From Nannocystis sp. SCPEA4 (GTDB lineage: Bacteria > Myxococcota_A > Polyangia > Nannocystales > Nannocystaceae): a stretch of 64,000 nucleotides of DNA. Position 1 is the first letter of the stretch, and each line of letters begins with the position of its first letter. The position numbers and the translations under genes were made by a program. A model generated the notes under the pieces. That model saw only the letters and a program-made list of their open reading frames with translations. It ran no database searches and was not told the origin of the DNA. This document shows, piece by piece, positions 1 to 64,000 of the stretch. The stretch is from positions 169,329-233,328 of the forward strand of contig NZ_JAPNJX010000021.1 in the NCBI RefSeq assembly GCF_026626685.1. Direction: 5' to 3'.

Positions 1-1222
1 GGGACATGGGCAAAAGTTCAGGTAGCCAGTAGCGCGTCGCCAGGGCGGCCACCAGCACCCCGATCGAGGCGAACAGCGCCACCTCGCGCAGCCCCGGGAA
101 GCTGGTCCACGCCAGCCCGGCGAAGCCCGCCACCGTCGTCAGCGCCCCGAGCAACAGGCCCGGCCAGATCCGCCGCGCGCTCTGCCGCGGCCCGTCGCGC
201 GGCGGGTCGAGCATGTGGTGGTTGAACAGGTGCACCGAGTAGTCGATGCACACCCCGATCAGCGTCGCCCCGAACGCCAGCGTCAGCCCGTGCACCGACC
301 CGAACAGCGCCAGACAGGCCGCCAGCGCCGCCGCCACGCCCGCCACCAGCGGCGCCAGCGACAGCAGCACCAGCCGCGGCGAGCGGAACATCAGCAGGAA
401 CAGCGCGACGATGCCGACCAGCGAGACGGTGGAGATCCGGCCGATGTCCGCGCGCATGCTGGTCTCGGCCGCCAGCGCGAAGCGGGCCACGCCCGACTGC
501 TCGAGCACCAGGCGCCCGCCCGACTGGGCGTCGATCTCGGCGAAGGCCGCCTCGATCGCCGCCTGCAGCGGCGCCTGATCGGCGGCGTCGAACGGCGAGC
601 TGCGGGTCGCCAGCATCACCAGCGCGTGCTGGTCCTCGGCCACGAAGTGCCCGTCGCGCAGCCCGACCCCGCCGCCCTGGGCCGCCTCGAGCCGGCGCAG
701 CTGGGCCGGATAGGCCAACAGCGGGTCGGCCGGCGCGATCTGCTTGATCACCCCCGACGTCGGCAGACCGAGCTGGCGCCGCAGCTCGCGCGCCGCGGCC
801 CGCAGCCCGTCGTCGGACAACCTGTCCTGAAGGCCACCTGTCTCGTCGGCCAGGAGGAAGAACCGCCGCGGGTAGTACAGGTTGTGGATCGCCTCGGCGT
901 GCAGCTCGCCCGGCCCGGTGCGCAGCCACGCCACCTCGGAGCGGGTCTGCAGCCGGTCGGCCAGCGCCTGCGCCCCGGCGATGGCGACGTCGGGGTCGCC
1001 GTGCTCGTCGCTGACCGACAGCACCAGCGTGCGCGTCAGCTCCGAGCTGGCCATCCCGCGCGACAGCGCCGCCAGCTTGGGGTCGGCGACGTCGGCCATG
1101 AACGCCGTGATGTCGGTGACCACCTGCAGGCGCAGCGCGCAGAACGCCGCCAGCCCGGCCACCAGCGCCGCGCCGAGCCCTGCCCGCCACGCGCTCGCCC
1201 TGTCCGATCGACCAGGTTCCAT
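1..1222 (-). CDS. MMPL/RND-superfamily exporter (ApeM-like); 3'-truncated by the window edge; ATG start at 1222
   Basis: My own minus-strand translation in the frame starting at 1222 (MEPGRSDRASAWRAGLGAALVAGLAAFCALRLQVVTDITAFMADV... then a TM bundle ISTVSLVGIVALFLLMFRSPRLVLLSLAPLVAGVAAALAACLALFG...CIDYSVHLFNHHM) stays open to position 1. A TM1 + soluble loop + TM cluster layout fits MMPL exporters. The ORF is absent from the supplied track because it runs off the edge. Track ORF 18..1190 is an Arg/Gly-rich off-frame shadow. Confidence 0.55.
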   Translation of the reverse strand, partial: MEPGRSDRASAWRAGLGAALVAGLAAFCALRLQVVTDITAFMADVADPKLAALSRGMASSELTRTLVLSVSDEHGDPDVAIAGAQALADRLQTRSEVAWLRTGPGELHAEAIHNLYYPRRFFLLADETGGLQDRLSDDGLRAAARELRRQLGLPTSGVIKQIAPADPLLAYPAQLRRLEAAQGGGVGLRDGHFVAEDQHALVMLATRSSPFDAADQAPLQAAIEAAFAEIDAQSGGRLVLEQSGVARFALAAETSMRADIGRISTVSLVGIVALFLLMFRSPRLVLLSLAPLVAGVAAALAACLALFGSVHGLTLAFGATLIGVCIDYSVHLFNHHMLDPPRDGPRQSARRIWPGLLLGALTTVAGFAGLAWTSFPGLREVALFASIGVLVAALATRYWLPELLPMS

Positions 1223-1278
1223 CAGGCAGGTCCCATCAGCCAGGTCTCGTCAGGCAGGTCCATCCGCCGGACGCCGCG

Positions 1279-2004
1279 TCAGCGGCCCGCCGGCGGCGGC
1301 GCGGCCGGCTTCGGCGGCAGGCTGAACAGCGTCGTCTGCTCCTCGGCGGTGAACTTGCGCTGCGGGTCGACGGCCGAGAACGTGGTGACCGCCTCGTCGC
1401 CGCCGATCTCGACCACGCGCATCGTCGCGATCACGATCCCCTCGCCGGCGATCTCGACCCGCTCGATCAGCTTGTCGAGCGGCGCCAGCTTCGGCTTCAG
1501 CTTCAGCGTCCAGCGCTGGCCCTCGGACTTGAGCTCCATCGCGTACATCGTCGCCAGAGCCTCGCCGTCGCCGGCGAAGATCCGGACGAACGAGTCGACG
1601 AACAGCCGCACCGCCGGGCTCTTGTCGAGCGCAATCTCCTCGCGCCCGGCGTCGTCGGCCATCCGCAGCGCCGAGCCGTCGATCACCACCACCGAGCGCG
1701 CCGGCTTGGCCGTGTGCCGGGCCAGGCGCGACTTCTTGCCGTTGGGCACGAAGTAGATCGTGCCCTCGTTGACCAGCGGCGCCGCCAGCAGGGCCATCCG
1801 CTTCTCCTCGCGGAACGCCGCCTGCAGCCCGCTCATCCCGGCGAACCGGCCGAGCAGCTGCTCGAGCGTCAACGCGGCCGGCACCGGCGCGGCGGCCACC
1901 GGCAGCGGGTCGGTCGCGCCCGCCTGGCCGATCGAGCCGGTCATGACGACCACGACCGCGAGGACATGTCCGAACGGACCTGTCCGCAGGGATAGTAGCG
2001 ACAT
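1279..2004 (-). CDS. LolA-like outer-membrane lipoprotein carrier family protein (ApeL-like); signal peptide MSLLSLRTGPFGHVLAVVVVMTGSIGQAGA; alternative start at 2037
   Basis: The ORF-track protein has a signal-peptide-like N-terminus and the LolA-like size/composition (..TIYFVPNGKKSRLARHTAK..GEALATMYAMELKSEGQRWTLKLKPK..). It sits between the thioesterase and the MMPL exporter, as in aryl-polyene clusters. Confidence 0.45.
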   Translation of the reverse strand: MSLLSLRTGPFGHVLAVVVVMTGSIGQAGATDPLPVAAAPVPAALTLEQLLGRFAGMSGLQAAFREEKRMALLAAPLVNEGTIYFVPNGKKSRLARHTAKPARSVVVIDGSALRMADDAGREEIALDKSPAVRLFVDSFVRIFAGDGEALATMYAMELKSEGQRWTLKLKPKLAPLDKLIERVEIAGEGIVIATMRVVEIGGDEAVTTFSAVDPQRKFTAEEQTTLFSLPPKPAAPPPAGR

Positions 2005-2011
2005 GAGCTGG

Positions 2012-2416
2012 CTACACCAGGTACTTGAGCAGCGCATCGGGCGTCTCCGGCAAGAGGCGACCTTCTTGGTCGGTCGTGACGAGGATCGTCTGCCCGCGGG
2101 CCGAGCAGCGGTCGTCCTTGAGGTTGCGGATCCGGTAGGCGATGACCAGCCGCGGCGTCACCGCCACGAACCACGCGTCGACGCGGGCGCGGTCGGCGTA
2201 GCGCAGCGGGTAGGTGTAGCGGCAGTGGCTGTCGACCAGCAGCTGGGCGTAGCCCGCGCGGCGGATGTCCTCGATGTCGAGCCCGCGCGAGCGCATCAGC
2301 GCAGTCCGACCGATCTCCATGTACTTGTAGTAGTGCCCGTGCCAGACGATGTTGAGGATGTCGACGTCGTGGAACGGGACCTCGAACTCGACCGAGACCT
2401 CGTGCAGGCGGCTCAC
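2012..2416 (-). CDS. 4-hydroxybenzoyl-CoA/YbgC-type hotdog thioesterase; GTG start at 2416 overlapping the upstream stop (GTGA)
   Basis: C-terminal 134 aa of track ORF 2012..3739: VSRLHEVSVEFEVPFHDVDILNIVWHGHYYKYMEIGRTALMRSRGLD... is a typical 4HBT-fold N-terminus. Upstream residues in the same frame are Arg/Gly junk. The GTG at 2414-2416 overlaps the ammonia-lyase stop TGA (2413-2415). Confidence 0.6.
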   Translation of the reverse strand: MSRLHEVSVEFEVPFHDVDILNIVWHGHYYKYMEIGRTALMRSRGLDIEDIRRAGYAQLLVDSHCRYTYPLRYADRARVDAWFVAVTPRLVIAYRIRNLKDDRCSARGQTILVTTDQEGRLLPETPDALLKYLV

Positions 2417-3942
2417 GGCAGCGCTCCGATCGGCAGCGCGCCGGCGCGGAGCAGCCCCAGCACCGCGGCGATGTCGTGGTCCTGGCGGCGGTCGGCGTCG
2501 ACCATCGGCACCGCGGCGCGGACCGCCGCGTGGAGCGTCCGCGCGCGCGCGTGGATGTTGTGACCCGAGCGCAGGTCGACCGCCTGGCACATGGTGAGCA
2601 GCCCGATCGCGGCGACCGTCTCGGTCAGCTCGACGATCCGCAGGCAATCGCGCGCCGCGATCGTGCCCATGCTCACCTTGTCCTGGTTGTGGCATTCGGT
2701 GGAGCGGCTGAAGACGCTGGCCGGCATCGTCAGCTTCAACGCCTCGGCCGCCAGCGCCGACGCCGAGATCTGCATCGCCTTGAAGCCGTGGTGGGCCGCC
2801 CGATCGGGGCCCGTCCGCCCGACCAGGTTGGCGGGGAGGCCCGCATTCGTGTCGGGGTTGCAGACCAGCGCGATCTGGCGATCGACCAGGTCGGCCAGGT
2901 TGGCCACCGCCGTCTTCAGGGCGTCGAGCGCGAAGCAGGCGTGCCCGCCGTAGAAGTTGCCGCCGTGCAGCACCTCGCCGGTGTCCGGGTCGACCAGCGG
3001 GTTGTCGTTGGCGCCGACGATCTCGATCTCGAGCCACTGCTGCACCCAGGGTAGCGCGTCGAGAAGGACCCCGATCACGTGCGGGGCGCAGCGGATCGAG
3101 TATCGGTCCTGGATGCGCGCGGGGGCGGCCGGCCGCGGGTACTCGATATCCTCGCGGATCCACTGCGCGCAGGCCCTCTGGCCCGGATGCGGCTTGGCGG
3201 CGAAGATGCGGTCGTCGAAGTGAGCGGGGTTGCCGCCCAGGACGTCGCTGCCCATCGCCGTCAGCGCCGCGCACAGGCGCGCCAACCGCCGCGCGCGGGC
3301 GAACGCCAGGCAACCGAGCCCGACCATGACGCTGGTCCCGTTCATCAGCGCCAGGCTCTCCTTGGGCTGCAGCGTCAGCGGCGGGATCCCGGCCGCGCGC
3401 AGCGCCTCGGCTGCGGGCACCACCTGTCCCTTGAACCAGACCTCGCGCTCGCCGACCAGCGCCGCGACCACGTACGACAGCGGCGTCAGGTCGCCGCTGG
3501 CCCCGACCGAGCCCTCGGCCGGGATCCGCGGCAACAGCCGGTGCCGGAGCAGGTCGCACAGCCGCTCGAGCACCTCGATGCGCACGCCCGACCAGCCGCG
3601 CGCCAGCGCGACCAGGCGCACCGCCACCACCGCCGCGGCCTCGACCTCGTCGAGGATCCGCCCGGTGCCGCAGCCGTGGAAGCGCATCAGGTTGACCGGC
3701 ATCGCGGCCACGTGCTCGGCCGGCACCGCCGTCTCGCACGAGTCGCCGAACCCGGTCGTCACCCCGTACACCACCTCGCCCGCGGCCAGCCGGCGCGCCA
3801 GGTGATCGGCGCCGCGGGCCAGCAGCGCCCGGTAGTCCGGCGCGTCGTCGAGCGCCGGGAAAGCTGTCCCTTCGGCCAGCTCGATGACATCCCCGAGGCC
3901 GAGCCCTTGCGGGCCGACGAGCAGCACCCGCGCGCTACTCAC
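2413..3942 (-). CDS. Aromatic amino acid ammonia-lyase (HAL/TAL/PAL family, MIO cofactor)
   Basis: Shows YGVTTGFGDS, the MIO-forming Ala-Ser-Gly triad (GASGDLTPLS), and NGTSVMVGLG. Start reassigned to GTG 3942 (VSSARVLLVGPQ..), which has a GGAGG 5 nt upstream and overlaps the acyltransferase stop (GTGA). The track's first 70 aa are Arg-rich junk. Confidence 0.8.
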   Translation of the reverse strand: MSSARVLLVGPQGLGLGDVIELAEGTAFPALDDAPDYRALLARGADHLARRLAAGEVVYGVTTGFGDSCETAVPAEHVAAMPVNLMRFHGCGTGRILDEVEAAAVVAVRLVALARGWSGVRIEVLERLCDLLRHRLLPRIPAEGSVGASGDLTPLSYVVAALVGEREVWFKGQVVPAAEALRAAGIPPLTLQPKESLALMNGTSVMVGLGCLAFARARRLARLCAALTAMGSDVLGGNPAHFDDRIFAAKPHPGQRACAQWIREDIEYPRPAAPARIQDRYSIRCAPHVIGVLLDALPWVQQWLEIEIVGANDNPLVDPDTGEVLHGGNFYGGHACFALDALKTAVANLADLVDRQIALVCNPDTNAGLPANLVGRTGPDRAAHHGFKAMQISASALAAEALKLTMPASVFSRSTECHNQDKVSMGTIAARDCLRIVELTETVAAIGLLTMCQAVDLRSGHNIHARARTLHAAVRAAVPMVDADRRQDHDIAAVLGLLRAGALPIGALP

Positions 3943-4958
3943 TCCGACCTCCAGAACTCGTAGAAGTTGAACCAGTTGAGCGGCGCGAGGCGGCAGTAGT
4001 GCTCGAGGCGTTCGGCGTAGCGCTGGGCATGGGCGGCGGTGGCGGCCTCGCGGCGGCCCCTGGGCATTTCTAATTGTTCGGCGAAGGGCTCGCAATAAAG
4101 ATCGTAGCGGTCGGGCCCGTGGTACAGGCCGAAAGTCAAGTAAATCGGGCACTTTAGCAGCGCCGCGAGGGTGTACGGGCCGGTCGGGAAGCGCGCCGGG
4201 GCGCCGAGGAATTCGGCCGTGCAGGTCTTGTCGTTGACCCCGACCCGGTCGCCGAGCACCGCCACCAGCTCCCCGCGCTCGATCGCCTCCTTGGCGGTCA
4301 GGATGTAGCTCGTGTCACGCGGGTCGATCGGGATCACCCGCACGTCGAAGTCGGCCTGCACCGTGCGCAGGAAGTCGTTGATCATCTTCGCGTTCTGCCA
4401 GTACGCGAGGATGTGGATCGGGATCCGCTTGTCGACGCTGCTGGCCCGCATCGCCTCGAACGAGCCGAGGTGCGCCCCGAGCAGCAGCGCCCCCTTCCCC
4501 TCGGCCTGCAGCGCCCGCAGGTGCTCGATGCCGGTGTGGGTGATGCGGAACCGCCCGGTCTCGCCGCGGACCAGGAACACGCGGTCGAGCGCGCAGCGGG
4601 CGAACGTGTAGATGTGGCGCCAGCTGGCCCAGAACCCGTGCGGCTGGCCGATCCGCCGCAGGTAGTCCTGCGAGGCCCGCCGCGCCTTGCCGGCGAACAG
4701 CGCGTAGTAGAACGTGATCACGGCCAGCAGCACCCCGGCGCCGCGGCGGCCGAACACCCGGCAGAACAGCAGCGTCGCCCGGATCCCCAGCACCGTCCCG
4801 CGCTCGGGCCGGGTCATCCACGCCCGGTCGCCGTCGTCGGGCCTGACCGCCGGGACAGCCGACGCCGCGCTCCCGGGCCGCTCGCCCGCGCCCGCCGCGC
4901 CGCTCGCGTCGGGGATGACCGCGGGGACATGTCCCTTCGCGCCTGCCTCTTCCGCCAT
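3939..4958 (-). CDS. Lysophospholipid/lipid-A-type acyltransferase (ApeD-like); alternative start ATG 4817 (MTRPERG..)
   Basis: HtrB/LPLAT-like sequence (..FYYALFAGKARRASQDYLRRIG..GALLLGAHLGSFE..). The first 47 aa are Ala/Gly low complexity, so the true start may be 4817. Confidence 0.6.
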   Translation of the reverse strand: MAEEAGAKGHVPAVIPDASGAAGAGERPGSAASAVPAVRPDDGDRAWMTRPERGTVLGIRATLLFCRVFGRRGAGVLLAVITFYYALFAGKARRASQDYLRRIGQPHGFWASWRHIYTFARCALDRVFLVRGETGRFRITHTGIEHLRALQAEGKGALLLGAHLGSFEAMRASSVDKRIPIHILAYWQNAKMINDFLRTVQADFDVRVIPIDPRDTSYILTAKEAIERGELVAVLGDRVGVNDKTCTAEFLGAPARFPTGPYTLAALLKCPIYLTFGLYHGPDRYDLYCEPFAEQLEMPRGRREAATAAHAQRYAERLEHYCRLAPLNWFNFYEFWRSE

Positions 4959-4982
4959 GGCCGATCGAACCAGTCCTCTCGC

Positions 4983-5759
4983 TCAGCGGCTGGCCGGCAG
5001 CGCCGGGCGCCGCAGGCGGCGGTAGAGGTTGATCCACGGCCGCACCATCACCCGCTGGAACGACAGCCGGGTGTGCAGCCACGAGATCTTGAGGTTGTCG
5101 CCGAACACGCGGAAGTGCGACACCCCGCCCTCGTCGCGGCCGATGTAGCGGACCTTCGTCGGCAGGTTGATCACCGGCACCCCGGCCCACACCAGGCGCA
5201 CCGCCACCTCGATGTCGAAGTCCATGCGGTCGCCGGTGCGCCCGAGCGCCAGCGCGGGGTCCAGCGGGTAGACCCGGAAGCCGCACATCGGATCGGTGAT
5301 GACCCCGCGGCCGGCCTCGAAGTCGGTCCAGAACAGCGTGATCTTGCGGGCGACCAGCCGGCCCTTCGGCGCCGACGCGTCGTACACCGGCGCCCCGAGG
5401 ATCAGCGCGTCCGGCCGCTCGCGCGCGGTCGCCAGGAATTTCGGGATGTCCCCGAGGTCATGTTGCCCGTCGGCGTCGACCTGCAGCGCGTGGGTGTAGC
5501 CGAGCTCGCGCGCGAACTGGAACCCGGTCTTGACCGCCGCCCCCTTGCCGCCGTTTTGCGCCCGCCGGCGCACGTGCGCCAGCCCCTCGGCCCCCAGCGC
5601 CGCGACCGCCTGTCGCCCCGCCTCGCCGCTGCCGTCGTCGATCACGACCACGTCGGGCAGGTGCGCCTTGACCCGCAGCACCACGTCGCGGACCGTCCGC
5701 GGGTTGTCGTAGGTCGGGATCAGCGCGCACGGCCGGAACGCGCCTGTCCCGGCGAACAT
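4983..5759 (-). CDS. Family-2 glycosyltransferase; start at MFAGTGAF (5759); track ORF extends to GTG 5816
   Basis: CALIPTYDNPRTV...VVVIDDGSGE...QVDADGQHD (DxD) ...GFRVYPL are GT2 signatures. GAAGGGG lies 8 nt upstream of the 5759 ATG. The N-terminal extension in the track is made of the repeated GGACATGTCC element. Confidence 0.7.
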   Translation of the reverse strand: MFAGTGAFRPCALIPTYDNPRTVRDVVLRVKAHLPDVVVIDDGSGEAGRQAVAALGAEGLAHVRRRAQNGGKGAAVKTGFQFARELGYTHALQVDADGQHDLGDIPKFLATARERPDALILGAPVYDASAPKGRLVARKITLFWTDFEAGRGVITDPMCGFRVYPLDPALALGRTGDRMDFDIEVAVRLVWAGVPVINLPTKVRYIGRDEGGVSHFRVFGDNLKISWLHTRLSFQRVMVRPWINLYRRLRRPALPASR

Positions 5760-5808
5760 CTCAGCTGCCCCTTCGGACATCTCGTTTTCACCTGTCCCTG
5801 CGGACATG

Positions 5809-7656
5809 TCAGCCACCGTGCGCCTCGTACTCGAGCGCCCCGGCGGTGACCACCTCGCCCGCGCGCGCCAGCGAGAAGCGGACGCTCGTGCCCCGCACCT
5901 CGAGCCGCAGCACCAGCGCGTCGCCCGGCGCGATCGGCCGGGTGAACTTGAGCCGCGCCGCCTGCCGCAGCCGCCCCAGCTCGGGCCGCAGCGCCGCCAC
6001 CTGCGGCACCACCAGGGCCGTCAGCTGCGCCACCCCGGGCAGCACCGGCGCGCCGTCGAAGTGCCCGCGGAAGAACGCCAGGTCGACCGGCACCCCGACC
6101 TCGACCTCGTGCACCGCCGTGTCGCCCGCGTCGCGCCGCACGTGCCCGCGCAGCTCGAACCCGATCGCAGCTTGGCCCGCCGAGTCTCGCGCAGCTCCGT
6201 GGCCAGCACGCGGCCCATCGCGCCTGGTCGCCGTCGGCTCGGATCCGCCGCGCCCTGCGTCATCCGGCTCCTCCGCCGTCAGCCCGAGCAGCGCGTGCAG
6301 GCGCCGCTTCGTCAGCTTGCCGTTGGGCTCGCGCGGCAGCGCGGGCACCACCTTGATCCGCCGCGGCACCACCACCGGGTCGAACCACGGGAGCAGCCCC
6401 CGCCGCAGCTCGGCCACCAGCTCGCTGGCGTCGCGACCCGAGTCGCGGGCCACCACCGCGGCCATCAATTCGTGCCCGCGGGCGCCAGGCGTCTCGATCG
6501 CCACCACCGCCGCGTCGGCCACCGCCGGCAACGCCAGCAGCCGCTGCTCGACCTCCGCCACGGCCACCCGCTTGCCGGCGACCTTCACCACCCCGTCGAG
6601 CCGCCCGCGCAGGTGAAACCCGCCGCGCGCGTCGAGCTCGACCCGATCCTCGCAGGGGTACGGCGACGGCGCGTCGGGGGCCAGGAACGGCGAGCGCAGC
6701 AGCAGCCGCCCCTCGGCCGCGACCTCGACCGCGACCCCCGGCAGCGGCGTCCAGGCTGGCTCCGGGGACATGTCCCCTAAAACCTGTTCGTGCCGCCGCC
6801 AGCCGATCCCGCCGGTCTCCGACGAGCCGTACACCTCGGTCACCGCCAGCCCGAGCTGGGCCAGCAGCTCGTCGGCGGTCGCCCGCGGCAGCGGCGCGCC
6901 CGACGAGAACACCCGCCGCAGCGGCGGCAGGTCGCCGCGCTGCAGCACCGTCAGCCCGCGCAGGTGCGCCGGCGTGCTGATCAGCACCGTCGCCCCGACC
7001 TCGCGCGCCGCCCTCGCCACCGTCTCGGCGTGCAGCGGCGTCTCGCGGGCGAACGCCGCCCCCGCGGCCAGCGGCGCCAGCACCCCGAACAGCAGCCCGT
7101 AGAGGTGGTACGGCGGCACCGTCGCCAGCGCCACCTCGCCGGCCGCCAGCGCGAACGTGGCCGCCAGCGCCTGCGCCTCGCCGAGCAATTGCCCGGCCGT
7201 CTTGGCGCACGGCTGGTGGTCGCCGGTGCTGCCCGAGGTGTACACGACCGCCAGCCGCCGGTCCGCCGGCAGCGCTTCGGGCCATGTCGGATCGACCATG
7301 TCCCCAGGGGCATGTCCGGACAGCCAGTCGCGGACGTCCTGGGCGTCGGCCAGATCGGAGTCGTGGATCAGCGCCACCACGTCGGCGCGCCCCGCCAGCT
7401 CGCGCACCGCCGCCGGCTGGGCGTTCGGCGGCAGCGCGACCGCGTGGCCGCGCAGCCACGCGCCCAGGGCCGTGACCGCCAGGTGATAGCGGTCGCCGCA
7501 GACCACCAGCACCTCGCTGCCGGGCCGCGCCGGCGGCAGGCGCTCGGCGACGAGGCTCGCGTCGCGCATCAGTTCGCCCGCGCTGCGCGGGCCGGCCTCG
7601 CCGACGGCGACGCGCGCCGCGGGATCGGTGTGGACGAGCGGGACGAAGGACCTCAT
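5809..7656 (-). CDS. AMP-dependent synthetase/ligase fused in frame to a FabA/FabZ-like hotdog dehydratase (ApeH-ApeI-like)
   Basis: AMP-binding motifs VVYTSGSTGDHQPCAKT, YGSSETGG, PNGKLTKRRL. After a ~40-aa linker comes the dehydratase motif AFFRGHFDGAPVLPGV. Start ATG 7656 overlaps the upstream stop (ATGA). The first 200 aa of the 815-aa track ORF are a shadow of the upstream membrane-protein gene. Confidence 0.7.
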   Translation of the reverse strand: MRSFVPLVHTDPAARVAVGEAGPRSAGELMRDASLVAERLPPARPGSEVLVVCGDRYHLAVTALGAWLRGHAVALPPNAQPAAVRELAGRADVVALIHDSDLADAQDVRDWLSGHAPGDMVDPTWPEALPADRRLAVVYTSGSTGDHQPCAKTAGQLLGEAQALAATFALAAGEVALATVPPYHLYGLLFGVLAPLAAGAAFARETPLHAETVARAAREVGATVLISTPAHLRGLTVLQRGDLPPLRRVFSSGAPLPRATADELLAQLGLAVTEVYGSSETGGIGWRRHEQVLGDMSPEPAWTPLPGVAVEVAAEGRLLLRSPFLAPDAPSPYPCEDRVELDARGGFHLRGRLDGVVKVAGKRVAVAEVEQRLLALPAVADAAVVAIETPGARGHELMAAVVARDSGRDASELVAELRRGLLPWFDPVVVPRRIKVVPALPREPNGKLTKRRLHALLGLTAEEPDDAGRGGSEPTATRRDGPRAGHGAARDSAGQAAIGFELRGHVRRDAGDTAVHEVEVGVPVDLAFFRGHFDGAPVLPGVAQLTALVVPQVAALRPELGRLRQAARLKFTRPIAPGDALVLRLEVRGTSVRFSLARAGEVVTAGALEYEAHGG

Positions 7657-8306
7657 GCGCGGAGCAGACGGCGGAGCAAGCGGTCGGGCAACGCGTCGCC
7701 GAACCGGCGGAAGGTCGCCTTGCGGACGATGTACTCGACGGTGAACATTACCCCGATCAGCAGGTACGCCAAAAGTCCGGTGTACAGCGTCCACCAGGCC
7801 ACCGGGGCCCACAGCGCGAGCGCGGCGCTGACGGCCGCGTTGGCGACGAAGAACCCGCACCAGACCACCGTGACCTTGCGACAGTAGGCCGGCCCGCCGG
7901 GCGGCAGCTCGGGCTCCTGCAGCCGCGCGAACCGCTCGACCAGCGACACCGGCCCGCGCAGGCTGGCCGCGAAGTTGGCCAGAAGCCCGAGGTTGACCAG
8001 CACCGGCAGGGCCATGAACAGCCGCTGCTCGCCCGACAGCGCCGCCGCCGCGAACAGCCCGAGGAGCGACAGCGGCACCCGCAGCACCGGCCACAGGTCC
8101 TCGCGCCGGGCCTCGCGCAGGCGCAGCACGAGCCCCGGCAGCAGCGCGCAGGCGAGCACCAGCGCCAGCGTGCGCGGGCTCCAGCGCGTCATCCCGAGGT
8201 ACACCACCAGCGGGTAGCCGCCGACCAGCAGCGAACGGAACACCGCCGGGAGCCACCTCGGGACCCCCGCGGCCCGCTGCGGCTTGCCGTCAGGGTCCGC
8301 CATCAC
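7653..8306 (-). CDS. Integral membrane protein of unknown function (polytopic)
   Basis: 217 aa with five or more hydrophobic segments. It is coupled to the ligase gene by an ATGA overlap. Confidence 0.5.
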   Translation of the reverse strand: MMADPDGKPQRAAGVPRWLPAVFRSLLVGGYPLVVYLGMTRWSPRTLALVLACALLPGLVLRLREARREDLWPVLRVPLSLLGLFAAAALSGEQRLFMALPVLVNLGLLANFAASLRGPVSLVERFARLQEPELPPGGPAYCRKVTVVWCGFFVANAAVSAALALWAPVAWWTLYTGLLAYLLIGVMFTVEYIVRKATFRRFGDALPDRLLRRLLRA

Positions 8307-8319
8307 GGCCGCCTTTTTC

Positions 8320-8610
8320 TCAGCTGGCCGCCGCGGCCGCCCGTTGCTCGGCGACGAAGCGGGCCAGGTTGGTCACGCTGGCGAAGATGTGCCGGTTCTG
8401 CGCGTCGTCGGCCTTGGTCTTGACCCCGTACTTCTTGCCGATCGCCATCGCCAGCTCGAGCACGTCGATCGAGTCGAGGCCCAGCCCCTCGACCAGCAGC
8501 GGCGCCTCGGGGTCGATGTCCTCGGGGGTCATGTCCTGCAGCATCAGGGCCTCGATGATGAGCTCCTTGATCTCGCGGACCAGCGCGTCGGGCGGGGCGG
8601 CATCTGTCAT
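8320..8610 (-). CDS. Acyl carrier protein
   Basis: MTDAAPPDALVREIKELIIEALMLQDMTPEDIDPEAPLLVEGLGLDSIDVLELAMAIGKKYGV carries the phosphopantetheine-attachment DSI/L motif. Start moved to the internal ATG at 8610, giving a 96-aa ACP. Confidence 0.7.
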   Translation of the reverse strand: MTDAAPPDALVREIKELIIEALMLQDMTPEDIDPEAPLLVEGLGLDSIDVLELAMAIGKKYGVKTKADDAQNRHIFASVTNLARFVAEQRAAAAAS

Positions 8611-8782
8611 GGGGTCGGCGCATCCTACGGGGATCGCCCGGGACACGACAAGCCTCGCCCTTCCCCCTCCGTGGACACCCGAGCGCCGCGTGCTTTGCCC
8701 CACCGACACGGCGCAAGCTCACATCTTCGGGCTGGCTCTTGGTGCAGGCGGCTCCGGCGGCCTCTCGTACGCTCGCCGCCCC

Positions 8783-9562
8783 ATGACAAGCACCAATTCA
8801 CCGCGGATCGCCATCGTCACCGGCGGCGGCAACGGCATCGGCCGCGCCACCGCCCGCATGCTCGCCGACGCCGGCTACGCCGTCGCCGTGTGGGACCTGG
8901 CCGAACAGGCAGCCGAGGAGGTCGTGTCCGCGATCACCGCCGCCGGCGGCGTCGCCATCGCCCGCAAGGTCGACGTCACCAAGCCCGAGGACTGCGTCGC
9001 CGCGGCCGCCGCCGTGGTCGAGCGGTTCGGCCGCATCGACGTCCTCATCAACAACGCCGGGGTCGTCCGCGACGGCCAGCTGGTCAAGGTCAAGGACGGA
9101 CAGGTGGTCGGCCAGATGAGCGCCGAGCAGTTCCAGTTCGTCCTCGATGTCTGCCTCAAGGGCGTGTTCAACTGCACCCAGGCGGTCGTGCCGACCATGA
9201 TCGCCCAGAAGTACGGCCGCATCATCAGCACCAGCTCGGTCGTCGCCCTCTACGGCAACTTCGGCCAGACCAACTACGTCGCCGCCAAGGCCGGCGTGAT
9301 CGGCATGACGCGCGTATGGGCGCGCGAGCTCGGCCGTTACGGCATCACCGCCAACGTCGTCGCCCCGGGTTTCATCTCGACCGACATGGTCAAGAGCATC
9401 CCCGAGAAGGTGCTGCAGTCGATGATCGAGCACACCCCGGTCGGGCGCGCGGGTCAGCCCGACGACATCGCTCGCGCCTACCTCTTCCTCGCGGACGAGA
9501 AGTCGAGCTTCATCACCGGCGCCACTTTGAGCGTCGACGGCGGCTCGGTCCTCGGCACCTGA
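8783..9562 (+). CDS. fabG: 3-oxoacyl-ACP reductase (SDR family, FabG-like)
   Basis: RIAIVTGGGNGIGRATA (TGxxxGxG), NNAG, catalytic Y..K (YVAAKAGV), and PG motif (VAPGFISTDM). Start at the in-frame ATG 8783. It is divergent from the ACP gene. Confidence 0.8.
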   Translation: MTSTNSPRIAIVTGGGNGIGRATARMLADAGYAVAVWDLAEQAAEEVVSAITAAGGVAIARKVDVTKPEDCVAAAAAVVERFGRIDVLINNAGVVRDGQLVKVKDGQVVGQMSAEQFQFVLDVCLKGVFNCTQAVVPTMIAQKYGRIISTSSVVALYGNFGQTNYVAAKAGVIGMTRVWARELGRYGITANVVAPGFISTDMVKSIPEKVLQSMIEHTPVGRAGQPDDIARAYLFLADEKSSFITGATLSVDGGSVLGT

Positions 9563-9663
9563 GCCGCAGCACGCGGTTCAGGTCCGATTGCGTGGGCGGC
9601 GAACAGCGTCCTCACGGCGCGCGCGGCGCTGAACAGCCTCCGCCACGGCAGGCCCTCACCCTG

Positions 9664-9697
9664 CCCGCGCGGACCTCGGGCCGCGCGCGGCATTTTG
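9664..9697 (+). terminator. GC-rich hairpin (CCGCGCGG palindromes) followed by CATTTTG, downstream of fabG
   Basis: cccgcgcggacctcgggccgcgcgcgg then cattttg, located 100 nt after the fabG stop. It is the only T-tract terminator-like structure I saw. Confidence 0.3.
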
Positions 9698-9742
9698 CCC
9701 CTTCGTTGCAGCAGCAGCGCGAAAAGCCTACCGTAACGGGCG

Positions 9743-11527
9743 ATGCACGACGAAGGCGCGCGCTGGCTACCCAAGTTTCTCGCGGACAGCGGGTATCGCC
9801 ACGCGATGTATACCCATCAGTGGACCGAGGTGCTGATCTGGCGCGACGCGGAGCGCTGGCTCGGCCGCGGACCCGACCGCGACAGCGCCCTCGAAGATGC
9901 GCTGACGCAGATGTTCCCCTCGGCGGCGGCGCGCCAGCTCTTCGATCGCTTCCGCGAGGGCCTCCAGGAGCCAGCGCGCCCGCCCGCGGCGCCGGTCCCG
10001 CCGTCCGTATCCACCGAGCCTATCTCCGCCCCGCCCGCCGCCGCCGCCGCGCCCGAGCCCGAGCAGCCGCGCAGCCCGATCGTCGGCCGAATTCAGCTGC
10101 CCACGTATCCGGCGGCAGCGGTCGCCGAGGCGCGCGAGACGCTGGAAGAGATCCTCAAGGACATCCAGGACATGCGCCCCGACTTCGCGCTCATGTCCCC
10201 GCGCTACCAAAAGGTCTACATGCTGGCCTGGATCTCGCGCGCGCGCAGCTTCGACGAGCAGTTCCAGGGCGAGCACAAGATCACCGTGTTGGTGCGGCGC
10301 ATCGCCCACGAGCTGACCAACCTGAGCAAGACCTTGTGGCCGGGTTCGGTGCAGGCGCTGCAGATGAACGCCGTGCCCGCGTGTGTGGTCACCGAGCTCG
10401 GGCTCAAGACCCTGCACGCGCCGAAGACCTGGGCCGAGGCCCACGAATTCGTGCAGAACCACAAGGAGCGGGCGCTGACCAGCGAGGTCCCGGTCGACGA
10501 TTACGGCTGGGCCGATCGCGCGCGCAAGACCCCGCCGGGCCCGCCGCGCACGCTCTTGCGTGAGGCCCAGCGGGCCATCGAAGCCATCGCCGGCAACGTC
10601 ACCGATCCGCCGCCGCGCCACCTCACCACGCCGCCCGAGGAGCTGCCCAACGAGCAGCTCGACGCGCTCCTCAAGCACGCCCAGGCGCTGCGCGAGATCC
10701 GTCGCTTCATCGCCGCCGAGGATCCCGAGACCTGGGGCGCCGTCATGGGTCGCCTGCGCTGGCTCGCGGGGCGCCTCGGCGAGCGTCTGCCGCTGTTGCG
10801 TCGCTGGCTCGACCCCGAGTTCATCCCGCCGCCGGAGCGGGCCAAGACCGGTCCCTCCGCCGATCAGGTGCGCCAGCAACAGGCGGCCGTGCGGGCCGAA
10901 CGCGACGCGCTGGCCGCCGCCGACAGCTTCGACGACGAGACCCTGCTCGCCTTCTTGCAGCGGGCCTTCGACGCCCACAACACGCCGGAGGTCGCCTCGC
11001 TGGTCCAGCCGATCCGGCCGCGCATCGACGCCCTGCGGCCCGACCTGTTCGAGGATCGCCGCCTGCGTCGCCGCCTCACCGGCCTGCACGACGTGCTCAA
11101 GCGCGGCGAGCTCGGCGTACTGCCTTCCGACAGCGACGGCGACCTCGAGGAAGAGACCGACGACGTCGACGATCCGGGCGCGCACCTCGTCGCCCAGGTC
11201 CGGCCCAAGGTCGAGGGCAAGCGGGTCCTCTTCGTCAGCAACCGCGAGGACCCCGATCTCAAGTCCAAGCTCGAGGAGTCGCTCGGCCTCGACATCACCT
11301 GGTGCGACGGCAACGCCCGCAAGGTCCAGGCCCAGTGCGAGAGCATCTCGCGCCACAGCTACGACTACGTGCTCATCGCCACCGGCTTCCAGGCCCACAA
11401 CATCGACGGGATCCTGGCCCGCGCCGCCCGGGCCAGCGCCATTCCTTATGTGCGCGTGTTCAAGGGCCGTCCGCTCGCGGTCGCCCGCGCCCTCGCGCGC
11501 AGCCTCGGCGTCGCCTCGGCCGCCTGA
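9743..11527 (+). CDS. Hypothetical protein, 594 aa, with Pro/Ala-rich linkers; C-terminal ~100 aa resembles small conserved bacterial domains (DUF2325-like)
   Basis: Long ORF with codon usage consistent with the genome. I recognise no catalytic motif. Confidence 0.5.
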   Translation: MHDEGARWLPKFLADSGYRHAMYTHQWTEVLIWRDAERWLGRGPDRDSALEDALTQMFPSAAARQLFDRFREGLQEPARPPAAPVPPSVSTEPISAPPAAAAAPEPEQPRSPIVGRIQLPTYPAAAVAEARETLEEILKDIQDMRPDFALMSPRYQKVYMLAWISRARSFDEQFQGEHKITVLVRRIAHELTNLSKTLWPGSVQALQMNAVPACVVTELGLKTLHAPKTWAEAHEFVQNHKERALTSEVPVDDYGWADRARKTPPGPPRTLLREAQRAIEAIAGNVTDPPPRHLTTPPEELPNEQLDALLKHAQALREIRRFIAAEDPETWGAVMGRLRWLAGRLGERLPLLRRWLDPEFIPPPERAKTGPSADQVRQQQAAVRAERDALAAADSFDDETLLAFLQRAFDAHNTPEVASLVQPIRPRIDALRPDLFEDRRLRRRLTGLHDVLKRGELGVLPSDSDGDLEEETDDVDDPGAHLVAQVRPKVEGKRVLFVSNREDPDLKSKLEESLGLDITWCDGNARKVQAQCESISRHSYDYVLIATGFQAHNIDGILARAARASAIPYVRVFKGRPLAVARALARSLGVASAA

Positions 11528-11864
11528 TCCAAAGCGGTGCAGATCCGTGTGGCCCGCGCCACACGGCGACCCGCCGCGCTTGAACCCCGGTCAACAGCGC
11601 GAACCCGCCCCGCGCTTGGCCCAGTTACTGAATGTAGTTCGAGACGGCGACGACGACCGGGCGAGGTTCCGGCGATCGATGCGAGATCCCCAGCTCGTGG
11701 ACACTCGACCGGAGCTGGCGCGAACGACATGTCCATGCGGACATATGTCCACGGGCAGTTCCGCCCCCGGGGCCCGCTGTTCATGGCTGTCTCTTGCGAC
11801 ATGTCCACTCGGACATTCCCGAGCTCCGCCGCGGACACCAACCTCGGCCGCCGGAGCGACTCGC

Positions 11865-12464
11865 TCACTCGACCGCGATCGTCAGCTCGAACGGCTCGCC
11901 CTTGCGGGTCCCGGCGATCGTCCAGCGATCGAGCAAGCGCATCCGCGAGTACAGCCGCAGCGCCGCGTCGATGCCGTCGATCGGCTCGCCGTTGACGCTG
12001 CGCACCAGATCGCCGTTCTTGAAGCCGAAGAGCGCCAGCGGCGAGCCGGCGCGGATGGAGTACAGGTTGAACCCGACCGTCTTCCCGTCTCGCATCGCCG
12101 GGATCACGCGGGCCAGCCGGGGCGCCGTTTCCGGCGCCGCCACGAACGCGTCGAACTCGGCGCGCTTCACCACGCACACGCCGGCGTTGCACACCGGCGT
12201 CAGCGGCGAATCCTCCCGCGGGGCTGCCGGCGCCGGCAGCTCCGGCGCGCTCGGCCGCTTGGACCCCTCCTGGCACACCTGCAGCGCGACCTGCTGCTTC
12301 ACCAGATCGGCCTTCAGCGCCTCGATCTGCGCCCGGTGCTCGGCGAGCAGCGCCGACGTCGCCGCCAGCTCGGCCTGCAGCGCCGCCCGCTCGCGCCCGA
12401 CCGGGTCGCAGCCGAGCAGCATCAGCCCCACGAACGACCACGCGCCTGTCCGTCGCCTCGCCAT
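11865..12464 (-). CDS. PDZ-domain lipoprotein (GspC-like/periplasmic), lipobox LLGC
   Basis: MARRRTGAWSFVGLMLLGCD gives a signal peptide plus lipobox Cys. A coiled-coil segment follows, then the PDZ-like segment GFNLYSIRAGSPLALFGFKNGDLVRSVNGEPI. Start placed at ATG 12464, within the longer track ORF. Confidence 0.5.
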   Translation of the reverse strand: MARRRTGAWSFVGLMLLGCDPVGRERAALQAELAATSALLAEHRAQIEALKADLVKQQVALQVCQEGSKRPSAPELPAPAAPREDSPLTPVCNAGVCVVKRAEFDAFVAAPETAPRLARVIPAMRDGKTVGFNLYSIRAGSPLALFGFKNGDLVRSVNGEPIDGIDAALRLYSRMRLLDRWTIAGTRKGEPFELTIAVE

Positions 12465-12520
12465 CACGGGCGACTGAAGCACGACCGCCCCGCCGGCGAC
12501 AAGCGCGCTACAGTCCGCGC

Positions 12521-12736
12521 ATGACCCTCCCTGCCGAGCCCCGCGAGCCGCTGCTGCTGGCCCTGCGCCGCACGGACCCCGCCGCCTTCCGCCGCGAGGT
12601 CCGGGCCGTCCTGGCAGCCCAGGCCAGCGTGAGCGCCGGCGCGCGCGCCCTCGGCCTGCGCGAGGCCACCCTGCGCGACCTGCTCGCGGCCGACCCCGAG
12701 CTCGGCCGTGGCCTGGACCTCGACGACTGGCCTTGA
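12521..12736 (+). CDS. Small hypothetical protein (71 aa), possibly HTH-like
   Basis: The ORF ends immediately before the 14-bp phased CATG array. Its codon usage is compatible with the genome, and I found no homology to a known family. Confidence 0.3.
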   Translation: MTLPAEPREPLLLALRRTDPAAFRREVRAVLAAQASVSAGARALGLREATLRDLLAADPELGRGLDLDDWP

Positions 12737-12820
12737 GGCCATGCTCTGAAGGACACATCCGTCCCGTCTGACGCGCCAGGTCATGCCCTTCAGAACATGT
12801 CCTTGAGACCATGTTGCGAC
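12737..12820 (+). repeat. Array of six 14-bp phased units (G-R-M-CATG-TCC + 4 nt); CATG at 12740, (12756 degenerate), 12782, 12796, 12810
   Basis: Counted directly: ggcCATGctctgaa / ggacaCATCcgtcc / .. / ggtCATGcccttca / gaaCATGtccttga / gacCATGttgcgac. The array also contains the inverted repeats CTGAAGG/CCTTCAG. Confidence 0.5.
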
Positions 12821-12857
12821 GACTGACAACCCCGACTCCGCGTGCGACACTCGGCCC

Positions 12858-13283
12858 ATGCAGCAGCCGGTCGTCATCAGCGAACAGGAGCTCGACCGCC
12901 GCCACGGCACCCGCGCCCGCCTCGCCTCCGGCGGCGTCTACGGCTGCGCCTGCGCGGTGTACGAGGGCGACCTCACCGTCGACGGCGACGCCTGGCTCGG
13001 CGACGAGCACTGGTCGCAGCTGCAGCTCGCCGCCGCCCCGCAGGACATCGGCACCATCGCCGTCACCGGCAACCTCATCGTCCGCGGCGAGCTCCGCGTG
13101 TCCGACCGCCTGATGTGCGCCGTCGTCCTCGGCGATCTCGTGGCCCGCGCGCTCTTCATCTTCGAGACCGAGTTCTACGTCGGCGGTGACCTGCGGGTCG
13201 ATCGCCTCCAGGACCGCGACGACTACCTCACCGTCGTCGGCGAGCGCGTGGTGGCCGAGCCGGACGTGACCGGCGACGACTGA
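12858..13283 (+). CDS. Hypothetical protein (141 aa)
   Basis: The ORF has good codon usage. GNLIVRGELRV/VLGDLVARAL repeats could be a small beta-helical (bactofilin-like) fold, which is a weak guess. Confidence 0.4.
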   Translation: MQQPVVISEQELDRRHGTRARLASGGVYGCACAVYEGDLTVDGDAWLGDEHWSQLQLAAAPQDIGTIAVTGNLIVRGELRVSDRLMCAVVLGDLVARALFIFETEFYVGGDLRVDRLQDRDDYLTVVGERVVAEPDVTGDD

Positions 13284-13364
13284 GCCGCAGTGGGCGTGAG
13301 CACATGTCCTTTCGGACATGACACGCTCTGGCCCACGCGAGCACCGCGGCGCCGCTCGTGCGGC

Positions 13365-16073
13365 TCACTTGCGCCGCTTCGCCCGCACCACGCAGCGCGC
13401 CGCGACCTGCGGGCGGAACAGCGTGCGGGCCAGCGTCCACACCGCCTCGGCGGTGACCGCCCGGACCCGCTGCGGGTAGGCGAACGCGCGCGCCCGCGGC
13501 AGCCCGTACACCTCCGACAGCGCCAGCAGCGACGCCATCCGGCTGCGGCGCTGCTGCCCGAGCTCGAACTGGCCGACCAGCCACGCCTGCGCGCGCGCCA
13601 CCTCGGCCGGCGACGGCGGCTCCCGCACCGCGCGCTCGACCTCCGCCGCGATCGCGGCCAGCGCCTTCGGCAGCTTGTCCTGGCTGGTCGACGCGTGGAT
13701 CGCCACGTGGCCGGCGTCGACGCCCTCGACGCTCGACATCGACACCTCGTACACCAGCCCCTGGACCTCGCGCAGCGCCGTGAACAGCCGCCCCGTCTGG
13801 CCCCCGAGCACCGCGCTGAGCACGTCGAGCGCCGGCTCGCGCTCGTCGCCGACGGCGATCCCCGGCCAGCCGAGGGCGATGTGGGCCTGCTCGCGGTCCT
13901 GGAAGATCTCGCGCTCGCGCGGCCCTCGCGGCGCCTGCACCGGCTTCGCCTTGCCTGGCCCTTCAGGCATCCTGTCCCAAAGGCCAGCCTCGCGCAGCGC
14001 CGCCTCGACCTGGGCCGCCGCCGCCGCGACGTCGACGTCGCCCGCCAGCGCCAGCACCGCCTGCCCGATCGGGTAGTCGCGCCGCCACAGCGCCTTCAAT
14101 TTGGCCGGCGTCAGCGCCCGCAGCCCCTCGGGCGTGCCGCGGACCGGGCGGCTGAACGGATGCTCGCCGTACAGGAGCTTGTGCAGCCCGCGGGACGCCA
14201 CCTGGCCCGGGTCGTCGACCTCGGCCGCCAGATCCTGCAGGGCCACGCGCCGCTCCTCGTCGAGCTCGTCGGCCGCGAACGTCGGCGTGATCGTGCAGTC
14301 GAGCGCGTGCCCGAGCACCGCCGGGAAGTGCCGCGCCAGGCACTCGAAGTGCAGCCCGAGGCTGTTGCGGCCGGCGAACCCGTCGAGCCCCGCCGCCATG
14401 CCGTCGATCGCCCGGCTCAGCGCCTCGCCGCCCGTGCGCGCGTTGCCGCGGGTGAGCAGGGCCGCGGCCACCGAATTCGAGCCGGCCAGCGCGGCCGACT
14501 CGCGCCGCTGTCCCCCGGGCCAGATCAGCCAACCCGCCGCCACCGGCACCGCCGGCTCGACCCGCGCCAGCAGCCGCAGCCCGTTCGGCAGCGTCAGCGT
14601 GTCGATCCCGTCGGGCGCCCGCTTCGGCGCCGGTCCGCCGCGCCGCGGCCCCTCCGCCGGCTTCAGCGCGGCGTCGACGGCGGTCTTGACGGACCTGGCC
14701 TTGGCGACATCCACCTCGGCGCGCGGCAGCTCGAGGCTGACGCACGCGTGCGCCGGATCGAGCCAGCGCGCGCAGGCCGAGCGGACCGCCTCCGGCGTCA
14801 ACGCGGCCAGGGCCGCGTAGTACTCGCGCTCGCGCGCCAGGTCGCCGAAGATCGTGGCGCACGCACCCAGCGCGTGCGCCTGGCCCTGCACCGTCTCGCG
14901 CCGGTACACCAGGTCGCTCTCGAGGATCGCCTTGGCCCGCGCCAGCTCCTCGGGCGACACCGACGCCGCCGCCAGCCGCCGCACCTGGGTCAGCACCGCC
15001 GTCACCGCCGCGGCCGCCTGGGCCGCGGTCGTGCGCGCCGACACCAGCAGGGACCCGCCGAGCCGCAGCGTGTCGCAGTGGGCCTGGATGTCCGAAACGA
15101 CCTGTTCTTTGCGCCGTGTCTCGGCGACCAGGCGCGACGACTCGCCGTTGCCGAGCACCACCGCCGCGGCGTCGATCGCCGCCGCGTCGGCCGCTCCGGC
15201 CGCGGGCGCCGGCCAGGCCAGCAGCACGTAGGCCTCCTGGACCTCGGCGCGCTTCACCGTCACCCCGGGCCGCGGCGCCGGCTCACCCGTCGGCCGCCGG
15301 GCCGGCGCGGCCGGCAGCGCTCCGACGGTCGCCCGCGCCACCTTGCGCAGCGCCGCCACGTCGACCGCGCCGACGGCCACCAGCGTCAGCCGCTCGCCCG
15401 CGTAGGCCCGGCGGTGATAGGCCCGCAGCCGCGTCGCCGTGTGGCCGGCGACCTCGGCCTCGAGCCCCAGCACCGGCCGCGCGTACGCGTGCGTCCCGTA
15501 CACCCGCTCGAGCGCCGCCTGCGTCACCCGCTGGCCCGGGTCGTCGTCGTACTGCTTGATCTCCTCGATCACCACCTCGCGCTCCTGCGCCAGCGTGGTC
15601 GGGTCGAGCGTCGGGTGCAGCGTCGCCGCGGCGATCAGCGCCGCCGCCTCGGCCGCCCGCGCCGCCGGGGCCGTCACGTGCACCACCGTCTCGTCGTGGC
15701 TGGTGAACGCGTTGATGTCGCCGCCGAGCGCCTCGATCGCCCCCGCGAGGTCGAGCGCCGGCTCGGCCCGCCGCACCCCGGCCTTCGCCAGGCGCGCGCG
15801 GATGCTCTTCGGGCCATGTCCCAGAGCACATGGCTTGAAGAGCATGTGCTCGAGCAGGTGGGCGCAGCCGTGCTCGTCCGGGCGCTCGGCCGCGGTCCCC
15901 GACCCCACCCACAGCTGGATCGCCGCCGGTCCGGCGCCGGCCGGGCGCGCCGGCAGGATCAGCAGGCGGGCGCCGTTGGCCAGGCGCTCGTCGATGAGCG
16001 AGGCGAATTCGGAGGCGGCACCCGGAAGATCGAGGCCGCGGGGCGAGGGAGGCGAGACGGGCAGATCGGGCAC
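13365..16073 (-). CDS. M16 (pitrilysin/insulinase) family zinc peptidase, two tandem M16 units
   Basis: The HxxEH zinc motif is in GCAHLLEHMLFKP. The 902 aa contain a second inactive-type M16 half (..GSNSVAAALLTRGNARTGGE..). Confidence 0.8.
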   Translation of the reverse strand: MPDLPVSPPSPRGLDLPGAASEFASLIDERLANGARLLILPARPAGAGPAAIQLWVGSGTAAERPDEHGCAHLLEHMLFKPCALGHGPKSIRARLAKAGVRRAEPALDLAGAIEALGGDINAFTSHDETVVHVTAPAARAAEAAALIAAATLHPTLDPTTLAQEREVVIEEIKQYDDDPGQRVTQAALERVYGTHAYARPVLGLEAEVAGHTATRLRAYHRRAYAGERLTLVAVGAVDVAALRKVARATVGALPAAPARRPTGEPAPRPGVTVKRAEVQEAYVLLAWPAPAAGAADAAAIDAAAVVLGNGESSRLVAETRRKEQVVSDIQAHCDTLRLGGSLLVSARTTAAQAAAAVTAVLTQVRRLAAASVSPEELARAKAILESDLVYRRETVQGQAHALGACATIFGDLAREREYYAALAALTPEAVRSACARWLDPAHACVSLELPRAEVDVAKARSVKTAVDAALKPAEGPRRGGPAPKRAPDGIDTLTLPNGLRLLARVEPAVPVAAGWLIWPGGQRRESAALAGSNSVAAALLTRGNARTGGEALSRAIDGMAAGLDGFAGRNSLGLHFECLARHFPAVLGHALDCTITPTFAADELDEERRVALQDLAAEVDDPGQVASRGLHKLLYGEHPFSRPVRGTPEGLRALTPAKLKALWRRDYPIGQAVLALAGDVDVAAAAAQVEAALREAGLWDRMPEGPGKAKPVQAPRGPREREIFQDREQAHIALGWPGIAVGDEREPALDVLSAVLGGQTGRLFTALREVQGLVYEVSMSSVEGVDAGHVAIHASTSQDKLPKALAAIAAEVERAVREPPSPAEVARAQAWLVGQFELGQQRRSRMASLLALSEVYGLPRARAFAYPQRVRAVTAEAVWTLARTLFRPQVAARCVVRAKRRK

Positions 16074-16310
16074 GGTGTTGCTCGCCGCCCGCCTGTCGCG
16101 CGCGGCGCCCCCTCATACCCCGAGTCGCCGCCGCGCGCATCCTCGCCCGCGACCCGCGCCGCCCGGCGATCGCCCCGGCGCCCGCAGCTCGTCGACCCGT
16201 GACCGGCCTCGACGGCGCCGCGATCCGCCGTTTCCCGCGTCTTCCAGGCCCTTCCGCGCCTCCCCGGCCTGCCCGCGTCGCGTCCGCGCCCGGCACGGCT
16301 CCGCGCCCCG

Positions 16311-16640
16311 GTCTCACCGCCACGCGCTCGCCTCGGCCCGGCCCGGTGACTTCCCGTCTCACCGCGACGCGCTCGCCTCGGCCCCTCGCCCCGACCACGA
16401 GCAGCCCCCTCTCACCGCGACGCGCTCGCGTCGGGCCCCTCGCGCCACGAACAGCCCCCCGCGTCACCTCCGCGCCTGGTCTCACCGCCACGCGCTCGCG
16501 TCGGCCCCTCGCGCCACGAGCAGCCCCCCGCGTCACCTCCGCGCCCCGGTCTCACCGCCACGTGCTCGCGTCGGCCCCACGCTCCGGCCGCGACCTGTCA
16601 CCCGCGTCACCTTCCACGTCGCTGCGACTCGCGACCGCGC
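16311..16640 (+). repeat. Intergenic tandem repeat, 5 copies of a ~45-80-bp unit (GTCTCACCGC[C/G]ACGCGCTCGC[C/G]TCGG..CCCTCGCGCCACGAGCAGCCCCCCGCGTCACCTCCGCGCC)
   Basis: Copies start at 16311, 16356, 16410, 16489 and 16559. Copies 3-4 are ~97% identical over 70-79 bp. The array lies upstream of the 16755 gene. The minus-strand ORF 15283..16536 (GERVAVR repeats) is only the translation of this array. Confidence 0.7.
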
Positions 16641-16754
16641 TGGCCGGTCGCTCGCGTCCTCTCGCGCGCCCGCCATCGCGGGCCTCGCCGGCCTGCGCGC
16701 CCGCGCCCGCGCCCCATCCGGCCCGGGGCCGATTTTCTGCGGTATCGTCCCGCC

Positions 16755-18548
16755 GTGCTCTCCCCGACTCTCGCGTTGCGCTGCCCACATTGCCAGCACG
16801 CGCTCGGGCTCGCCGACATCCGCGGTGCCGCCACCTGCCCGGCCTGCGGTCAGGATCACGGTCTGCCGCCGGCCGTCGCCGACGCGCTCGCCCTGTACGA
16901 GCGGGCCATCCAGCAGGCCGTCAGCGATCTGGTCCGCAGCGCACCTGTCCCAACAGTCAGCCCGGAGCCCGACCCCGATCCCGCGGAAATCGCGCCGGCC
17001 CAGACCCGAGCCTACGCGCCCAGCGAGCCGGGCCCCTCGGCCAGACTGCTCGGCGCGCCGGTCCATCCCACCACCCTGCTGGCGATCGGCCCCGCCCCCG
17101 CGCCGCCCGCCCCCGGTCCCGCGAATCCTGTCCCCAAGGACAGCTACGAGCCGATGCCGGGCGAGACCATGCGCGCGCCGGTCCCCGCCAGGCCCGGCCC
17201 CGCCACCCTGTCGGGCCAGCTCGCCGCCCGCCCGCCGGTCCCCGGGCACAAGCCCGGCTCGCTCGCGGCCGAGCTGGCCGCCGGCCTCGCCGCCGAGGGC
17301 CTCGCCGCCGAGCCGGCCCCGGCCAGCGTGTTCGCCCACCTCTCGCCGCCCGCCGACCCACCTGTCCCTGCGGACAGCCACCCGTCGCCTGTCCCTGCGG
17401 CCAGCCTCGAACGCCCTGTCCCTGCGGCCAGCCCACATGTCCCTGCGGACATGTCCCCCGACGTCCCGCTCCTGCCGGCCTTCGACCCGGCGGCCCTGTC
17501 CGGCCCGCTGCCGGCCCCGCAACCACCTGCCCTTTCGACCAGCCCCGTCGGCGCCGGCGACACCATCCCCGGCACCGGCCCCTCGAACTCCTCGCTGCTG
17601 GCGATCCTCTACAACCGCTCCGGCGCCAGCCTGAGCACCCCCTCGTCGACGGCAGGCCTGGCCGCCCCGCCCGGCGGGCTGGCCGAGGCGCCGCTGCTGG
17701 TCACCGCCGTGCGCGATCCGGCCGACGGTCCACCTGTCCGATCGACCAGCGAGCTCGTCGCCGCCGTCCGCTCCTTCCTCCCCGATCGGCCCGACGCCGC
17801 CGAGCCCGAGCCCGAGGGCCGGATCCCCGCCAGCGCCCTCGCCGTGGCCCGCCGGGCCCTCCTGGCCCGCCACGCCGACGAGCGCCGCCAGCAGCAGGTC
17901 CGCGACGGCGGCTCCGGCCTGCTGCTCGCCGCCGTCGTCTGCCTCGTCCTCGTCGCGTTCGGCCTGTGGTACGTCGCCGCCCCGATCGCCGTGCTCGCCG
18001 TCCTCCTCCGCCTGCGCCGGGAGGAGCGCGGCGAGCGGTTCGGCGCCGAGGTCCAGCGCCTCGGCGAGGCCCTCGGCGGCCAGCGCCTGCCCAGCTACGA
18101 CGCCATCGCCGCGTGGTTCGACGGCCTGTGGCCCGCCCCCGTCAGCCCCGAGGCGATGTGGACCAGCCACCTGCACGGGGCCGTCCGCTGCCACGTCCAC
18201 GGCTACGCCGCCCTGGTCGACGTCCACCTGAACGAAAAGACAGCCGGCGGCGTCGTCTACCCGCCGCGGATCACCGCCTACCTGGCGGCGATCTGGCCCG
18301 GCCGCGTGCCGACGCTGCGCCCGTCCGCCACCGACCTCTCGCCGGAGGCCCAGGCCCGCCTCACGCGCCTGCGCAAGGCCGGCTACACCGTCGTCGCCGA
18401 CGGTCACGGCGGCCTCATCATGCGCGCCAGCGAGTCGATCGCCCAGGCCGCGCGGGCCGACATCACCCGCCTGCCCGCGCTGCAGGTCCCGATCGGCGAG
18501 CTCGCCGACCTCGCCCGCGATCTCGGCGCCGAGCCGGTCGTCCCGTAG
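16755..18548 (+). CDS. Zn-ribbon (CPHC..CPAC) / Pro-rich linker / single-TM / C-terminal domain protein of unknown function
   Basis: The N-terminus carries a CxxC-x17-CxxC pattern. A ~300-aa Pro/Ala-rich region has PVPAD/PVPAAS repeats encoded by CCTGTCCCTGCGGACAG-type DNA repeats. The TM helix is LLLAAVVCLVLVAFGLWYVAAPIAVLAVLL. Confidence 0.6.
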   Translation: MLSPTLALRCPHCQHALGLADIRGAATCPACGQDHGLPPAVADALALYERAIQQAVSDLVRSAPVPTVSPEPDPDPAEIAPAQTRAYAPSEPGPSARLLGAPVHPTTLLAIGPAPAPPAPGPANPVPKDSYEPMPGETMRAPVPARPGPATLSGQLAARPPVPGHKPGSLAAELAAGLAAEGLAAEPAPASVFAHLSPPADPPVPADSHPSPVPAASLERPVPAASPHVPADMSPDVPLLPAFDPAALSGPLPAPQPPALSTSPVGAGDTIPGTGPSNSSLLAILYNRSGASLSTPSSTAGLAAPPGGLAEAPLLVTAVRDPADGPPVRSTSELVAAVRSFLPDRPDAAEPEPEGRIPASALAVARRALLARHADERRQQQVRDGGSGLLLAAVVCLVLVAFGLWYVAAPIAVLAVLLRLRREERGERFGAEVQRLGEALGGQRLPSYDAIAAWFDGLWPAPVSPEAMWTSHLHGAVRCHVHGYAALVDVHLNEKTAGGVVYPPRITAYLAAIWPGRVPTLRPSATDLSPEAQARLTRLRKAGYTVVADGHGGLIMRASESIAQAARADITRLPALQVPIGELADLARDLGAEPVVP

Positions 18549-19093
18549 TCGCCGAGCCCCCACGTCGGGTCCGCCTCGGCCTCGTATTCGCGGCTCGAAC
18601 AAGAACCGACCCGCGCAGCAGCCCACCCATCCCGGCCCCCGCGTTTCTGGCCCGGAACGGTCTCCTGCGAGGGCTCGAGTCGCCGCAACGAGCCGCCACC
18701 CGACATGGAAACGTGTCGGTTTGGAATCGCGGTGGAAACGTCGCCGGTGCTCAAGCCCGTCGGTGACGTTGGCGCTCGCGACCGCCGCCTCGATCAGCCG
18801 CGCCTTCCGGGGTTCTCGCCAATCCGACGGTTGTGCCTCGTACATTGCGGGGAGCCCGGAAGCGCGAAAACGGCCCTCTGTTCCCGAACCAGGCCATTTG
18901 CGCCCCTGCATCGCTTCGAGGCCGTCGAGCCACCGACGCCGGCGCCCCCAAGGGCGCGAAAAAAGTTCGAAGTTTTTTGGATCGCAACGGGAGGGTCCTG
19001 GCTCTTCACCCTCGAGCCTCGCAATGGCCGGTCGTCCTCCGACGAAACCTGAACCCGGCGGGCCCATCCACCCCGAGGCTCGAGATCCCCGCC

Positions 19094-21037
19094 ATGACCT
19101 CTCAGAAAAAACCTTCGCCTGGCGAGAGCCGGTCCCCTGTCGCGCTGACGCTCGATCGACGCGGCTTCCTCAGGGTGGGCGCCACGCTCGGCGCCGGCTT
19201 TTTGCTGCCCGATCTCACAGGTTGCAGTTCGGTCGATGACGACAATCCGCAACCGGTCGACAATGGAGAGCTCTTCACGCCGGCCAGCGTCCGCTCCCGG
19301 GACGGCCTCCTCGACATCGAGCTGACCATCACCGAGATCGAGGTGACGGTGGGCCAGTATACGTTCATGACCCGCGCGTACACGGGTCTCAAGGTCAATC
19401 ACGGGGAGTCGAGCCTCGGCGATACGACGTATACGGGGACGGTCCCGGGCCCGAGCATCGAGCTCCGCCCGGGTGATAAGCTCAAGCTGAAGCTCATCAA
19501 CGGCCTTCCGGACGACGGCAGCGCCGTGGACCCGCAGGACTGCGCCATGGGCAGCGGCGGCGGCGGGCACGGCGGCGGCGGGCACGGAGCGGGCACGCAC
19601 AACAACACCACCAACCTCCACACGCACGGCCTGCACGTCGACCCCGGGCCGCCCGGAGACGACGTCTTCCTGAGGATCGGTCCTGGTGAAAGCTACGACT
19701 TCGTCTTCGATATCCCGCGAGACATCGACATGCCGGACGGGACGAAGGCCAATCATCCCGCCGGGACCTATTGGTACCACCCGCACATGCACGGATCGAC
19801 GGCGATCCAGGTGGCAGGTGGCATGGTCGGGGCGATCATCATTCGCGACGAAGAGCGAGACGACCTCGACAAGCTGTTTGCTACCGAGCCCGGTCCGGGG
19901 CAGGGCAAGGAGCAGCTCCTCGTCGTCGGCGAGTACATGATCCAGACCAAGGATTCGTGCGACGGGAAGACCCGCCTCGCTACGTATGGGGAGATGGGCC
20001 ACTCCGGTCCCCTTTCTCCTGGCGTCGACGATTTCTTCCACATCAACGGTCAGCTCAATCCGATCCTGCGCATGCGCCCGAGCGAGGTGCAGCGCCTTCG
20101 TGTGCTTCATACGGGCTTTCGTGCCCCGCTGGACGTCGCCTTCCTCCGCGTGCCGGACGATCAGGTGGACTCCACGACGGCGCTGCCGAAGCCCGGCTAT
20201 GACCCGTTCGGCTATTCTTGCGCCTCATCGAACGGCCCGCCCATGCTCAACCGGGACGAGCTGCGAGCGAAGTCGGCCACGTACTACCAGGTCGCGACGG
20301 ACGGGGTCACGTACGGCGCGCCCCTGAAGATGCCGCTCGCCAACCCGGTCTCCGAGATCGAGTACGTCATCCCTCCGGGCGGCCGCGTGGACATGCTCGT
20401 CCAATTCGAAGCGGGCACCTACCAGATGGTGGCGCTCGGCTACCTCGACTTCGTCTGCTGGGCGCCGCAAGTCCTCGCCACCGTGGTCGTCTCGGGGGAG
20501 CCGGACACGAGGCTGCAGATCCCGCAGGTGCTCACGCCGCCAGCGCTTTACCCGCCGTTCGACGACATGTCGAAGCCTGGTAACGCGATCACGAACAAAC
20601 GCCAGGTCGAATTCGAGGTGACCCAGGACGCCGACGGAGCGCACTTCCTCATCGACGGCAGGACGTTCTGCGAGAGCCGTGTCGATCAGTGCATCCTCCT
20701 CGACGCCGTGGAGGAATGGACAATCATCAACAAGTTCACCGATACGGCGGGCGAGTCGATTCATCCCTTCCACATCCATGTCAACTCGTTCCTCGTGACG
20801 TCCATCAACGGGAAGACGCCGGCACAGCCCATCTGGCGCGACACGTGTCTCATCCCCACGAGCGGCACGAACGCCGACGGCACCCTCACGTTCCTGTCGC
20901 GTTTCCTGCATTTCCAGGGACAGTACGTGCTGCACTGCCACATTTTGGAGCACGAGGATGAAGGCATGATGCAGCTCGTCGAGGTGCAGGAGGCGGCATG
21001 CCCGGCGCCGCCGACAGACGACTCTTGCGAGACCTGA
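19094..21037 (+). CDS. Multicopper oxidase (laccase/CueO-like) with Tat signal peptide
   Basis: The signal is RRGFLRVGATLGAGFLL (twin-arginine). The copper ligands are HTHGLHV, WYHPHMHG, HPFHIHVN and HCHILEHEDEGMM. Start placed at the in-frame ATG 19094 (MTSQKKPSPG). Confidence 0.8.
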   Translation: MTSQKKPSPGESRSPVALTLDRRGFLRVGATLGAGFLLPDLTGCSSVDDDNPQPVDNGELFTPASVRSRDGLLDIELTITEIEVTVGQYTFMTRAYTGLKVNHGESSLGDTTYTGTVPGPSIELRPGDKLKLKLINGLPDDGSAVDPQDCAMGSGGGGHGGGGHGAGTHNNTTNLHTHGLHVDPGPPGDDVFLRIGPGESYDFVFDIPRDIDMPDGTKANHPAGTYWYHPHMHGSTAIQVAGGMVGAIIIRDEERDDLDKLFATEPGPGQGKEQLLVVGEYMIQTKDSCDGKTRLATYGEMGHSGPLSPGVDDFFHINGQLNPILRMRPSEVQRLRVLHTGFRAPLDVAFLRVPDDQVDSTTALPKPGYDPFGYSCASSNGPPMLNRDELRAKSATYYQVATDGVTYGAPLKMPLANPVSEIEYVIPPGGRVDMLVQFEAGTYQMVALGYLDFVCWAPQVLATVVVSGEPDTRLQIPQVLTPPALYPPFDDMSKPGNAITNKRQVEFEVTQDADGAHFLIDGRTFCESRVDQCILLDAVEEWTIINKFTDTAGESIHPFHIHVNSFLVTSINGKTPAQPIWRDTCLIPTSGTNADGTLTFLSRFLHFQGQYVLHCHILEHEDEGMMQLVEVQEAACPAPPTDDSCET

Positions 21038-21546
21038 CGAGTCTCCTTCCCTCCACGGAGGACCGCTCCCCGGACCTTCGGCGTCCTCGCCCACTGCGTT
21101 GAATACCCGTGGCGAGCCGTGGAGCGCTGACGGGCGCGTCACGGTGCTCGCCGACGCACGTGAGCGTGCAATCGCACTCTGCACTGGCCAGTTGGGCGCC
21201 CAGTGGGCGCCCGCCCACCGCTCGATGACGCCAGCACCACGGCTCGTTCATTTCCCCCGATCAATCCGCCATTTCCGATGATGTCTTTTCTCTCTTCGAA
21301 GACGAGCCGAATGTGAACGCGGTTTCCCTCGATGACGGCAAGCTCCAGACCACTGCAGGGCGTCAGCGACGGCGGCACCGCCATCGCACTCGAGGGTGAG
21401 GGAGGCGAGGTTGCCGAAGTCGATCACGAAGGGCCGGTGGATCGAGGGTCAACCCTCGGGCACGGGCATGGTGCATCCCGTGATCGGCACGATGCTCGGT
21501 ATGACCTGCGCGCGGATGGACGCCAGGGGAATCGATCAGGAATAGC

Positions 21547-24500
21547 ATGAGCATGCACGACGAGAGCCGGGACGTTCGCGGGATCGAGCCGAGGTCGGAG
21601 CACAATGTCGCGGCGCAGCAGGATGCAGGCAGCCCCGACGCTGAAGAGGTGCTCCTCTGGGCCGCCGTGGCCGACCCGAACAGCCCGATCGGGCACCTGC
21701 CGCTGCTCGCCTCGGGCGAGCTGCGTCAGCTCGCGGTGTGGAACGACACGGCGGTGGCGTATCCGCCGGCGAGGTGCATCCACGAGTTGTTCGAGGACCA
21801 GGCCGCGCGGACGCCGGACGCGGTGGCCCTGGTGTTCGGCGACCAGCAGCTGACGTACCGCGAGCTCGACGAGCGCTCGAACCAGCTGGCCCATCATCTC
21901 CGCGGGCTGGGCGTGGGGCCGGAGGTGCTGGTCGGGCTGTGCGTCGAGCGCTCGCTCGAGATGCTCGTGGGGCTGCTGGCGATCCTCAAGGCGGGCGGCG
22001 CCTACGTGCCGCTCGACCCGAGCTATCCGCGCGAGCGCCTGGCCTTCATGCTGAACGACGCCCGACCCGCCGTGCTGCTCACGCAGGCGCGCCTGCGTGA
22101 CAGCCTTCCGGCGCACGAGGTGGTGGTCGTGCACCTCGATGCGCCCGCGTGGCAGCACCTGCCGCGTACGTCCCCTGCGGTCCACGTCGGGCCGGATCAC
22201 GCGATCTACGTCATCTACACGTCGGGCTCGACGGGACGACCCAAGGGCGTGCTCAACACCCATCGCGGGCTCTACAACCGCCTGCGCTGGATGCAGCGGG
22301 CCTACGGGCTCAACGCGAGCGACGCGATCCTGCAGAAGACGCCGCTGTCGTTCGACGTGTCCGGCTGGGAGCTGTGGTGGCCGCTGCTCGAGGGCGCCCG
22401 CATGGTGATCGCCGCGCCCGAGGGACACAAGGATCCGCGCTACCTCGCGGCCCTCATCGCGGCACGCGGCGTCACCGTGGCGCACTTCGTACCGTCGATG
22501 CTCGGCGTGTTCCTGGCGGCGACCGAGCCCAGAGAACGCGCGTCGCTGCGCCACGTCTTCGCCAGCGGCGAGGCGTTGCCGGGGCACTTGCGGGACGCCT
22601 GGTATGCGGGCAGCCGCGGCGCGCTCCACAACCTGTACGGCCCGACCGAAGCCGCGATCGACGTCACGAGCCATGCCTGCCAGGCCGAGGAGACGGGGCC
22701 GGTGCCGATCGGACGGCCGATCGACAACACCCGCACCTACGTGCTCGACGCTGCATTTCGCCCTGTCCCCGTCGGCGTCGCAGGAGAGCTGTATCTGGCG
22801 GGCGTGCAGCTCGCACGCGGCTACCTCGGCCGCCCCGGACTGACGGCGGAACGATTCGTGCCCGATCCGTTCGCGCCCGAGCCCGGCGCACGCATGTATC
22901 GCACCGGCGACCTGGCGCGCTTTCGCGACGACGGCGCGCTCGAGTTCCTCGGCCGCATCGACCACCAGGTCAAGATCCGCGGCTTCCGCATCGAGCTCGG
23001 CGAGATCGAGGCCGCACTCGCGGCGTACCCGTCGGTGCGCGACTGCGTGGTCGTGGCCCGGGAAGACGCGACCGGCGACAAGCGGCTGGTGGCTTACGTG
23101 GTCGGCGACGACGCCACGGCGAACGAGCTGCGAGCGTGGCTCGGCGCGAGGGTGCCGGAGTACATGGTCCCCTCGGCGTTCGTCTGCCTCGACGCCCTGC
23201 CGCTGAACCCCAACGGCAAGGTCGATCGCAAGGCCCTGCCTTCACCCGAAACGACCCGTGGTTCGGCAGAGACCTACGTGGCTCCGCGGACCGACGTCGA
23301 GCGCGCCCTCGTGGGCATCTGGGAAGAGCTGCTCGAGGTCCGCCCCATCGGCGTCAGCGACAATTTCTTCCTGCTGGGTGGTCATTCGCTCCTCGCCTTT
23401 CGCGTCGTATCGGCCGTCCAGGCGCGACTCGGGGGTGCGCCGAGCCTGGCCGCGCTGTTTCGCAATCCGACGATCGAGGCGCTGGCGGCTCTCTGGGACA
23501 CGAGGGCGGAGCGGCCGCAGATCGGCCTCTCGCCGCGAGCCGACGGCGAGGCGCCGTTCGCGGGCCTGTCGGGCACGGAGCGGCGCATCTGGTTCCTCGA
23601 AAAACTGTCGCCCCAGGCGCGGTCGTACCAGATCCCGCACGTGTTCGAGGTGGCGTCCGCGCTCTCTGCTCCGGCGCTCGAGGCGAGCGTGCGCGCGCTG
23701 GCATTGCGCCACCAGATCCTCCGCACGACCTATCCGGAGGTGGACGGCACGCCGCGGCGGGAAGTGTCCGACGACGTGTGGATCCCGATCCGCGTGGAGG
23801 ACGTCTCGTCGCTGCCCGCGGCGGAGCGCGATGCGGCGTTGCAGGCGATGCTCGCCGCGGAGGTGGAGGGCCGCTTCGACCTGGAGCGCGGGCCGCTGAC
23901 CCGTGTCCTGGCCGTAAGGACAGCCGCGGACCGGCACGTCGTCGTCGTGCATCAGCACCACATTATCACCGACGAGTGGTCCTGGGGGCTGCTGCTCGCG
24001 GAGCTCTCGTCCCTGTACGAAGCGTCGCGCCGCGGGGAGACGCTCGCGCTGCCTGCCCTCGCCTACCAGTACTCGGATTATGCGCGCGCAGAGCGGTCGG
24101 CGCTCGCGGGCGACGGGCTCGCGGCGTCTCGGGCCCACTGGAAGGAGGCCCTCTCCGACGTACCGCGGCTCGACCTCTCGATCGTCGCTCCCGCTGCGGG
24201 AGCGGTCTCGGGGCCCGAAGGGCATGTCTCGCTCCGGCTATCGCCGGAGACGAGCCGCCAGCTGCAGGCGCTCGCGCACGAACATGCCGCGACCCCTTTC
24301 ATGGCCTGGTATGCCGCCCTCTCGGCGGTGCTGTCGCGGTACAGCGGCCAGCAGGACTTCGGGCTCGGCGCGGTGGTCGCGAATCGCCAGATCGTCGGGA
24401 CCGAGGCGATGCTGGGGTTCTTCACCAACACCGTCGTGCTGCGGACCGACCTCTCGGGCGATCCGACGTTCGACGAGCTGCTCGCGCGGGCGCGGCGGAC

Positions 24501-27500
24501 TGCCCTCGATGCCTATGAGCATCAGGCGCTGCCGTTCGACGTCGTCGTGCAGGATCAGGGGCTGTCGCGGCAGGCCGGCGAGAATCCGCTGTTCGACGTG
24601 ACCTTCTTCGAGGTGACGCCGCCGACGGCAACGGCCGGCTGGTCACCGCGGCTCGGCGCGGTGCCGCAGGGCGTGACCACCGCCAAGAACGCGCTGGCCG
24701 TGACCGTGCAGCACACGGTCGAGGGGACCGTCGTCGAGGTCCTGTACGACACGACGCGCGTGTCGCGAACGGCGGCGGAGCGCCTGTGCGGGCATTTGCA
24801 GACTCTGGTGATTGACGCGGCTGCGCACCCGAACAGGCGGGTGTCGCAGTTGGAGCTGCTCACCGACGAGGAGACCGAGAAGCTCGCGGCGTGGAACGAC
24901 ACGCCGCGGACCGATCCTGCCGCGCGGTGCATTCACGAGTTGATCGCCGAGCAGGCGATCAGGGCACCGCAGGCTGTCGCGCTCGAGCAGGACGGGCTGC
25001 AGCTGAGCTACGGCGAATTCGAGGCGCAGGCCAATCGGCTGGCGCACCACCTGCGCTCGCTCGGCGTCGGGCCCGAGGTCCGCGTGGCCCTTTGTGTCGA
25101 GCGCTCCTTCGACATGGTCGTGGGTCTGGTCGCGATCCTGAAGGCGGGAGGCGCGTTCGTGCCGCTCGACCCGTCGTCTCCGCCGGACAGGCTCACGCTG
25201 CTGCTGACCGAGGCCGAGGCGCCGGTGCTGCTGACGCACGCGGCCGTCGGGCTCTCGGCGCCGGGCGTGACGGTCGTGCGGCTCGACGTCGATGCAGCGC
25301 AGTGGGCGTCGCAGCCCATCACCCCGCCCGAGAGCGGCGTGATGCCCGAACACGCGAACTACGTCGTCTTCACCTCGGGTTCGACCGGCAAGCCCAAGCC
25401 CGTGATCAACGAGCATCGCGGACTCGCCGCCCGCGTCGCGTTCCAGCGCCAGCACATCCCCGTCCATCCCGGCGATCGCATCCTCTTCAGCGCCGCGGTC
25501 GCCTTCGACGGCGCGATCGTCGACTGGATGCTCTCGCTGTGCAACGGCGCCACCTGCGTGTTGCCCAGCAACGCTTACGACGCCGTCGAGGGCATCGCCG
25601 AGTGCCTCGAACACCGCGCCATCACGTTCTCCTTCATCCCCCCCGCGATGTTGCGCGCGCTCCGCTGCCGCGCGCCGGCGCTGCGCCACATCACCCTCGC
25701 GGGCGACAAGACGCCACCATCCCTTGTGGCTCAGTGGGCCGGGGGCCGCCAGGTCCTCAATTCCTATGGCCCCACGGAGTTCAGCATCTTCGCCGCGCAG
25801 GCCTGGTTCGATCCGGCTCGGCCGGAGAGGTTCTCGATCGGCCGACCCGTGCACGGGGTGCACCTCTACGTGCTCGACGCCGCGAAGCGGCAGGTCCCGA
25901 TCGGCATGCCCGGTGAGATCCACCTCGCCGGGGTCGGCCTCGCGCGCGGCTATTTGAATCGCCCCGCCATGACGGCCGAGCGGTTCGTGCCGGATCCGTT
26001 CGCGAAGGAGCCGGGCGCCCGCATGTACTGCACCGGCGACCTCGCGCGCTGGAACGAGGATGGCGAGCTCGAGTTCCTCGGCCGCGCCGATCATCAGGTC
26101 AAGATCCGCGGCTTCCGTGTCGAGCTCGGCGAGGTCGAGGCGGCCCTCTCGTCGCACGCCGCGGTGGCGTCATGCGTCGTCGTCGCGCGAGAGGATGCCC
26201 CGGGGAACGTGCGCCTCGTCGCCTACGTGGTGGCGAAGGATGGCGCGCTCACCGTGGGCTCGCTGCGCGAGCACCTGCGCAGCAACCTGCCCGACTACAT
26301 GCTCCCGTCGGCGTTCGTCTTCCTCGACGCGCTGCCGCTGTCCGCCAACGGCAAGGTCGATCGCAAGACCCTGCCTGTTCCAAAAGACACGCGGCAGGCC
26401 GCGGAGACCTCGTACGCCGCGCCGCGCACGGAAGCGGAGCGAGCGCTCGCGGAGGTGTGGTCGGAGGTGCTGCGCGCCTCGTCGGTGGGGATCCACGACA
26501 ACTTCTTCTCGCTGGGCGGAGATTCGATCCTGGCGATCCAGGTGGTGGGACGGGCCAAGCGAGCCGGCTTGCACGTGACGGTGCGCGACATGTTCATGCA
26601 CCAGACGGTCGCGGAGCTGGTGCAGGTGGCGCGCAGATCGAGCGCAGCCGTGGCCGAGCAGGCGGTGACCGGCGCGGCCCTGCTGACGCCGAGCCAGCAG
26701 TGGTTCCTGGGCAAGAACCCCGAAGAGGCGCACCACTTCAATCAGGCCTGTATGTGGACGCCGTCGTCGGCGCTGTCGCCCGCGACGGTGGCCGAGGCGC
26801 TGCAGGTCGTATCGCGGCAGCACGACGCGCTGCGATTGCGATATGATCATACCGAGTCCGGATGGGTGCAGAGCCACGCGGAAGCGGTCGCGCTGCCGCT
26901 CGAGCGGATGGACCTCTCGACGGTGCCGCCCGACGTACGCAGGGCGGCCGTGGAGGTGTCGGCGGACGCATTGCAGAGCGGCCTGTCGCTGTCCGCGGGC
27001 CCGGTGGCCCGCGCGGTGTGGCTGGATCTGGGCGAGGAGGGCGCGCGGCTGCTGCTCGTCGTGCACCACCTCGTGGTCGACGGCGTGTCGTGGCGGATCT
27101 TGCACGAGGACCTCGAGCGCACCTGCGAGGCCCTGCTGGCGGGACGGACGCCGGAGCTCGCGGCCAAGACGACCTCGTTCCGGCAGTGGTCGGAGCGGCT
27201 GCACGCATTCGTCGCTGCCGGCGGCCTGTCGCAGGAGCTCGGCTTCTGGCGAGCTCGATGTGCGCGGGGCATCACGCCGCTGCCGCGGGACCGCGAGGCG
27301 GCGCCGGGCACGGTCGGAGACAGCCGCACGGTGGACGTGGAGCTGTCCGAGGCAGAGACCCGGGTGCTCCTTCACGACGTGAGCGCGGCCTACCGCACCG
27401 AGATCAATGATGTCCTGCTCTCGGCGCTCGCAGCGGCGCTGAGCGGGTTCTGCAACACGGACACGGTGTGCGTCACGCTCGAAGGGCATGGACGCGAGGC

Positions 27501-30500
27501 GCTGATCGAGGACGTCGATGTGTCTCGCACCGTCGGCTGGTTCACGTCGATGTTTCCGGTGTGGCTGACGGTTCCGGGGACCGACGATCCTGCGGCGCTG
27601 CTGAAGCGGGTCAAGGAACAGCTTCGATCGGTGCCGAACCGGGGCTTCGGATACGGCTGGCTGCGGTACGCGCACCCGGACGAGGCGGTGCGCGCCGCCC
27701 TCTCGGTGGAGCCGCCGGTGGTGTTCAATTACCTCGGGCAATTCGACATGGAGGCGCAGGGCCGGGGAATGCTCGGACCGGCGGCGGAGTCGGCGGGGAG
27801 GACCACGAGCTCGCGGATGGAGCTGTGGCACGCGCTGGCGGTGAACGGCGGCGTGTGGCAAGGACGACTGCGGTTCGAATGGACGTACAGCTCGGCGACC
27901 CACGACGGCGCGACGGTGGAGCGGCTCGCAGCTCGGTTCGTCGCCTCGCTGCGGCGACTCATCGCTCACTGCACGTCGAGCGAGGCGTTCGGCTACACGC
28001 CCTCGGACTTCCCGCTGGCTCGGCTCGGGCAGCAGGCCCTGGATGGGCTGTTCGCGGCCGCGCGCGACGTGGAGAGCGTCTACCCGCTCTCGCCGCTGCA
28101 GGCGGGGCTGTTGTTCCACGCCCTGAACGAGCCGGAGTCGCCGACCTACACCGTCCAGCTCGCGCTGCAGCTGGGAGGCGACGTCGACGCCGCGGCGCTC
28201 GAGAGCGCGTGGAAGACCGTGCTCGCGCGCCATGCGGTGTATCGGACGTCTTTCTTGTGGCAGGGCGTCCCGGAGCCGCTGCAGGTGGTGCGGCGGAGCG
28301 TCGCCTTCGCGATGCCGACGCACGACTGGTCCGCGCTGGACGCGGTCGAGGCGGAGGCGCGGTGGGAGGCCCTGCGGCGCGAGGAACGGGCGGCCGGCTT
28401 CGATTTCGGGCGGGCCCCGCTGGCGCGGGTCGTGCTCGTGCGCATGCCCGGAGGCCGGACGTGGATGCTGAAGACGACGCATCACATCCTGGCCGACGGC
28501 TGGTCGATGCCGGTCGTGCTCGGAGAGCTGCAGGCCGCCTATGCTGCGCACCGGGGCGGGCGCCGGCTCGCGCTGCCGGAGCCGGTGGCCTACGAGAGGT
28601 ACATCGCCTGGCTCGCGACGCGAGATCACAGGGCGTCGTCGGCGTTCTTCGCCGATTACCTGGCCGGCGTCGCGGAGCCGACGCGGCTGCCGTTCTCGCC
28701 GCCCACGGAGGCGACGCGGGAGCACGCGCAGCGTGACACCTCGCTGACCGCGGTCGAGACCGAGGCGGTCACGGCCTTCGCCCGGCGGCACGGGCTGACC
28801 TTGAACACGGTGGTGCAAGGGGCGCTCGCGCAGCTGCTCGGCCGTATCACGGGGCGGACGGATGTCGTCTTCGGCATGACGACGGCAGGTCGCAGCGCAC
28901 CGATCCGCGGCATCGAGCGGATGGTGGGCCTGTTCATCAACACGCTGCCGCTGCGGGCCCGGTGGTCCGGCTCGGAGGGCGTGGTCGAATGGCTGCAGCG
29001 GCTGCAAGCCGAGCAGGTGGAGCTGCGCGTCCACGAGGCGACCCCGCTGTACGAGGTGCAGCGCGCGAGCGCGGTGGGTGGAGGCCGCGCGCTGTTCGAC
29101 ACGCTCCTCGTGTTCGAGAACTACCCGGTGGACGAAGCGGCGCAGCAGGCCGCGGTCCTGCCGATCGAGAACTTCCAGGCGTTCGAGCAGACGAGCTACC
29201 CGCTCGCCATCACGGTGGCGGCCGGGACGACCATCGACCTGCGCTGGATGTGGGAACCCGCAGCGCTTCGCGGCGAAGACGTCGAGCAGCTCTGGGGAAA
29301 TCTGCGGACCGTCCTCCTCGACATGGTCGCGCACCCGGACAGGCGCCTGGCGGAGCTCGGCCTGTTGACGGCGGCGGAGTTACGTCAGCTCGCGGCGTGG
29401 AACGACACGGCAGTGGCGTATCCCACGGCGAGGTGCATCCACGAGCTGTTCGAAGAGCAGGCCGCGCGGACACCGGACGCGGTGGCCCTGGTGTTCGGCG
29501 AAAAGCAGCTGACGTACCGCGAGCTCGACGAGCGCTCGAATCAGTTGGCCCATCACCTCCGCGGGCTGGGCGTCGGCCCGGAGGTGCTGGTCGGGCTGTG
29601 CGTCGAGCGCTCGCTCGAGATGCTCGTCGGGCTGCTGGCGATCCTCAAGGCGGGCGGGGCGTACGTGCCGCTCGACCCGAGCTATCCGCGCGAGCGCCTG
29701 GCCTTCATGCTGACGGACGCCCGGCCCGCCGTGCTGCTCACACAGGCACGACTGCAAGACGGCCTTCCGGCGCACGCGGTCGTGACCGTGCTCCTCGATG
29801 CGCCCGCGTGGCAGCACCTGCCGCGTACGTCCCCTGCCGTCCACGTCGGGCCGGATCACGCGATCTACGTCATCTACACGTCGGGCTCGACGGGGCGGCC
29901 CAAGGGCGTGCTCAACACCCATCGCGGGCTCTACAACCGCCTGCGCTGGATGCAGCGAGCCTACGAGCTCAACGCGAGCGACGCGATCTTGCAGAAGACG
30001 CCGCTGTCGTTCGACGTCTCGGGCTGGGAGCTGTGGTGGCCGCTGCTCGAGGGCGCCCGCATGGTGATCGCCGCGCCCGAGGGCCACAAGGATCCGCGCT
30101 ACCTCGCGGCCCTCATCGCGGCACGCGGCGTCACCGTGGCGCATTTCGTACCGTCGATGCTCGGCGTGTTCCTGGCCGCGACGGAGCCCCGGGAGCGCGC
30201 GTCGCTGCGCCACGTGTTCGCCAGTGGCGAGGCCTTGCCGGGGCACTTGCGGGAGGCCTGGTATGCGGGCAGCCGCGGCGCGCTCCACAACCTGTACGGC
30301 CCGACCGAAGCTGCGATCGACGTCACGAGCCACGCCTGCCGGCCCGAGGAGACGGGGGCGGTGCCGATCGGACGGCCGATCGACAATACGCGCACCTACG
30401 TGCTCGACGCTGCATTTCGCCCTGTCCCCGTCGGCGTCGCAGGAGAGCTGTATCTGGCGGGCGTGCAGCTCGCACGCGGCTACCTGAGCCGCCCCGGGCT

Positions 30501-33500
30501 GACAGCGGAGCGATTCGTGCCCGATCCGTTCGCGCCCGAGGCGGGCGCCCGCATGTATCGCACCGGCGACCTGGCGCGCTTTCGCGACGACGGCGCGCTC
30601 GAGTTCCTCGGCCGCATCGACCACCAGGTCAAGATCCGCGGCTTCCGCATCGAGCTCGGCGAAATCGAGGCCGCACTCGCGGCGCACCCGTCGGTGCGCG
30701 ACTGCGTGGTCGTGGCCCGGGAAGACGCGACCGGCGACAAGCGGCTGGTGGCCTACGTGGTCGGTGACGACGCCACCGCGAACGAGCTGCGAGCGTGGCT
30801 CGGCGCGAGGGTGCCGGAGTACATGGTCCCCTCGGCGTTCGTCTGCCTCGACGCGCTGCCGCTGAACCCCAACGGCAAGGTCGATCGCAAGGCCCTGCCC
30901 TCCCCCGAGGCGACCCGCGGCGCGGACGAGACATTCGTGGCACCGCGGACCGAGGTCGAGCGCGCCCTGGTGGCGATCTGGGAAGAGCTGCTCGAGGTTC
31001 GCCCCATCGGCATCGACGACGACTTCTTCGCGCTCGGCGGCCACTCGCTCCTCGCGGTGCGCGTCGTGTCGGCGGTGAAGGCGAGGCTCGGGCTCGGGCT
31101 GACTCTGGCCACCTTGCTGCAGCGACCGACGGTGGCCGCCCTGGCGGCGTTGCTCGCCGAGATCGAGACGCGACCGGCGCCCGTGGCCGCGCTCTCACCC
31201 TCCCCGCGCGGCGCGGCCGAGCCCGCGTACGACGGCCTCTCGGGGACCGAGCGGCGGATCTGGTTCGTCGACAAGCTCGCGCCCGAGGCGCGGTCGTACC
31301 AGGTCCCGCACGTGTTCGTCGTCCGCGGGACGCTCTCGGAGCCGGCGCTGCGCGAGAGCGTGAAGCGACTCGCGGAGCGGCAGGAGATCCTGCGCACCAC
31401 CTATCCCGAGATGGACGGCGTGCTGACGCGAAGGGTGGCGAACAGCGTGTCGATCCCGCTGCGCCTGGAGGACGTCTCGGCGCTGTCCCAATCGGCGCGA
31501 GAATTCGCCTTGCGCGCCCACCTGGAGGCCGAGATCGCGGTCCCCTTCGATCTCGGGACCGGACCGCTGACACGCGTGCTGGTCGTGCGCCTGGAGGCCG
31601 AGCACCATGTCGTGCTCGTCCTTCAGCACCACATCATCACCGACGAGTGGTCCAGCGGGGTGCTGCTGTCCGAACTCTCGCGCCTGTACGAGGCGTGCTG
31701 CCGCGGCGAAGCGGCAGCGTTGCCGGCGCTCTCCTACCAGTTCGCCGACCATGCACGGGCGGAGCAGGAAGCCCTCACGAGCGGCGGCTTCGCGGCGTCG
31801 CGGGCCTACTGGAAGGACAGGCTCGCGGGCGTCCCGCGGCTGGAGCTGCCCATCGTGCGCACCGCCCCGGGGCGCGGCCCCGAGGCGAGCGTCGCGCTTC
31901 GCGTCCCGCTGGAGGCGAGCCGCGCCTTGCAAGCGCTCGCGCGCGACCACGGATGCACGCCCTTCATGGCCTGGTATGCCGCCCTCACGGCGGTGCTGTC
32001 GCGCTACAGCGGCCAGACGGACTTCGGTCTCGGCGCGGTGATTGCCAACCGCGAGGCGCCGGGCACGGCCGATCTGCTGGGATTCTTCACGAACACGGTG
32101 GCGCTGCGGACCGACCTCTCGGGCGATCCGACGTTCGCCGAGCTGCTCGCGCGGGCGCGGCGGACTGCCCTCGATGCCTATGAGCACCAGGCGCTGCCGT
32201 TCGACGTCGTCGTGCAGGATCAGGGGCTGTCGCGGCAGGCCGGCGAGAATCCGCTGTTCGACGTGACCTTCTTCGAGGTGACGCCGCCGACGGCCGACAC
32301 CGCGGCCGGCTGGTCGCCGCTCCTCGGCGCAGTGCCCCAGGGCCTGGCGACCGCCAAGAACGCGCTGGCCGTGTCCGTGCAGCACGCGACGGAGGGGACC
32401 GTCGTGGAGGTCCTGTACGACACCACACGCGTCTCACGAACGGCGGCCGAGCGGCTGTGCGGACACCTGCGGACGCTGGTGACCGACGCGGCGGCGCACC
32501 CGAACAGGCGGGTGTCGCAGCTCGATCTGCTGACCGACGAGGAGACCGAGAAGCTCGCGGCGTGGAACGACACGCCGCGGACCGATCCTGCCGCCCGTTG
32601 CATTCACGAGCTGATCGCCGAGCAGGCGATCAGGGCACCGCAGGCCGTCGCGCTCGAGCAGGACGGGCAGCAGTTGAGCTACGGCGAATTCGAGGCGCAA
32701 GCCAACCGGCTCGCGCACCACCTGCGCGCGCTCGGCGTCGGGCCCGAGGTCCGCGTGGCCCTTTGTGTCGAGCGCTCCTTCGACATGGTCGTGGGTCTGG
32801 TCGCCATCCTGAAAGCGGGAGGCGCGTTCGTGCCGCTCGACCCGTCGTCTCCGCCGGACAGGCTCTCGCTGCTGCTGACCGAGGCGGAGGCGCCGGTCCT
32901 GCTGACGCACGCGGACGTCCGGCTCTCGGCCCCGGGCGTGGCGGTGGTGCGGCTCGACGTCGATGCGGCGCAGTGGGCGTCGCTGCCCATCACCCCGCCC
33001 GAGAGCGGCGTGATGCCCGAGCACGCGAACTACGTCGTGTTCACCTCGGGTTCGACCGGCAAGCCCAAGCCCGTGATCAATGAGCATCGAGGACTCGCCG
33101 CCCGCGTGGCGTTCCAGCGCCAGCACATCCCCGTCCATCCCGGCGATCGCATCCTCTTCAGCGCCGCGATCGCCTTCGACGGCGCGATCGTCGACTGGAT
33201 GCTCTCGCTGTGCAACGGCGCCACCTGCGTGTTGCCCAGCAACGCCCACGACGCCGTCGAGGGCATCGCCGAGTGCCTCGAACACCGCGCCATCACGTTC
33301 TCCTTCATCCCCCCCGCGATGTTGCGCGTGCTCCGCTGCCGCGCGCCGGCGCTGCGCCACATCACCCTCGCCGGCGACAAGACGCCACCATCCCTTGTGG
33401 CTCAGTGGGCCGAGGGCCGCCGGGTCCTCAACTCCTATGGCCCCACCGAGTTCAGCATCTTCGCCGCGCAGGCCTGGTTCGATCCGTCGCGCCCGGAGAG

Positions 33501-36500
33501 GTTCTCGATCGGCCGGCCCGTGCATGGCGTTCGCCTCTACCTGCTCGACGCCGCGAAGCGGCAGGTCCCGATCGGCATGCCCGGTGAGATCCACCTCGCC
33601 GGGGTCGGCCTCGCGCGGGGTTATTTGCATCGTCCCGCCATGACGGCCGAGCGGTTCGTGCCGGATCCGTTCGCGAAGGAGCCGGGCGCCCGCATGTATT
33701 GCACCGGCGATCTCGCGCGCTGGAACGAGGACGGCGAGCTCGAGTTCCTCGGGCGCGTCGATCATCAGGTCAAGATCCGCGGCTTCCGGGTCGAGCTCGG
33801 CGAGGTCGAGGCGGCCCTCTCGTCGCACGCCGCGGTGGCGTCGTGCGTCGTCGTCGCGCGAGAGGATACGCCGGGGAGCCCGCGCCTCGTCGCCTATGTG
33901 GTGGCCAGGGACAGCGCGCTCGCGGCGACCGTGCTGCGCGAGCACCTGCGAAGCGACCTGCCCGACTACATGCTCCCGTCGGCGTTCGTCTTCCTCGACG
34001 CGCTGCCGCTGTCCGCCAACGGCAAGGTCGATCGCAAGGCCCTGCCCTCCCCCGAGGCGACCCGCGGCGCGGACGAGACATTCATGGCGCCCCGGACCGA
34101 GGTCGAGCGCGCCCTCGTGGCGATCTGGGAAGAGCTGCTCGAGGTCCGGCCCATCGGCATCGACGACGATTTCTTCGCGCTCGGCGGCCACTCGCTCCTG
34201 GCGGTGCGCGTCGCGTCTGCGGTGAAGACGAGGCTCGGGCTCGGGCTGACTCTGGCCACATTGCTGCAGCGGCCGACGGTGGCGGCCCTGGCGGCGTTGC
34301 TGGCCGAGACGGAGACGCGACCGACATCCGCGCTCTCTCCCTCCCCGCGCGGCGCGGCCGAGCCGGCGTACGACGGTCTCTCGGGGACCGAGCGGCGGAT
34401 CTGGTTCGTCGACAAGCTCGCGCCCGAGGCGCGGTCGTACCAGGTCCCCCACGTGTTCGTCGTCCGCGGCGCGCTCTCGGAGCCGGCGCTGCGCCAGAGC
34501 GTGAAGCAGCTCGCGGAGCGACAGGAGATCCTGCGCACCACCTATCCCGAGGTCGACGGCGTGTTGACGCGAAGGGTGGCAGACAGCGTGTCGATCCCGC
34601 TGCGCGTGGAGGACGTCTCGGCGCTGTCCGAATCGGCGCGGGAAGCCGCCTTGCGCGCCCACCTGGAGGCCGAAATCGCGGCCCGCTTCGATCTCGCGAC
34701 CGGACCGCTGACGCGCGTGCTGGTCGTGAGTCTGGAGGCCGAGCACCATGTCGTGCTCGTCCTCCAACACCACATCATCACCGACGAGTGGTCCAGCGGC
34801 GTGCTGCTGTCCGAGCTCTCGCGCCTGTACGAGGCGTGCTGCCGCGGCGAAGCGGCAGCGTTGCCGGCGCTCTCCTACCAGTTCGCCGACCATGCGCGGG
34901 CCGAGCAGGAGGCGCTCACGACCGGCGGCTTCGCGGCATCGCGGGCCTACTGGAAGGACAAGCTCGCGAGCGTGCCCCGGCTGGAGCTGCCCATCGTTCG
35001 TGCCGCTGCGGCGCGCGGCCCCGGCGTCGAGGCGAGCGTCGCGCTTCGCGTCCCGCTGGAGGCGAGCCGCGGGCTGCAGGCGCTCGCGCGCGCCCACGGA
35101 TGCACGCCCTTCATGGCCTGGTATGCCGCCCTCACGGCGGTGCTGTCGCGCTACAGCGGCCAGACGGACTTCGGGATCGGTGCCGTGATTGCCAACCGCG
35201 AGGTGCCGGGCACGGCCGAATTGCTGGGGTTCTTCACGAACACGGTGGTGCTGCGGACCGACCTCTCGGGCGATCCGACGTTCGCCGAGCTGCTCGCGCG
35301 GGCGCGGCGGACGGCGCTGGAGACCTATGAGCACCAGGCGCTGCCGTTCGACGTCGTCGTGCAGGATCAGGGGCTGTCGCGGCAGGCCGGCGAGAATCCG
35401 CTGTTCGACGTGACCTTCTTCGAGGTGACGCCGCCGACGACCGGCGCCGCGTCCGGCTGGTCACCGCTCCTCGACGGAGTGCCCACCGGCGTGGTGACCG
35501 CGAAGCAGGCGCTGGCGCTCGGCGTGCTGCATGACGCGGACGGGACCGAATTCTCCCTGACCTACGATACGACCCGCGTGGACGCCGGCGCGGTGGAGCG
35601 GCTCGGCAGGCACCTGCAGGTGTTGGTGCAGGACGGGGTGCTCCACCCGGACAGGCGCCTGTCGCAGCTGGACCTCCTGACGGAGGCGGAGCAGGCGAAG
35701 CTCGCGGCGTGGAACGACACGGCGGCAGCCTATCCCGCAGAGAGGTGCGTCCACGAGCTGTTCGAGGCGCAGGCCCGGCGGACGCCGGCCGCCGTGGCGC
35801 TGGTGTTCGGCGAACAGCAGCTGACCTATCAGGAGCTCGACGAGCGCTCGAACCAGCTGGCCCATCACCTGCGCGAGCTGGGCGTCGGCCCGGAGGTGCT
35901 GGTGGCGCTGTGCGTCGAGCGGTCGCTCGAGATGGTGGTGGGGCTGTTGGGGATCCTGAAGGCGGGCGGGGCCTACGTGCCGCTCGACCCGAGCTATCCG
36001 CAAGAGCGGCTGACATTCATGCTGACGGACGCGCGGCCGGCCGTGCTGCTCACGCAGGCGCGCCTGCGAGACAGCCTTCCGCCGCGCGAGGTCGTGACCG
36101 TGCACCTCGACGCGGGCGCGCCCGTGTGGCAGCAGCCGCGCACGTCCCCCGCAGTCGCCGTGGCGCCGGACCACGCGAGCTACGTGCTGTACACGTCGGG
36201 TTCGACGGGGCGGCCCAAGGGCGTCCAGATCCTGCACGCCGCGCTGACGAACCTGCTGCATGCCTTCGCCGAGCAGACGGCGATCGGGCCCCGGGACGCG
36301 CTGCTGGCCGTGACCTCGATGTCGTTCGACATCGCCGGGCTCGAGCTGTTCATGCCCCTGATCCGGGGGGCCTCGATCCACCTGGCGTCCCGCGACGACG
36401 CGAGCAACGGCGAAGCGCTGGTGCGCGCCCTCGATCGCGCGACGATGATGCAGGCGACGCCGGCGACCTGGCGCATGGTGCTGGACGCTGGCTGGACGGG

Positions 36501-38817
36501 TGAGAGGCCGCTGCAGGTGCTGTGCGGCGGGGAGGCGATGACGCCGGATCTGGCGGTCGAGCTGGCGCGCAGGGCATCCCCGGTGTGGAACGTGTATGGG
36601 CCGACCGAGACGACGATCTGGTCCGCGCTCTCTCGCGTCGACTCCGGACGGAGTCCCGTCCGGCTCGGTCGAGGGATCGCCAATACGCAGCTCCACGTGG
36701 TCGACAAGAACCTGAGGCAGACGCCGGTGGGCGTCCCGGGCGAGCTGTACATCGGGGGAGACGGGCTCGCGCGCGGCTATTTGGGCCGGCCCGCACTGAC
36801 AGCGGAGCGCTTCGTGCCCGACCCGTTCTCCGCCGTGCCCGGGGCGCGGATGTACCGCACGGGCGACCTCGTCCGCTGGGACGCGAACGGAGCGCTGGAG
36901 TTTCTCGGGCGCATCGATCACCAGGTCAAGATCCGCGGCTTCCGCATCGAGCTCGGGGAGATCGAGGCGGTGCTGTCGTCGCACCCGTGCGTGCGCGCGT
37001 GCGCCGTGGTCGTGTGGGAACCTGCGCCCGGTGACAGGCGCCTGGTCGCGTACGTGGTGCCCGGCGAGAGTGGATGCACCGACGATGCATTGCGCGAGCA
37101 CCTCGGGGCCGCGCTGCCGCCGTACATGGTCCCCTCGCTGTTCGTGCGGCTCACGGCGCTGCCGCTGAGCCCCAGCGGCAAGGTGGACCGCAAGGCCCTG
37201 CCGCCGCCCGACGCGACGCGCGACGCGGTCGAGACGTCCTGCGTGGCGCCGCGGACCGAGGCCGAGCGCGTGCTCGCCGAGCTGTGGTCAGCGGTGCTGC
37301 AGCGCTCGCCGCTCGGGATCCACGACAACTTCTTCTCGCTCGGAGGGGACTCGATCCTGGCGATCCAGGTGATCGGTCGCGCGAAGCGAGCCGGCTTCCA
37401 TCTCACGGCACGCGACATGTTCACGCATCAGACGGTGGCCCAGCTCGCGCTGGTGGTCCGCAGAGACAGCGCGGTGCTGGCGGAGCAAGAAGCCGTCCGC
37501 GGAACGGTGCCGCTGACGCCGATCCAGCACTGGTTCCTCGATGGGGACCCGGTGGACGCCCATCACTACTGCCCGGCGATGCGCTGGACGCCGCCGCCCG
37601 CGCTCTCGCCCGAGATCGCCGCAGAGGCGCTGCGGATCGTCGCGGCGCAGCATGACGCGGTGCGGTTGCGGTATCGTCGCAGCGCGTCCGGGTGGGTTCA
37701 GGAGCACGAGGCGGGGGCGACCCTCGTGCTCGAGCGGGTCGATCTGTCGGCGTTGGATCGCCCGGCCCGCGACGCCGCGGCGACCGAGGCGGTGGCGCGG
37801 CTGCAACGCGGCATGAATCTGTCCAGCGGCCCGATCTGCCGCGCTGCGTGGCTGGACCTGGGCGAAGGCGGCGCGCAGCTGGTTCTCGTCATGCACCACC
37901 TCGTCACGGACGGCCTGTCGTGGCGAATCGTGTGCGAGGACCTGCAGCACACCTGCGATGCGCTGCTCGCCGGGCGGACACCGGAGCTCGGGCCGAAGAC
38001 GACGTCCCTCCGCCAGTGGTCCGAGCGACTGCACGCGTTCATCGCCGGCGGCGGCCTGTCGCAGGAGCTCGAGTACTGGCAGGCGCAGTGCGCTCGTCGC
38101 ATGACTCCGCTCGTGCGAGATCGTGACTGCGCGCCGGGGACCTTCGGCGACAGCCGCACCGTGAAGGTGGAGCTCTCGCCGGCAGATACCAGCGCACTCC
38201 TCCGCGCCGTGGGCTCGACGCAGGGAACGGAGATCGACGCGGTCCTGCTGTCGGCCCTCGCCTCCGCGCTGAGCGGCGCCTCCGCGACAGATACGGTCTG
38301 CGTGGCGCTGCAGCACCACGGTCGCGAGCCAGTCGTGGCAGACGTGGACGTGTCCCGCACTCTGGGATGGTTCTCGTCGCTGTTCCCGCTGTGGCTGAGC
38401 GTGCTGCCGGGCTGCGACCCTGCGGTGCTGCTGAACGACGTGAAAGCGCAGCTGCGGTCCGTGCCCGGCCGGGGCCTCGGATACGGCTGGCTGCGGTACG
38501 CGCATCCGGACGCGAGTGTGCGCGCGTCGCTGTCCGTACCGATGCCGGTGGTGTTCAACTACCTCGGGCAGTACGAGGCAGGCTCGCCCTGGTCCTTCGA
38601 CGGGACCGAGCATACGAGCATCAGCCCGAACATGGCGCTTTATCATGAGCTCGTGGTGAGTTGCATCGTGGTGGACGGGCGACTGCGGCTCGGCTGGAGC
38701 TTCAGCAGCGCTGTCTATGAGAGCTCGACGATCGAGCGGATCGCGGAGGCGTTCCTCTCGTCGCTGCGGCGACTCATCGCCTACTGCACCTCGGGGGAGG
38801 ACACGTCTTGGAATTGA
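21547..38817 (+). CDS. Nonribosomal peptide synthetase, 5756 aa, 5 modules: A-T / C-A-T-E / C(DCL)-A-T / C-A-T / C-A-T-E; no TE domain
   Basis: The five A domains carry the A-domain core motifs (YTSGSTG.PKG, NxYGPTE, GELxIxG). The T domains carry GGHSL or GGDSI. The C domains carry HHxxxDEWS. The E domains carry HHLVxDGxSWR after the GGDSI carriers. Partial Stachelhaus reading gives A1/A3 as D-V-W..L-I-D (Ser-like), A5 as D-I-L..V-I-W (Gly-like), and A2/A4 as an unusual D-G-V..S-I-F (unassigned). A1 is ~identical to A3, and C2-A2 is ~identical to C4-A4. Confidence 0.95.
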   Translation: MSMHDESRDVRGIEPRSEHNVAAQQDAGSPDAEEVLLWAAVADPNSPIGHLPLLASGELRQLAVWNDTAVAYPPARCIHELFEDQAARTPDAVALVFGDQQLTYRELDERSNQLAHHLRGLGVGPEVLVGLCVERSLEMLVGLLAILKAGGAYVPLDPSYPRERLAFMLNDARPAVLLTQARLRDSLPAHEVVVVHLDAPAWQHLPRTSPAVHVGPDHAIYVIYTSGSTGRPKGVLNTHRGLYNRLRWMQRAYGLNASDAILQKTPLSFDVSGWELWWPLLEGARMVIAAPEGHKDPRYLAALIAARGVTVAHFVPSMLGVFLAATEPRERASLRHVFASGEALPGHLRDAWYAGSRGALHNLYGPTEAAIDVTSHACQAEETGPVPIGRPIDNTRTYVLDAAFRPVPVGVAGELYLAGVQLARGYLGRPGLTAERFVPDPFAPEPGARMYRTGDLARFRDDGALEFLGRIDHQVKIRGFRIELGEIEAALAAYPSVRDCVVVAREDATGDKRLVAYVVGDDATANELRAWLGARVPEYMVPSAFVCLDALPLNPNGKVDRKALPSPETTRGSAETYVAPRTDVERALVGIWEELLEVRPIGVSDNFFLLGGHSLLAFRVVSAVQARLGGAPSLAALFRNPTIEALAALWDTRAERPQIGLSPRADGEAPFAGLSGTERRIWFLEKLSPQARSYQIPHVFEVASALSAPALEASVRALALRHQILRTTYPEVDGTPRREVSDDVWIPIRVEDVSSLPAAERDAALQAMLAAEVEGRFDLERGPLTRVLAVRTAADRHVVVVHQHHIITDEWSWGLLLAELSSLYEASRRGETLALPALAYQYSDYARAERSALAGDGLAASRAHWKEALSDVPRLDLSIVAPAAGAVSGPEGHVSLRLSPETSRQLQALAHEHAATPFMAWYAALSAVLSRYSGQQDFGLGAVVANRQIVGTEAMLGFFTNTVVLRTDLSGDPTFDELLARARRTALDAYEHQALPFDVVVQDQGLSRQAGENPLFDVTFFEVTPPTATAGWSPRLGAVPQGVTTAKNALAVTVQHTVEGTVVEVLYDTTRVSRTAAERLCGHLQTLVIDAAAHPNRRVSQLELLTDEETEKLAAWNDTPRTDPAARCIHELIAEQAIRAPQAVALEQDGLQLSYGEFEAQANRLAHHLRSLGVGPEVRVALCVERSFDMVVGLVAILKAGGAFVPLDPSSPPDRLTLLLTEAEAPVLLTHAAVGLSAPGVTVVRLDVDAAQWASQPITPPESGVMPEHANYVVFTSGSTGKPKPVINEHRGLAARVAFQRQHIPVHPGDRILFSAAVAFDGAIVDWMLSLCNGATCVLPSNAYDAVEGIAECLEHRAITFSFIPPAMLRALRCRAPALRHITLAGDKTPPSLVAQWAGGRQVLNSYGPTEFSIFAAQAWFDPARPERFSIGRPVHGVHLYVLDAAKRQVPIGMPGEIHLAGVGLARGYLNRPAMTAERFVPDPFAKEPGARMYCTGDLARWNEDGELEFLGRADHQVKIRGFRVELGEVEAALSSHAAVASCVVVAREDAPGNVRLVAYVVAKDGALTVGSLREHLRSNLPDYMLPSAFVFLDALPLSANGKVDRKTLPVPKDTRQAAETSYAAPRTEAERALAEVWSEVLRASSVGIHDNFFSLGGDSILAIQVVGRAKRAGLHVTVRDMFMHQTVAELVQVARRSSAAVAEQAVTGAALLTPSQQWFLGKNPEEAHHFNQACMWTPSSALSPATVAEALQVVSRQHDALRLRYDHTESGWVQSHAEAVALPLERMDLSTVPPDVRRAAVEVSADALQSGLSLSAGPVARAVWLDLGEEGARLLLVVHHLVVDGVSWRILHEDLERTCEALLAGRTPELAAKTTSFRQWSERLHAFVAAGGLSQELGFWRARCARGITPLPRDREAAPGTVGDSRTVDVELSEAETRVLLHDVSAAYRTEINDVLLSALAAALSGFCNTDTVCVTLEGHGREALIEDVDVSRTVGWFTSMFPVWLTVPGTDDPAALLKRVKEQLRSVPNRGFGYGWLRYAHPDEAVRAALSVEPPVVFNYLGQFDMEAQGRGMLGPAAESAGRTTSSRMELWHALAVNGGVWQGRLRFEWTYSSATHDGATVERLAARFVASLRRLIAHCTSSEAFGYTPSDFPLARLGQQALDGLFAAARDVESVYPLSPLQAGLLFHALNEPESPTYTVQLALQLGGDVDAAALESAWKTVLARHAVYRTSFLWQGVPEPLQVVRRSVAFAMPTHDWSALDAVEAEARWEALRREERAAGFDFGRAPLARVVLVRMPGGRTWMLKTTHHILADGWSMPVVLGELQAAYAAHRGGRRLALPEPVAYERYIAWLATRDHRASSAFFADYLAGVAEPTRLPFSPPTEATREHAQRDTSLTAVETEAVTAFARRHGLTLNTVVQGALAQLLGRITGRTDVVFGMTTAGRSAPIRGIERMVGLFINTLPLRARWSGSEGVVEWLQRLQAEQVELRVHEATPLYEVQRASAVGGGRALFDTLLVFENYPVDEAAQQAAVLPIENFQAFEQTSYPLAITVAAGTTIDLRWMWEPAALRGEDVEQLWGNLRTVLLDMVAHPDRRLAELGLLTAAELRQLAAWNDTAVAYPTARCIHELFEEQAARTPDAVALVFGEKQLTYRELDERSNQLAHHLRGLGVGPEVLVGLCVERSLEMLVGLLAILKAGGAYVPLDPSYPRERLAFMLTDARPAVLLTQARLQDGLPAHAVVTVLLDAPAWQHLPRTSPAVHVGPDHAIYVIYTSGSTGRPKGVLNTHRGLYNRLRWMQRAYELNASDAILQKTPLSFDVSGWELWWPLLEGARMVIAAPEGHKDPRYLAALIAARGVTVAHFVPSMLGVFLAATEPRERASLRHVFASGEALPGHLREAWYAGSRGALHNLYGPTEAAIDVTSHACRPEETGAVPIGRPIDNTRTYVLDAAFRPVPVGVAGELYLAGVQLARGYLSRPGLTAERFVPDPFAPEAGARMYRTGDLARFRDDGALEFLGRIDHQVKIRGFRIELGEIEAALAAHPSVRDCVVVAREDATGDKRLVAYVVGDDATANELRAWLGARVPEYMVPSAFVCLDALPLNPNGKVDRKALPSPEATRGADETFVAPRTEVERALVAIWEELLEVRPIGIDDDFFALGGHSLLAVRVVSAVKARLGLGLTLATLLQRPTVAALAALLAEIETRPAPVAALSPSPRGAAEPAYDGLSGTERRIWFVDKLAPEARSYQVPHVFVVRGTLSEPALRESVKRLAERQEILRTTYPEMDGVLTRRVANSVSIPLRLEDVSALSQSAREFALRAHLEAEIAVPFDLGTGPLTRVLVVRLEAEHHVVLVLQHHIITDEWSSGVLLSELSRLYEACCRGEAAALPALSYQFADHARAEQEALTSGGFAASRAYWKDRLAGVPRLELPIVRTAPGRGPEASVALRVPLEASRALQALARDHGCTPFMAWYAALTAVLSRYSGQTDFGLGAVIANREAPGTADLLGFFTNTVALRTDLSGDPTFAELLARARRTALDAYEHQALPFDVVVQDQGLSRQAGENPLFDVTFFEVTPPTADTAAGWSPLLGAVPQGLATAKNALAVSVQHATEGTVVEVLYDTTRVSRTAAERLCGHLRTLVTDAAAHPNRRVSQLDLLTDEETEKLAAWNDTPRTDPAARCIHELIAEQAIRAPQAVALEQDGQQLSYGEFEAQANRLAHHLRALGVGPEVRVALCVERSFDMVVGLVAILKAGGAFVPLDPSSPPDRLSLLLTEAEAPVLLTHADVRLSAPGVAVVRLDVDAAQWASLPITPPESGVMPEHANYVVFTSGSTGKPKPVINEHRGLAARVAFQRQHIPVHPGDRILFSAAIAFDGAIVDWMLSLCNGATCVLPSNAHDAVEGIAECLEHRAITFSFIPPAMLRVLRCRAPALRHITLAGDKTPPSLVAQWAEGRRVLNSYGPTEFSIFAAQAWFDPSRPERFSIGRPVHGVRLYLLDAAKRQVPIGMPGEIHLAGVGLARGYLHRPAMTAERFVPDPFAKEPGARMYCTGDLARWNEDGELEFLGRVDHQVKIRGFRVELGEVEAALSSHAAVASCVVVAREDTPGSPRLVAYVVARDSALAATVLREHLRSDLPDYMLPSAFVFLDALPLSANGKVDRKALPSPEATRGADETFMAPRTEVERALVAIWEELLEVRPIGIDDDFFALGGHSLLAVRVASAVKTRLGLGLTLATLLQRPTVAALAALLAETETRPTSALSPSPRGAAEPAYDGLSGTERRIWFVDKLAPEARSYQVPHVFVVRGALSEPALRQSVKQLAERQEILRTTYPEVDGVLTRRVADSVSIPLRVEDVSALSESAREAALRAHLEAEIAARFDLATGPLTRVLVVSLEAEHHVVLVLQHHIITDEWSSGVLLSELSRLYEACCRGEAAALPALSYQFADHARAEQEALTTGGFAASRAYWKDKLASVPRLELPIVRAAAARGPGVEASVALRVPLEASRGLQALARAHGCTPFMAWYAALTAVLSRYSGQTDFGIGAVIANREVPGTAELLGFFTNTVVLRTDLSGDPTFAELLARARRTALETYEHQALPFDVVVQDQGLSRQAGENPLFDVTFFEVTPPTTGAASGWSPLLDGVPTGVVTAKQALALGVLHDADGTEFSLTYDTTRVDAGAVERLGRHLQVLVQDGVLHPDRRLSQLDLLTEAEQAKLAAWNDTAAAYPAERCVHELFEAQARRTPAAVALVFGEQQLTYQELDERSNQLAHHLRELGVGPEVLVALCVERSLEMVVGLLGILKAGGAYVPLDPSYPQERLTFMLTDARPAVLLTQARLRDSLPPREVVTVHLDAGAPVWQQPRTSPAVAVAPDHASYVLYTSGSTGRPKGVQILHAALTNLLHAFAEQTAIGPRDALLAVTSMSFDIAGLELFMPLIRGASIHLASRDDASNGEALVRALDRATMMQATPATWRMVLDAGWTGERPLQVLCGGEAMTPDLAVELARRASPVWNVYGPTETTIWSALSRVDSGRSPVRLGRGIANTQLHVVDKNLRQTPVGVPGELYIGGDGLARGYLGRPALTAERFVPDPFSAVPGARMYRTGDLVRWDANGALEFLGRIDHQVKIRGFRIELGEIEAVLSSHPCVRACAVVVWEPAPGDRRLVAYVVPGESGCTDDALREHLGAALPPYMVPSLFVRLTALPLSPSGKVDRKALPPPDATRDAVETSCVAPRTEAERVLAELWSAVLQRSPLGIHDNFFSLGGDSILAIQVIGRAKRAGFHLTARDMFTHQTVAQLALVVRRDSAVLAEQEAVRGTVPLTPIQHWFLDGDPVDAHHYCPAMRWTPPPALSPEIAAEALRIVAAQHDAVRLRYRRSASGWVQEHEAGATLVLERVDLSALDRPARDAAATEAVARLQRGMNLSSGPICRAAWLDLGEGGAQLVLVMHHLVTDGLSWRIVCEDLQHTCDALLAGRTPELGPKTTSLRQWSERLHAFIAGGGLSQELEYWQAQCARRMTPLVRDRDCAPGTFGDSRTVKVELSPADTSALLRAVGSTQGTEIDAVLLSALASALSGASATDTVCVALQHHGREPVVADVDVSRTLGWFSSLFPLWLSVLPGCDPAVLLNDVKAQLRSVPGRGLGYGWLRYAHPDASVRASLSVPMPVVFNYLGQYEAGSPWSFDGTEHTSISPNMALYHELVVSCIVVDGRLRLGWSFSSAVYESSTIERIAEAFLSSLRRLIAYCTSGEDTSWN

Positions 38818-39521
38818 CAGATCCATCGCAAGATCGGCTGTTGTGCGCCGAGCAGCTCGAGGAGCAGAGCGCCGGTCTCCCGGCAGCTGCTCGCGCGCAA
38901 CTGCTGGAGGTGCGGACGTGGCTCAGGACGTTCATCTCCAGGCCGAACCCGATCATCGGTCGCAAGGGGTCGGTGTGTCCCTTTGTCGAGCCCGGCCTGA
39001 ACCGCTTCCGATCGATCCGCTTTCATGTGTACGAGGGCGAGCTGCGCCCCGCCGCCGTGGAGTCGGTGATGCGCGCGCTGGTGGCACGCTTTCCCACGGA
39101 GCTCCCCACCACCGGGATGGGCCGCGAGTTCCGGGCCATCCTGACGCTATTCCCCGGGTTGCCGAACGACGCGGGGCCGCGGTTCATCGACCCCGTGCAA
39201 CAGGCGCTGAAGCCCGAGATCACCGCCCGGGGTCTGATGATCGGCCAATTCTATCCCGGCTGCCGCGAGCCCGGCCTGCACAACCCCGACTATCGCCCGC
39301 TCGAAGCACCGCACCCGATGCTGGTGATTCGCCCGATGCAGCTCACCGATCTGATGTTCCTGTTCTCCCGCCCGGAGTACCTGTCGGCCTACGTCCGGAG
39401 GTTCGGCATCACCGCCCGCGACGAGCTCACGGCGCGGATCACCGCCGCCGGCGTCCCGCAACTGCCGGTGAACTGGGAGGCGGTCCTGGACGCAGCGTTT
39501 CCACCCAGCCATGCGGTCTGA
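38808..39521 (+). CDS. Hypothetical protein (237 aa), overlapping the NRPS stop by 10 nt
   Basis: ATG 38808 overlaps the NRPS 3' end. Codon usage is good. It contains ..GRKGSVCPFVEPGLNRF.. and I recognise no family. Confidence 0.55.
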   Translation: MELTDPSQDRLLCAEQLEEQSAGLPAAARAQLLEVRTWLRTFISRPNPIIGRKGSVCPFVEPGLNRFRSIRFHVYEGELRPAAVESVMRALVARFPTELPTTGMGREFRAILTLFPGLPNDAGPRFIDPVQQALKPEITARGLMIGQFYPGCREPGLHNPDYRPLEAPHPMLVIRPMQLTDLMFLFSRPEYLSAYVRRFGITARDELTARITAAGVPQLPVNWEAVLDAAFPPSHAV

Positions 39522-39561
39522 GATGAGCCCGGCGCGCCCGACATCGATCACCCCGAGGAGG

Positions 39562-41196
39562 TCAATGACTGGCGCTCTCTGCGGAGCGCTGGATGGCGCG
39601 GATCTCTCCCTGGTCCATCGTGATGACCCGGTCCGCGCAAGAGAAATAGCGGTCGTCGTGGCTGACCGCGAGGACGGTCTTTCCGCGGGCCCGGAGCGTG
39701 GGGAGCAGCTCGGTGTAGAAATACTTGCGGAACTCGGGGTCCTGGTCGGCGGCCCACTCGTCGAACACGTAGATCGGGCGGTCCTCGAGCAGCGCGACGA
39801 TCATCGCCAGGCGCTTGCGCTGGCCGGTCGACAGCTCGCGCTTGGTGAAGCCGCCCTCGGCAAAGGACGTCTGACTGCGAAGGTGCATCTGCTCGAGCAG
39901 CCGGTGGACCTCGCTGGCGTCGACGTCGGCGAGGCCGTAGAGGCGCGAGAACAGGTGGAAGTCGGAGTAGATCGTCGTGAACAGCTCGCGGTAGGCGGCG
40001 GCGTTGTGCTGCTCGACGGAGATGCCGTCGACCAGCAGTCGCCCGCCGCTCGGCGCATACAGGCCAGTGAGCGTCTTGACCAGAGTCGTCTTGCCGCTGC
40101 CGTTGCCGCCGACGATGAACAGCACCTCGCCGGCGTTTACGGTGAGGTCGATCGGGCCGATGTGGAAGCCTCGGTCGGTCCCCCCCGAATGGCCGTATTG
40201 CAGGCCGCACAGCTCGATCGACGAAAAGCGCCCGCCCCACGGGTCCTCGCCGGGTTCGGAGCCCTCGAGGCCCGCCGCGTCGAGCTTGGCCTCGAGCGCC
40301 GCGATCTCGGCCAGCGCCTGATTGGAGCGAGTGAATGCGGCCACGCCGTTGATGATGCCGCTGAGCGGACCCCAGACGAACATCGTGCCGGCGACGAGGG
40401 TGCCGGTCGTGGCCGTGTCCGTCGGGACGTACTGGGGGAGCACGAACACGACGGCGCCGAGCAGCGCGAACAGGCTGCAGTTGGCGAAGATCCAGTTGTC
40501 GTCGAAGATCCGGCCCGACTGGACCGTCGCGCGCCGCAGCCGCTCGGAGTGGGCGACGATGCCGGCGCGCAGCTCGCTGCCGCGGAGACGGCTGTACTTG
40601 ACCTCCTTGAAGCCGCGCAGCAGATCCGTCAGAGACTCGAAGAAGCGCAGGCGTGTCTGCGCTTTCTCCTGGAAGTAGCCGTCGAGCTCGCGGACCCGGG
40701 CGCGGTAGATGCTCACGCTGATCGCGGTCAGCAGCGCGAGCAAGACGAACGCGGTCGGCGATATGTACGCGAGGTAGAGGCAGGCGAACACGGAGATGCT
40801 GGCCGACTGCAGCACGTGGGCCATGTTCCCTGCCCATCCCGAGATCACGGCCGCGTTCTCCGTGAGGCGGTCGAAGATCTCGGCCGAGCCGATGCGTTCG
40901 ATGCTGGCCAGATCGGCGCGCTCGACCTTGTCGACGATCCGGGTCTTCATGCGGTGCAGCGCCGACTCGACGATGGCCACACAGCGGTGGTACGTGGCGC
41001 GCCCCGTGATGGCGTAAAGGATGACGCCCAGCGCGTACATCGCAAAGATGCGAAATTCGGTCGGGTCGGACGAAGCGCTCGCGGTATTGATCAACGCGAG
41101 CACCAACACGTTGGCGACGCCGGCGAGGCTGGCCGCGGTCAGCACCGCGCGTCGCTCCCTCCCTGCCTCGTCGAGGAACAGTTCGACGATAGTCAT
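39562..41196 (-). CDS. Cyclic-peptide export ABC transporter (SyrD/YojI family; fused permease-ATPase)
   Basis: An N-terminal 6-TM domain is followed by Walker A (GGNGSGKTT), the signature LSTGQRKRL, and Walker B (IYVFDEWAAD). This family architecture sits adjacent to NRPS clusters. Confidence 0.8.
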   Translation of the reverse strand: MTIVELFLDEAGRERRAVLTAASLAGVANVLVLALINTASASSDPTEFRIFAMYALGVILYAITGRATYHRCVAIVESALHRMKTRIVDKVERADLASIERIGSAEIFDRLTENAAVISGWAGNMAHVLQSASISVFACLYLAYISPTAFVLLALLTAISVSIYRARVRELDGYFQEKAQTRLRFFESLTDLLRGFKEVKYSRLRGSELRAGIVAHSERLRRATVQSGRIFDDNWIFANCSLFALLGAVVFVLPQYVPTDTATTGTLVAGTMFVWGPLSGIINGVAAFTRSNQALAEIAALEAKLDAAGLEGSEPGEDPWGGRFSSIELCGLQYGHSGGTDRGFHIGPIDLTVNAGEVLFIVGGNGSGKTTLVKTLTGLYAPSGGRLLVDGISVEQHNAAAYRELFTTIYSDFHLFSRLYGLADVDASEVHRLLEQMHLRSQTSFAEGGFTKRELSTGQRKRLAMIVALLEDRPIYVFDEWAADQDPEFRKYFYTELLPTLRARGKTVLAVSHDDRYFSCADRVITMDQGEIRAIQRSAESASH

Positions 41197-41232
41197 GAAT
41201 CGATGCCGTCGTACGCCGCTGGCCGAGCGGGC

Positions 41233-41463
41233 TCAGCCCGTCTGGTCTTCCGCGGCCTTTGCCATGGCGAGCCGCAAGGACAGCGGCCGCATGTCGGTCC
41301 ACACTTCATCGATGTAGGCGAGGCACTCTTGCTTGGTGCCATTCTTGCCCGCCTTGCGCCATCCGGCGGGCAGTTCGCGGTCGGCGGACCAAATCGAGTA
41401 CTGCTCCTCGTGGTTGAGGACCACCTCGTAACGCCGGGTATCATCCGTCTCGTCGTCGCGCAT
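41233..41463 (-). CDS. MbtH-like protein
   Basis: [53 protein letters not shown] contains the three invariant MbtH Trp residues and the S(I/V)W, PxGW and LxxxxxxWTDxRP motifs. Start set to the internal ATG 41463, giving 76 aa. Confidence 0.8.
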
Positions 41464-42046
41464 GAACGTGTTCCTGATCAGTCGGGATCCAGATGTGGAG
41501 AGCGGCAGGACGCTCGCACGTCGGCCGGTCGCCGTCAACACCCGGTGCGCGACGCGTGGCGAACGACGACGGTGAACAGAGTCGTCGAAACAAGACGCTC
41601 CACGTGTATCGACTCACCGTCGATGGCCGAGGTCTCGCGCGCACGTCTCCAGGCATTGGCGACGAACCGCGCGGATCTGCGCGAACCGCCCGACTGGCTC
41701 GCGTACCCGTGCAGGGAGCCGCGCACGGCCTCGATCCCGCACACCGACGTGAGCAGATCGAGGGGCCCGCCGGCGACGATCAGACTCGTGTCACACGGGC
41801 GCCGCCGAACCATACGAGCACCCCATCCGGTGCTCTGGGAAGGCGCTCCCCTCGGGTGGGCCCGGGAGGCCTCGCAGTGCAATGATCGACGAATCGTCAC
41901 GCCGGGCGAGCGCGCCGGGCGTGAGCGTTCATGCGTGCCAGACGGGGCCGGAACGGGCTCCTGGGCCCGAATCGCGCACCGCGCGCGACACGGAAAACGA
42001 TGCAACGACCTTGACATTGGGACTCAAACGCAGTGAGGTACTGTCC

Positions 42047-42586
42047 ATGGCGAGCGAGACGACGCAAGCAAAAGAATTGGTCACTGATCCGGAGACGCGG
42101 CTGCTGCAGGCCGACGCGATCATTCATCGTAACGTGCTGTGGGCGCTCGGCGCGGGGGCGGTACCGATCCCGATCGCCGATGTGCTCGCCGTGAGCGCCG
42201 TGCAGGTCAAGCTGCTCAAGGAGCTGTCCGCGCTCTACGGCATCGCGTTCCGCGAGGATCTCGTCAAGAAGATCGTCGGTTCGCTGCTCGTCGGGATCGG
42301 CGGCGTCGGTGTCGGCGCGGCGCTCGGGATGAGCCTCGCCAAGCTGATTCCGGTGGTCGGCCAGGCGCTGGGGATCGTCAGCGTGCCGGTCGCGTCCGGC
42401 GCCTTCACTCACGCCATTGGCCGCGTCTTCGTCATGCACTTCGAATCCGGCGGCACCTTCCTCGATTTCGATCCGCACCAGATGCGCGAGCACTTCAGGC
42501 GCGAATTCGAGGGCGCGAAGGAGAAGGTCGCCGAGATGCGGAATCGACCCGGCGCACCGACCGTGTCGCCCCAGGGGCCGGCGTAG
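42047..42586 (+). CDS. Hypothetical protein, possibly DUF697/YcjF-like
   Basis: The VLWALGAGAVPIPIADVLAVSAVQVKLLKELSALYG segment resembles DUF697. Start moved to ATG 42047, so the first 55 aa of the track are rejected. Confidence 0.45.
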   Translation: MASETTQAKELVTDPETRLLQADAIIHRNVLWALGAGAVPIPIADVLAVSAVQVKLLKELSALYGIAFREDLVKKIVGSLLVGIGGVGVGAALGMSLAKLIPVVGQALGIVSVPVASGAFTHAIGRVFVMHFESGGTFLDFDPHQMREHFRREFEGAKEKVAEMRNRPGAPTVSPQGPA

Positions 42587-42602
42587 TCCGAAGGAGCGGT
42601 CG

Positions 42603-42791
42603 ATGGAATTGACCCTGCTCTTCGGCTATGCACTGCCGGTAGTGACCCTGTTGGCGCTCGGGTTGCTCGGCACGACGCGGCGCCTCGGCTTCTGGTGGAC
42701 GGTGCTGCTGTCGATCGTGCTGACGCCGATCGGCGGATTCATCGCCGCCCAGTTCTCGGGTCCACGCCAGGCCGATCGACGAGCAGGCTGA
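42603..42791 (+). CDS. Small membrane protein (62 aa, 2 TM)
   Basis: MELTLLFGYALPVVTLLALGLLGTTRRLGFWWTVLLSIVLTPIGGFIAAQF. It lies between two same-strand genes with short gaps. Confidence 0.3.
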   Translation: MELTLLFGYALPVVTLLALGLLGTTRRLGFWWTVLLSIVLTPIGGFIAAQFSGPRQADRRAG

Positions 42792-42797
42792 CGTCTC

Positions 42798-43781
42798 ATG
42801 GCGAACACCAGGGAGACGAGGAAGGTCGACGACCGCTCGCCCTTGCGCGAGTGGAGCGAGAAGACGCTCGGCCGGGTCGAATACCTCACCTACACCGCGC
42901 TGGTCGTGATGCTGATGTTGCTCGGCTTCCTGTGGCCGCGGATGTTCATCACCATCCCGACTGGCAGCCAGGGCGTGATGTACCGCTATTTCGCCGGAGG
43001 CACCGTGACGGACAGGGTGTGGGGCGAAGGGCTGCACATCATCCCGCCGTGGGACCACCTCACGCTGTACGAGGTGCGCCTGCAGCAGAAGACGTTGAAT
43101 TTCGACGTCCTCAGCGACGAGGGGCTCAACCTGCAGGTCGCCGTCTCGGTGAAATTCCGGCCGGACAGCGACATGCTCGGGCATCTCCACCGCGACATCG
43201 GCCCCGATTACTTCGAGCGGATGATCGAGCCGGACATCCAGGCCCACGTCCGGCGGGCCTTCGGGGATCGACCGGCGTACGAGATTTACTCGAGCGCCAA
43301 CGACCTGCTGCTCGAATTGCGCCGGATCTCGGCGCTCGGCCGCGACGAACCCGGCGACGGCGAGAAGGAGAAGCCGTACGTGCAGATCCAGGAGATCGAG
43401 CTGGTCGACCTCGAGTTGCCGGAGATCGTCCTCGCCGCGATCGCCGAGAGTTACCGCCAGAAGCAGCTCATGCTCGAGTATCGCCACAAACTCGAGCGCG
43501 AGGAGGCGGAGGCCCAGCGCAAGCGGACCGAGGCGAGCGGCATCCGCGACTACAACACGATCATCGGCGAGCTCTCCCCCGACGTGCTGCGCTGGCGCGA
43601 CCTCGAGGTGACGTCGGAGCTCGCCAAGGCGCCCAACTCCAAGGTGCTGGTCCTCGGCAAGGGCAGCTCGAACTCCTCGCTGCTGTTCAACGTCGGTGGT
43701 GACTCGACGACGGACTCGACGACGGCCCCTGCATCGCCGGCCGCCGCGGCGCCGGCCTCCGCGTCGCCCGCTGCGCCCTGA
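42798..43781 (+). CDS. SPFH/band-7 (prohibitin/HflC-like) family membrane protein with Ser/Thr/Ala-rich tail
   Basis: An N-terminal TM segment is followed by the band-7 core (QGVMYRYFAGGTV...LNLQVAVSVKFRP...) and a coiled-coil EREEAEAQRKRTEASG region. Confidence 0.75.
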   Translation: MANTRETRKVDDRSPLREWSEKTLGRVEYLTYTALVVMLMLLGFLWPRMFITIPTGSQGVMYRYFAGGTVTDRVWGEGLHIIPPWDHLTLYEVRLQQKTLNFDVLSDEGLNLQVAVSVKFRPDSDMLGHLHRDIGPDYFERMIEPDIQAHVRRAFGDRPAYEIYSSANDLLLELRRISALGRDEPGDGEKEKPYVQIQEIELVDLELPEIVLAAIAESYRQKQLMLEYRHKLEREEAEAQRKRTEASGIRDYNTIIGELSPDVLRWRDLEVTSELAKAPNSKVLVLGKGSSNSSLLFNVGGDSTTDSTTAPASPAAAAPASASPAAP

Positions 43782-43788
43782 GCTCGGC

Positions 43789-45321
43789 TCAATTCCGGCC
43801 GGTCGCGTCTCGCCACAGCTCGAGGAGCTTGTGCAGCACCGGCCCGTCTGGCCGCGGCGGCTCCTCGATGCTCGGCTCGAGCTCGATGCCAAAGCGACGC
43901 AGGTCGAGGAAGGGGTTCTTCTCGAGGTCGAAAGCGCTGAGCGGGCGCTCGAGTCGCCCCGGGCGCAGGCCATGCGTGATCGAGCTCTGCTGGACCGCTT
44001 CGCTCTCGAGGTATTGCAGCCAGAGCCGCGCGGCGTCGCGTTCACGGGCGTGCTCGTCGTCGTCGGGCCACATCAGCACCGCGGGGTGCTCGGCGACGAA
44101 GGTCGGCGACGGGTAGTACACCCGGACTTCTCCGAGCTCGTCGGCGTTGATTCGCGCGAGGATCGGGAAGACGAGGCTCTCGTAGGTGACGACGCCGTCA
44201 TAGGCCGTCGGGCCGAGGTCGAAGAAGTGGTCGGTCAGCAGGAAGGCGGAGTCGAACCAGTCGTCACGTCCCGCGTTGCAGCGCCGCAGCCACCGCTGCA
44301 GGACCTCGCCCTCGCGCTCGAGCGCAAGCGCGATGTCGCCGGCGGTGTCGGCGAGGAGGTACTGACGGGCCATCAGCACCAGCGTCGCAGTACCGCCGGC
44401 GGAGTTCGGCGCGGGGAACCCCAGCTTGACGCGGCCCCACGAGCGCAGCTCTTCGGGCGTCGGAATCAGCGGAGCGGCGGGCTTCGGCGGGGCCGCAAGG
44501 GCGGAGCGCCCTTTTTTCGTCACGCGCGGCGGGTCGGGCGGCGGCGGTGGCGGGTTCCGCTGGATGTACCAGTCGAGCCAGGAACCCGGGAGCATGTCCT
44601 CCTGCAGCACACCTTCGAGCTCGGGTGCGCGAGGAATCATGGGACAGAGCGCGTCGACCCAGAACCCCACCCCATCGCGGTCGGCCTCGCGGATCGCCCG
44701 CAGCGCCCGGAACTGCTCCTCGTGGAGCAGGACGACGAGCGGCGAGCGGACGAGGGGGCGCCGCTCGTCGATCCGGAACAGCAATTCGTCCGACTGCTCG
44801 CGCCAGCGGATTTCCAGGTAGCGCAGGGAGAGCTCCTCGGCCGGCGCCCACAGCGTCGGTCGCAGTTCACCGCGCAGGATGGCGTTGGCGGCGGCGAAAT
44901 CGTCGCTCGCGGTCAGCCGGAGCTGGACGTTCGGGCACTGCTCCATGAAGGCGGCGGCGGCTCGCGTGAGCCAGGGCCCCTGGTCGGTGCTGTGGACGAC
45001 CTCGACGAGGTATGGCAGCCCACCTGGGCCAGGGGGGCCGCACTCGGGTGCTGCGTCGCCGGGCTCGCCCCGTAGCTCGACGAATTCGGCGACCGGTGGG
45101 ACGGCGTCGACCAGGTTGCCGCCGTAAGCCATGAACGCCGCGATGACGCCGACCAGGGCCCACAAGGCGCCGAGGAACAGCGCATTGCCGACGATGGAGC
45201 CCCATCCCCGGGGGCGCCCCTCATCCTCACGCGGGGCCGGGGTGCGGCGGCCGAGCCTGAACAGCGCGATCACGAGGAGAGACAGCGCGAGGGCGAGACC
45301 GATGCGAATCGCGACCTCCAT
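43789..45321 (-). CDS. Hypothetical membrane-anchored protein (N-terminal TM MEVAIRIGLALALSLLVIALF), Pro-rich segment; function unknown
   Basis: Long ORF with good codon usage. Start placed at ATG 45321; the track starts at 45393. Confidence 0.45.
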   Translation of the reverse strand: MEVAIRIGLALALSLLVIALFRLGRRTPAPREDEGRPRGWGSIVGNALFLGALWALVGVIAAFMAYGGNLVDAVPPVAEFVELRGEPGDAAPECGPPGPGGLPYLVEVVHSTDQGPWLTRAAAAFMEQCPNVQLRLTASDDFAAANAILRGELRPTLWAPAEELSLRYLEIRWREQSDELLFRIDERRPLVRSPLVVLLHEEQFRALRAIREADRDGVGFWVDALCPMIPRAPELEGVLQEDMLPGSWLDWYIQRNPPPPPPDPPRVTKKGRSALAAPPKPAAPLIPTPEELRSWGRVKLGFPAPNSAGGTATLVLMARQYLLADTAGDIALALEREGEVLQRWLRRCNAGRDDWFDSAFLLTDHFFDLGPTAYDGVVTYESLVFPILARINADELGEVRVYYPSPTFVAEHPAVLMWPDDDEHARERDAARLWLQYLESEAVQQSSITHGLRPGRLERPLSAFDLEKNPFLDLRRFGIELEPSIEEPPRPDGPVLHKLLELWRDATGRN

Positions 45322-45685
45322 CACGCACATCTCGAGACACGGTGAACTGCGCGCACTTGGGCGTCCGTGGACATGGCGAGGGCATCCTGGCACACGGGCT
45401 TCAGGGCGTCAAACGTGGTGTAGACCACCCCCCGGGGCGCATTCACGCCGAGCCGATACGCCGACGGCCAGGCCACCACCGTCGAGCTCCTCGGCGACGC
45501 TGCCCTCCCCGTCGCCGACCCGCGCGTCACCTCCGTCGTGCAGCCGAGCGAGGCGATCGAGCGTGCGCTCACCGACGCGATCGCCAACAAGCGTGGGCCA
45601 CCAAGACGGAAGACTCGCTTGCACCGACCTCGCATCACGACGGCTGGTCTCGGCTTCGTGCTCGGGCTCGTTGAGCGGTCCTTTT

Positions 45686-45727
45686 GAACATGTGCTGAAA
45701 GACATGTTTTCAGAGACATGCCAGTGC
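45686..45727 (+). repeat. Three 14-bp phased CATG units (CATG at 45689, 45703, 45717) with hairpin CTGAAAGACATGTTTTCAG
   Basis: gaaCATGtgctgaa / agaCATGttttcag / agaCATGccagtgc, counted directly. It is intergenic, upstream of the 45321 gene. Confidence 0.45.
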
Positions 45728-45880
45728 CCCCGCCCGAGGCGACGGGCGCGACGCGCGGACCGGCGAGCGAGCCGCTGCCGACAGCCCGATGGTCGGGCGC
45801 TGGCACGACGGCCAGGCGGCCATCAGGCCAGCAACCATGGCGGTGGACGCGTTATTCCACGCGTTCGTACTGTCGCCGCG

Positions 45881-46624
45881 TCATGCGTAGGGCCCGAAGC
45901 TGCAGCAGGTCGCGGCCTTTTCCACCAGCAACTGGAAGCTGTCGGGATCCGTCCAGCTCGCGCAGATCGCTTCGGATGCGCACGCCCCGGTCGTGCTGCC
46001 GTCCTCGATGCAAGTACAGGTCTCCGTGTCGCACACGATCGCCTGCGGTGGCTCGCCGATGCACTCGAAATCGACCCGGCAGGCGCTGCCGTCCACTTGC
46101 CCATTCCCTTCGTAGTCGCAGGCGTTCTTGCCAGTGCAGATCTCGACTTCCTGCGCCAGTGCTTCGGAGCACGGCCCCGCATCTTCCTCGTTGAGGATGC
46201 CGAGGATGTCGTCGCAGTTCATGCTGGCGTAGCACATGTAGCTGGCATCGGTGGCCGCCGCACACTCCGGCGTCTCGCCCTCGTCACCGCAGAACGCCGC
46301 GATGCATTGCGCGACCGTGACAGTGGGATCGCACGCCACGACCGCGGCGCAGAAGGTCGCGCAGGCATCCTCGTCGCCGGTATCGTCGGAGCTGGCTCCC
46401 GTCGCGGTCGTGGGCTCGCCGGCGTCGGTGGTGCTCTCCAAGCTCGTACTCCCGGGTTCCGTGGCGCTCGTGGTGACGCCGGAGGTGCCCTCGGTGCCGC
46501 CGCTCGAGCCGGTGCCTTCATCGCCGCAGGCGCCGGCCACGATGGCCGCCCACACGAGGTATCCGGCCCCCACGCCCTGAGGTCGACATTGTCTATTCTG
46601 TGCTCTGTTCTCGGTTCGTCGCAT
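45881..46624 (-). CDS. Cys-rich secreted lipoprotein (lipobox VAGAC), Thr/Ser/Gly-rich linker then ~28 Cys
   Basis: The signal plus lipobox is YLVWAAIVAGAC. The composition (ACDPTVTVAQCIAAFCGDEGETPEC...) fits myxobacterial Cys-rich extracellular proteins. Confidence 0.5.
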   Translation of the reverse strand: MRRTENRAQNRQCRPQGVGAGYLVWAAIVAGACGDEGTGSSGGTEGTSGVTTSATEPGSTSLESTTDAGEPTTATGASSDDTGDEDACATFCAAVVACDPTVTVAQCIAAFCGDEGETPECAAATDASYMCYASMNCDDILGILNEEDAGPCSEALAQEVEICTGKNACDYEGNGQVDGSACRVDFECIGEPPQAIVCDTETCTCIEDGSTTGACASEAICASWTDPDSFQLLVEKAATCCSFGPYA

Positions 46625-47247
46625 CGAGGCACGTGAACCCGACCGCGCCTCGGCCCATTCCTATCGACAGGCGTTTTGTGACGTCGCATCATGCGCCGCG
46701 ACGCAGCGAGGGTCCGACGTGGCCGGAGCGGTTCGCCGCCGAGGCGGCTCGGCCTGCACCGCGGTGGATGATCGCCACGACACAGGTCGACGCCCGCGAG
46801 CTTTGGGGGCTCCCCCCGCCCAGATCGCCGCCGCCCTCGATCACGGCAAGGGGGCGGTGATCGGGGGCAGCTCGACCCGCTTGTCGGGCCCGGCTTCGAG
46901 TCCGCCCCTACCCCGTCGCCGCCGCCACCGCCGTGTTCGTCGCCCTCCTCGGCATTGCGCTCGAGAGTGGGTCACGTTCGCCGGCGACACGCACGCGGCA
47001 TCAGTCGCGGAGGGCAGCAGGGAGGGGTTCGTCGACGGCGATAGTCGGCGAACGCCACGGTCGGATCGCCGCCTTTCTCGAAGAAGTACGGCGCGACGGG
47101 CCTCGTTCGCCGAGCCGCTCCGCGGCGTGTCGTCGCTGTTTTTGCCGGGCGTGTGCACGCCTGGCGAAGGGCGGCCACCCCCCATTCGGCGAATGCCAGC
47201 ATCGGCTGCATCGCGTGGAGCAGCAGCCACGTCACCCACGCTCGCCG

Positions 47248-47940
47248 TCATGCCTTGCCGCCCCTGGCGAGGCGATCGATGAGGAGCTTCGCGGCCGCCG
47301 CCGAGGAGGCCGGGTTCTGGCCGGTGATCAACTGGCCGTCGCTGACCGTATGAACGCCCCAGTTCTTGACCTTGGAGAAGATCGCCCCGAGCCTCATCAG
47401 CTCATCCTCGACGAGGAAGGGCACCACCTTCGTCAGGCCGACGTCCTCCTCCTCACCATTGGTGAAGCCGGTGACGTTCTTACCCTCGACAAGCGGCTTG
47501 CCGTCCGGGGTCTTGACATTGTGCAGGACACCCGGCGCGTGGCAGACGAGCGCGATCGGCTTGCCGGCTGCGAGGAACGCTTCGATCAGCTCGATCGAGT
47601 TCCGATCCTCGGCGAGGTCCCACATCGGGCCGTGGCCACCAGGGTAGAATACGGTGTCGAAGCCTTCCTGCTTGACGCTGTCGAGGGGGACCGTCCTTGC
47701 GAGTCGGGCCTTGGCGGCCTCATCGGCTTCGAACCGACGCGTGAGATCGGTCTGGAAGTTCGGCTCGTTGCTCTTCGGATCGAGCGGCGGCTGGCCACCC
47801 TTCGGCGAAGCCAAGACGATCTCGGCGCCCGCGTCCTTGAACACGTAGTAAGGCGCGGCCAGTTCCTCCAGCCAGAAGCCGGTCTTGCGGCCGGTGTTTC
47901 CGAGTTTGTCGTGGGAAGTGAGGACCATCAGGATCTTCAT
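47248..47940 (-). CDS. DJ-1/PfpI family (class-I glutamine amidotransferase-like) protein
   Basis: MKILMVLTSHDKLGNTGRKTGFWLEELAAPYYVF... with the nucleophile elbow IALVCHAPGVL. Confidence 0.8.
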   Translation of the reverse strand: MKILMVLTSHDKLGNTGRKTGFWLEELAAPYYVFKDAGAEIVLASPKGGQPPLDPKSNEPNFQTDLTRRFEADEAAKARLARTVPLDSVKQEGFDTVFYPGGHGPMWDLAEDRNSIELIEAFLAAGKPIALVCHAPGVLHNVKTPDGKPLVEGKNVTGFTNGEEEDVGLTKVVPFLVEDELMRLGAIFSKVKNWGVHTVSDGQLITGQNPASSAAAAKLLIDRLARGGKA

Positions 47941-48202
47941 GACTGTCTCCTTGTGCCCGGGTTACGTCGATCTCTCGTCTCCTGATTCTGCCAGAATGTC
48001 GTCCTGGCGTCCGTCAGCTCGCGTTCGAGATCGCGGTGGCGAGCGAGAGCCCGCCGCCCGCCGATGCAGTCGGCCTCGACGTTTACAACGACCGTGATTG
48101 GATGCGTGAACAACGTGGGTCAGCCACATGTCGACGAGATGTGGGTCACCGTCGCTCGTCGGCCCGGCCCAGCTCGGACGTGAAAGCAGGCGGCAGCGCG
48201 GC

Positions 48203-48347
48203 CCACCCCGCGCGCGCCTCGGCGACGCGACCGACCAGCCGCAGCGCGTGGGCTCGCCAGACCTGCTCACGGCGCCCGATCCCCTGTCTCTCGGGCCAGC
48301 CGCGGGCGCTCGGGCGCGCTTGACCGTGATTGCTGTGGATCGATCGT
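48203..48347 (+). repeat. 145-bp direct repeat, copy 1
   Basis: Identical to 48998-49142 by direct reading. It contains TTGACC-N17-ATCGTA, a promoter-like spacing. A related 18-mer (cgttcggtggaccgcgtc) follows it. Confidence 0.8.
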
Positions 48348-48747
48348 AACCGTTCGGTGGACCGCGTCGTGACGTGAACCCTCCGAGGAGGTCCGTGGGA
48401 CCCGGCCCGTTGCCCTGGTTACTCTCGGCCCCGGTTGTCGTTGCCGTCCGTGAGCGCGATATTTGAGGCGCTGCAGCGTGCCGCGCACGCCGGCGTCGAG
48501 GATGCTGTCAACACCCTCTCGCTGGTCCGCGACGACCTCGTCCTGCACTCGGTGACGCCGGCGCACGGGACCAGGCTGAGCTCGTGCTGCCCGAAGCGGC
48601 GCGCTCCGGCATTCCGCGAGAGTGTGAGGGGATACCCAGACGGATCAGGGGGGGTTCAGTCGCTCTGTCTGTGCTGATTTGAGTCGTGAAGAAGATCACC
48701 CGCTGCGGATGCCTTCGCGCGCGCTGCAACGTGCTACTCACCGAGCC

Positions 48748-48963
48748 ATGTCCGCCGATGTCTCGTACTTGCTGCTTGGGTTCACCACGTTGATGCTGCT
48801 GGGCTTTGGCTTGCAGATCGCCATCATGCGCAAGCGTCGCGGCGAGTACATCGTCTACAAGCCGCTGCTGCTGCTGGCGCTGGTCGTGCTCTGGGGCCTC
48901 AGCCTGGTCTCCGTCGTGACCGGCAAGAGCATCTCCGAGCTCACCGGCGGCGTGATCGGGTAG
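48748..48963 (+). CDS. Small membrane protein (71 aa, 2 TM), between the two 145-bp repeats
   Basis: MSADVSYLLLGFTTLMLLGFGLQIAIMRKRRGEYIVYKPLLLLALVVLWGLSLVSVVTGKSI. The track's TTG start at 48679 is rejected in favour of ATG 48748. Confidence 0.3.
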   Translation: MSADVSYLLLGFTTLMLLGFGLQIAIMRKRRGEYIVYKPLLLLALVVLWGLSLVSVVTGKSISELTGGVIG

Positions 48964-48997
48964 CTCTTCCCAGCCGTAAGCGTTCGGTCTACCGCGT

Positions 48998-49142
48998 CCA
49001 CCCCGCGCGCGCCTCGGCGACGCGACCGACCAGCCGCAGCGCGTGGGCTCGCCAGACCTGCTCACGGCGCCCGATCCCCTGTCTCTCGGGCCAGCCGCGG
49101 GCGCTCGGGCGCGCTTGACCGTGATTGCTGTGGATCGATCGT
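48998..49142 (+). repeat. 145-bp direct repeat, copy 2
   Basis: Identical to copy 1. It is preceded by cgttcggtctaccgcgtc, which is related to the 18-mer following copy 1. Confidence 0.8.
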
Positions 49143-49612
49143 CCCCGCCGGCGCCGCGCGACTGCGACGACGTGTCACCGGCCTCGCGGCTCGTCCTCGA
49201 TACCGACCCCGAGCTCGTCGATCGCGCCCGGGCGCGCGGGAGCCCGGCGCTCCGCGGTGACGCGACCATCCCCGCGTCCTCGCCGAGACCCCCCGAGCCT
49301 CGCGTGGCCCTCCGGTGCGGCCGTCGTCGACGGAGAGCCGCGGCGAATTCTCCGGCGCGCCGGACGTGATCGCCCTGCACACCTGCGCGGCGCCGATGCC
49401 GTGTCGCTGCCGCTCGCGTCGCTCGTCGCGCAGCGCGGGCGCGTGCGAGCGCGGCTGTCGAGCAATGCCGGGAGCGCGCGTAACATTGATGAATGGCACC
49501 GCCGAACACCGGACCGCGGGGTTTCACGCGGTCGCAAGATTGGCGCCTCCTCGAAAGCGTCGTCGTGTGCACGCAAATCGCGGCCCGTTCGCCGCAACTC
49601 GCAAAAATTTAT

Positions 49613-49641
49613 CGTGGGACCATTGGCGCGGTCGGGTGCCG
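49613..49641 (+). promoter_or_regulatory. Sigma70-like promoter: -35 TTGGCG (49613-18), 17-nt spacer, -10 TATAAA (49636-41)
   Basis: Read directly from the sequence. It lies in an AT-enriched stretch about 55 nt upstream of the 35-aa ORF. Promoters this canonical are rare in this GC-rich background. Confidence 0.35.
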
Positions 49642-49697
49642 CTGCTATAAACATCGGACCGGGGCAATCATCAAAGTCCGCGCCGGTGAAAGGTAGA

Positions 49698-49805
49698 ATG
49701 ACCATGAACAAGAATGACACCAAGAAGTCGCAGAAGAACCTCTCCTTCAAGTCGGGCGTCCGCGCCGGCGCCGCGGGTGCCCCCGCCCCGGCCCGCATCG
49801 ACTGA
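49698..49805 (+). CDS. 35-aa small ORF, candidate RiPP precursor: MTMNKNDTKKSQKNLSFKSGVRAGAAGAPAPARID
   Basis: A low-GC, Lys-rich N-terminal half and a Gly/Ala/Pro-rich C-terminal half ending in Asp. AAAGG lies 4 nt upstream. A promoter-like element sits upstream and a 36-nt hairpin 38 nt downstream. It is directly upstream of the JmjC gene and the HlyD/C39-ABC export cassette. Confidence 0.45.
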   Translation: MTMNKNDTKKSQKNLSFKSGVRAGAAGAPAPARID

Positions 49806-49842
49806 GCCGTAGGTCGAGCGAGAGGCCCGTAGACCGGGCCGC

Positions 49843-49878
49843 ACGGAGGTCCACGCGTCCGGACGCGTGGGCCTCCGT
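49843..49878 (+). terminator. Strong 18-bp-stem hairpin (ACGGAGGTCCACGCGTCC|GGACGCGTGGGCCTCCGT), attenuator/terminator-like, no U-tract
   Basis: The arms are 17/18 complementary. It is located between the 35-aa ORF and the JmjC gene, the classical position for a precursor-peptide attenuator. Confidence 0.45.
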
Positions 49879-49946
49879 ATGCGCTTGCGCGGCGTCATGC
49901 CGGGCGGCGAACGTCCAAGGTCCGGATTCACCATAGAGGATTTCCC

Positions 49947-51188
49947 TTGTTACAGCACCTCGACGAAGCCCTCGAACGCTTGATCGCGCCGATGCGCGCG
50001 GACGAGTTCTTCCGCGATTATTACGGTCGCAAGACGCTGATCATCCGTGGGACGCCGGACAAGTTCGCCGCGATCTACGATGAAGAGCGCTGGCGGACGG
50101 TCCCGCTCGCCGAGACCACCGCCGTCTATCAGACCGAATACGACGGGGTGCCGCTGTCTCGCGTCGTGCCGATCCCGCCGGCGCAGCTGCATCAATTCTT
50201 CGAGGCGGGCCTGTTGACGGTCGGCCGGCTCGATGCGCAGCCGCAGATCGCGGCGCTGATGGACGGCCTGCGCGCGAGCCTGCAATTCCCGTCCGGCAAG
50301 GTGTCCAACGTCGACAAGGCGCTGTGCTTCGCCTCGCGCGGCAACACCGGCTACAAGCTGCACTGGGACCTGCACCACAACTTCATCCTGCAGATCGCCG
50401 GCGCCAAGCACTGGCGCTACGGGCACGAGCCCGCGGTCGACGCCCCGGTCGACGGGGCGGGCCTGGCGGGCCCGGGCGAGCCGGCGATTCACTACGACGG
50501 GCAGGCGATCCTGACCCCGCGGCTGGAGGACCTGGCCGAGGATACGCTCCACCCCGGCGATTTCCTGTACATGCCGCCGGGGGTGTGGCACGCGCCCTGC
50601 TCGCTGGGTCACTCCAATCACATCTCGATCGCGCTCGGCCACCGCCCGATCTACAAGCTGATCTCCGACGTCCTCAAGCTCGAGATCGGGCGCAAGCGCT
50701 GGTGGCGGCAAGGCTTCCCGGCGCTGCGCGGCGCCGATCGCCACTCCGGGGCGGTGCCGGAGCACGTCATGGGCCTGTTCGCCGAGGCGATCGCGCGGCT
50801 GCGCGACGAGCTGGCGGAGCTCGACCTGCGCCAGCTCCACAAGGAGTGGTCGCTCGAGGTCGCGGAGCACCACGGCGGGCGCCCGAAGACGCCGCCCGCG
50901 CCGGTCACCATGCACGAGCGCCTGACCCGGGCCACGCCGGTGCCGATCCGCTACTGCCTGGCGGCGTCGGAGGACGACCCGAGCGAGACGGAGGTGTACA
51001 TCTTCGCCGGCGACGAGCGCTACGTGCGGCTCCCCGAAGGGGCGCAGCAGTTCGTCGCCCGCCTCGCCGCCGAGCAGGAGTTCGTGGCCGAGAGCGCGCT
51101 GCAGTGGGACCCGGACTTCGAATGGCCCGAGGTCCAGGGCGCGCTCACACGGCTGCTCGCAGAGGGCATCCTGGTGCGGGCGGCCTGA
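49947..51188 (+). CDS. JmjC/cupin-4 family Fe(II)/2-oxoglutarate-dependent oxygenase-like protein; TTG start with AGAGGA RBS
   Basis: The HWD..H facial triad lies in KLHWDLHHNFILQIAGAKHW ... HAPCS. Its size and topology match bacterial JmjC hydroxylases (YcfD/RoxA-like). Confidence 0.7.
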   Translation: MLQHLDEALERLIAPMRADEFFRDYYGRKTLIIRGTPDKFAAIYDEERWRTVPLAETTAVYQTEYDGVPLSRVVPIPPAQLHQFFEAGLLTVGRLDAQPQIAALMDGLRASLQFPSGKVSNVDKALCFASRGNTGYKLHWDLHHNFILQIAGAKHWRYGHEPAVDAPVDGAGLAGPGEPAIHYDGQAILTPRLEDLAEDTLHPGDFLYMPPGVWHAPCSLGHSNHISIALGHRPIYKLISDVLKLEIGRKRWWRQGFPALRGADRHSGAVPEHVMGLFAEAIARLRDELAELDLRQLHKEWSLEVAEHHGGRPKTPPAPVTMHERLTRATPVPIRYCLAASEDDPSETEVYIFAGDERYVRLPEGAQQFVARLAAEQEFVAESALQWDPDFEWPEVQGALTRLLAEGILVRAA

Positions 51189-51192
51189 GCGC

Positions 51193-51630
51193 TCACCCGA
51201 GCGGCTTCTCGAACTTGTAGGAGCTGCTCGTCCGCGCGTAGCCCAGCGCCGCGTAGAACCCGTGGGCGCCGGTCCGCGAGGCACCTGATCGCAAGACCAG
51301 GTACGCACAATCGCGGGCGCGCGCCCACGCCTCGGCCGCGTGCACCAACCGGCGGCCGACGCCGCGCTGGCGCGCCCGCTCGTCGACCGCGATCGCAGTG
51401 AGCTCGGCGCTGGCCGCCGTGAGCAACGAAGGACGCTCCTGGACGTGCATCCACCCGATCACCCCCTCCCCGGCCTCGGCCACGAACAAGCCCTGGCTCG
51501 CCGCGCCCTGCAGCGCCGCCAGCCGCCGCCGCAGCTCGGCGGCGGTCACCGTGACGCCGAGCGGCAGGCACAGCCTGGCCACGCCGGCGGCGTCGTCGAG
51601 TTGCATGGGGCGGACGTGCGGCTCGGTCAT
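51193..51630 (-). CDS. GNAT family N-acetyltransferase
   Basis: The acetyl-CoA motif is AIAVDERARQRGVGRRLVHAAEAWA, and a C-terminal GFYAALGY follows. It converges on the JmjC gene with a 4-nt gap. Confidence 0.75.
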   Translation of the reverse strand: MTEPHVRPMQLDDAAGVARLCLPLGVTVTAAELRRRLAALQGAASQGLFVAEAGEGVIGWMHVQERPSLLTAASAELTAIAVDERARQRGVGRRLVHAAEAWARARDCAYLVLRSGASRTGAHGFYAALGYARTSSSYKFEKPLG

Positions 51631-51842
51631 GTTCGCCGCGATCTTATCCGGACCGCCGCGGCCTCGCCAGCCGGTCTCGCCGAATCTTCACCCGCATCCC
51701 CTGCGCGCGATCATGACTCATGCCCCAAAGGACATGTGGATGATTGATGGCAGCGACTTGTCGCGCGGGGGTCTCGTGCTAATCCGACGATCGATCGCTC
51801 TCGCGTAGCCACTGACGATTCCCTCCGCACATTGTCCCGCCC

Positions 51843-52985
51843 ATGCCCGGTCAACCATTCTCGCAGTCGTTATCCGCCCTCGCGGCCCAGCGCGCCCGCT
51901 CGGGGCGCCTCGGGCTGGTCGTCGGCGCCGCGCTGCTGGTCGCGTGGACGTCGTGGATGGTGCTGGCGCGGGTCAAGGTCCACGCGGTGACCACGAGCGC
52001 GCGGGTCGAGGCGGTCGCGTTTCGCGTCGAGGCCGAGGTCGCGGGTCGCGTGGTCGAGACCCGGCTGCGACTCGGCGCCGAGGTCGAGGCGGGCGAGCTG
52101 CTCGTCGAGCTCGACAGCCAGCCGCTGGCCCTCGCGCTGGCCGAGAAGCAGGCGCTGCGAGCCAGCCTCGCGGCCCAGGTGGCGGCGCTGGACGGCCAGC
52201 TCGCGGCCGTCGCGGCGCTCCTGGCCGACCAGCACCAGCTGGCGTCGCGGCGCAACCGCGAGGCCGAGGTGCAGGCGCGCGCCGCCCGGATCTCGGCCCG
52301 CTACGCCGAGACCGAGGCCGACCGCTCGACCCGGCTGTACGACGCGAAGGTCGAGTCCGAGGCCGAGCTGTCGCGCACGCGGGCCAACGGACTGATCCAC
52401 CGCACGGCCGCTCGCGCTGCCGCGCTGTCGGTGGCGCGGATCGACGCCGAGGGCGCGACGGCGGCCACGGAGATCGAGCTGGACCTCGCGCAGCTCGAGC
52501 GCCAGCGCGCCGAGCTGCACGGCCAGATCGCGGTGACGACCGCGAGCATCGAGTCGATCGCCCACCAGATCGAGCAGCGGCGCGTGCGAGCGCCGGCCGC
52601 CGGGCGCCTGGGCGAGGTCGCGCTGCTGCAGCCCGGCTCGGTGCTGGCCGCCGGCGACGACATCGCCACGGTCGTGCCGGGCGGCGAGCTGCGGATCGCG
52701 GCCCAGTTCGCCCCCGCGACCGCGGTCGGCCGGATCCGCGCGGGTCAGCCGGCCCGCCTGCGCCTCGACGGGTTCCCGTGGACGCAATACCGATCGATCG
52801 CCGCCACCGTGGTGCGGGTCGCCGACGAGGCCCGCGAGGGCCACGTGCGCGTCGAGCTGAGCGTCGAGGCGGCGGCCCTGCCCGGCGTGCGGCTGCAGCA
52901 CGGCCTGCCCGGCTCGGTCGAGGTCGAGGTCGAGACCCTCTCGCCGGCGGAGATCCTGCTGCGCGCCGCGGGGGCGCTGTTCTGA
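51843..52985 (+). CDS. HlyD-family membrane fusion/secretion protein (bacteriocin-export type)
   Basis: An N-terminal TM segment, long coiled coils (LALALAEKQALRASLAAQVAALDGQLAAV..) and a C-terminal beta-barrel segment. It is followed by a C39-ABC gene 7 nt downstream. Confidence 0.8.
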   Translation: MPGQPFSQSLSALAAQRARSGRLGLVVGAALLVAWTSWMVLARVKVHAVTTSARVEAVAFRVEAEVAGRVVETRLRLGAEVEAGELLVELDSQPLALALAEKQALRASLAAQVAALDGQLAAVAALLADQHQLASRRNREAEVQARAARISARYAETEADRSTRLYDAKVESEAELSRTRANGLIHRTAARAAALSVARIDAEGATAATEIELDLAQLERQRAELHGQIAVTTASIESIAHQIEQRRVRAPAAGRLGEVALLQPGSVLAAGDDIATVVPGGELRIAAQFAPATAVGRIRAGQPARLRLDGFPWTQYRSIAATVVRVADEAREGHVRVELSVEAAALPGVRLQHGLPGSVEVEVETLSPAEILLRAAGALF

Positions 52986-52992
52986 GGTCGCC

Positions 52993-55707
52993 ATGCCCAC
53001 CCGCTCCGCCCCGCGCCGCCGCAGCCTGTTCGCGCCCGAGGTCATCCAGACCTCGGCGATGGACTGCGGGCCGGCGGCGCTCAAGTGCGTCCTCGAAGGC
53101 CACGGGATCCACGTCAGCTACGGCCGCCTGCGCGAGGCCTGCCAGACCGGGATCGACGGCACGTCGATCGACACGCTCGAGGAGATCGCCGGCGAGCTCG
53201 GGATCGACGCGCAGCAACGCATCGTGCCGCTCGACCACGTGTTCGAGCCCGCCGCCGGCGCCCTGCCGGCGTTGCTGGTGGTCCGCCAGCCCGGTGGCAG
53301 CAATCACTTCCTGGTCGTGTGGTCGTGCCACGGCGACCTCGTGCAGCTCATGGACCCCGGGACCGGCCGGCGCTGGACGCAGCGGCGGCGGCTGCTGGAC
53401 AGCGCGTACCTCCACTCGCAGCGCACGCCCGCGGCGGCCTGGCGCGAGTGGGCGAGCTCGCCGGAGTTCGTCGACGCGTTGCGGGCGCGCTGCGTGAAGA
53501 TCGGCTGCGGCGAGCTCGGGGCCACCCTCGTCGCCGAAGCCCTCGCCGAGCCGGGCTGGCGCACCCTGGCGGCGCTCGACGCCGCGGTGCGCATGGTCCA
53601 CGGCATGGTCCGCGCCCGGGCGATCGCCCGCGGTCGCCCCGCCGCGGGCATCCTCGTCGCGGTGTTCGCCCGCGCGCGGGTCGAGGATCTCGCGCACCCC
53701 ACGGCCCACCAGACGATCCCGCGGCTGTTCTGGTCGGTCCGACCGGCGCCGGCCGACGAGGACGGCGAGGAGGCGCTGATGCTGCGTGGCGCGGTGCTGG
53801 TCAGCTTCCGCGGCCTGCGTGGCGCCCCGGGCGGCGACGGCTTGCCCGCGGGGGCCGTCGTGCGCTCGCCCGAGCTCGCCGAGGCGCTGCGCGAGCCGCC
53901 CGCCCGCCCGGGCCGCGCGCTGCTCGGGCTGCTCCGGCTCGACGGCCTCGGCGCGCCGGCCCTGCTGCTCGTGGGCCTCGCGCTGGCGTCCGTGTGCGTG
54001 CTGCTCGAGGCCGTGGCGCTGCGCAGCGCCCTCGACGTCGGCGCGTGGTTGGGGCTGCCGGAGCAGCGCGCTGCGGCGTGGGGGCTGCTCGTCGCGCTGC
54101 TGCTGATCGTCCTGGCCGTCGAGGTCCCGCTGGCCGCGGCGGTGCTGCGAATGGGCCGCGCGCTCGAGGCCCGGCTGCGGATCGCCTTCTTGCGCAAGAT
54201 CCCCCGGCTCGAGGATCGCTACCTGCAGAGCCGCCCCACCTCGGACATGGCCGAGCGCAGCCACGGCGTCCACCGCCTGCGCCTGATCCCCGGGGTCGCC
54301 GCCCAGCTGCTGCGCGGCGGGCTGGAGCTCGCGCTGGTCACCGCCGGCCTGGTGTGGCTCGACCCCGACTGCGTGCCGCTGGCGCTGCCGATCGCCGCGG
54401 CGACGGTGCTGCTGCCGCTCGCGTTCCAGCCGCTGCTGGGCGAGCGCGACATGCGGGTGCGCAGCCACGCCGGGGCGCTGAGCCGCTTCTACCTCGACGC
54501 GCTGCTCGGCCTCACCGCGATCCGCACCCACGGCGCCGAGCGGACGGTGCGGCGCGAGCACGAGGGCCTGTTGGTCGAGTGGGCGCACACGTCGCGCGCG
54601 CTGCTGGCGGTGGTCGTGGCGGTCGAGGCGATGCAGACGCTGACGGGCGTCGGCCTGGTCGCGTGGCTGTTCTTCGATCACGTCCAGCGCGTCAGCGGCG
54701 GGGCCAGCACGCTGCTGTTCCTCTACTGGGCGCTGTCGCTGCCGGTGCTCGGCCAGGAGATCGCGGCCGCGCTGCGGCAGGTCCCCGCGCACAGGAACGT
54801 CACGCTGCGCCTGCTCGAGCCGCTCGGCGCGCGCGAGGTGCCGAGCACCGCGAGCGCCGGCGAAGTCCGCCCGCGGCCCGCGGCGGTGGGTCTGCGCTTC
54901 GCGGGCGTCGGGGTGGTGGCCGGCGGACACGCCCTGCTCGCGGACGTCGACCTGCAGCTGCGGCCCGGCGAGCACGTCGCCGTCATCGGGCCCTCGGGGG
55001 CCGGCAAGAGCACGCTCCTCGGCCTGCTGCTCGGCTGGCACCACCCGGCGCAGGGGCAGGTCCTGGTCGACGACGAGCCGCTGCGCGGCGAGGTGCTCGA
55101 GCGCCTGCGGACCTGGACGGCGTGGGTCGACCCGGGCGTCCGCCTGTGGAACCGCTCCTTGCTCGACAACCTCCGCTACGGCGCCCGCGCCGACATGGAG
55201 GCGACCGCCCTCGCGCGCGCCTTCGCCGACGCCGACCTCCGCGATCTGCTCGCCGAGCTGCCCGAGGGCCTGCAGACGGCGCTCGGCGAGGGCGGCGCGC
55301 TGTTGTCGGGCGGCGAGGGCCAGCGGGTCCGCCTCGGTCGGGCGCTGGCCCGCGAGCAGCCCGCGCTGGTGCTGCTCGACGAGCCGTTCCGCGGCCTCGA
55401 CCGCCCGCGCCGGCAGCGGCTCCTCTCCCGGGTGCGCGCGCGCTGGCGCAGCTCGACCCTGCTGTGCGTCACCCACGACGTCGGCGAGGCCGTCGGCTTC
55501 GATCGCGTGCTCGTGGTCGAGGGCGGTCGCGTGGTCGAGGACGGCCCGCCCGACCTGCTCGCGGCGCGGCCCGACTCCCGCTATTCGGCGCTGGTGGCCG
55601 CCGAGGCCGAGCTGCGCGAGGAGCTGTGGGCGAACCCCGCCTGGCGCCATTTGCGATTGATAGGAGGGGCCGTGCGCGGGCCGCAGGAGGGGCCCTCCGA
55701 TGAATGA
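52993..55707 (+). CDS. Peptidase-C39-domain ABC transporter (bacteriocin/RiPP leader-cleaving exporter, permease + ATPase)
   Basis: The C39 catalytic Cys is in QTSAMDCGPAALKCV and the His in SNHFLVVWS. A 6-TM domain follows, then Walker A GPSGAGKST, the signature LSGGEGQRVRL and Walker B LVLLDEPF. Confidence 0.85.
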   Translation: MPTRSAPRRRSLFAPEVIQTSAMDCGPAALKCVLEGHGIHVSYGRLREACQTGIDGTSIDTLEEIAGELGIDAQQRIVPLDHVFEPAAGALPALLVVRQPGGSNHFLVVWSCHGDLVQLMDPGTGRRWTQRRRLLDSAYLHSQRTPAAAWREWASSPEFVDALRARCVKIGCGELGATLVAEALAEPGWRTLAALDAAVRMVHGMVRARAIARGRPAAGILVAVFARARVEDLAHPTAHQTIPRLFWSVRPAPADEDGEEALMLRGAVLVSFRGLRGAPGGDGLPAGAVVRSPELAEALREPPARPGRALLGLLRLDGLGAPALLLVGLALASVCVLLEAVALRSALDVGAWLGLPEQRAAAWGLLVALLLIVLAVEVPLAAAVLRMGRALEARLRIAFLRKIPRLEDRYLQSRPTSDMAERSHGVHRLRLIPGVAAQLLRGGLELALVTAGLVWLDPDCVPLALPIAAATVLLPLAFQPLLGERDMRVRSHAGALSRFYLDALLGLTAIRTHGAERTVRREHEGLLVEWAHTSRALLAVVVAVEAMQTLTGVGLVAWLFFDHVQRVSGGASTLLFLYWALSLPVLGQEIAAALRQVPAHRNVTLRLLEPLGAREVPSTASAGEVRPRPAAVGLRFAGVGVVAGGHALLADVDLQLRPGEHVAVIGPSGAGKSTLLGLLLGWHHPAQGQVLVDDEPLRGEVLERLRTWTAWVDPGVRLWNRSLLDNLRYGARADMEATALARAFADADLRDLLAELPEGLQTALGEGGALLSGGEGQRVRLGRALAREQPALVLLDEPFRGLDRPRRQRLLSRVRARWRSSTLLCVTHDVGEAVGFDRVLVVEGGRVVEDGPPDLLAARPDSRYSALVAAEAELREELWANPAWRHLRLIGGAVRGPQEGPSDE

Positions 55708-57817
55708 CACGACCGCCTCGTCGCGCTGGCCCGTGCGACGGATCGCCGAGGCCATCGCCTGCCTCGCCCAGGTCGGCGGCCTGGCCCCGCGGCAGGTCGA
55801 GCTCGGCGAGGCCCCGGCCGGGCTCGCCGACGCCGACGCGCTGAACTTCGCCCGGTGGGTCGAGGGCGCGGCCGACTGGCTCGGCGTCGAGGCCGAGCCG
55901 GTCGTCACGACCTATCCGGAGATCGACGGCTTCCTCGCCGCCGCCGGCCCGGCGCTGCTGCAGCTGCCGGGCGAGCCGCGCAGCTTCCTCCTGCTGGTGC
56001 GCGCGACCAGGCAGGGCCTGGTCCTCCTCGGCCCCGATCACGAGCAGCGGACGGTCCCGCGGGCGCACGTGCGGGCGCTGCTGTGCGCGGAGGTCGAGGC
56101 GCCGATGCTCCCGCGCCTCGACAGCATGCTCGACGAGGCCGGCGTCACTCGCCGCGGCCGCGCCCGCGCCGAGCTCCTCGCCCAGTGGCTGCGCGCCGCC
56201 ACCATCGAGGGCTTCTGGCTGCTGCGCCTGCCGCCCGGCGCCGACCTGCGAGCCCAGGCCCGCCGCTTCCGCCTGCCGCGGCGCGCCGCCGGCGTCCTCG
56301 CCGGCTACGCCGCGGTCGTCGCCCTCGGCGTGCTCTCGTGGATCGCCGTCGGCCGCGGCGCGCTCACCGGCACCGTCGATCACGGCTGGCTCATCGCCTG
56401 GGTGGTGCTGCTGGCCACGGCCGCGGCGCTGCGCGCCCTCGTCACCGCCGCGTCCGGCCGGCTGGCGATCGACGTCGGCGCGCTCCTCAAGCAGCGGCTC
56501 CTCGCCGGCGCGCTGGCCCTCGACAGCCAGCAGGTCCGCCTCCGCGGCGCGGGACAGTTCCTCGGCTGGGTGCTCGAGTCGGACGCGATCGAGTCGCTCG
56601 CGCTGAGCGGCGGGCTCGCCGGTGTGTTCGCCCTGATCGAGCTGGTCGCCGCGTTCGCGGTCCTCGCGGCCAGCGGCCACGCCTGGCCGCTCGTCCCGGC
56701 GCTGGTGGTCTGCCTCGCGGCGGTCGCGTGGCTCGGCCGCGCCTACCTCGGCGGCCGGCGCCGCTGGACCGGCTTGCGCCTCGACATGACGCACGACCTC
56801 GTCGAGCAGATCGTCGGCCATCGCACGCGGATCGCCCAGCAGGCGCCGGAGGCCCGCTCCGATCGCGAGGACCAGGCGCTCCACGGCTACCTCGATGCCG
56901 GCGCGCGGCTGGACCGGGCCATGATCGTCCTCACCGGCCTGCTCCCCGGCGGCTGGCTCCTCCTCGGCCTGCTCGTCCTCGGTCCGGCCTTCGTCGCCGA
57001 CACCAGCCCGGCCGCCGCGCTGGTCGTCGCCGTCGGCGGCGTGCTGCTGGCCCATCGCGCGCTGCGGTCGCTCGTCGGCGGCCTCACGCAGCTGCTCGGC
57101 GCCCGCGTCGCGTCGGAGTCGATCGCGCCGATGTTCCACGCGACCGCCGGCCAGGAGCGCGTGTCCCCGGTGCTGCGCGGCGAGCTCGACCCCGACGGCG
57201 AGCCCGCGCCGCTCCTCGACGTCGATCGGCTCTCGCACCATTACCCGGGTCGTCGCGAACCGGCGCTGGACCACTGCAACCTGCAGATCCACCGCGGCGA
57301 ACGCGTGCTGCTCGAGGGCCGCTCGGGCGGCGGCAAGTCGACGCTGCTGTCGCTGCTCGCCGGCCTGCGCGAACCGCAGCACGGGCTCGTCCTGCTCGAC
57401 GCGCTCGATCGCCGGACCCTCGGCCTCGCCGGCTGGCGCCAGCGCGTCGTCGCGGTCCCGCAGTTCCACGACAATCACGTGATGACGGGCACCCTGGCGT
57501 TCAACCTGCTGATGGGACGACGCTGGCCGCCGACCGCGGACGACCTCGCCGAGGCGCAGGAGGTGTGCGAGGCGCTGGCGCTCGGCGAGCTGCTGGGGCG
57601 CATGCCCGCCGGCCTGCTGCAGGTCGTCGGCGAGACCGGGTGGCAGCTGTCCCACGGCGAGCAGAGCCGCCTCTTCATCGCCCGCGCGCTGCTCCAGGGC
57701 GCCGACCTGACGCTCCTGGACGAGAGCTTCGCCGCGCTCGATCCCGAGACCCTGCGGATCGCCCTCGCATGCGTCCTCGAGCGCGCCCCCACCCTCCTCG
57801 TCGTCGCCCACCCCTGA
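55700..57817 (+). CDS. ABC transporter permease/ATPase, second half-transporter of a heterodimeric peptide exporter
   Basis: A TM domain, then Walker A GRSGGGKST, signature LSHGEQSRLFIA and Walker B LTLLDESFA. ATG 55700 overlaps the upstream stop (ATGAATGA). HlyD + C39-ABC + second ABC is the layout of NHLP/Nif11-type microcin export cassettes. Confidence 0.85.
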   Translation: MNDTTASSRWPVRRIAEAIACLAQVGGLAPRQVELGEAPAGLADADALNFARWVEGAADWLGVEAEPVVTTYPEIDGFLAAAGPALLQLPGEPRSFLLLVRATRQGLVLLGPDHEQRTVPRAHVRALLCAEVEAPMLPRLDSMLDEAGVTRRGRARAELLAQWLRAATIEGFWLLRLPPGADLRAQARRFRLPRRAAGVLAGYAAVVALGVLSWIAVGRGALTGTVDHGWLIAWVVLLATAAALRALVTAASGRLAIDVGALLKQRLLAGALALDSQQVRLRGAGQFLGWVLESDAIESLALSGGLAGVFALIELVAAFAVLAASGHAWPLVPALVVCLAAVAWLGRAYLGGRRRWTGLRLDMTHDLVEQIVGHRTRIAQQAPEARSDREDQALHGYLDAGARLDRAMIVLTGLLPGGWLLLGLLVLGPAFVADTSPAAALVVAVGGVLLAHRALRSLVGGLTQLLGARVASESIAPMFHATAGQERVSPVLRGELDPDGEPAPLLDVDRLSHHYPGRREPALDHCNLQIHRGERVLLEGRSGGGKSTLLSLLAGLREPQHGLVLLDALDRRTLGLAGWRQRVVAVPQFHDNHVMTGTLAFNLLMGRRWPPTADDLAEAQEVCEALALGELLGRMPAGLLQVVGETGWQLSHGEQSRLFIARALLQGADLTLLDESFAALDPETLRIALACVLERAPTLLVVAHP

Positions 57818-57882
57818 ATCGTGTGGACGAGGCGTCGATCAGCGGCGTGCAGAGGAAGGTCGCGCCGGCGAGCAAGGATCTG

Positions 57883-58737
57883 CTATTGGATGCACCCGGA
57901 CTTGCGGCCATCCCCCTCGTTGTCGGTCTCGAAGCGTGCGCTCTTCCAAGTGTTCCGGCAGGCGGGCAGGTTGAAGTCCGCCATGTCGTACTTTTCGTTG
58001 TCCAGTGCAAAGTTGGCCAGAAGAACGTTATCGGTGGCACCAGCGGCCAGGCGGATGCCAATGGCGCCGTTCTCTTCGGCGGCGTTGGCCTGGAGGAGGT
58101 TATCATCCCCGTCCACCTCGATCCCGTCATTCCCATTGCCGCGGGCGAAGACGGCGTGAATCACGTTGTCGTAGCTGTCCTCGTCGACGAAGATTCCGTC
58201 GGCGCCGTTGAGGTCGTACCCTCCCCCGGTCCGGACGAGGACACCACTGCTGTCGAACAGAGCGAGCCCGTTGAGGCCGTTCCCGGACGCGGTGACGTTT
58301 CGGAGGGTGACGTCGACGGAGCCGAGCACGTCGATGCCATCCAGGCCGCTGTCTTCGACGGTGGCGTTCATGACGAGGACGTCGCTCGCACCCTCGACAC
58401 GAATGCCGGTGTCGAAGCCCTGAACGAGCACGTTGTTGATGACGACATCCGTCCGCGGCCCTTTTACCGAGATGCCGGTGCCCGTCGTGCCGGAGATCCG
58501 ATGGTGGCCCCCGTTGAGCCGGACGTTGCTCGCCTTGATGATGATGCCGTGCCCCTCACAGCTCAGGTCGTCGCTGATCCGGTACATCCCTGCCGAGTGG
58601 ATCGTGTACGAGCAGCTCTCGATCTTCGTCACCTTTGCTATGGCTGAGGCCGGGCTCAGCAGGATGCTCGCAAGCCCGGCGAGAATTGTCAGGCGTAGTG
58701 TGGTACGGTGGATGGTATTTCGCGCGCTGGTCCTCAT
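57883..58737 (-). CDS. Secreted right-handed parallel beta-helix (NosD/pectate-lyase-fold) repeat protein; signal peptide MRTSARNTIHRTTLRLTILAGLASILLSPASAIA
   Basis: Repetitive G-x-D-G-I/N-N-V beta-helix rungs (GLDGIDVLGSVDVTLRNVTASGNGLNGLAL...). GC content is lower than its surroundings. The track ORF extends to 58806. Confidence 0.55.
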   Translation of the reverse strand: MRTSARNTIHRTTLRLTILAGLASILLSPASAIAKVTKIESCSYTIHSAGMYRISDDLSCEGHGIIIKASNVRLNGGHHRISGTTGTGISVKGPRTDVVINNVLVQGFDTGIRVEGASDVLVMNATVEDSGLDGIDVLGSVDVTLRNVTASGNGLNGLALFDSSGVLVRTGGGYDLNGADGIFVDEDSYDNVIHAVFARGNGNDGIEVDGDDNLLQANAAEENGAIGIRLAAGATDNVLLANFALDNEKYDMADFNLPACRNTWKSARFETDNEGDGRKSGCIQ

Positions 58738-59563
58738 TGCTTTTCCCTCACTGTTCGCGGAGCCCGTAGTGACAGTATCCCGAGCCCTCCGCTCGTGTGA
58801 TAGCAAAAAGTGGTAGATCCTCCGCGTACCGTCAATTGCCCTCGATCACGGCGTGCATGCGGGCCACGGCCTCGTCATCCGAACAGAGGTGGCCACTCTT
58901 CAGTTTTCCGATCTCGATCACATCTTGCGTCTCTCGGAGCGGCAGCTCGACGCATCCGTCAAGCATTGCGCCGCGAGTTCGACATGTGTGGAGGTGCGTG
59001 TGTAACCGTTCAGTCTGGTGCGTGGTACCCCGGGGTGCGACGGCCTCGATGCGGCAAACGACGTGAACGCGGAGGGCCGAGGGCAAGTCGCGCGACACCG
59101 GTCTCGGTGCCGCGAAGCTCGAGCCTCGGCCCCGACGGCCCAGAAATCGAGTTGCTCGAGCAGCACCCGTCCCCGGGTCGGCCGTGGCCCCGCCCGACGT
59201 GCTGGTCGGCCGTTCGCGACCGCGGGAGCACCGAAGCGCGCCGGCGCCTCGGTGCAGTCGACCCCGATTGGGGGCGAAGGCCCCGGCCGCCCGCGAGCGA
59301 CGGTGCCGCCTGCACGCCACGCTCGCGCCGTCGCGCCGGGGGCCGCGCCCGCTTCGCGCCCTCACCGCGCAATGATGCATCTCGCTCGAATCGCGGGCCG
59401 TCGCCGAATGCTCGCAATCGCCATGGCGAGCATTCGCTCGGAAACAATACACTGCGCAGCGCAATGCGTGGTCGACAGGCACCAGCGAATCATGGCCGTC
59501 TTCCGCCCGTGCGCGCGGTCGTGGGTCTTGAGGGGCCCCATACGCCGTGCTAGCTTCCCCGCG

Positions 59564-59585
59564 CTGTCGTGAATAGGTGCGACAG
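59564..59585 (+). promoter_or_regulatory. Inverted repeat CTGTCG-N10-CGACAG 38 nt upstream of the 103-aa gene (candidate operator)
   Basis: Read directly. It overlaps the 10-mer GACAGGTGAA, which also occurs (reverse complement) at 5784-5797 upstream of the GT2 gene. Confidence 0.25.
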
Positions 59586-59622
59586 GTGAACGCCCGCGCG
59601 TCGCAGGCGAATTGGAGGATCT

Positions 59623-59934
59623 ATGGCATACGAATCAAGCATGCAGGATGGGAATCAGCTGGCGGAGCTCGAGCAGCTCGACGTGATCGAATCGAACGAG
59701 CTGAAGGTCGGCAACGCCTTCCACGCGTTCCGCTTCGCCGTCGTGCAGCCGCTGAACGAGCTCGACGAGCGGACCTTCGCCGTCCTCAAGGAGGCGTCGG
59801 TGCTCCTGGCCAAGCAGCAGGGCATCGACGAGAAGACCGCGCAGCAGCGGATCCTCGACGAGGCGGGGGAGAGCAACCCGATCGAGCAGGTCTCCCGTCA
59901 CGTCATCGCCCACTCGAAGCTGTTCACCAAGTGA
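59623..59934 (+). CDS. Small Cys-free protein (103 aa), candidate precursor/substrate of the downstream rSAM-MNIO enzymes; contains HAFRFAV
   Basis: Near-perfect RBS (TTGGAGGatctATG) and good codon usage. A 17-nt palindromic hairpin sits 22 nt after the stop, then the rSAM gene. I found no similarity to NHLP/Nif11 leaders. Confidence 0.6.
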   Translation: MAYESSMQDGNQLAELEQLDVIESNELKVGNAFHAFRFAVVQPLNELDERTFAVLKEASVLLAKQQGIDEKTAQQRILDEAGESNPIEQVSRHVIAHSKLFTK

Positions 59935-59955
59935 ACGGCCGGACCGGCGGGCGCG

Positions 59956-59972
59956 CGCCGTGCATTGCACGG
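59956..59972 (+). terminator. Perfect 17-nt palindrome GCCGTGCATTGCACGGC between the small gene and the rSAM gene (attenuator-like)
   Basis: Read directly. Only the central base is unpaired. Confidence 0.35.
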
Positions 59973-60002
59973 CGTCGGGCCCGCCGGTCGCCCCCACCCG
60001 AC

Positions 60003-61958
60003 ATGCCACCCTCCATCGACATGCGCGCGAGCGTCGGCCCGCCCGACGTGCTCTTGCTGTTCCCCCCGGCCACCGAGGCGCGGCTGTTCCCGTACCTCAG
60101 CCTGCCGGCCCTGACCGCGTACCTGCGGCGCGAAGGCGTCGCGGTGCGACCGCGCGACCTCAACATCGAGCTGTGCCACGCCCTGCTCGCGCCCGCGGCG
60201 TTGCGCGCCTACCTCGGGCCGGAGCTCGCCGCCGAGGCGGACCCGCAGCCGCTCGCGCGGGCGTATCGCTCGGCGATGGCGCGCTACCTGCTGGCGATCT
60301 GCGACTCGCTGCGCGCCCGCGTGTTCGACAAGGCCGCGGCGGCGATCGACAGTCGGTCGGCGCTGCGACTCGCCGGCCAGGCCATCGATCTGCTGTTCGA
60401 GCGATCGGCGCTGAAGTTCTCGTCGACCTCGTTGTCCCGGCTCGCGGCCCGGTTCACCGCCGGCGACGAGCCGGACGCGGACGACCTCGCCGCGCGTGCC
60501 CTCGCGGCGCTGCTGGACGACGCGCTCGCGCCGTCGACCCCGGCGATCGTCGGCATCTCGGTCGCGTTCTACAGCCAGATCGGGCCGGCGCTGTGGTTGG
60601 CGCGGCGGATCCGCGCGCGCTGCCCCGACGCCGTCATCGTGCTCGGGGGCCCGCAGATCATGCTGCGTCACGACGCATTGGCCCGCGTCCCGGCGATCGC
60701 CGGGATCGTCGACGCGCTGGCGACCGGCGCCGGCGAGGCGACCCTCGCCGCGCTCGCGCGGGCGGCCGCGGGCGCTGCCGCGTGGAGCGACGTGCCCTCC
60801 GTGGTGTGGCTCGACCGCCGCGCGCCGTCGCGGGACGATCCGCCGCCGCCGATCGCCGCGTTGCCCCCGCCCGACTTCTCCGATCTGCCGTGGCAGCGCT
60901 ACGTCATGGACGCGGTCCAGCTCCCGCTCGTCACCGGCATCGGCTGCTTCTGGGGCCGCTGCGCCTTTTGTTCGTACGGCGCCCGCTCGCGCCGCGTCGG
61001 CTATCAGCAGAAGTCGCCGCGCCAGATCGCCGACGAATGCGAGCACCTGGTCCGCACGTACGGCGTCCGCCGCATCAACTTCGTCGACGAGATGACGAAC
61101 TTGCCGGTCGTGCGTCGGGCCATGCGCCTGCTCCGTCGCCGCGGCGTCGCCATCGAGTTCAGCGTCCGCTGCCGCTTCGAGCGCCTGCTCCGCGACCTCG
61201 AGGTCTGCCGTGAGCTGCGCGCCCTCGGCTGCGTCCAGATGGCGGTCGGCTACGAGACCAATTCGCAGCGCCTCCTCGATCGCCTGGACAAGGGCGTCGA
61301 CGCCGCCGACTACCAGCCGATCGTCGACAACCTGCACGCCGTCGGCATCGAGCTGCGGCTGTCGGTGATGGGCGGGATCCTCGACGAGACCGCCGAGGAG
61401 GTCGCCGCCTCCGAGGCGTTCCTCGCCGCCAACGCCGACAAGATCGCCATCGACGTCATGCAGATGCTCACCTGCGAGCCCGGCACCCCGCTCGCCGAGC
61501 GCCCCGAGGAATTCGGCGTCGTCATCCCCGACCGCGAGCGCTGGCAGGGCAACGAATTGCTCAGCTACGGCCTCGGTCGCGTCGGCCTGCGCTTCGAGGC
61601 GCGCGGCGCCCCGCCCTTCGAGGCGATGCAGCGGCGCTTCCTCGCCATCCATCACAACGTCCATCCTCACAAGAACGACGACGTCCCGCCCGAGCGTCGC
61701 GGACCGCCGGCGCCCGCGGAGCCGGTGTACGCGGTCCAGCTTCACCCGTGGGTCCGGGTCGTGCACGCCACCTGGCGTGACGGCGCGGCCGCGCCGTTCC
61801 TCGCCAACTTGCTGTGGCAGACGATCTATCGCTTGCCGCCCGCCATCCAGCACGACGGCGAGCTGCTGCGGGCCGACGGCGACGAGGCCGCCCGCGTGCT
61901 CACGCGACTGCTCGCGACCGGGGCGGGCACGCCGGTGCGGGCCCGGAGGTCCGCATGA
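60003..61958 (+). CDS. B12-binding-domain radical SAM protein (class-B-like); cluster GCFWGRCAFC
   Basis: The N-terminal Rossmann segment is B12-binding-like (AVIVLGGPQIML). The Cys cluster is C-x4-C-x2-C, a non-canonical spacing. rSAM core motifs are present (GYETNSQRLLDRL..). Start set to ATG 60003; the track begins at 59577. Confidence 0.65.
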   Translation: MPPSIDMRASVGPPDVLLLFPPATEARLFPYLSLPALTAYLRREGVAVRPRDLNIELCHALLAPAALRAYLGPELAAEADPQPLARAYRSAMARYLLAICDSLRARVFDKAAAAIDSRSALRLAGQAIDLLFERSALKFSSTSLSRLAARFTAGDEPDADDLAARALAALLDDALAPSTPAIVGISVAFYSQIGPALWLARRIRARCPDAVIVLGGPQIMLRHDALARVPAIAGIVDALATGAGEATLAALARAAAGAAAWSDVPSVVWLDRRAPSRDDPPPPIAALPPPDFSDLPWQRYVMDAVQLPLVTGIGCFWGRCAFCSYGARSRRVGYQQKSPRQIADECEHLVRTYGVRRINFVDEMTNLPVVRRAMRLLRRRGVAIEFSVRCRFERLLRDLEVCRELRALGCVQMAVGYETNSQRLLDRLDKGVDAADYQPIVDNLHAVGIELRLSVMGGILDETAEEVAASEAFLAANADKIAIDVMQMLTCEPGTPLAERPEEFGVVIPDRERWQGNELLSYGLGRVGLRFEARGAPPFEAMQRRFLAIHHNVHPHKNDDVPPERRGPPAPAEPVYAVQLHPWVRVVHATWRDGAAAPFLANLLWQTIYRLPPAIQHDGELLRADGDEAARVLTRLLATGAGTPVRARRSA

Positions 61959-62914
61959 CGCGACGACCGACGACGCCGCGGCTCGGTCTCGGGGTCGGGA
62001 TGGATCTGCCGTGGGGCGAGCGGATCGGCTTCACCCGTGATCCCGGGCGCGGCGACACCGTCACCCCGCGGGTCGCCAACTTCCTGGCGCGCTACCAGGA
62101 GCGCTTCCATTACCTCGTGTTCGCGTTCCAGCCGGGCAACCGCAACCGCCTGCGCGCCGGCGACTACTTCGCCGCCTACGACGCCCTGTTCGCCGCGGCG
62201 CCGCGGATCGGTCACCGCGCGCTGCACCACACCCTGCTCAACATGGCGACCCTCGAGCCGATCGAGTTCGACGCGGTGGCGGCGTTCACCAACGCGCTCG
62301 TCGAGCGCTACGGCTTCGCGTGGATCGTCGAGGACCTCGGGCTGTGGTCGATCGCCGGCAAATCGCTGCCGTACCCGCTGCCGCCGTTCTTGACCGACGA
62401 GGGGCTGGCCGCGTGCATCCGCAACGTCCGCGGCTGGCAGTCGCGCCTGGCCGCGCCGGTGTGCGTCGAGTTCCCGGGCTTCACCGAGGGCGCGACGATC
62501 ACGATCGGGGCGATGGACGCCTTCGAGTTCTTCCGCGTCGTCGCCGACGAGACGGGCTCGCCGGTCACGCTCGACGTCGGCCACCTCCTCAGCTACCAGT
62601 GGTCGCAGGGCCGCGTGGGCCCGCGCCGCTTCGAGGCGCTCGAGCGCCTGCCGCTGCTCGCCTGTCACGAGATTCACCTGTCCGGCTGCCAGATCTCCGG
62701 CGGCAAGTTCCGCGACCTTCACCACGGCGTCCTGCTCGACGAGCAGCTCGAGCTGCTCGCCTGGCTGCTGCCCCGCTGCCCTCACCTCCGCGCGATCACC
62801 TACGAAGATCCGCGCTACTTCGAGGACGGCGAGCTGGTGCCCAAGTCGGTCGCCAACTTCGAGCGGCTCGCGGCCATGGCCGCCGCCTGGCTCGGCGAGG
62901 AGGCGCATGCCTGA
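61955..62914 (+). CDS. DUF692-family protein (multinuclear non-heme iron oxidase, MNIO; MbnB/TglH-like)
   Basis: The N-terminal RLGLGVGMDLPWGE resembles DUF692 N-termini. Its ~320-aa size fits a TIM barrel. ATG 61955 overlaps the rSAM stop (ATGA), and its own stop overlaps the next gene by 8 nt. Confidence 0.55.
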   Translation: MTRRPTTPRLGLGVGMDLPWGERIGFTRDPGRGDTVTPRVANFLARYQERFHYLVFAFQPGNRNRLRAGDYFAAYDALFAAAPRIGHRALHHTLLNMATLEPIEFDAVAAFTNALVERYGFAWIVEDLGLWSIAGKSLPYPLPPFLTDEGLAACIRNVRGWQSRLAAPVCVEFPGFTEGATITIGAMDAFEFFRVVADETGSPVTLDVGHLLSYQWSQGRVGPRRFEALERLPLLACHEIHLSGCQISGGKFRDLHHGVLLDEQLELLAWLLPRCPHLRAITYEDPRYFEDGELVPKSVANFERLAAMAAAWLGEEAHA

Positions 62915-63707
62915 GACGTTACAGACCGCGCTCTACCGGCTGCTCCACGATCGCCGCGCGCGCGACCAGTTCCTCGCCGGCCGCCTCGAATCCCTCGGGC
63001 TCGAGCCGTCGGCGCAGGCCCACCTGCGCACCATCGATCCGGACGAGCTGGTCGCCATCAGCGGCGCGATCGGGCGCGACCTGTTGCGCGGCAACGTCGA
63101 GTACGACGGCGGCCTGCGCAGCACCTTCCCCGATCTGTTCGCGCAGCTGGAGCGCGCCGGTCACGGCGCGGCCGCGCTGGTCGAGCGCTTCGTCGCCTCG
63201 CCGCAGTACGCCGACAGCCGGCAGGTGCCGTACGGCCCGCGCGGGATCTCGGTCGAGGAGGCGTTCTTCGAATTCCTGCGCGGTGACGACGCGCTGCGGG
63301 TCGCCGGACCGCACGCCGTCGATCTGCTGACCCACGAGTTCCTGACCGGCCTCCTCTCGATCCTCGTGCTCAACCGGGACCCGAGCTTCGCCGTGCGCAC
63401 CGCGCTGATCCGCGACAACGGCGTCGCCCACTACGCGGTGCAGCGCTATCCGGCCGAGTTCGTCCGCACCTTGACGAAGGGCCCGATCGCCGCGGATCCG
63501 TCCGGCGCGGCGCTGTTCCTCTACGCCGCCACGCCCGCGCGCTTCGTCCGCGGCCCCGCCACGCCGGTCAGCGCGGCGCTGGTGGAGCACGGGCGGATGC
63601 GGCCCGACGCCCTGGTCGCCGCGCTGGCGGGACAGGGCGTGGTGGTCACCGTCGAAAGCCTCGCGGCGCTCGGCGAGGGCCTCGCGCGTCTGGGGGTGAT
63701 CGCGTGA
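62907..63707 (+). CDS. MNIO partner protein (DUF2063-like)
   Basis: 266 aa, translationally coupled immediately downstream of the DUF692 gene, as in MbnBC/TglHI/BufBC pairs. Assigned by position and size rather than by motif. Confidence 0.4.
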   Translation: MPETLQTALYRLLHDRRARDQFLAGRLESLGLEPSAQAHLRTIDPDELVAISGAIGRDLLRGNVEYDGGLRSTFPDLFAQLERAGHGAAALVERFVASPQYADSRQVPYGPRGISVEEAFFEFLRGDDALRVAGPHAVDLLTHEFLTGLLSILVLNRDPSFAVRTALIRDNGVAHYAVQRYPAEFVRTLTKGPIAADPSGAALFLYAATPARFVRGPATPVSAALVEHGRMRPDALVAALAGQGVVVTVESLAALGEGLARLGVIA

Positions 63708-64000
63708 CGCGGGGTCTGGTCCGCGCGTTCGAGGAGCACGGCGAGGTGCTCGCGCACTGGCATCGCCAGGGCTGGTCGCGCGAGTGCGTGGTCGTCCTCG
63801 ATCATCACCTCGACCTCAAGCGGATCGCCGCCGACCAGCTCGCGCGCGTCCGCGACGGCGCCCGCGGCGGCGGCCTCGACCGGCTCCACCGCGATCTCCC
63901 GTTCCGCGACGACGACCGGTTCGCCTACGGCCTCGACAGCTTCCTCTACGCCGCCGCCGACCTCGGGCTGATCGAGCGCGTGGTGTGGGTCCTGCCGGAG
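63704..64000 (+). CDS. Hypothetical protein (partial, continues beyond the window); GTG start overlapping the upstream stop; possible metal-dependent hydrolase fold (VVVLDHHLDL)
   Basis: The open frame VTRGLVRAFEEHGEVLAHWHRQGWSRECVVVLDHHLDLKR... runs to the window end. Confidence 0.35.
   Translation, partial: MTRGLVRAFEEHGEVLAHWHRQGWSRECVVVLDHHLDLKRIAADQLARVRDGARGGGLDRLHRDLPFRDDDRFAYGLDSFLYAAADLGLIERVVWVLPE

Follow-up and report, generated by a model that had tools for sequence, protein, structure and literature searches.

A biphenomycin-type RiPP operon with a long precursor follower is predicted in the myxobacterium Nannocystis sp. SCPEA4

Biphenomycins, the producer species of which is Streptomyces griseorubiginosus, are antibiotics of high potency against Gram-positive bacteria, occur at very low natural titres, and had their biosynthesis solved only in 2025. 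The pathway is described for the bipA-I genes of S. griseorubiginosus and S. filipinensis (Strunk et al., Angew Chem 2025, PMC12707348) and for the pbs genes of Peribacillus simplex BE23, that is, PbsA1-4, PbsB-E, PbsP, and PbsQ (Padhi et al., JACS 2025, PMC12257519). The functions of the Bip/Pbs enzymes were established in these two studies. The precursors (PbsA/BipA) carry the signature motif FHAFRF, both Phe residues of FRF are ortho-hydroxylated by the MNIO (DUF692) enzyme BipE/PbsC, the characterised partners of which contain a RiPP recognition element and bind the leader, the Arg of the core is converted to Orn by BipC/PbsE, and the radical SAM (rSAM) enzyme BipD/PbsB is the C-C biaryl cross-linker of the two ortho-tyrosines (PMC12257519, PMC12707348). 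The two gene sets differ in detail. Sg_BipA has 41 aa and a 2-residue follower (FRF-RS), BipG and BipH are encoded separately, and the genes of the arginase and of an MFS transporter lie ahead of that of the rSAM, while pbs encodes 3-4 precursor copies of ~44 aa with 8-residue followers, an MFS transporter, and a small cupin (PbsQ) the gene of which overlaps pbsP, and has no HExxH hydroxylase. Neither of them has a GNAT.

We analyzed a 64,000-nucleotide stretch of Nannocystis DNA, referred to as the window throughout. The region that closes it (cf. Table 1) very probably forms the first (5') half of a biphenomycin-type RiPP operon of eight genes, for which, judging from the chemistry of the characterised pathways, a biphenomycin A-like tripeptide macrocycle would be the expected product. 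The assignment follows from the presence of FHAFRF and a family leader in the precursor, and from the orthology of all the enzymes to characterised Bip/Pbs enzymes. The predicted operon is composed of genes for the precursor, B12-rSAM, MNIO, partner, and arginase, followed beyond the window by those for a JmjC/HExxH fusion, a TldD-like protease, and a GNAT; the genes past the window end were read from a 98%-identical N. radixulma contig (L001). The order of the first five is that of pbs and differs from that of bip. The operon is whole and collinear in three Nannocystis genomes, the dN/dS of its enzymes being 0.15-0.45, and synteny is lost on either side of it, both ahead of 59308 and past the GNAT gene. 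A previous sequence-only reading of the window had proposed a RiPP locus in which an MNIO and an rSAM act on a Cys-free FRF precursor, and had tentatively likened it to biaryl-crosslinked, ornithine-containing RiPPs of the biphenomycin type. The former was borne out by FHAFRF, the leader, and the enzyme orthology, and the latter proved right, as Bip/Pbs orthologues were found throughout. The overlaps that it had described between the enzyme genes are present as claimed (ATGA, 61955-61958; 8 nt, 62907-62914; GTGA, 63704-63707), and the fourth, partial ORF that follows them turned out to be the arginase of the pathway.

Table 1. Coordinates of the operon, its elements, and the upstream transporter cassette (positions in the window).
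Feature	Position	Strand	Size, basis, or remark
HlyD gene	51843-52985		
C39-ABC gene	52993-55707		
Second ABC gene	55700-57817		
Conserved 5' untranslated, putatively promoter-bearing region	59308..59622	+	Synteny with N. pusilla (L002); holds GGAGGA
Precursor gene (bipA/pbsA-like)	59623..59934	+	103 aa; FHAFRF and family leader
Precursor leader	residues 1-35	+	AELEQLDVIESNELKVGNA ahead of FHAFRF
FHAFRF motif	59719-59736	+	
FRF core	residues 36-38, 59728-59736	+	
Follower	residues 39-103, 59737-59931	+	65 aa
GC-rich intercistronic stem-loop	~59937-59992	+	Between precursor and enzyme genes; folding statistics
B12-binding rSAM, BipD/PbsB orthologue	60003..61958	+	651 aa; Pfam Radical_SAM and full-length homology
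MNIO (DUF692), BipE/PbsC orthologue	61955..62914	+	319 aa; PF05114, homology
MNIO partner, BipF/PbsD orthologue	62907..63707	+	266 aa; homology to the gene 3' of MNIO
UPF0489-type peptide arginase, BipC/PbsE orthologue, N-terminal 99 codons	63704..64000	+	412-aa protein; gene leaves the window

The precursor gene is preceded by the near-consensus ribosome-binding site noted before (GGAGGA, 59614-59619, 3 nt ahead of the ATG at 59623), though NCBI places an alternative start at the ATG at 59641, which gives 97 aa. Its translation lacks Cys and contains HAFRFAV, both as read earlier. Residues 31-38 of the protein read NAFHAFRF and are preceded by AELEQLDVIESNELKVG, so that the precursor matches the family type, in which FHAFRF with its FRF core stands behind an acidic ELExLxVIExxEL-type leader. 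With pbs it shares FHAFRF and a ELEVIEAKELEVG-type leader, and with bip the FRF core behind ...AFHA. The segment AELEQLDVIESNELKVGNAFHAFRF is invariant between the Nannocystis precursor and a homologue with an overall identity of 51%, and the same leader and core adjoin orthologous MNIOs in more than 50 loci. A homology search with the 103-aa protein returned homologues only inside such clusters, which shows that it is not a widespread stand-alone protein.

Upstream of the precursor gene, synteny with N. pusilla restarts at 59308, past a 13.9-kb segment that is missing from that species, and positions 59560-59622 are nearly invariant across the three Nannocystis genomes; a scan for sigma-70-type promoters gave none. 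The perfect palindromic hairpin reported after the 103-aa gene was found as part of a stem-loop that includes the palindrome CGCCGTGCA-T-TGCACGGCG. The 86-nt stretch 59925-60010 has a predicted fold of -54 kcal/mol (z = -4.6), and none of 200 shuffled sequences was as stable. The structure is conserved in the three Nannocystis genomes, the variation among which is too small to reveal covariation. It is devoid of a T-run, had no Rfam match, and was not called an intrinsic terminator. We infer that it either terminates transcription in part or stabilises the mRNA, which would raise the ratio of precursor to enzymes.

The rSAM passed the threshold of Pfam Radical_SAM (2.3e-12), whereas its match to the B12-binding family PF02310 (5e-4, 20.3 bits) stayed under the gathering cut-off of 32.1. 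Its dependence on B12 is predicted from the orthology to BipD/PbsB. Full-length comparison gave 40-49% identity with the rSAMs encoded in the clusters of Peribacillus, Thermoactinomyces, and the Myxococcales MAG; for the rSAM of the S. griseorubiginosus bip locus (L042) the identity was 34% (E 4e-59). The Cx4Cx2C cluster singled out in the sequence-only reading is present as GCFWGRCAFC, but it is not peculiar, as GC[YF]WG[RK]CxFC[SA]YG was found in 56 of 56 aligned orthologues. The best NCBIfam matches of the enzyme were TIGR03975, 'RiPP maturation radical SAM C-methyltransferase' (4e-31), and the PhpK P-methyltransferase family, and one might thus take it for a C-methyltransferase, like most class B rSAMs in RiPP clusters, that would yield a methylated, non-cross-linked peptide. 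However, this is highly improbable. The two scores, 108 and 81 bits, are far below the respective cut-offs of 282 and 600, and the protein is a full-length orthologue (34-49% identity), in the same operon position, of the bip/pbs rSAMs, for which cross-linking, and no methylation, was demonstrated (PMC12257519, PMC12707348). Furthermore, the methylating clusters of the biphenomycin family carry a second rSAM and a DUF5825 protein, neither of which is among the genes called here. We therefore retain cross-linking as the predicted activity.

The identification of the following gene as a DUF692/MNIO was confirmed by PF05114, which matched it above threshold (E 3.8e-13, 49.7 bits vs a cut-off of 25). 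The protein shares 55% identity with each of two others, the bip-locus MNIO of S. griseorubiginosus (E 1e-102) and a DUF692 protein of Bacillus clarus, which is a host of an orthologous BGC (PMC12257519), and the profile of its clade matches the DUF692 structures 3bww and 8hci. A partner gene is indeed present next to it, overlapping the MNIO gene by 8 nt, though its supposed likeness to DUF2063 was not upheld, as PF09836 was not matched; the 266-aa protein had no Pfam match at E <= 0.1 and no NCBIfam match. The PbsC-type partners are known as 'PME-type 2' and are distinct from DUF2063 (PMC12452194). In almost every related locus, the gene directly 3' of the MNIO gene encodes a homologue of the Nannocystis partner. 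The identity of the latter is 37-46% to the proteins of the Peribacillus, Thermoactinomyces, and Myxococcales clusters, while it is only weakly similar to S. griseorubiginosus BipF (29%, E 2e-4). An MNIO, a partner, and a B12-rSAM are also combined in the RiPP pathway of aminopyruvatide (ApyD, B12-rSAM; ApyHI, MNIO and partner; PMC11117315). The Apy models were the best-scoring named NCBIfam equivalogs for the rSAM (76 vs a cut-off of 750) and the MNIO (47.5 vs 400), but the YLY motif and C-terminal Asp of the Apy substrate and its P450-made cross-link have no counterpart in the Nannocystis locus.

Only the beginning of the arginase gene lies in the window, and PF12640 (UPF0489) matched this part weakly (0.013). 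Across ~400 aa, the complete protein, as encoded in L001, shows 30-47% identity with the arginases of bip/pbs clusters. The Mn-binding motifs of BipC, EEHxE / DxHxD / DIDLD (PMC12707348), are represented by EEHGE and DHHLD inside the window and by DVDLD beyond it (L001), and are kept in orthologues. The 709-aa protein that follows in L001 corresponds to a fusion of BipG and BipH, in that it comprises a JmjC domain (JmjC_2, 1.3e-15) and a C-terminal domain matching TIGR04267 (aKG-HExxH peptide beta-hydroxylase; 83.6 bits vs a cut-off of 40). In bip these are two separate genes, and in pbs the hydroxylase is the cupin PbsQ. The TldD-like protease (BipI orthologue; L001) matched PmbA_TldD_3rd (3e-37) and contains HECIGH (HExxxH).

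Thus, BipEF, BipC, BipD, BipG, BipH, and the self-sufficient TldD-like BipI of the bip pathway (PMC12707348) all have Nannocystis orthologues, the hosts belonging to Actinomycetota and Myxococcota, respectively. In the comparison with L042, identities were 30% for the arginase (E 1.5e-16), 38% for both the JmjC (E 1e-30) and HExxH (E 5e-26) domains, and 35% for the TldD-like protease (E 7e-34). The Bacillota and Myxococcales MAG clusters (40-49% identity, fully collinear) are closer than L042. For a Peribacillus sp. cluster (L012, not BE23), identities were 55% (MNIO), 40% (rSAM), 37% (partner), 32% (arginase), and 39% (TldD). Among the complete collinear clusters found in genomes, the closest is that of an uncultured Myxococcales MAG (L007, CAYTGC010000041.1), which is uncharacterised; its rSAM is 49%, MNIO 65%, partner 46%, arginase 47%, JmjC-HExxH fusion 41% (full length), and TldD 47% identical to the Nannocystis proteins. 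Its precursor has 50 aa, an FHAFKF core (Lys for Arg), and a 15-aa follower, and no GNAT homologue was detected in this cluster.

What the sequences show directly is the identity and orthology of the genes, their motifs and synteny, and the limits of the cluster; each chemical step is predicted. Given the orthology to the characterised Bip/Pbs enzymes, the pathway most likely takes the following course. The partner protein would bind the conserved leader (ELEQLDVIESNELKVGNA), and the MNIO would ortho-hydroxylate Phe36 and Phe38 of FRF to ortho-tyrosines. The UPF0489 arginase would turn Arg37 into ornithine, and the B12-rSAM would link both ortho-Tyr rings through a C-C biaryl bond, closing the macrocycle. 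The JmjC domain would then gamma-hydroxylate the ornithine, and the fused aKG-HExxH domain would beta-hydroxylate the C-terminal ortho-Tyr; since the BipH function is present, a product of the biphenomycin A type (beta-hydroxylated) is predicted. Finally, the TldD-like protease would remove the leader and probably the 65-aa follower, too.

In contrast to bip and pbs, the Nannocystis operon encodes no MFS transporter but a GNAT. A HlyD/C39-ABC cassette, of which it had been supposed that it could serve this locus or another one, lies on the same strand, its end being 1.8 kb short of the precursor gene. Its genes are real, and the cluster is without an exporter of its own. At its end the leader reads ...KVGNA, loosely similar to a double-glycine leader, and VGGA stands there in some Streptomyces relatives. 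On these grounds the cassette, with its C39 peptidase, might be a dedicated leader-cleaving exporter of the biphenomycin-type cluster, but we regard this as quite unlikely. The cassette is located on the 13.9-kb segment (45452-59307) that is wholly missing from N. pusilla, the operon of which stays intact, and hence it is not integral to the cluster and not conserved with it. Moreover, the cassette is separated from the operon by a beta-helix gene of divergent orientation and by a 1.4-kb spot that varies, and it has neighbours of its own, namely a JmjC_2 gene, a GNAT gene, and a candidate small ORF. Leader removal in the characterised systems is the task of BipEF/BipI, and export proceeds via an MFS transporter (PMC12707348).

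The GNAT at the end of the operon is counted with the BGC by adjacency alone, and its closest homologues elsewhere are stand-alone genes outside biphenomycin-type clusters. It may N-acetylate the freed amine, as tailoring or as self-protection in a cluster without an MFS exporter.

The family-typical short precursor (~40-55 aa, follower of 1-15 residues), a trait that is typical rather than defining, is not matched in Nannocystis. In 56 other precursor-bearing loci the follower has 1-15 aa, as opposed to 65 aa here, with the exception of two tandem precursors, in which 28 aa lead to the second core. The suggestion of a 'divergent or new variant', made earlier in view of the length of the protein and the internal position of the motif, was therefore apt as regards the follower, which is indeed atypical. 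An exhaustive HMMER search of 1.84 billion representative proteins revealed no follower homologues outside its own cluster. The long follower and the GNAT replacing the MFS exporter both recur in one other lineage, which is metagenome-only. No characterised precursor has a follower like this one. AF2 predicts helices at residues 50-80 (pLDDT 79-88), whereas TldD-type proteases act on unfolded peptides; in this way, the long follower may change processing.

The same enzymology could, however, lead to another product. The orphan sequence of the follower (65-69 aa), its conservation in two divergent lineages, and the presence of a GNAT and absence of an exporter in both, suggest that it might be a functional folded module, either kept, giving a ~68-residue helical mini-protein with an N-terminal, possibly N-acetylated, biaryl macrocycle, or released as a polypeptide with a role of its own, e.g. 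in immunity, regulation, or GNAT docking. Between Nannocystis and the SRR1027651 organism, 25 of 65 follower columns are invariant, though the enzymes are only 52-57% identical. AF2 predicts three helices, with pLDDT up to 88. Furthermore, the product left by PbsP in E. coli had its macrocycle at the N-terminus and retained the follower (PMC12257519), and the GNAT shows similarity, below cut-off in each case, to protein N-terminal acetyltransferases of the RimI/RimJ type and to HaaN, a RiPP N-acetyltransferase. Nevertheless, we consider such a function of the follower unlikely. In vitro, BipI strips off both the leader and the follower, and P. simplex makes the free tripeptide (PMC12707348). 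Nothing else in the operon is under so little constraint as the follower (dN/dS 0.68, from only 13 substitutions), which also has no homologues pointing to an independent function. Overall, the quality of the AF2 model is poor (mean pLDDT 60.8), and Foldseek returned nothing for it at E <= 0.001. If true, a functional or retained follower would be a new architecture for the biphenomycin-type RiPP class. On the preferred reading, that of a tripeptide macrocycle freed from leader and follower, the system is of an already known kind and represents a modest precursor variant with a long, otherwise unknown tail.

The Nannocystis locus leaves knowledge of MNIO/rSAM chemistry unchanged. It extends the biphenomycin pathway to a cultivable myxobacterial genus and offers two natural tests: how long a C-terminal extension can be and still be accepted by the TldD-like protease and by the enzymes that depend on the leader, and whether N-acetylation can replace export for self-protection.

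The sequence-only reading had placed a RiPP-like locus at positions 59564 to 64000, and all features that it listed there were present at the positions given. The proposed ribosome-binding site was found as GGAGGA 3 nt 5' of the precursor ATG, and the ORF encodes the described Cys-free protein of 103 aa that includes HAFRFAV; the start chosen by NCBI, at position 59641, gives 97 aa. A strong stem-loop follows, and 3' of it lie four genes translationally coupled by the claimed overlaps (ATGA, 8 nt, and GTGA). The window DNA has a high GC content and is 98% identical to Nannocystis radixulma contig JAQNDN010000024.1 (L001/L004) and 93 to 96% identical to Nannocystis pusilla JAIRAU010000002.1 (L002). 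An exact-match look-up of the window MNIO gave no record. The genes of the operon past the window end were read from these two contigs, the former being near-identical to the window; synteny between the two species stops after the GNAT gene.

Features of the window and of the operon, with orthologues in the Streptomyces griseorubiginosus bip locus (L042; amino acid identity and tblastn E value)
Feature	Position	Strand	Annotation	Orthologue
NRPS gene	21505-38817		5770 aa
Genes after NRPS	to 45408		DUF6875, ABC, MbtH, DUF697, Band_7, SBP-like
Segment missing from N. pusilla	45452-59307		13.9 kb; also carries HlyD, C39-ABC, and second ABC genes
DJ-1/PfpI gene	47248-47940	-
Direct repeat	48203-48352, 48998-49147		150 nt, copies 99% identical
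94-aa ORF	48679-48963		lower GC
35-codon ORF	~49698-49805		MTMNKNDTKKSQKNLSFKSGVRAGAAGAPAPARID; just upstream of JmjC_2 gene
JmjC_2 gene	49947-51188	+	413 aa
GNAT gene of the segment	51193-51630	-	145 aa
Spot absent from N. radixulma	57822-59207		1.4 kb
Beta-helix gene	57883-58806	-	307 aa; right-handed beta-helix/NosD-like, Beta_helix 4e-23
Precursor gene	59623-59934		103 aa
Hairpin	~59937-59992
rSAM gene	60003-61958		Radical_SAM 2.3e-12; B12-binding 5e-4 (sub-threshold)	BipD, 34%, 4e-59
MNIO gene	61955-62914		PF05114 (MNIO/DUF692), 49.7 bits, cut-off 25	BipE, 55%, 1e-102
Partner gene	62907-63707		no Pfam match	BipF, 29%, 2e-4
Fifth gene	cut by window end		412 aa; weak UPF0489 match, 0.013	BipC, 30%, 1.5e-16
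JmjC/HExxH gene, N-terminal part	past window		709 aa in all	BipG, 38%, 1e-30
JmjC/HExxH gene, residues 513-708	past window		TIGR04267, 83.6 bits, cut-off 40	BipH, 38%, 5e-26
PmbA/TldD-type protease gene	past window		374 aa; HECIGH	BipI, 35%, 7e-34
GNAT gene of the operon	past window		189 aa

Profile searches placed the MNIO in DUF692, as had been proposed. For the B12-binding radical SAM protein (rSAM), the radical SAM part stood, while the B12-binding domain scored only below threshold. The partner had been called DUF2063-like; it matched no Pfam family and is therefore no DUF2063 member by HMM. Likewise, the Cx4Cx2C motif of the rSAM, once thought unusual, is kept in 56 of 56 aligned orthologues and is thus a family trait rather than an anomaly. 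Single-sequence searches of the MNIO, partner, arginase, and rSAM against solved structures gave no significant match.

When the Nannocystis proteins were compared with all loci by tblastn, the products from the rSAM to the protease proved one-to-one orthologues of Bip proteins of S. griseorubiginosus (cf. the table). BipC, an arginase, has three reported Mn-binding motifs (PMC12707348); the fifth gene product has their counterparts in EEHGE, DHHLD, and DVDLD, which are also kept in its orthologues. In the 709-aa protein, the TIGR04267 match ("aKG-HExxH-type peptide beta-hydroxylase") of the C-terminal domain, together with its HEAAH motif, identifies a BipG-BipH fusion, an arrangement common to L005 to L008 and L061. 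Clusters of Peribacillus, Thermoactinomyces, and an uncultured Myxococcales MAG (L007) share the Nannocystis gene order, and their identities to the Nannocystis proteins (32-65%) are higher than those of the S. griseorubiginosus locus.

The precursor supports the same assignment. A word-indexed homology search of 5.8 billion clusters, of the kind the sequence-only reading had called for, returned three relatives of the 103-aa protein: one is metagenomic, the others are from Nannocystis. Throughout their alignment AELEQLDVIESNELKVGNAFHAFRF is invariant, despite the 51% overall identity of the metagenomic homologue. FHAFRF is the motif that defines a family of MNIO-associated precursors shown to be converted to biphenomycin-like macrocycles (Padhi et al., JACS 2025; PMC12257519), and the biphenomycin pathway was solved independently in S. 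griseorubiginosus and Peribacillus simplex (Strunk et al., Angew Chem 2025; PMC12707348). The window MNIO shares 55 to 60% identity with numerous proteins of Streptomyces and Bacillota, among them one from Bacillus clarus, a named host of an orthologous gene cluster (PMC12257519). The biphenomycin-type reading, offered earlier with uncertainty, is thus upheld by an FHAFRF precursor and one-to-one Bip orthologues.

We then scanned one genome per GTDB species, which yielded 80 loci, and sought precursors by six-frame reading. A precursor with an FHAFRF, FHAFKF, FHTFMF, or YHxYxY motif adjoined the MNIO gene in 57 of them, and the readable leaders were of the same type as that of Nannocystis. FHAFKF cores, in which Lys replaces the Arg substrate of the arginase, occur at L007:3970-4122 and L066:6473-6622; L007 nevertheless retains a homologue of the arginase (47% identity), whose role there is then in question. 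Two Thermoactinomycetaceae loci (L005:7717-7917 and L008:7681-7881) encode 66-aa precursors with two tandem leader-FHAFRF units each. About 25 further loci from Polyangium, other Myxococcota, Bdellovibrionota, and assorted MAGs (L016, L021, L026, L033, L035, L039-L041, L043, L045, L046, L048-L051, L054, L055, L057, L059, L060, L062, L063, L067, L072, and L079) hold an MNIO 45 to 59% identical to that of the window, nearly always with a partner gene, and no rSAM, arginase, or FHAFRF-like ORF within 10 kb. As these loci suggest, the MNIO clade of the window evidently acts on other substrates too.

By orthology with enzymes whose functions were demonstrated in PMC12257519 and PMC12707348, the partner would bind the leader, the MNIO would ortho-hydroxylate both Phe residues of the FRF core, the arginase would convert the central Arg to Orn, and the B12-rSAM would form the C-C biaryl bond. 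The JmjC domain would then hydroxylate Orn at the gamma position and the HExxH domain the C-terminal ortho-Tyr at the beta position, before the TldD-like protease trims both flanks. Since the BipH function is present, a biphenomycin A-type product is predicted.

What sets the precursor apart is its follower, i.e. the part C-terminal of the core, which spans 65 residues in Nannocystis and 69 in the metagenomic homologue, compared with 1 to 15 residues after the core in other loci with a recognizable precursor (two-core tandem precursors have 28 residues ahead of the second core). When the follower was searched by itself, exhaustively, with phmmer, its own cluster was the only match among 1.84 billion representative proteins, and Pfam gave no credible domain (ANTAR at 0.079 is chance-level). 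The AF2 model (mean pLDDT 60.8) predicts a helical follower with only local confidence, and Foldseek found no match in the PDB at E <= 0.001. Over the long divergence, 25 of the 65 columns are invariant; between Nannocystis species, by contrast, the follower is under weaker constraint than the rest of the operon: its dN/dS is 0.68 (13 substitutions) versus 0.15 to 0.45 for the enzymes. We also considered that it might be a degenerate second leader-core repeat, which would be akin to the two-core precursors of L005 and L008; Smith-Waterman scores against shuffled sequences did not support this, as p was 0.84 for Nannocystis and 0.03 for the metagenomic homologue, where the match lay elsewhere in the sequence.

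A GNAT homologue adjoins the cluster only in Nannocystis loci and the metagenomic lineage. In the latter, contigs L086 and L003 (sample SRR1027651) overlap by 23 nt and were joined into a second long-follower cluster, from an organism of about 56% GC, in the order rSAM, MNIO, partner, arginase, JmjC/HExxH, TldD, precursor (107 aa), GNAT. Lying between the protease and GNAT genes and directly ahead of the latter, the precursor gene has moved within the cluster, yet long follower and GNAT still co-occur. By MNIO sequence, the closest relatives are L084 and L087 (77% and 65% identical); these have an MFS gene instead of GNAT, and their precursors are cut off by contig ends. GNAT homologues that are 56 to 64% identical are stand-alone genes in unrelated contexts in Pyxidicoccus and Myxococcus, which counts against a tight functional link; a family-specific tailoring role, for which adjacency was the sole tie to the cluster, was rejected.

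The operon contains no exporter gene, and the HlyD/C39-ABC cassette upstream had been thought able to serve it. The segment carrying this cassette is wholly missing from N. pusilla, where the operon and about 315 bp upstream are kept, so the HlyD, C39-ABC, and ABC genes belong to an independent insertion. The region between 21505 and 45408 is syntenic with DNA that, in N. pusilla, directly abuts the operon. By this comparison the cassette is outside the conserved cluster, although it may still provide opportunistic export. A JmjC_2 gene and a GNAT gene also lie on the insertion; they were rejected as recent paralogues of the cluster genes (29% and 33% identity over partial lengths). The insertion is probably the other RiPP-like locus of the earlier reading; the 35-codon ORF could encode the peptide substrate of the JmjC_2 gene product. 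The repeat copies in the same segment flank an ORF that looks hydrophobic, possibly a membrane protein, and may be what a small insertion or duplication left behind. The beta-helix protein begins with a hydrophobic, signal-peptide-like stretch, and N. radixulma has different sequence at this spot.

The 86-nt stretch with the hairpin folds at -54 kcal/mol (z = -4.6; none of 200 shuffles folds as well), and the hairpin is kept in three Nannocystis genomes. It lacks a T-run; Rfam gave no credible riboswitch or known RNA for it or the upstream region, and neither a sigma-70 promoter nor an intrinsic terminator was found on the + strand at the operon start. Going by RiPP operons in general, the hairpin may act as a partial terminator or transcript stabilizer favoring the precursor message.

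The chemistry of the family became public in 2025 (PMC12257519, PMC12707348), and more than 1,000 pathways like it have been reported. Neither paper, nor the supplements examined, mentions Nannocystis, Myxococcota, or an acetyltransferase, and the FHAFRF motif was absent from other literature searched. The expectation of a divergent or new variant held in that the same enzymology meets a long orphan follower. The cluster is best described as the published enzymology in a myxobacterium, with this follower and a GNAT that occurs alongside it; to a specialist, the locus is useful for genome mining and less so as a surprise.
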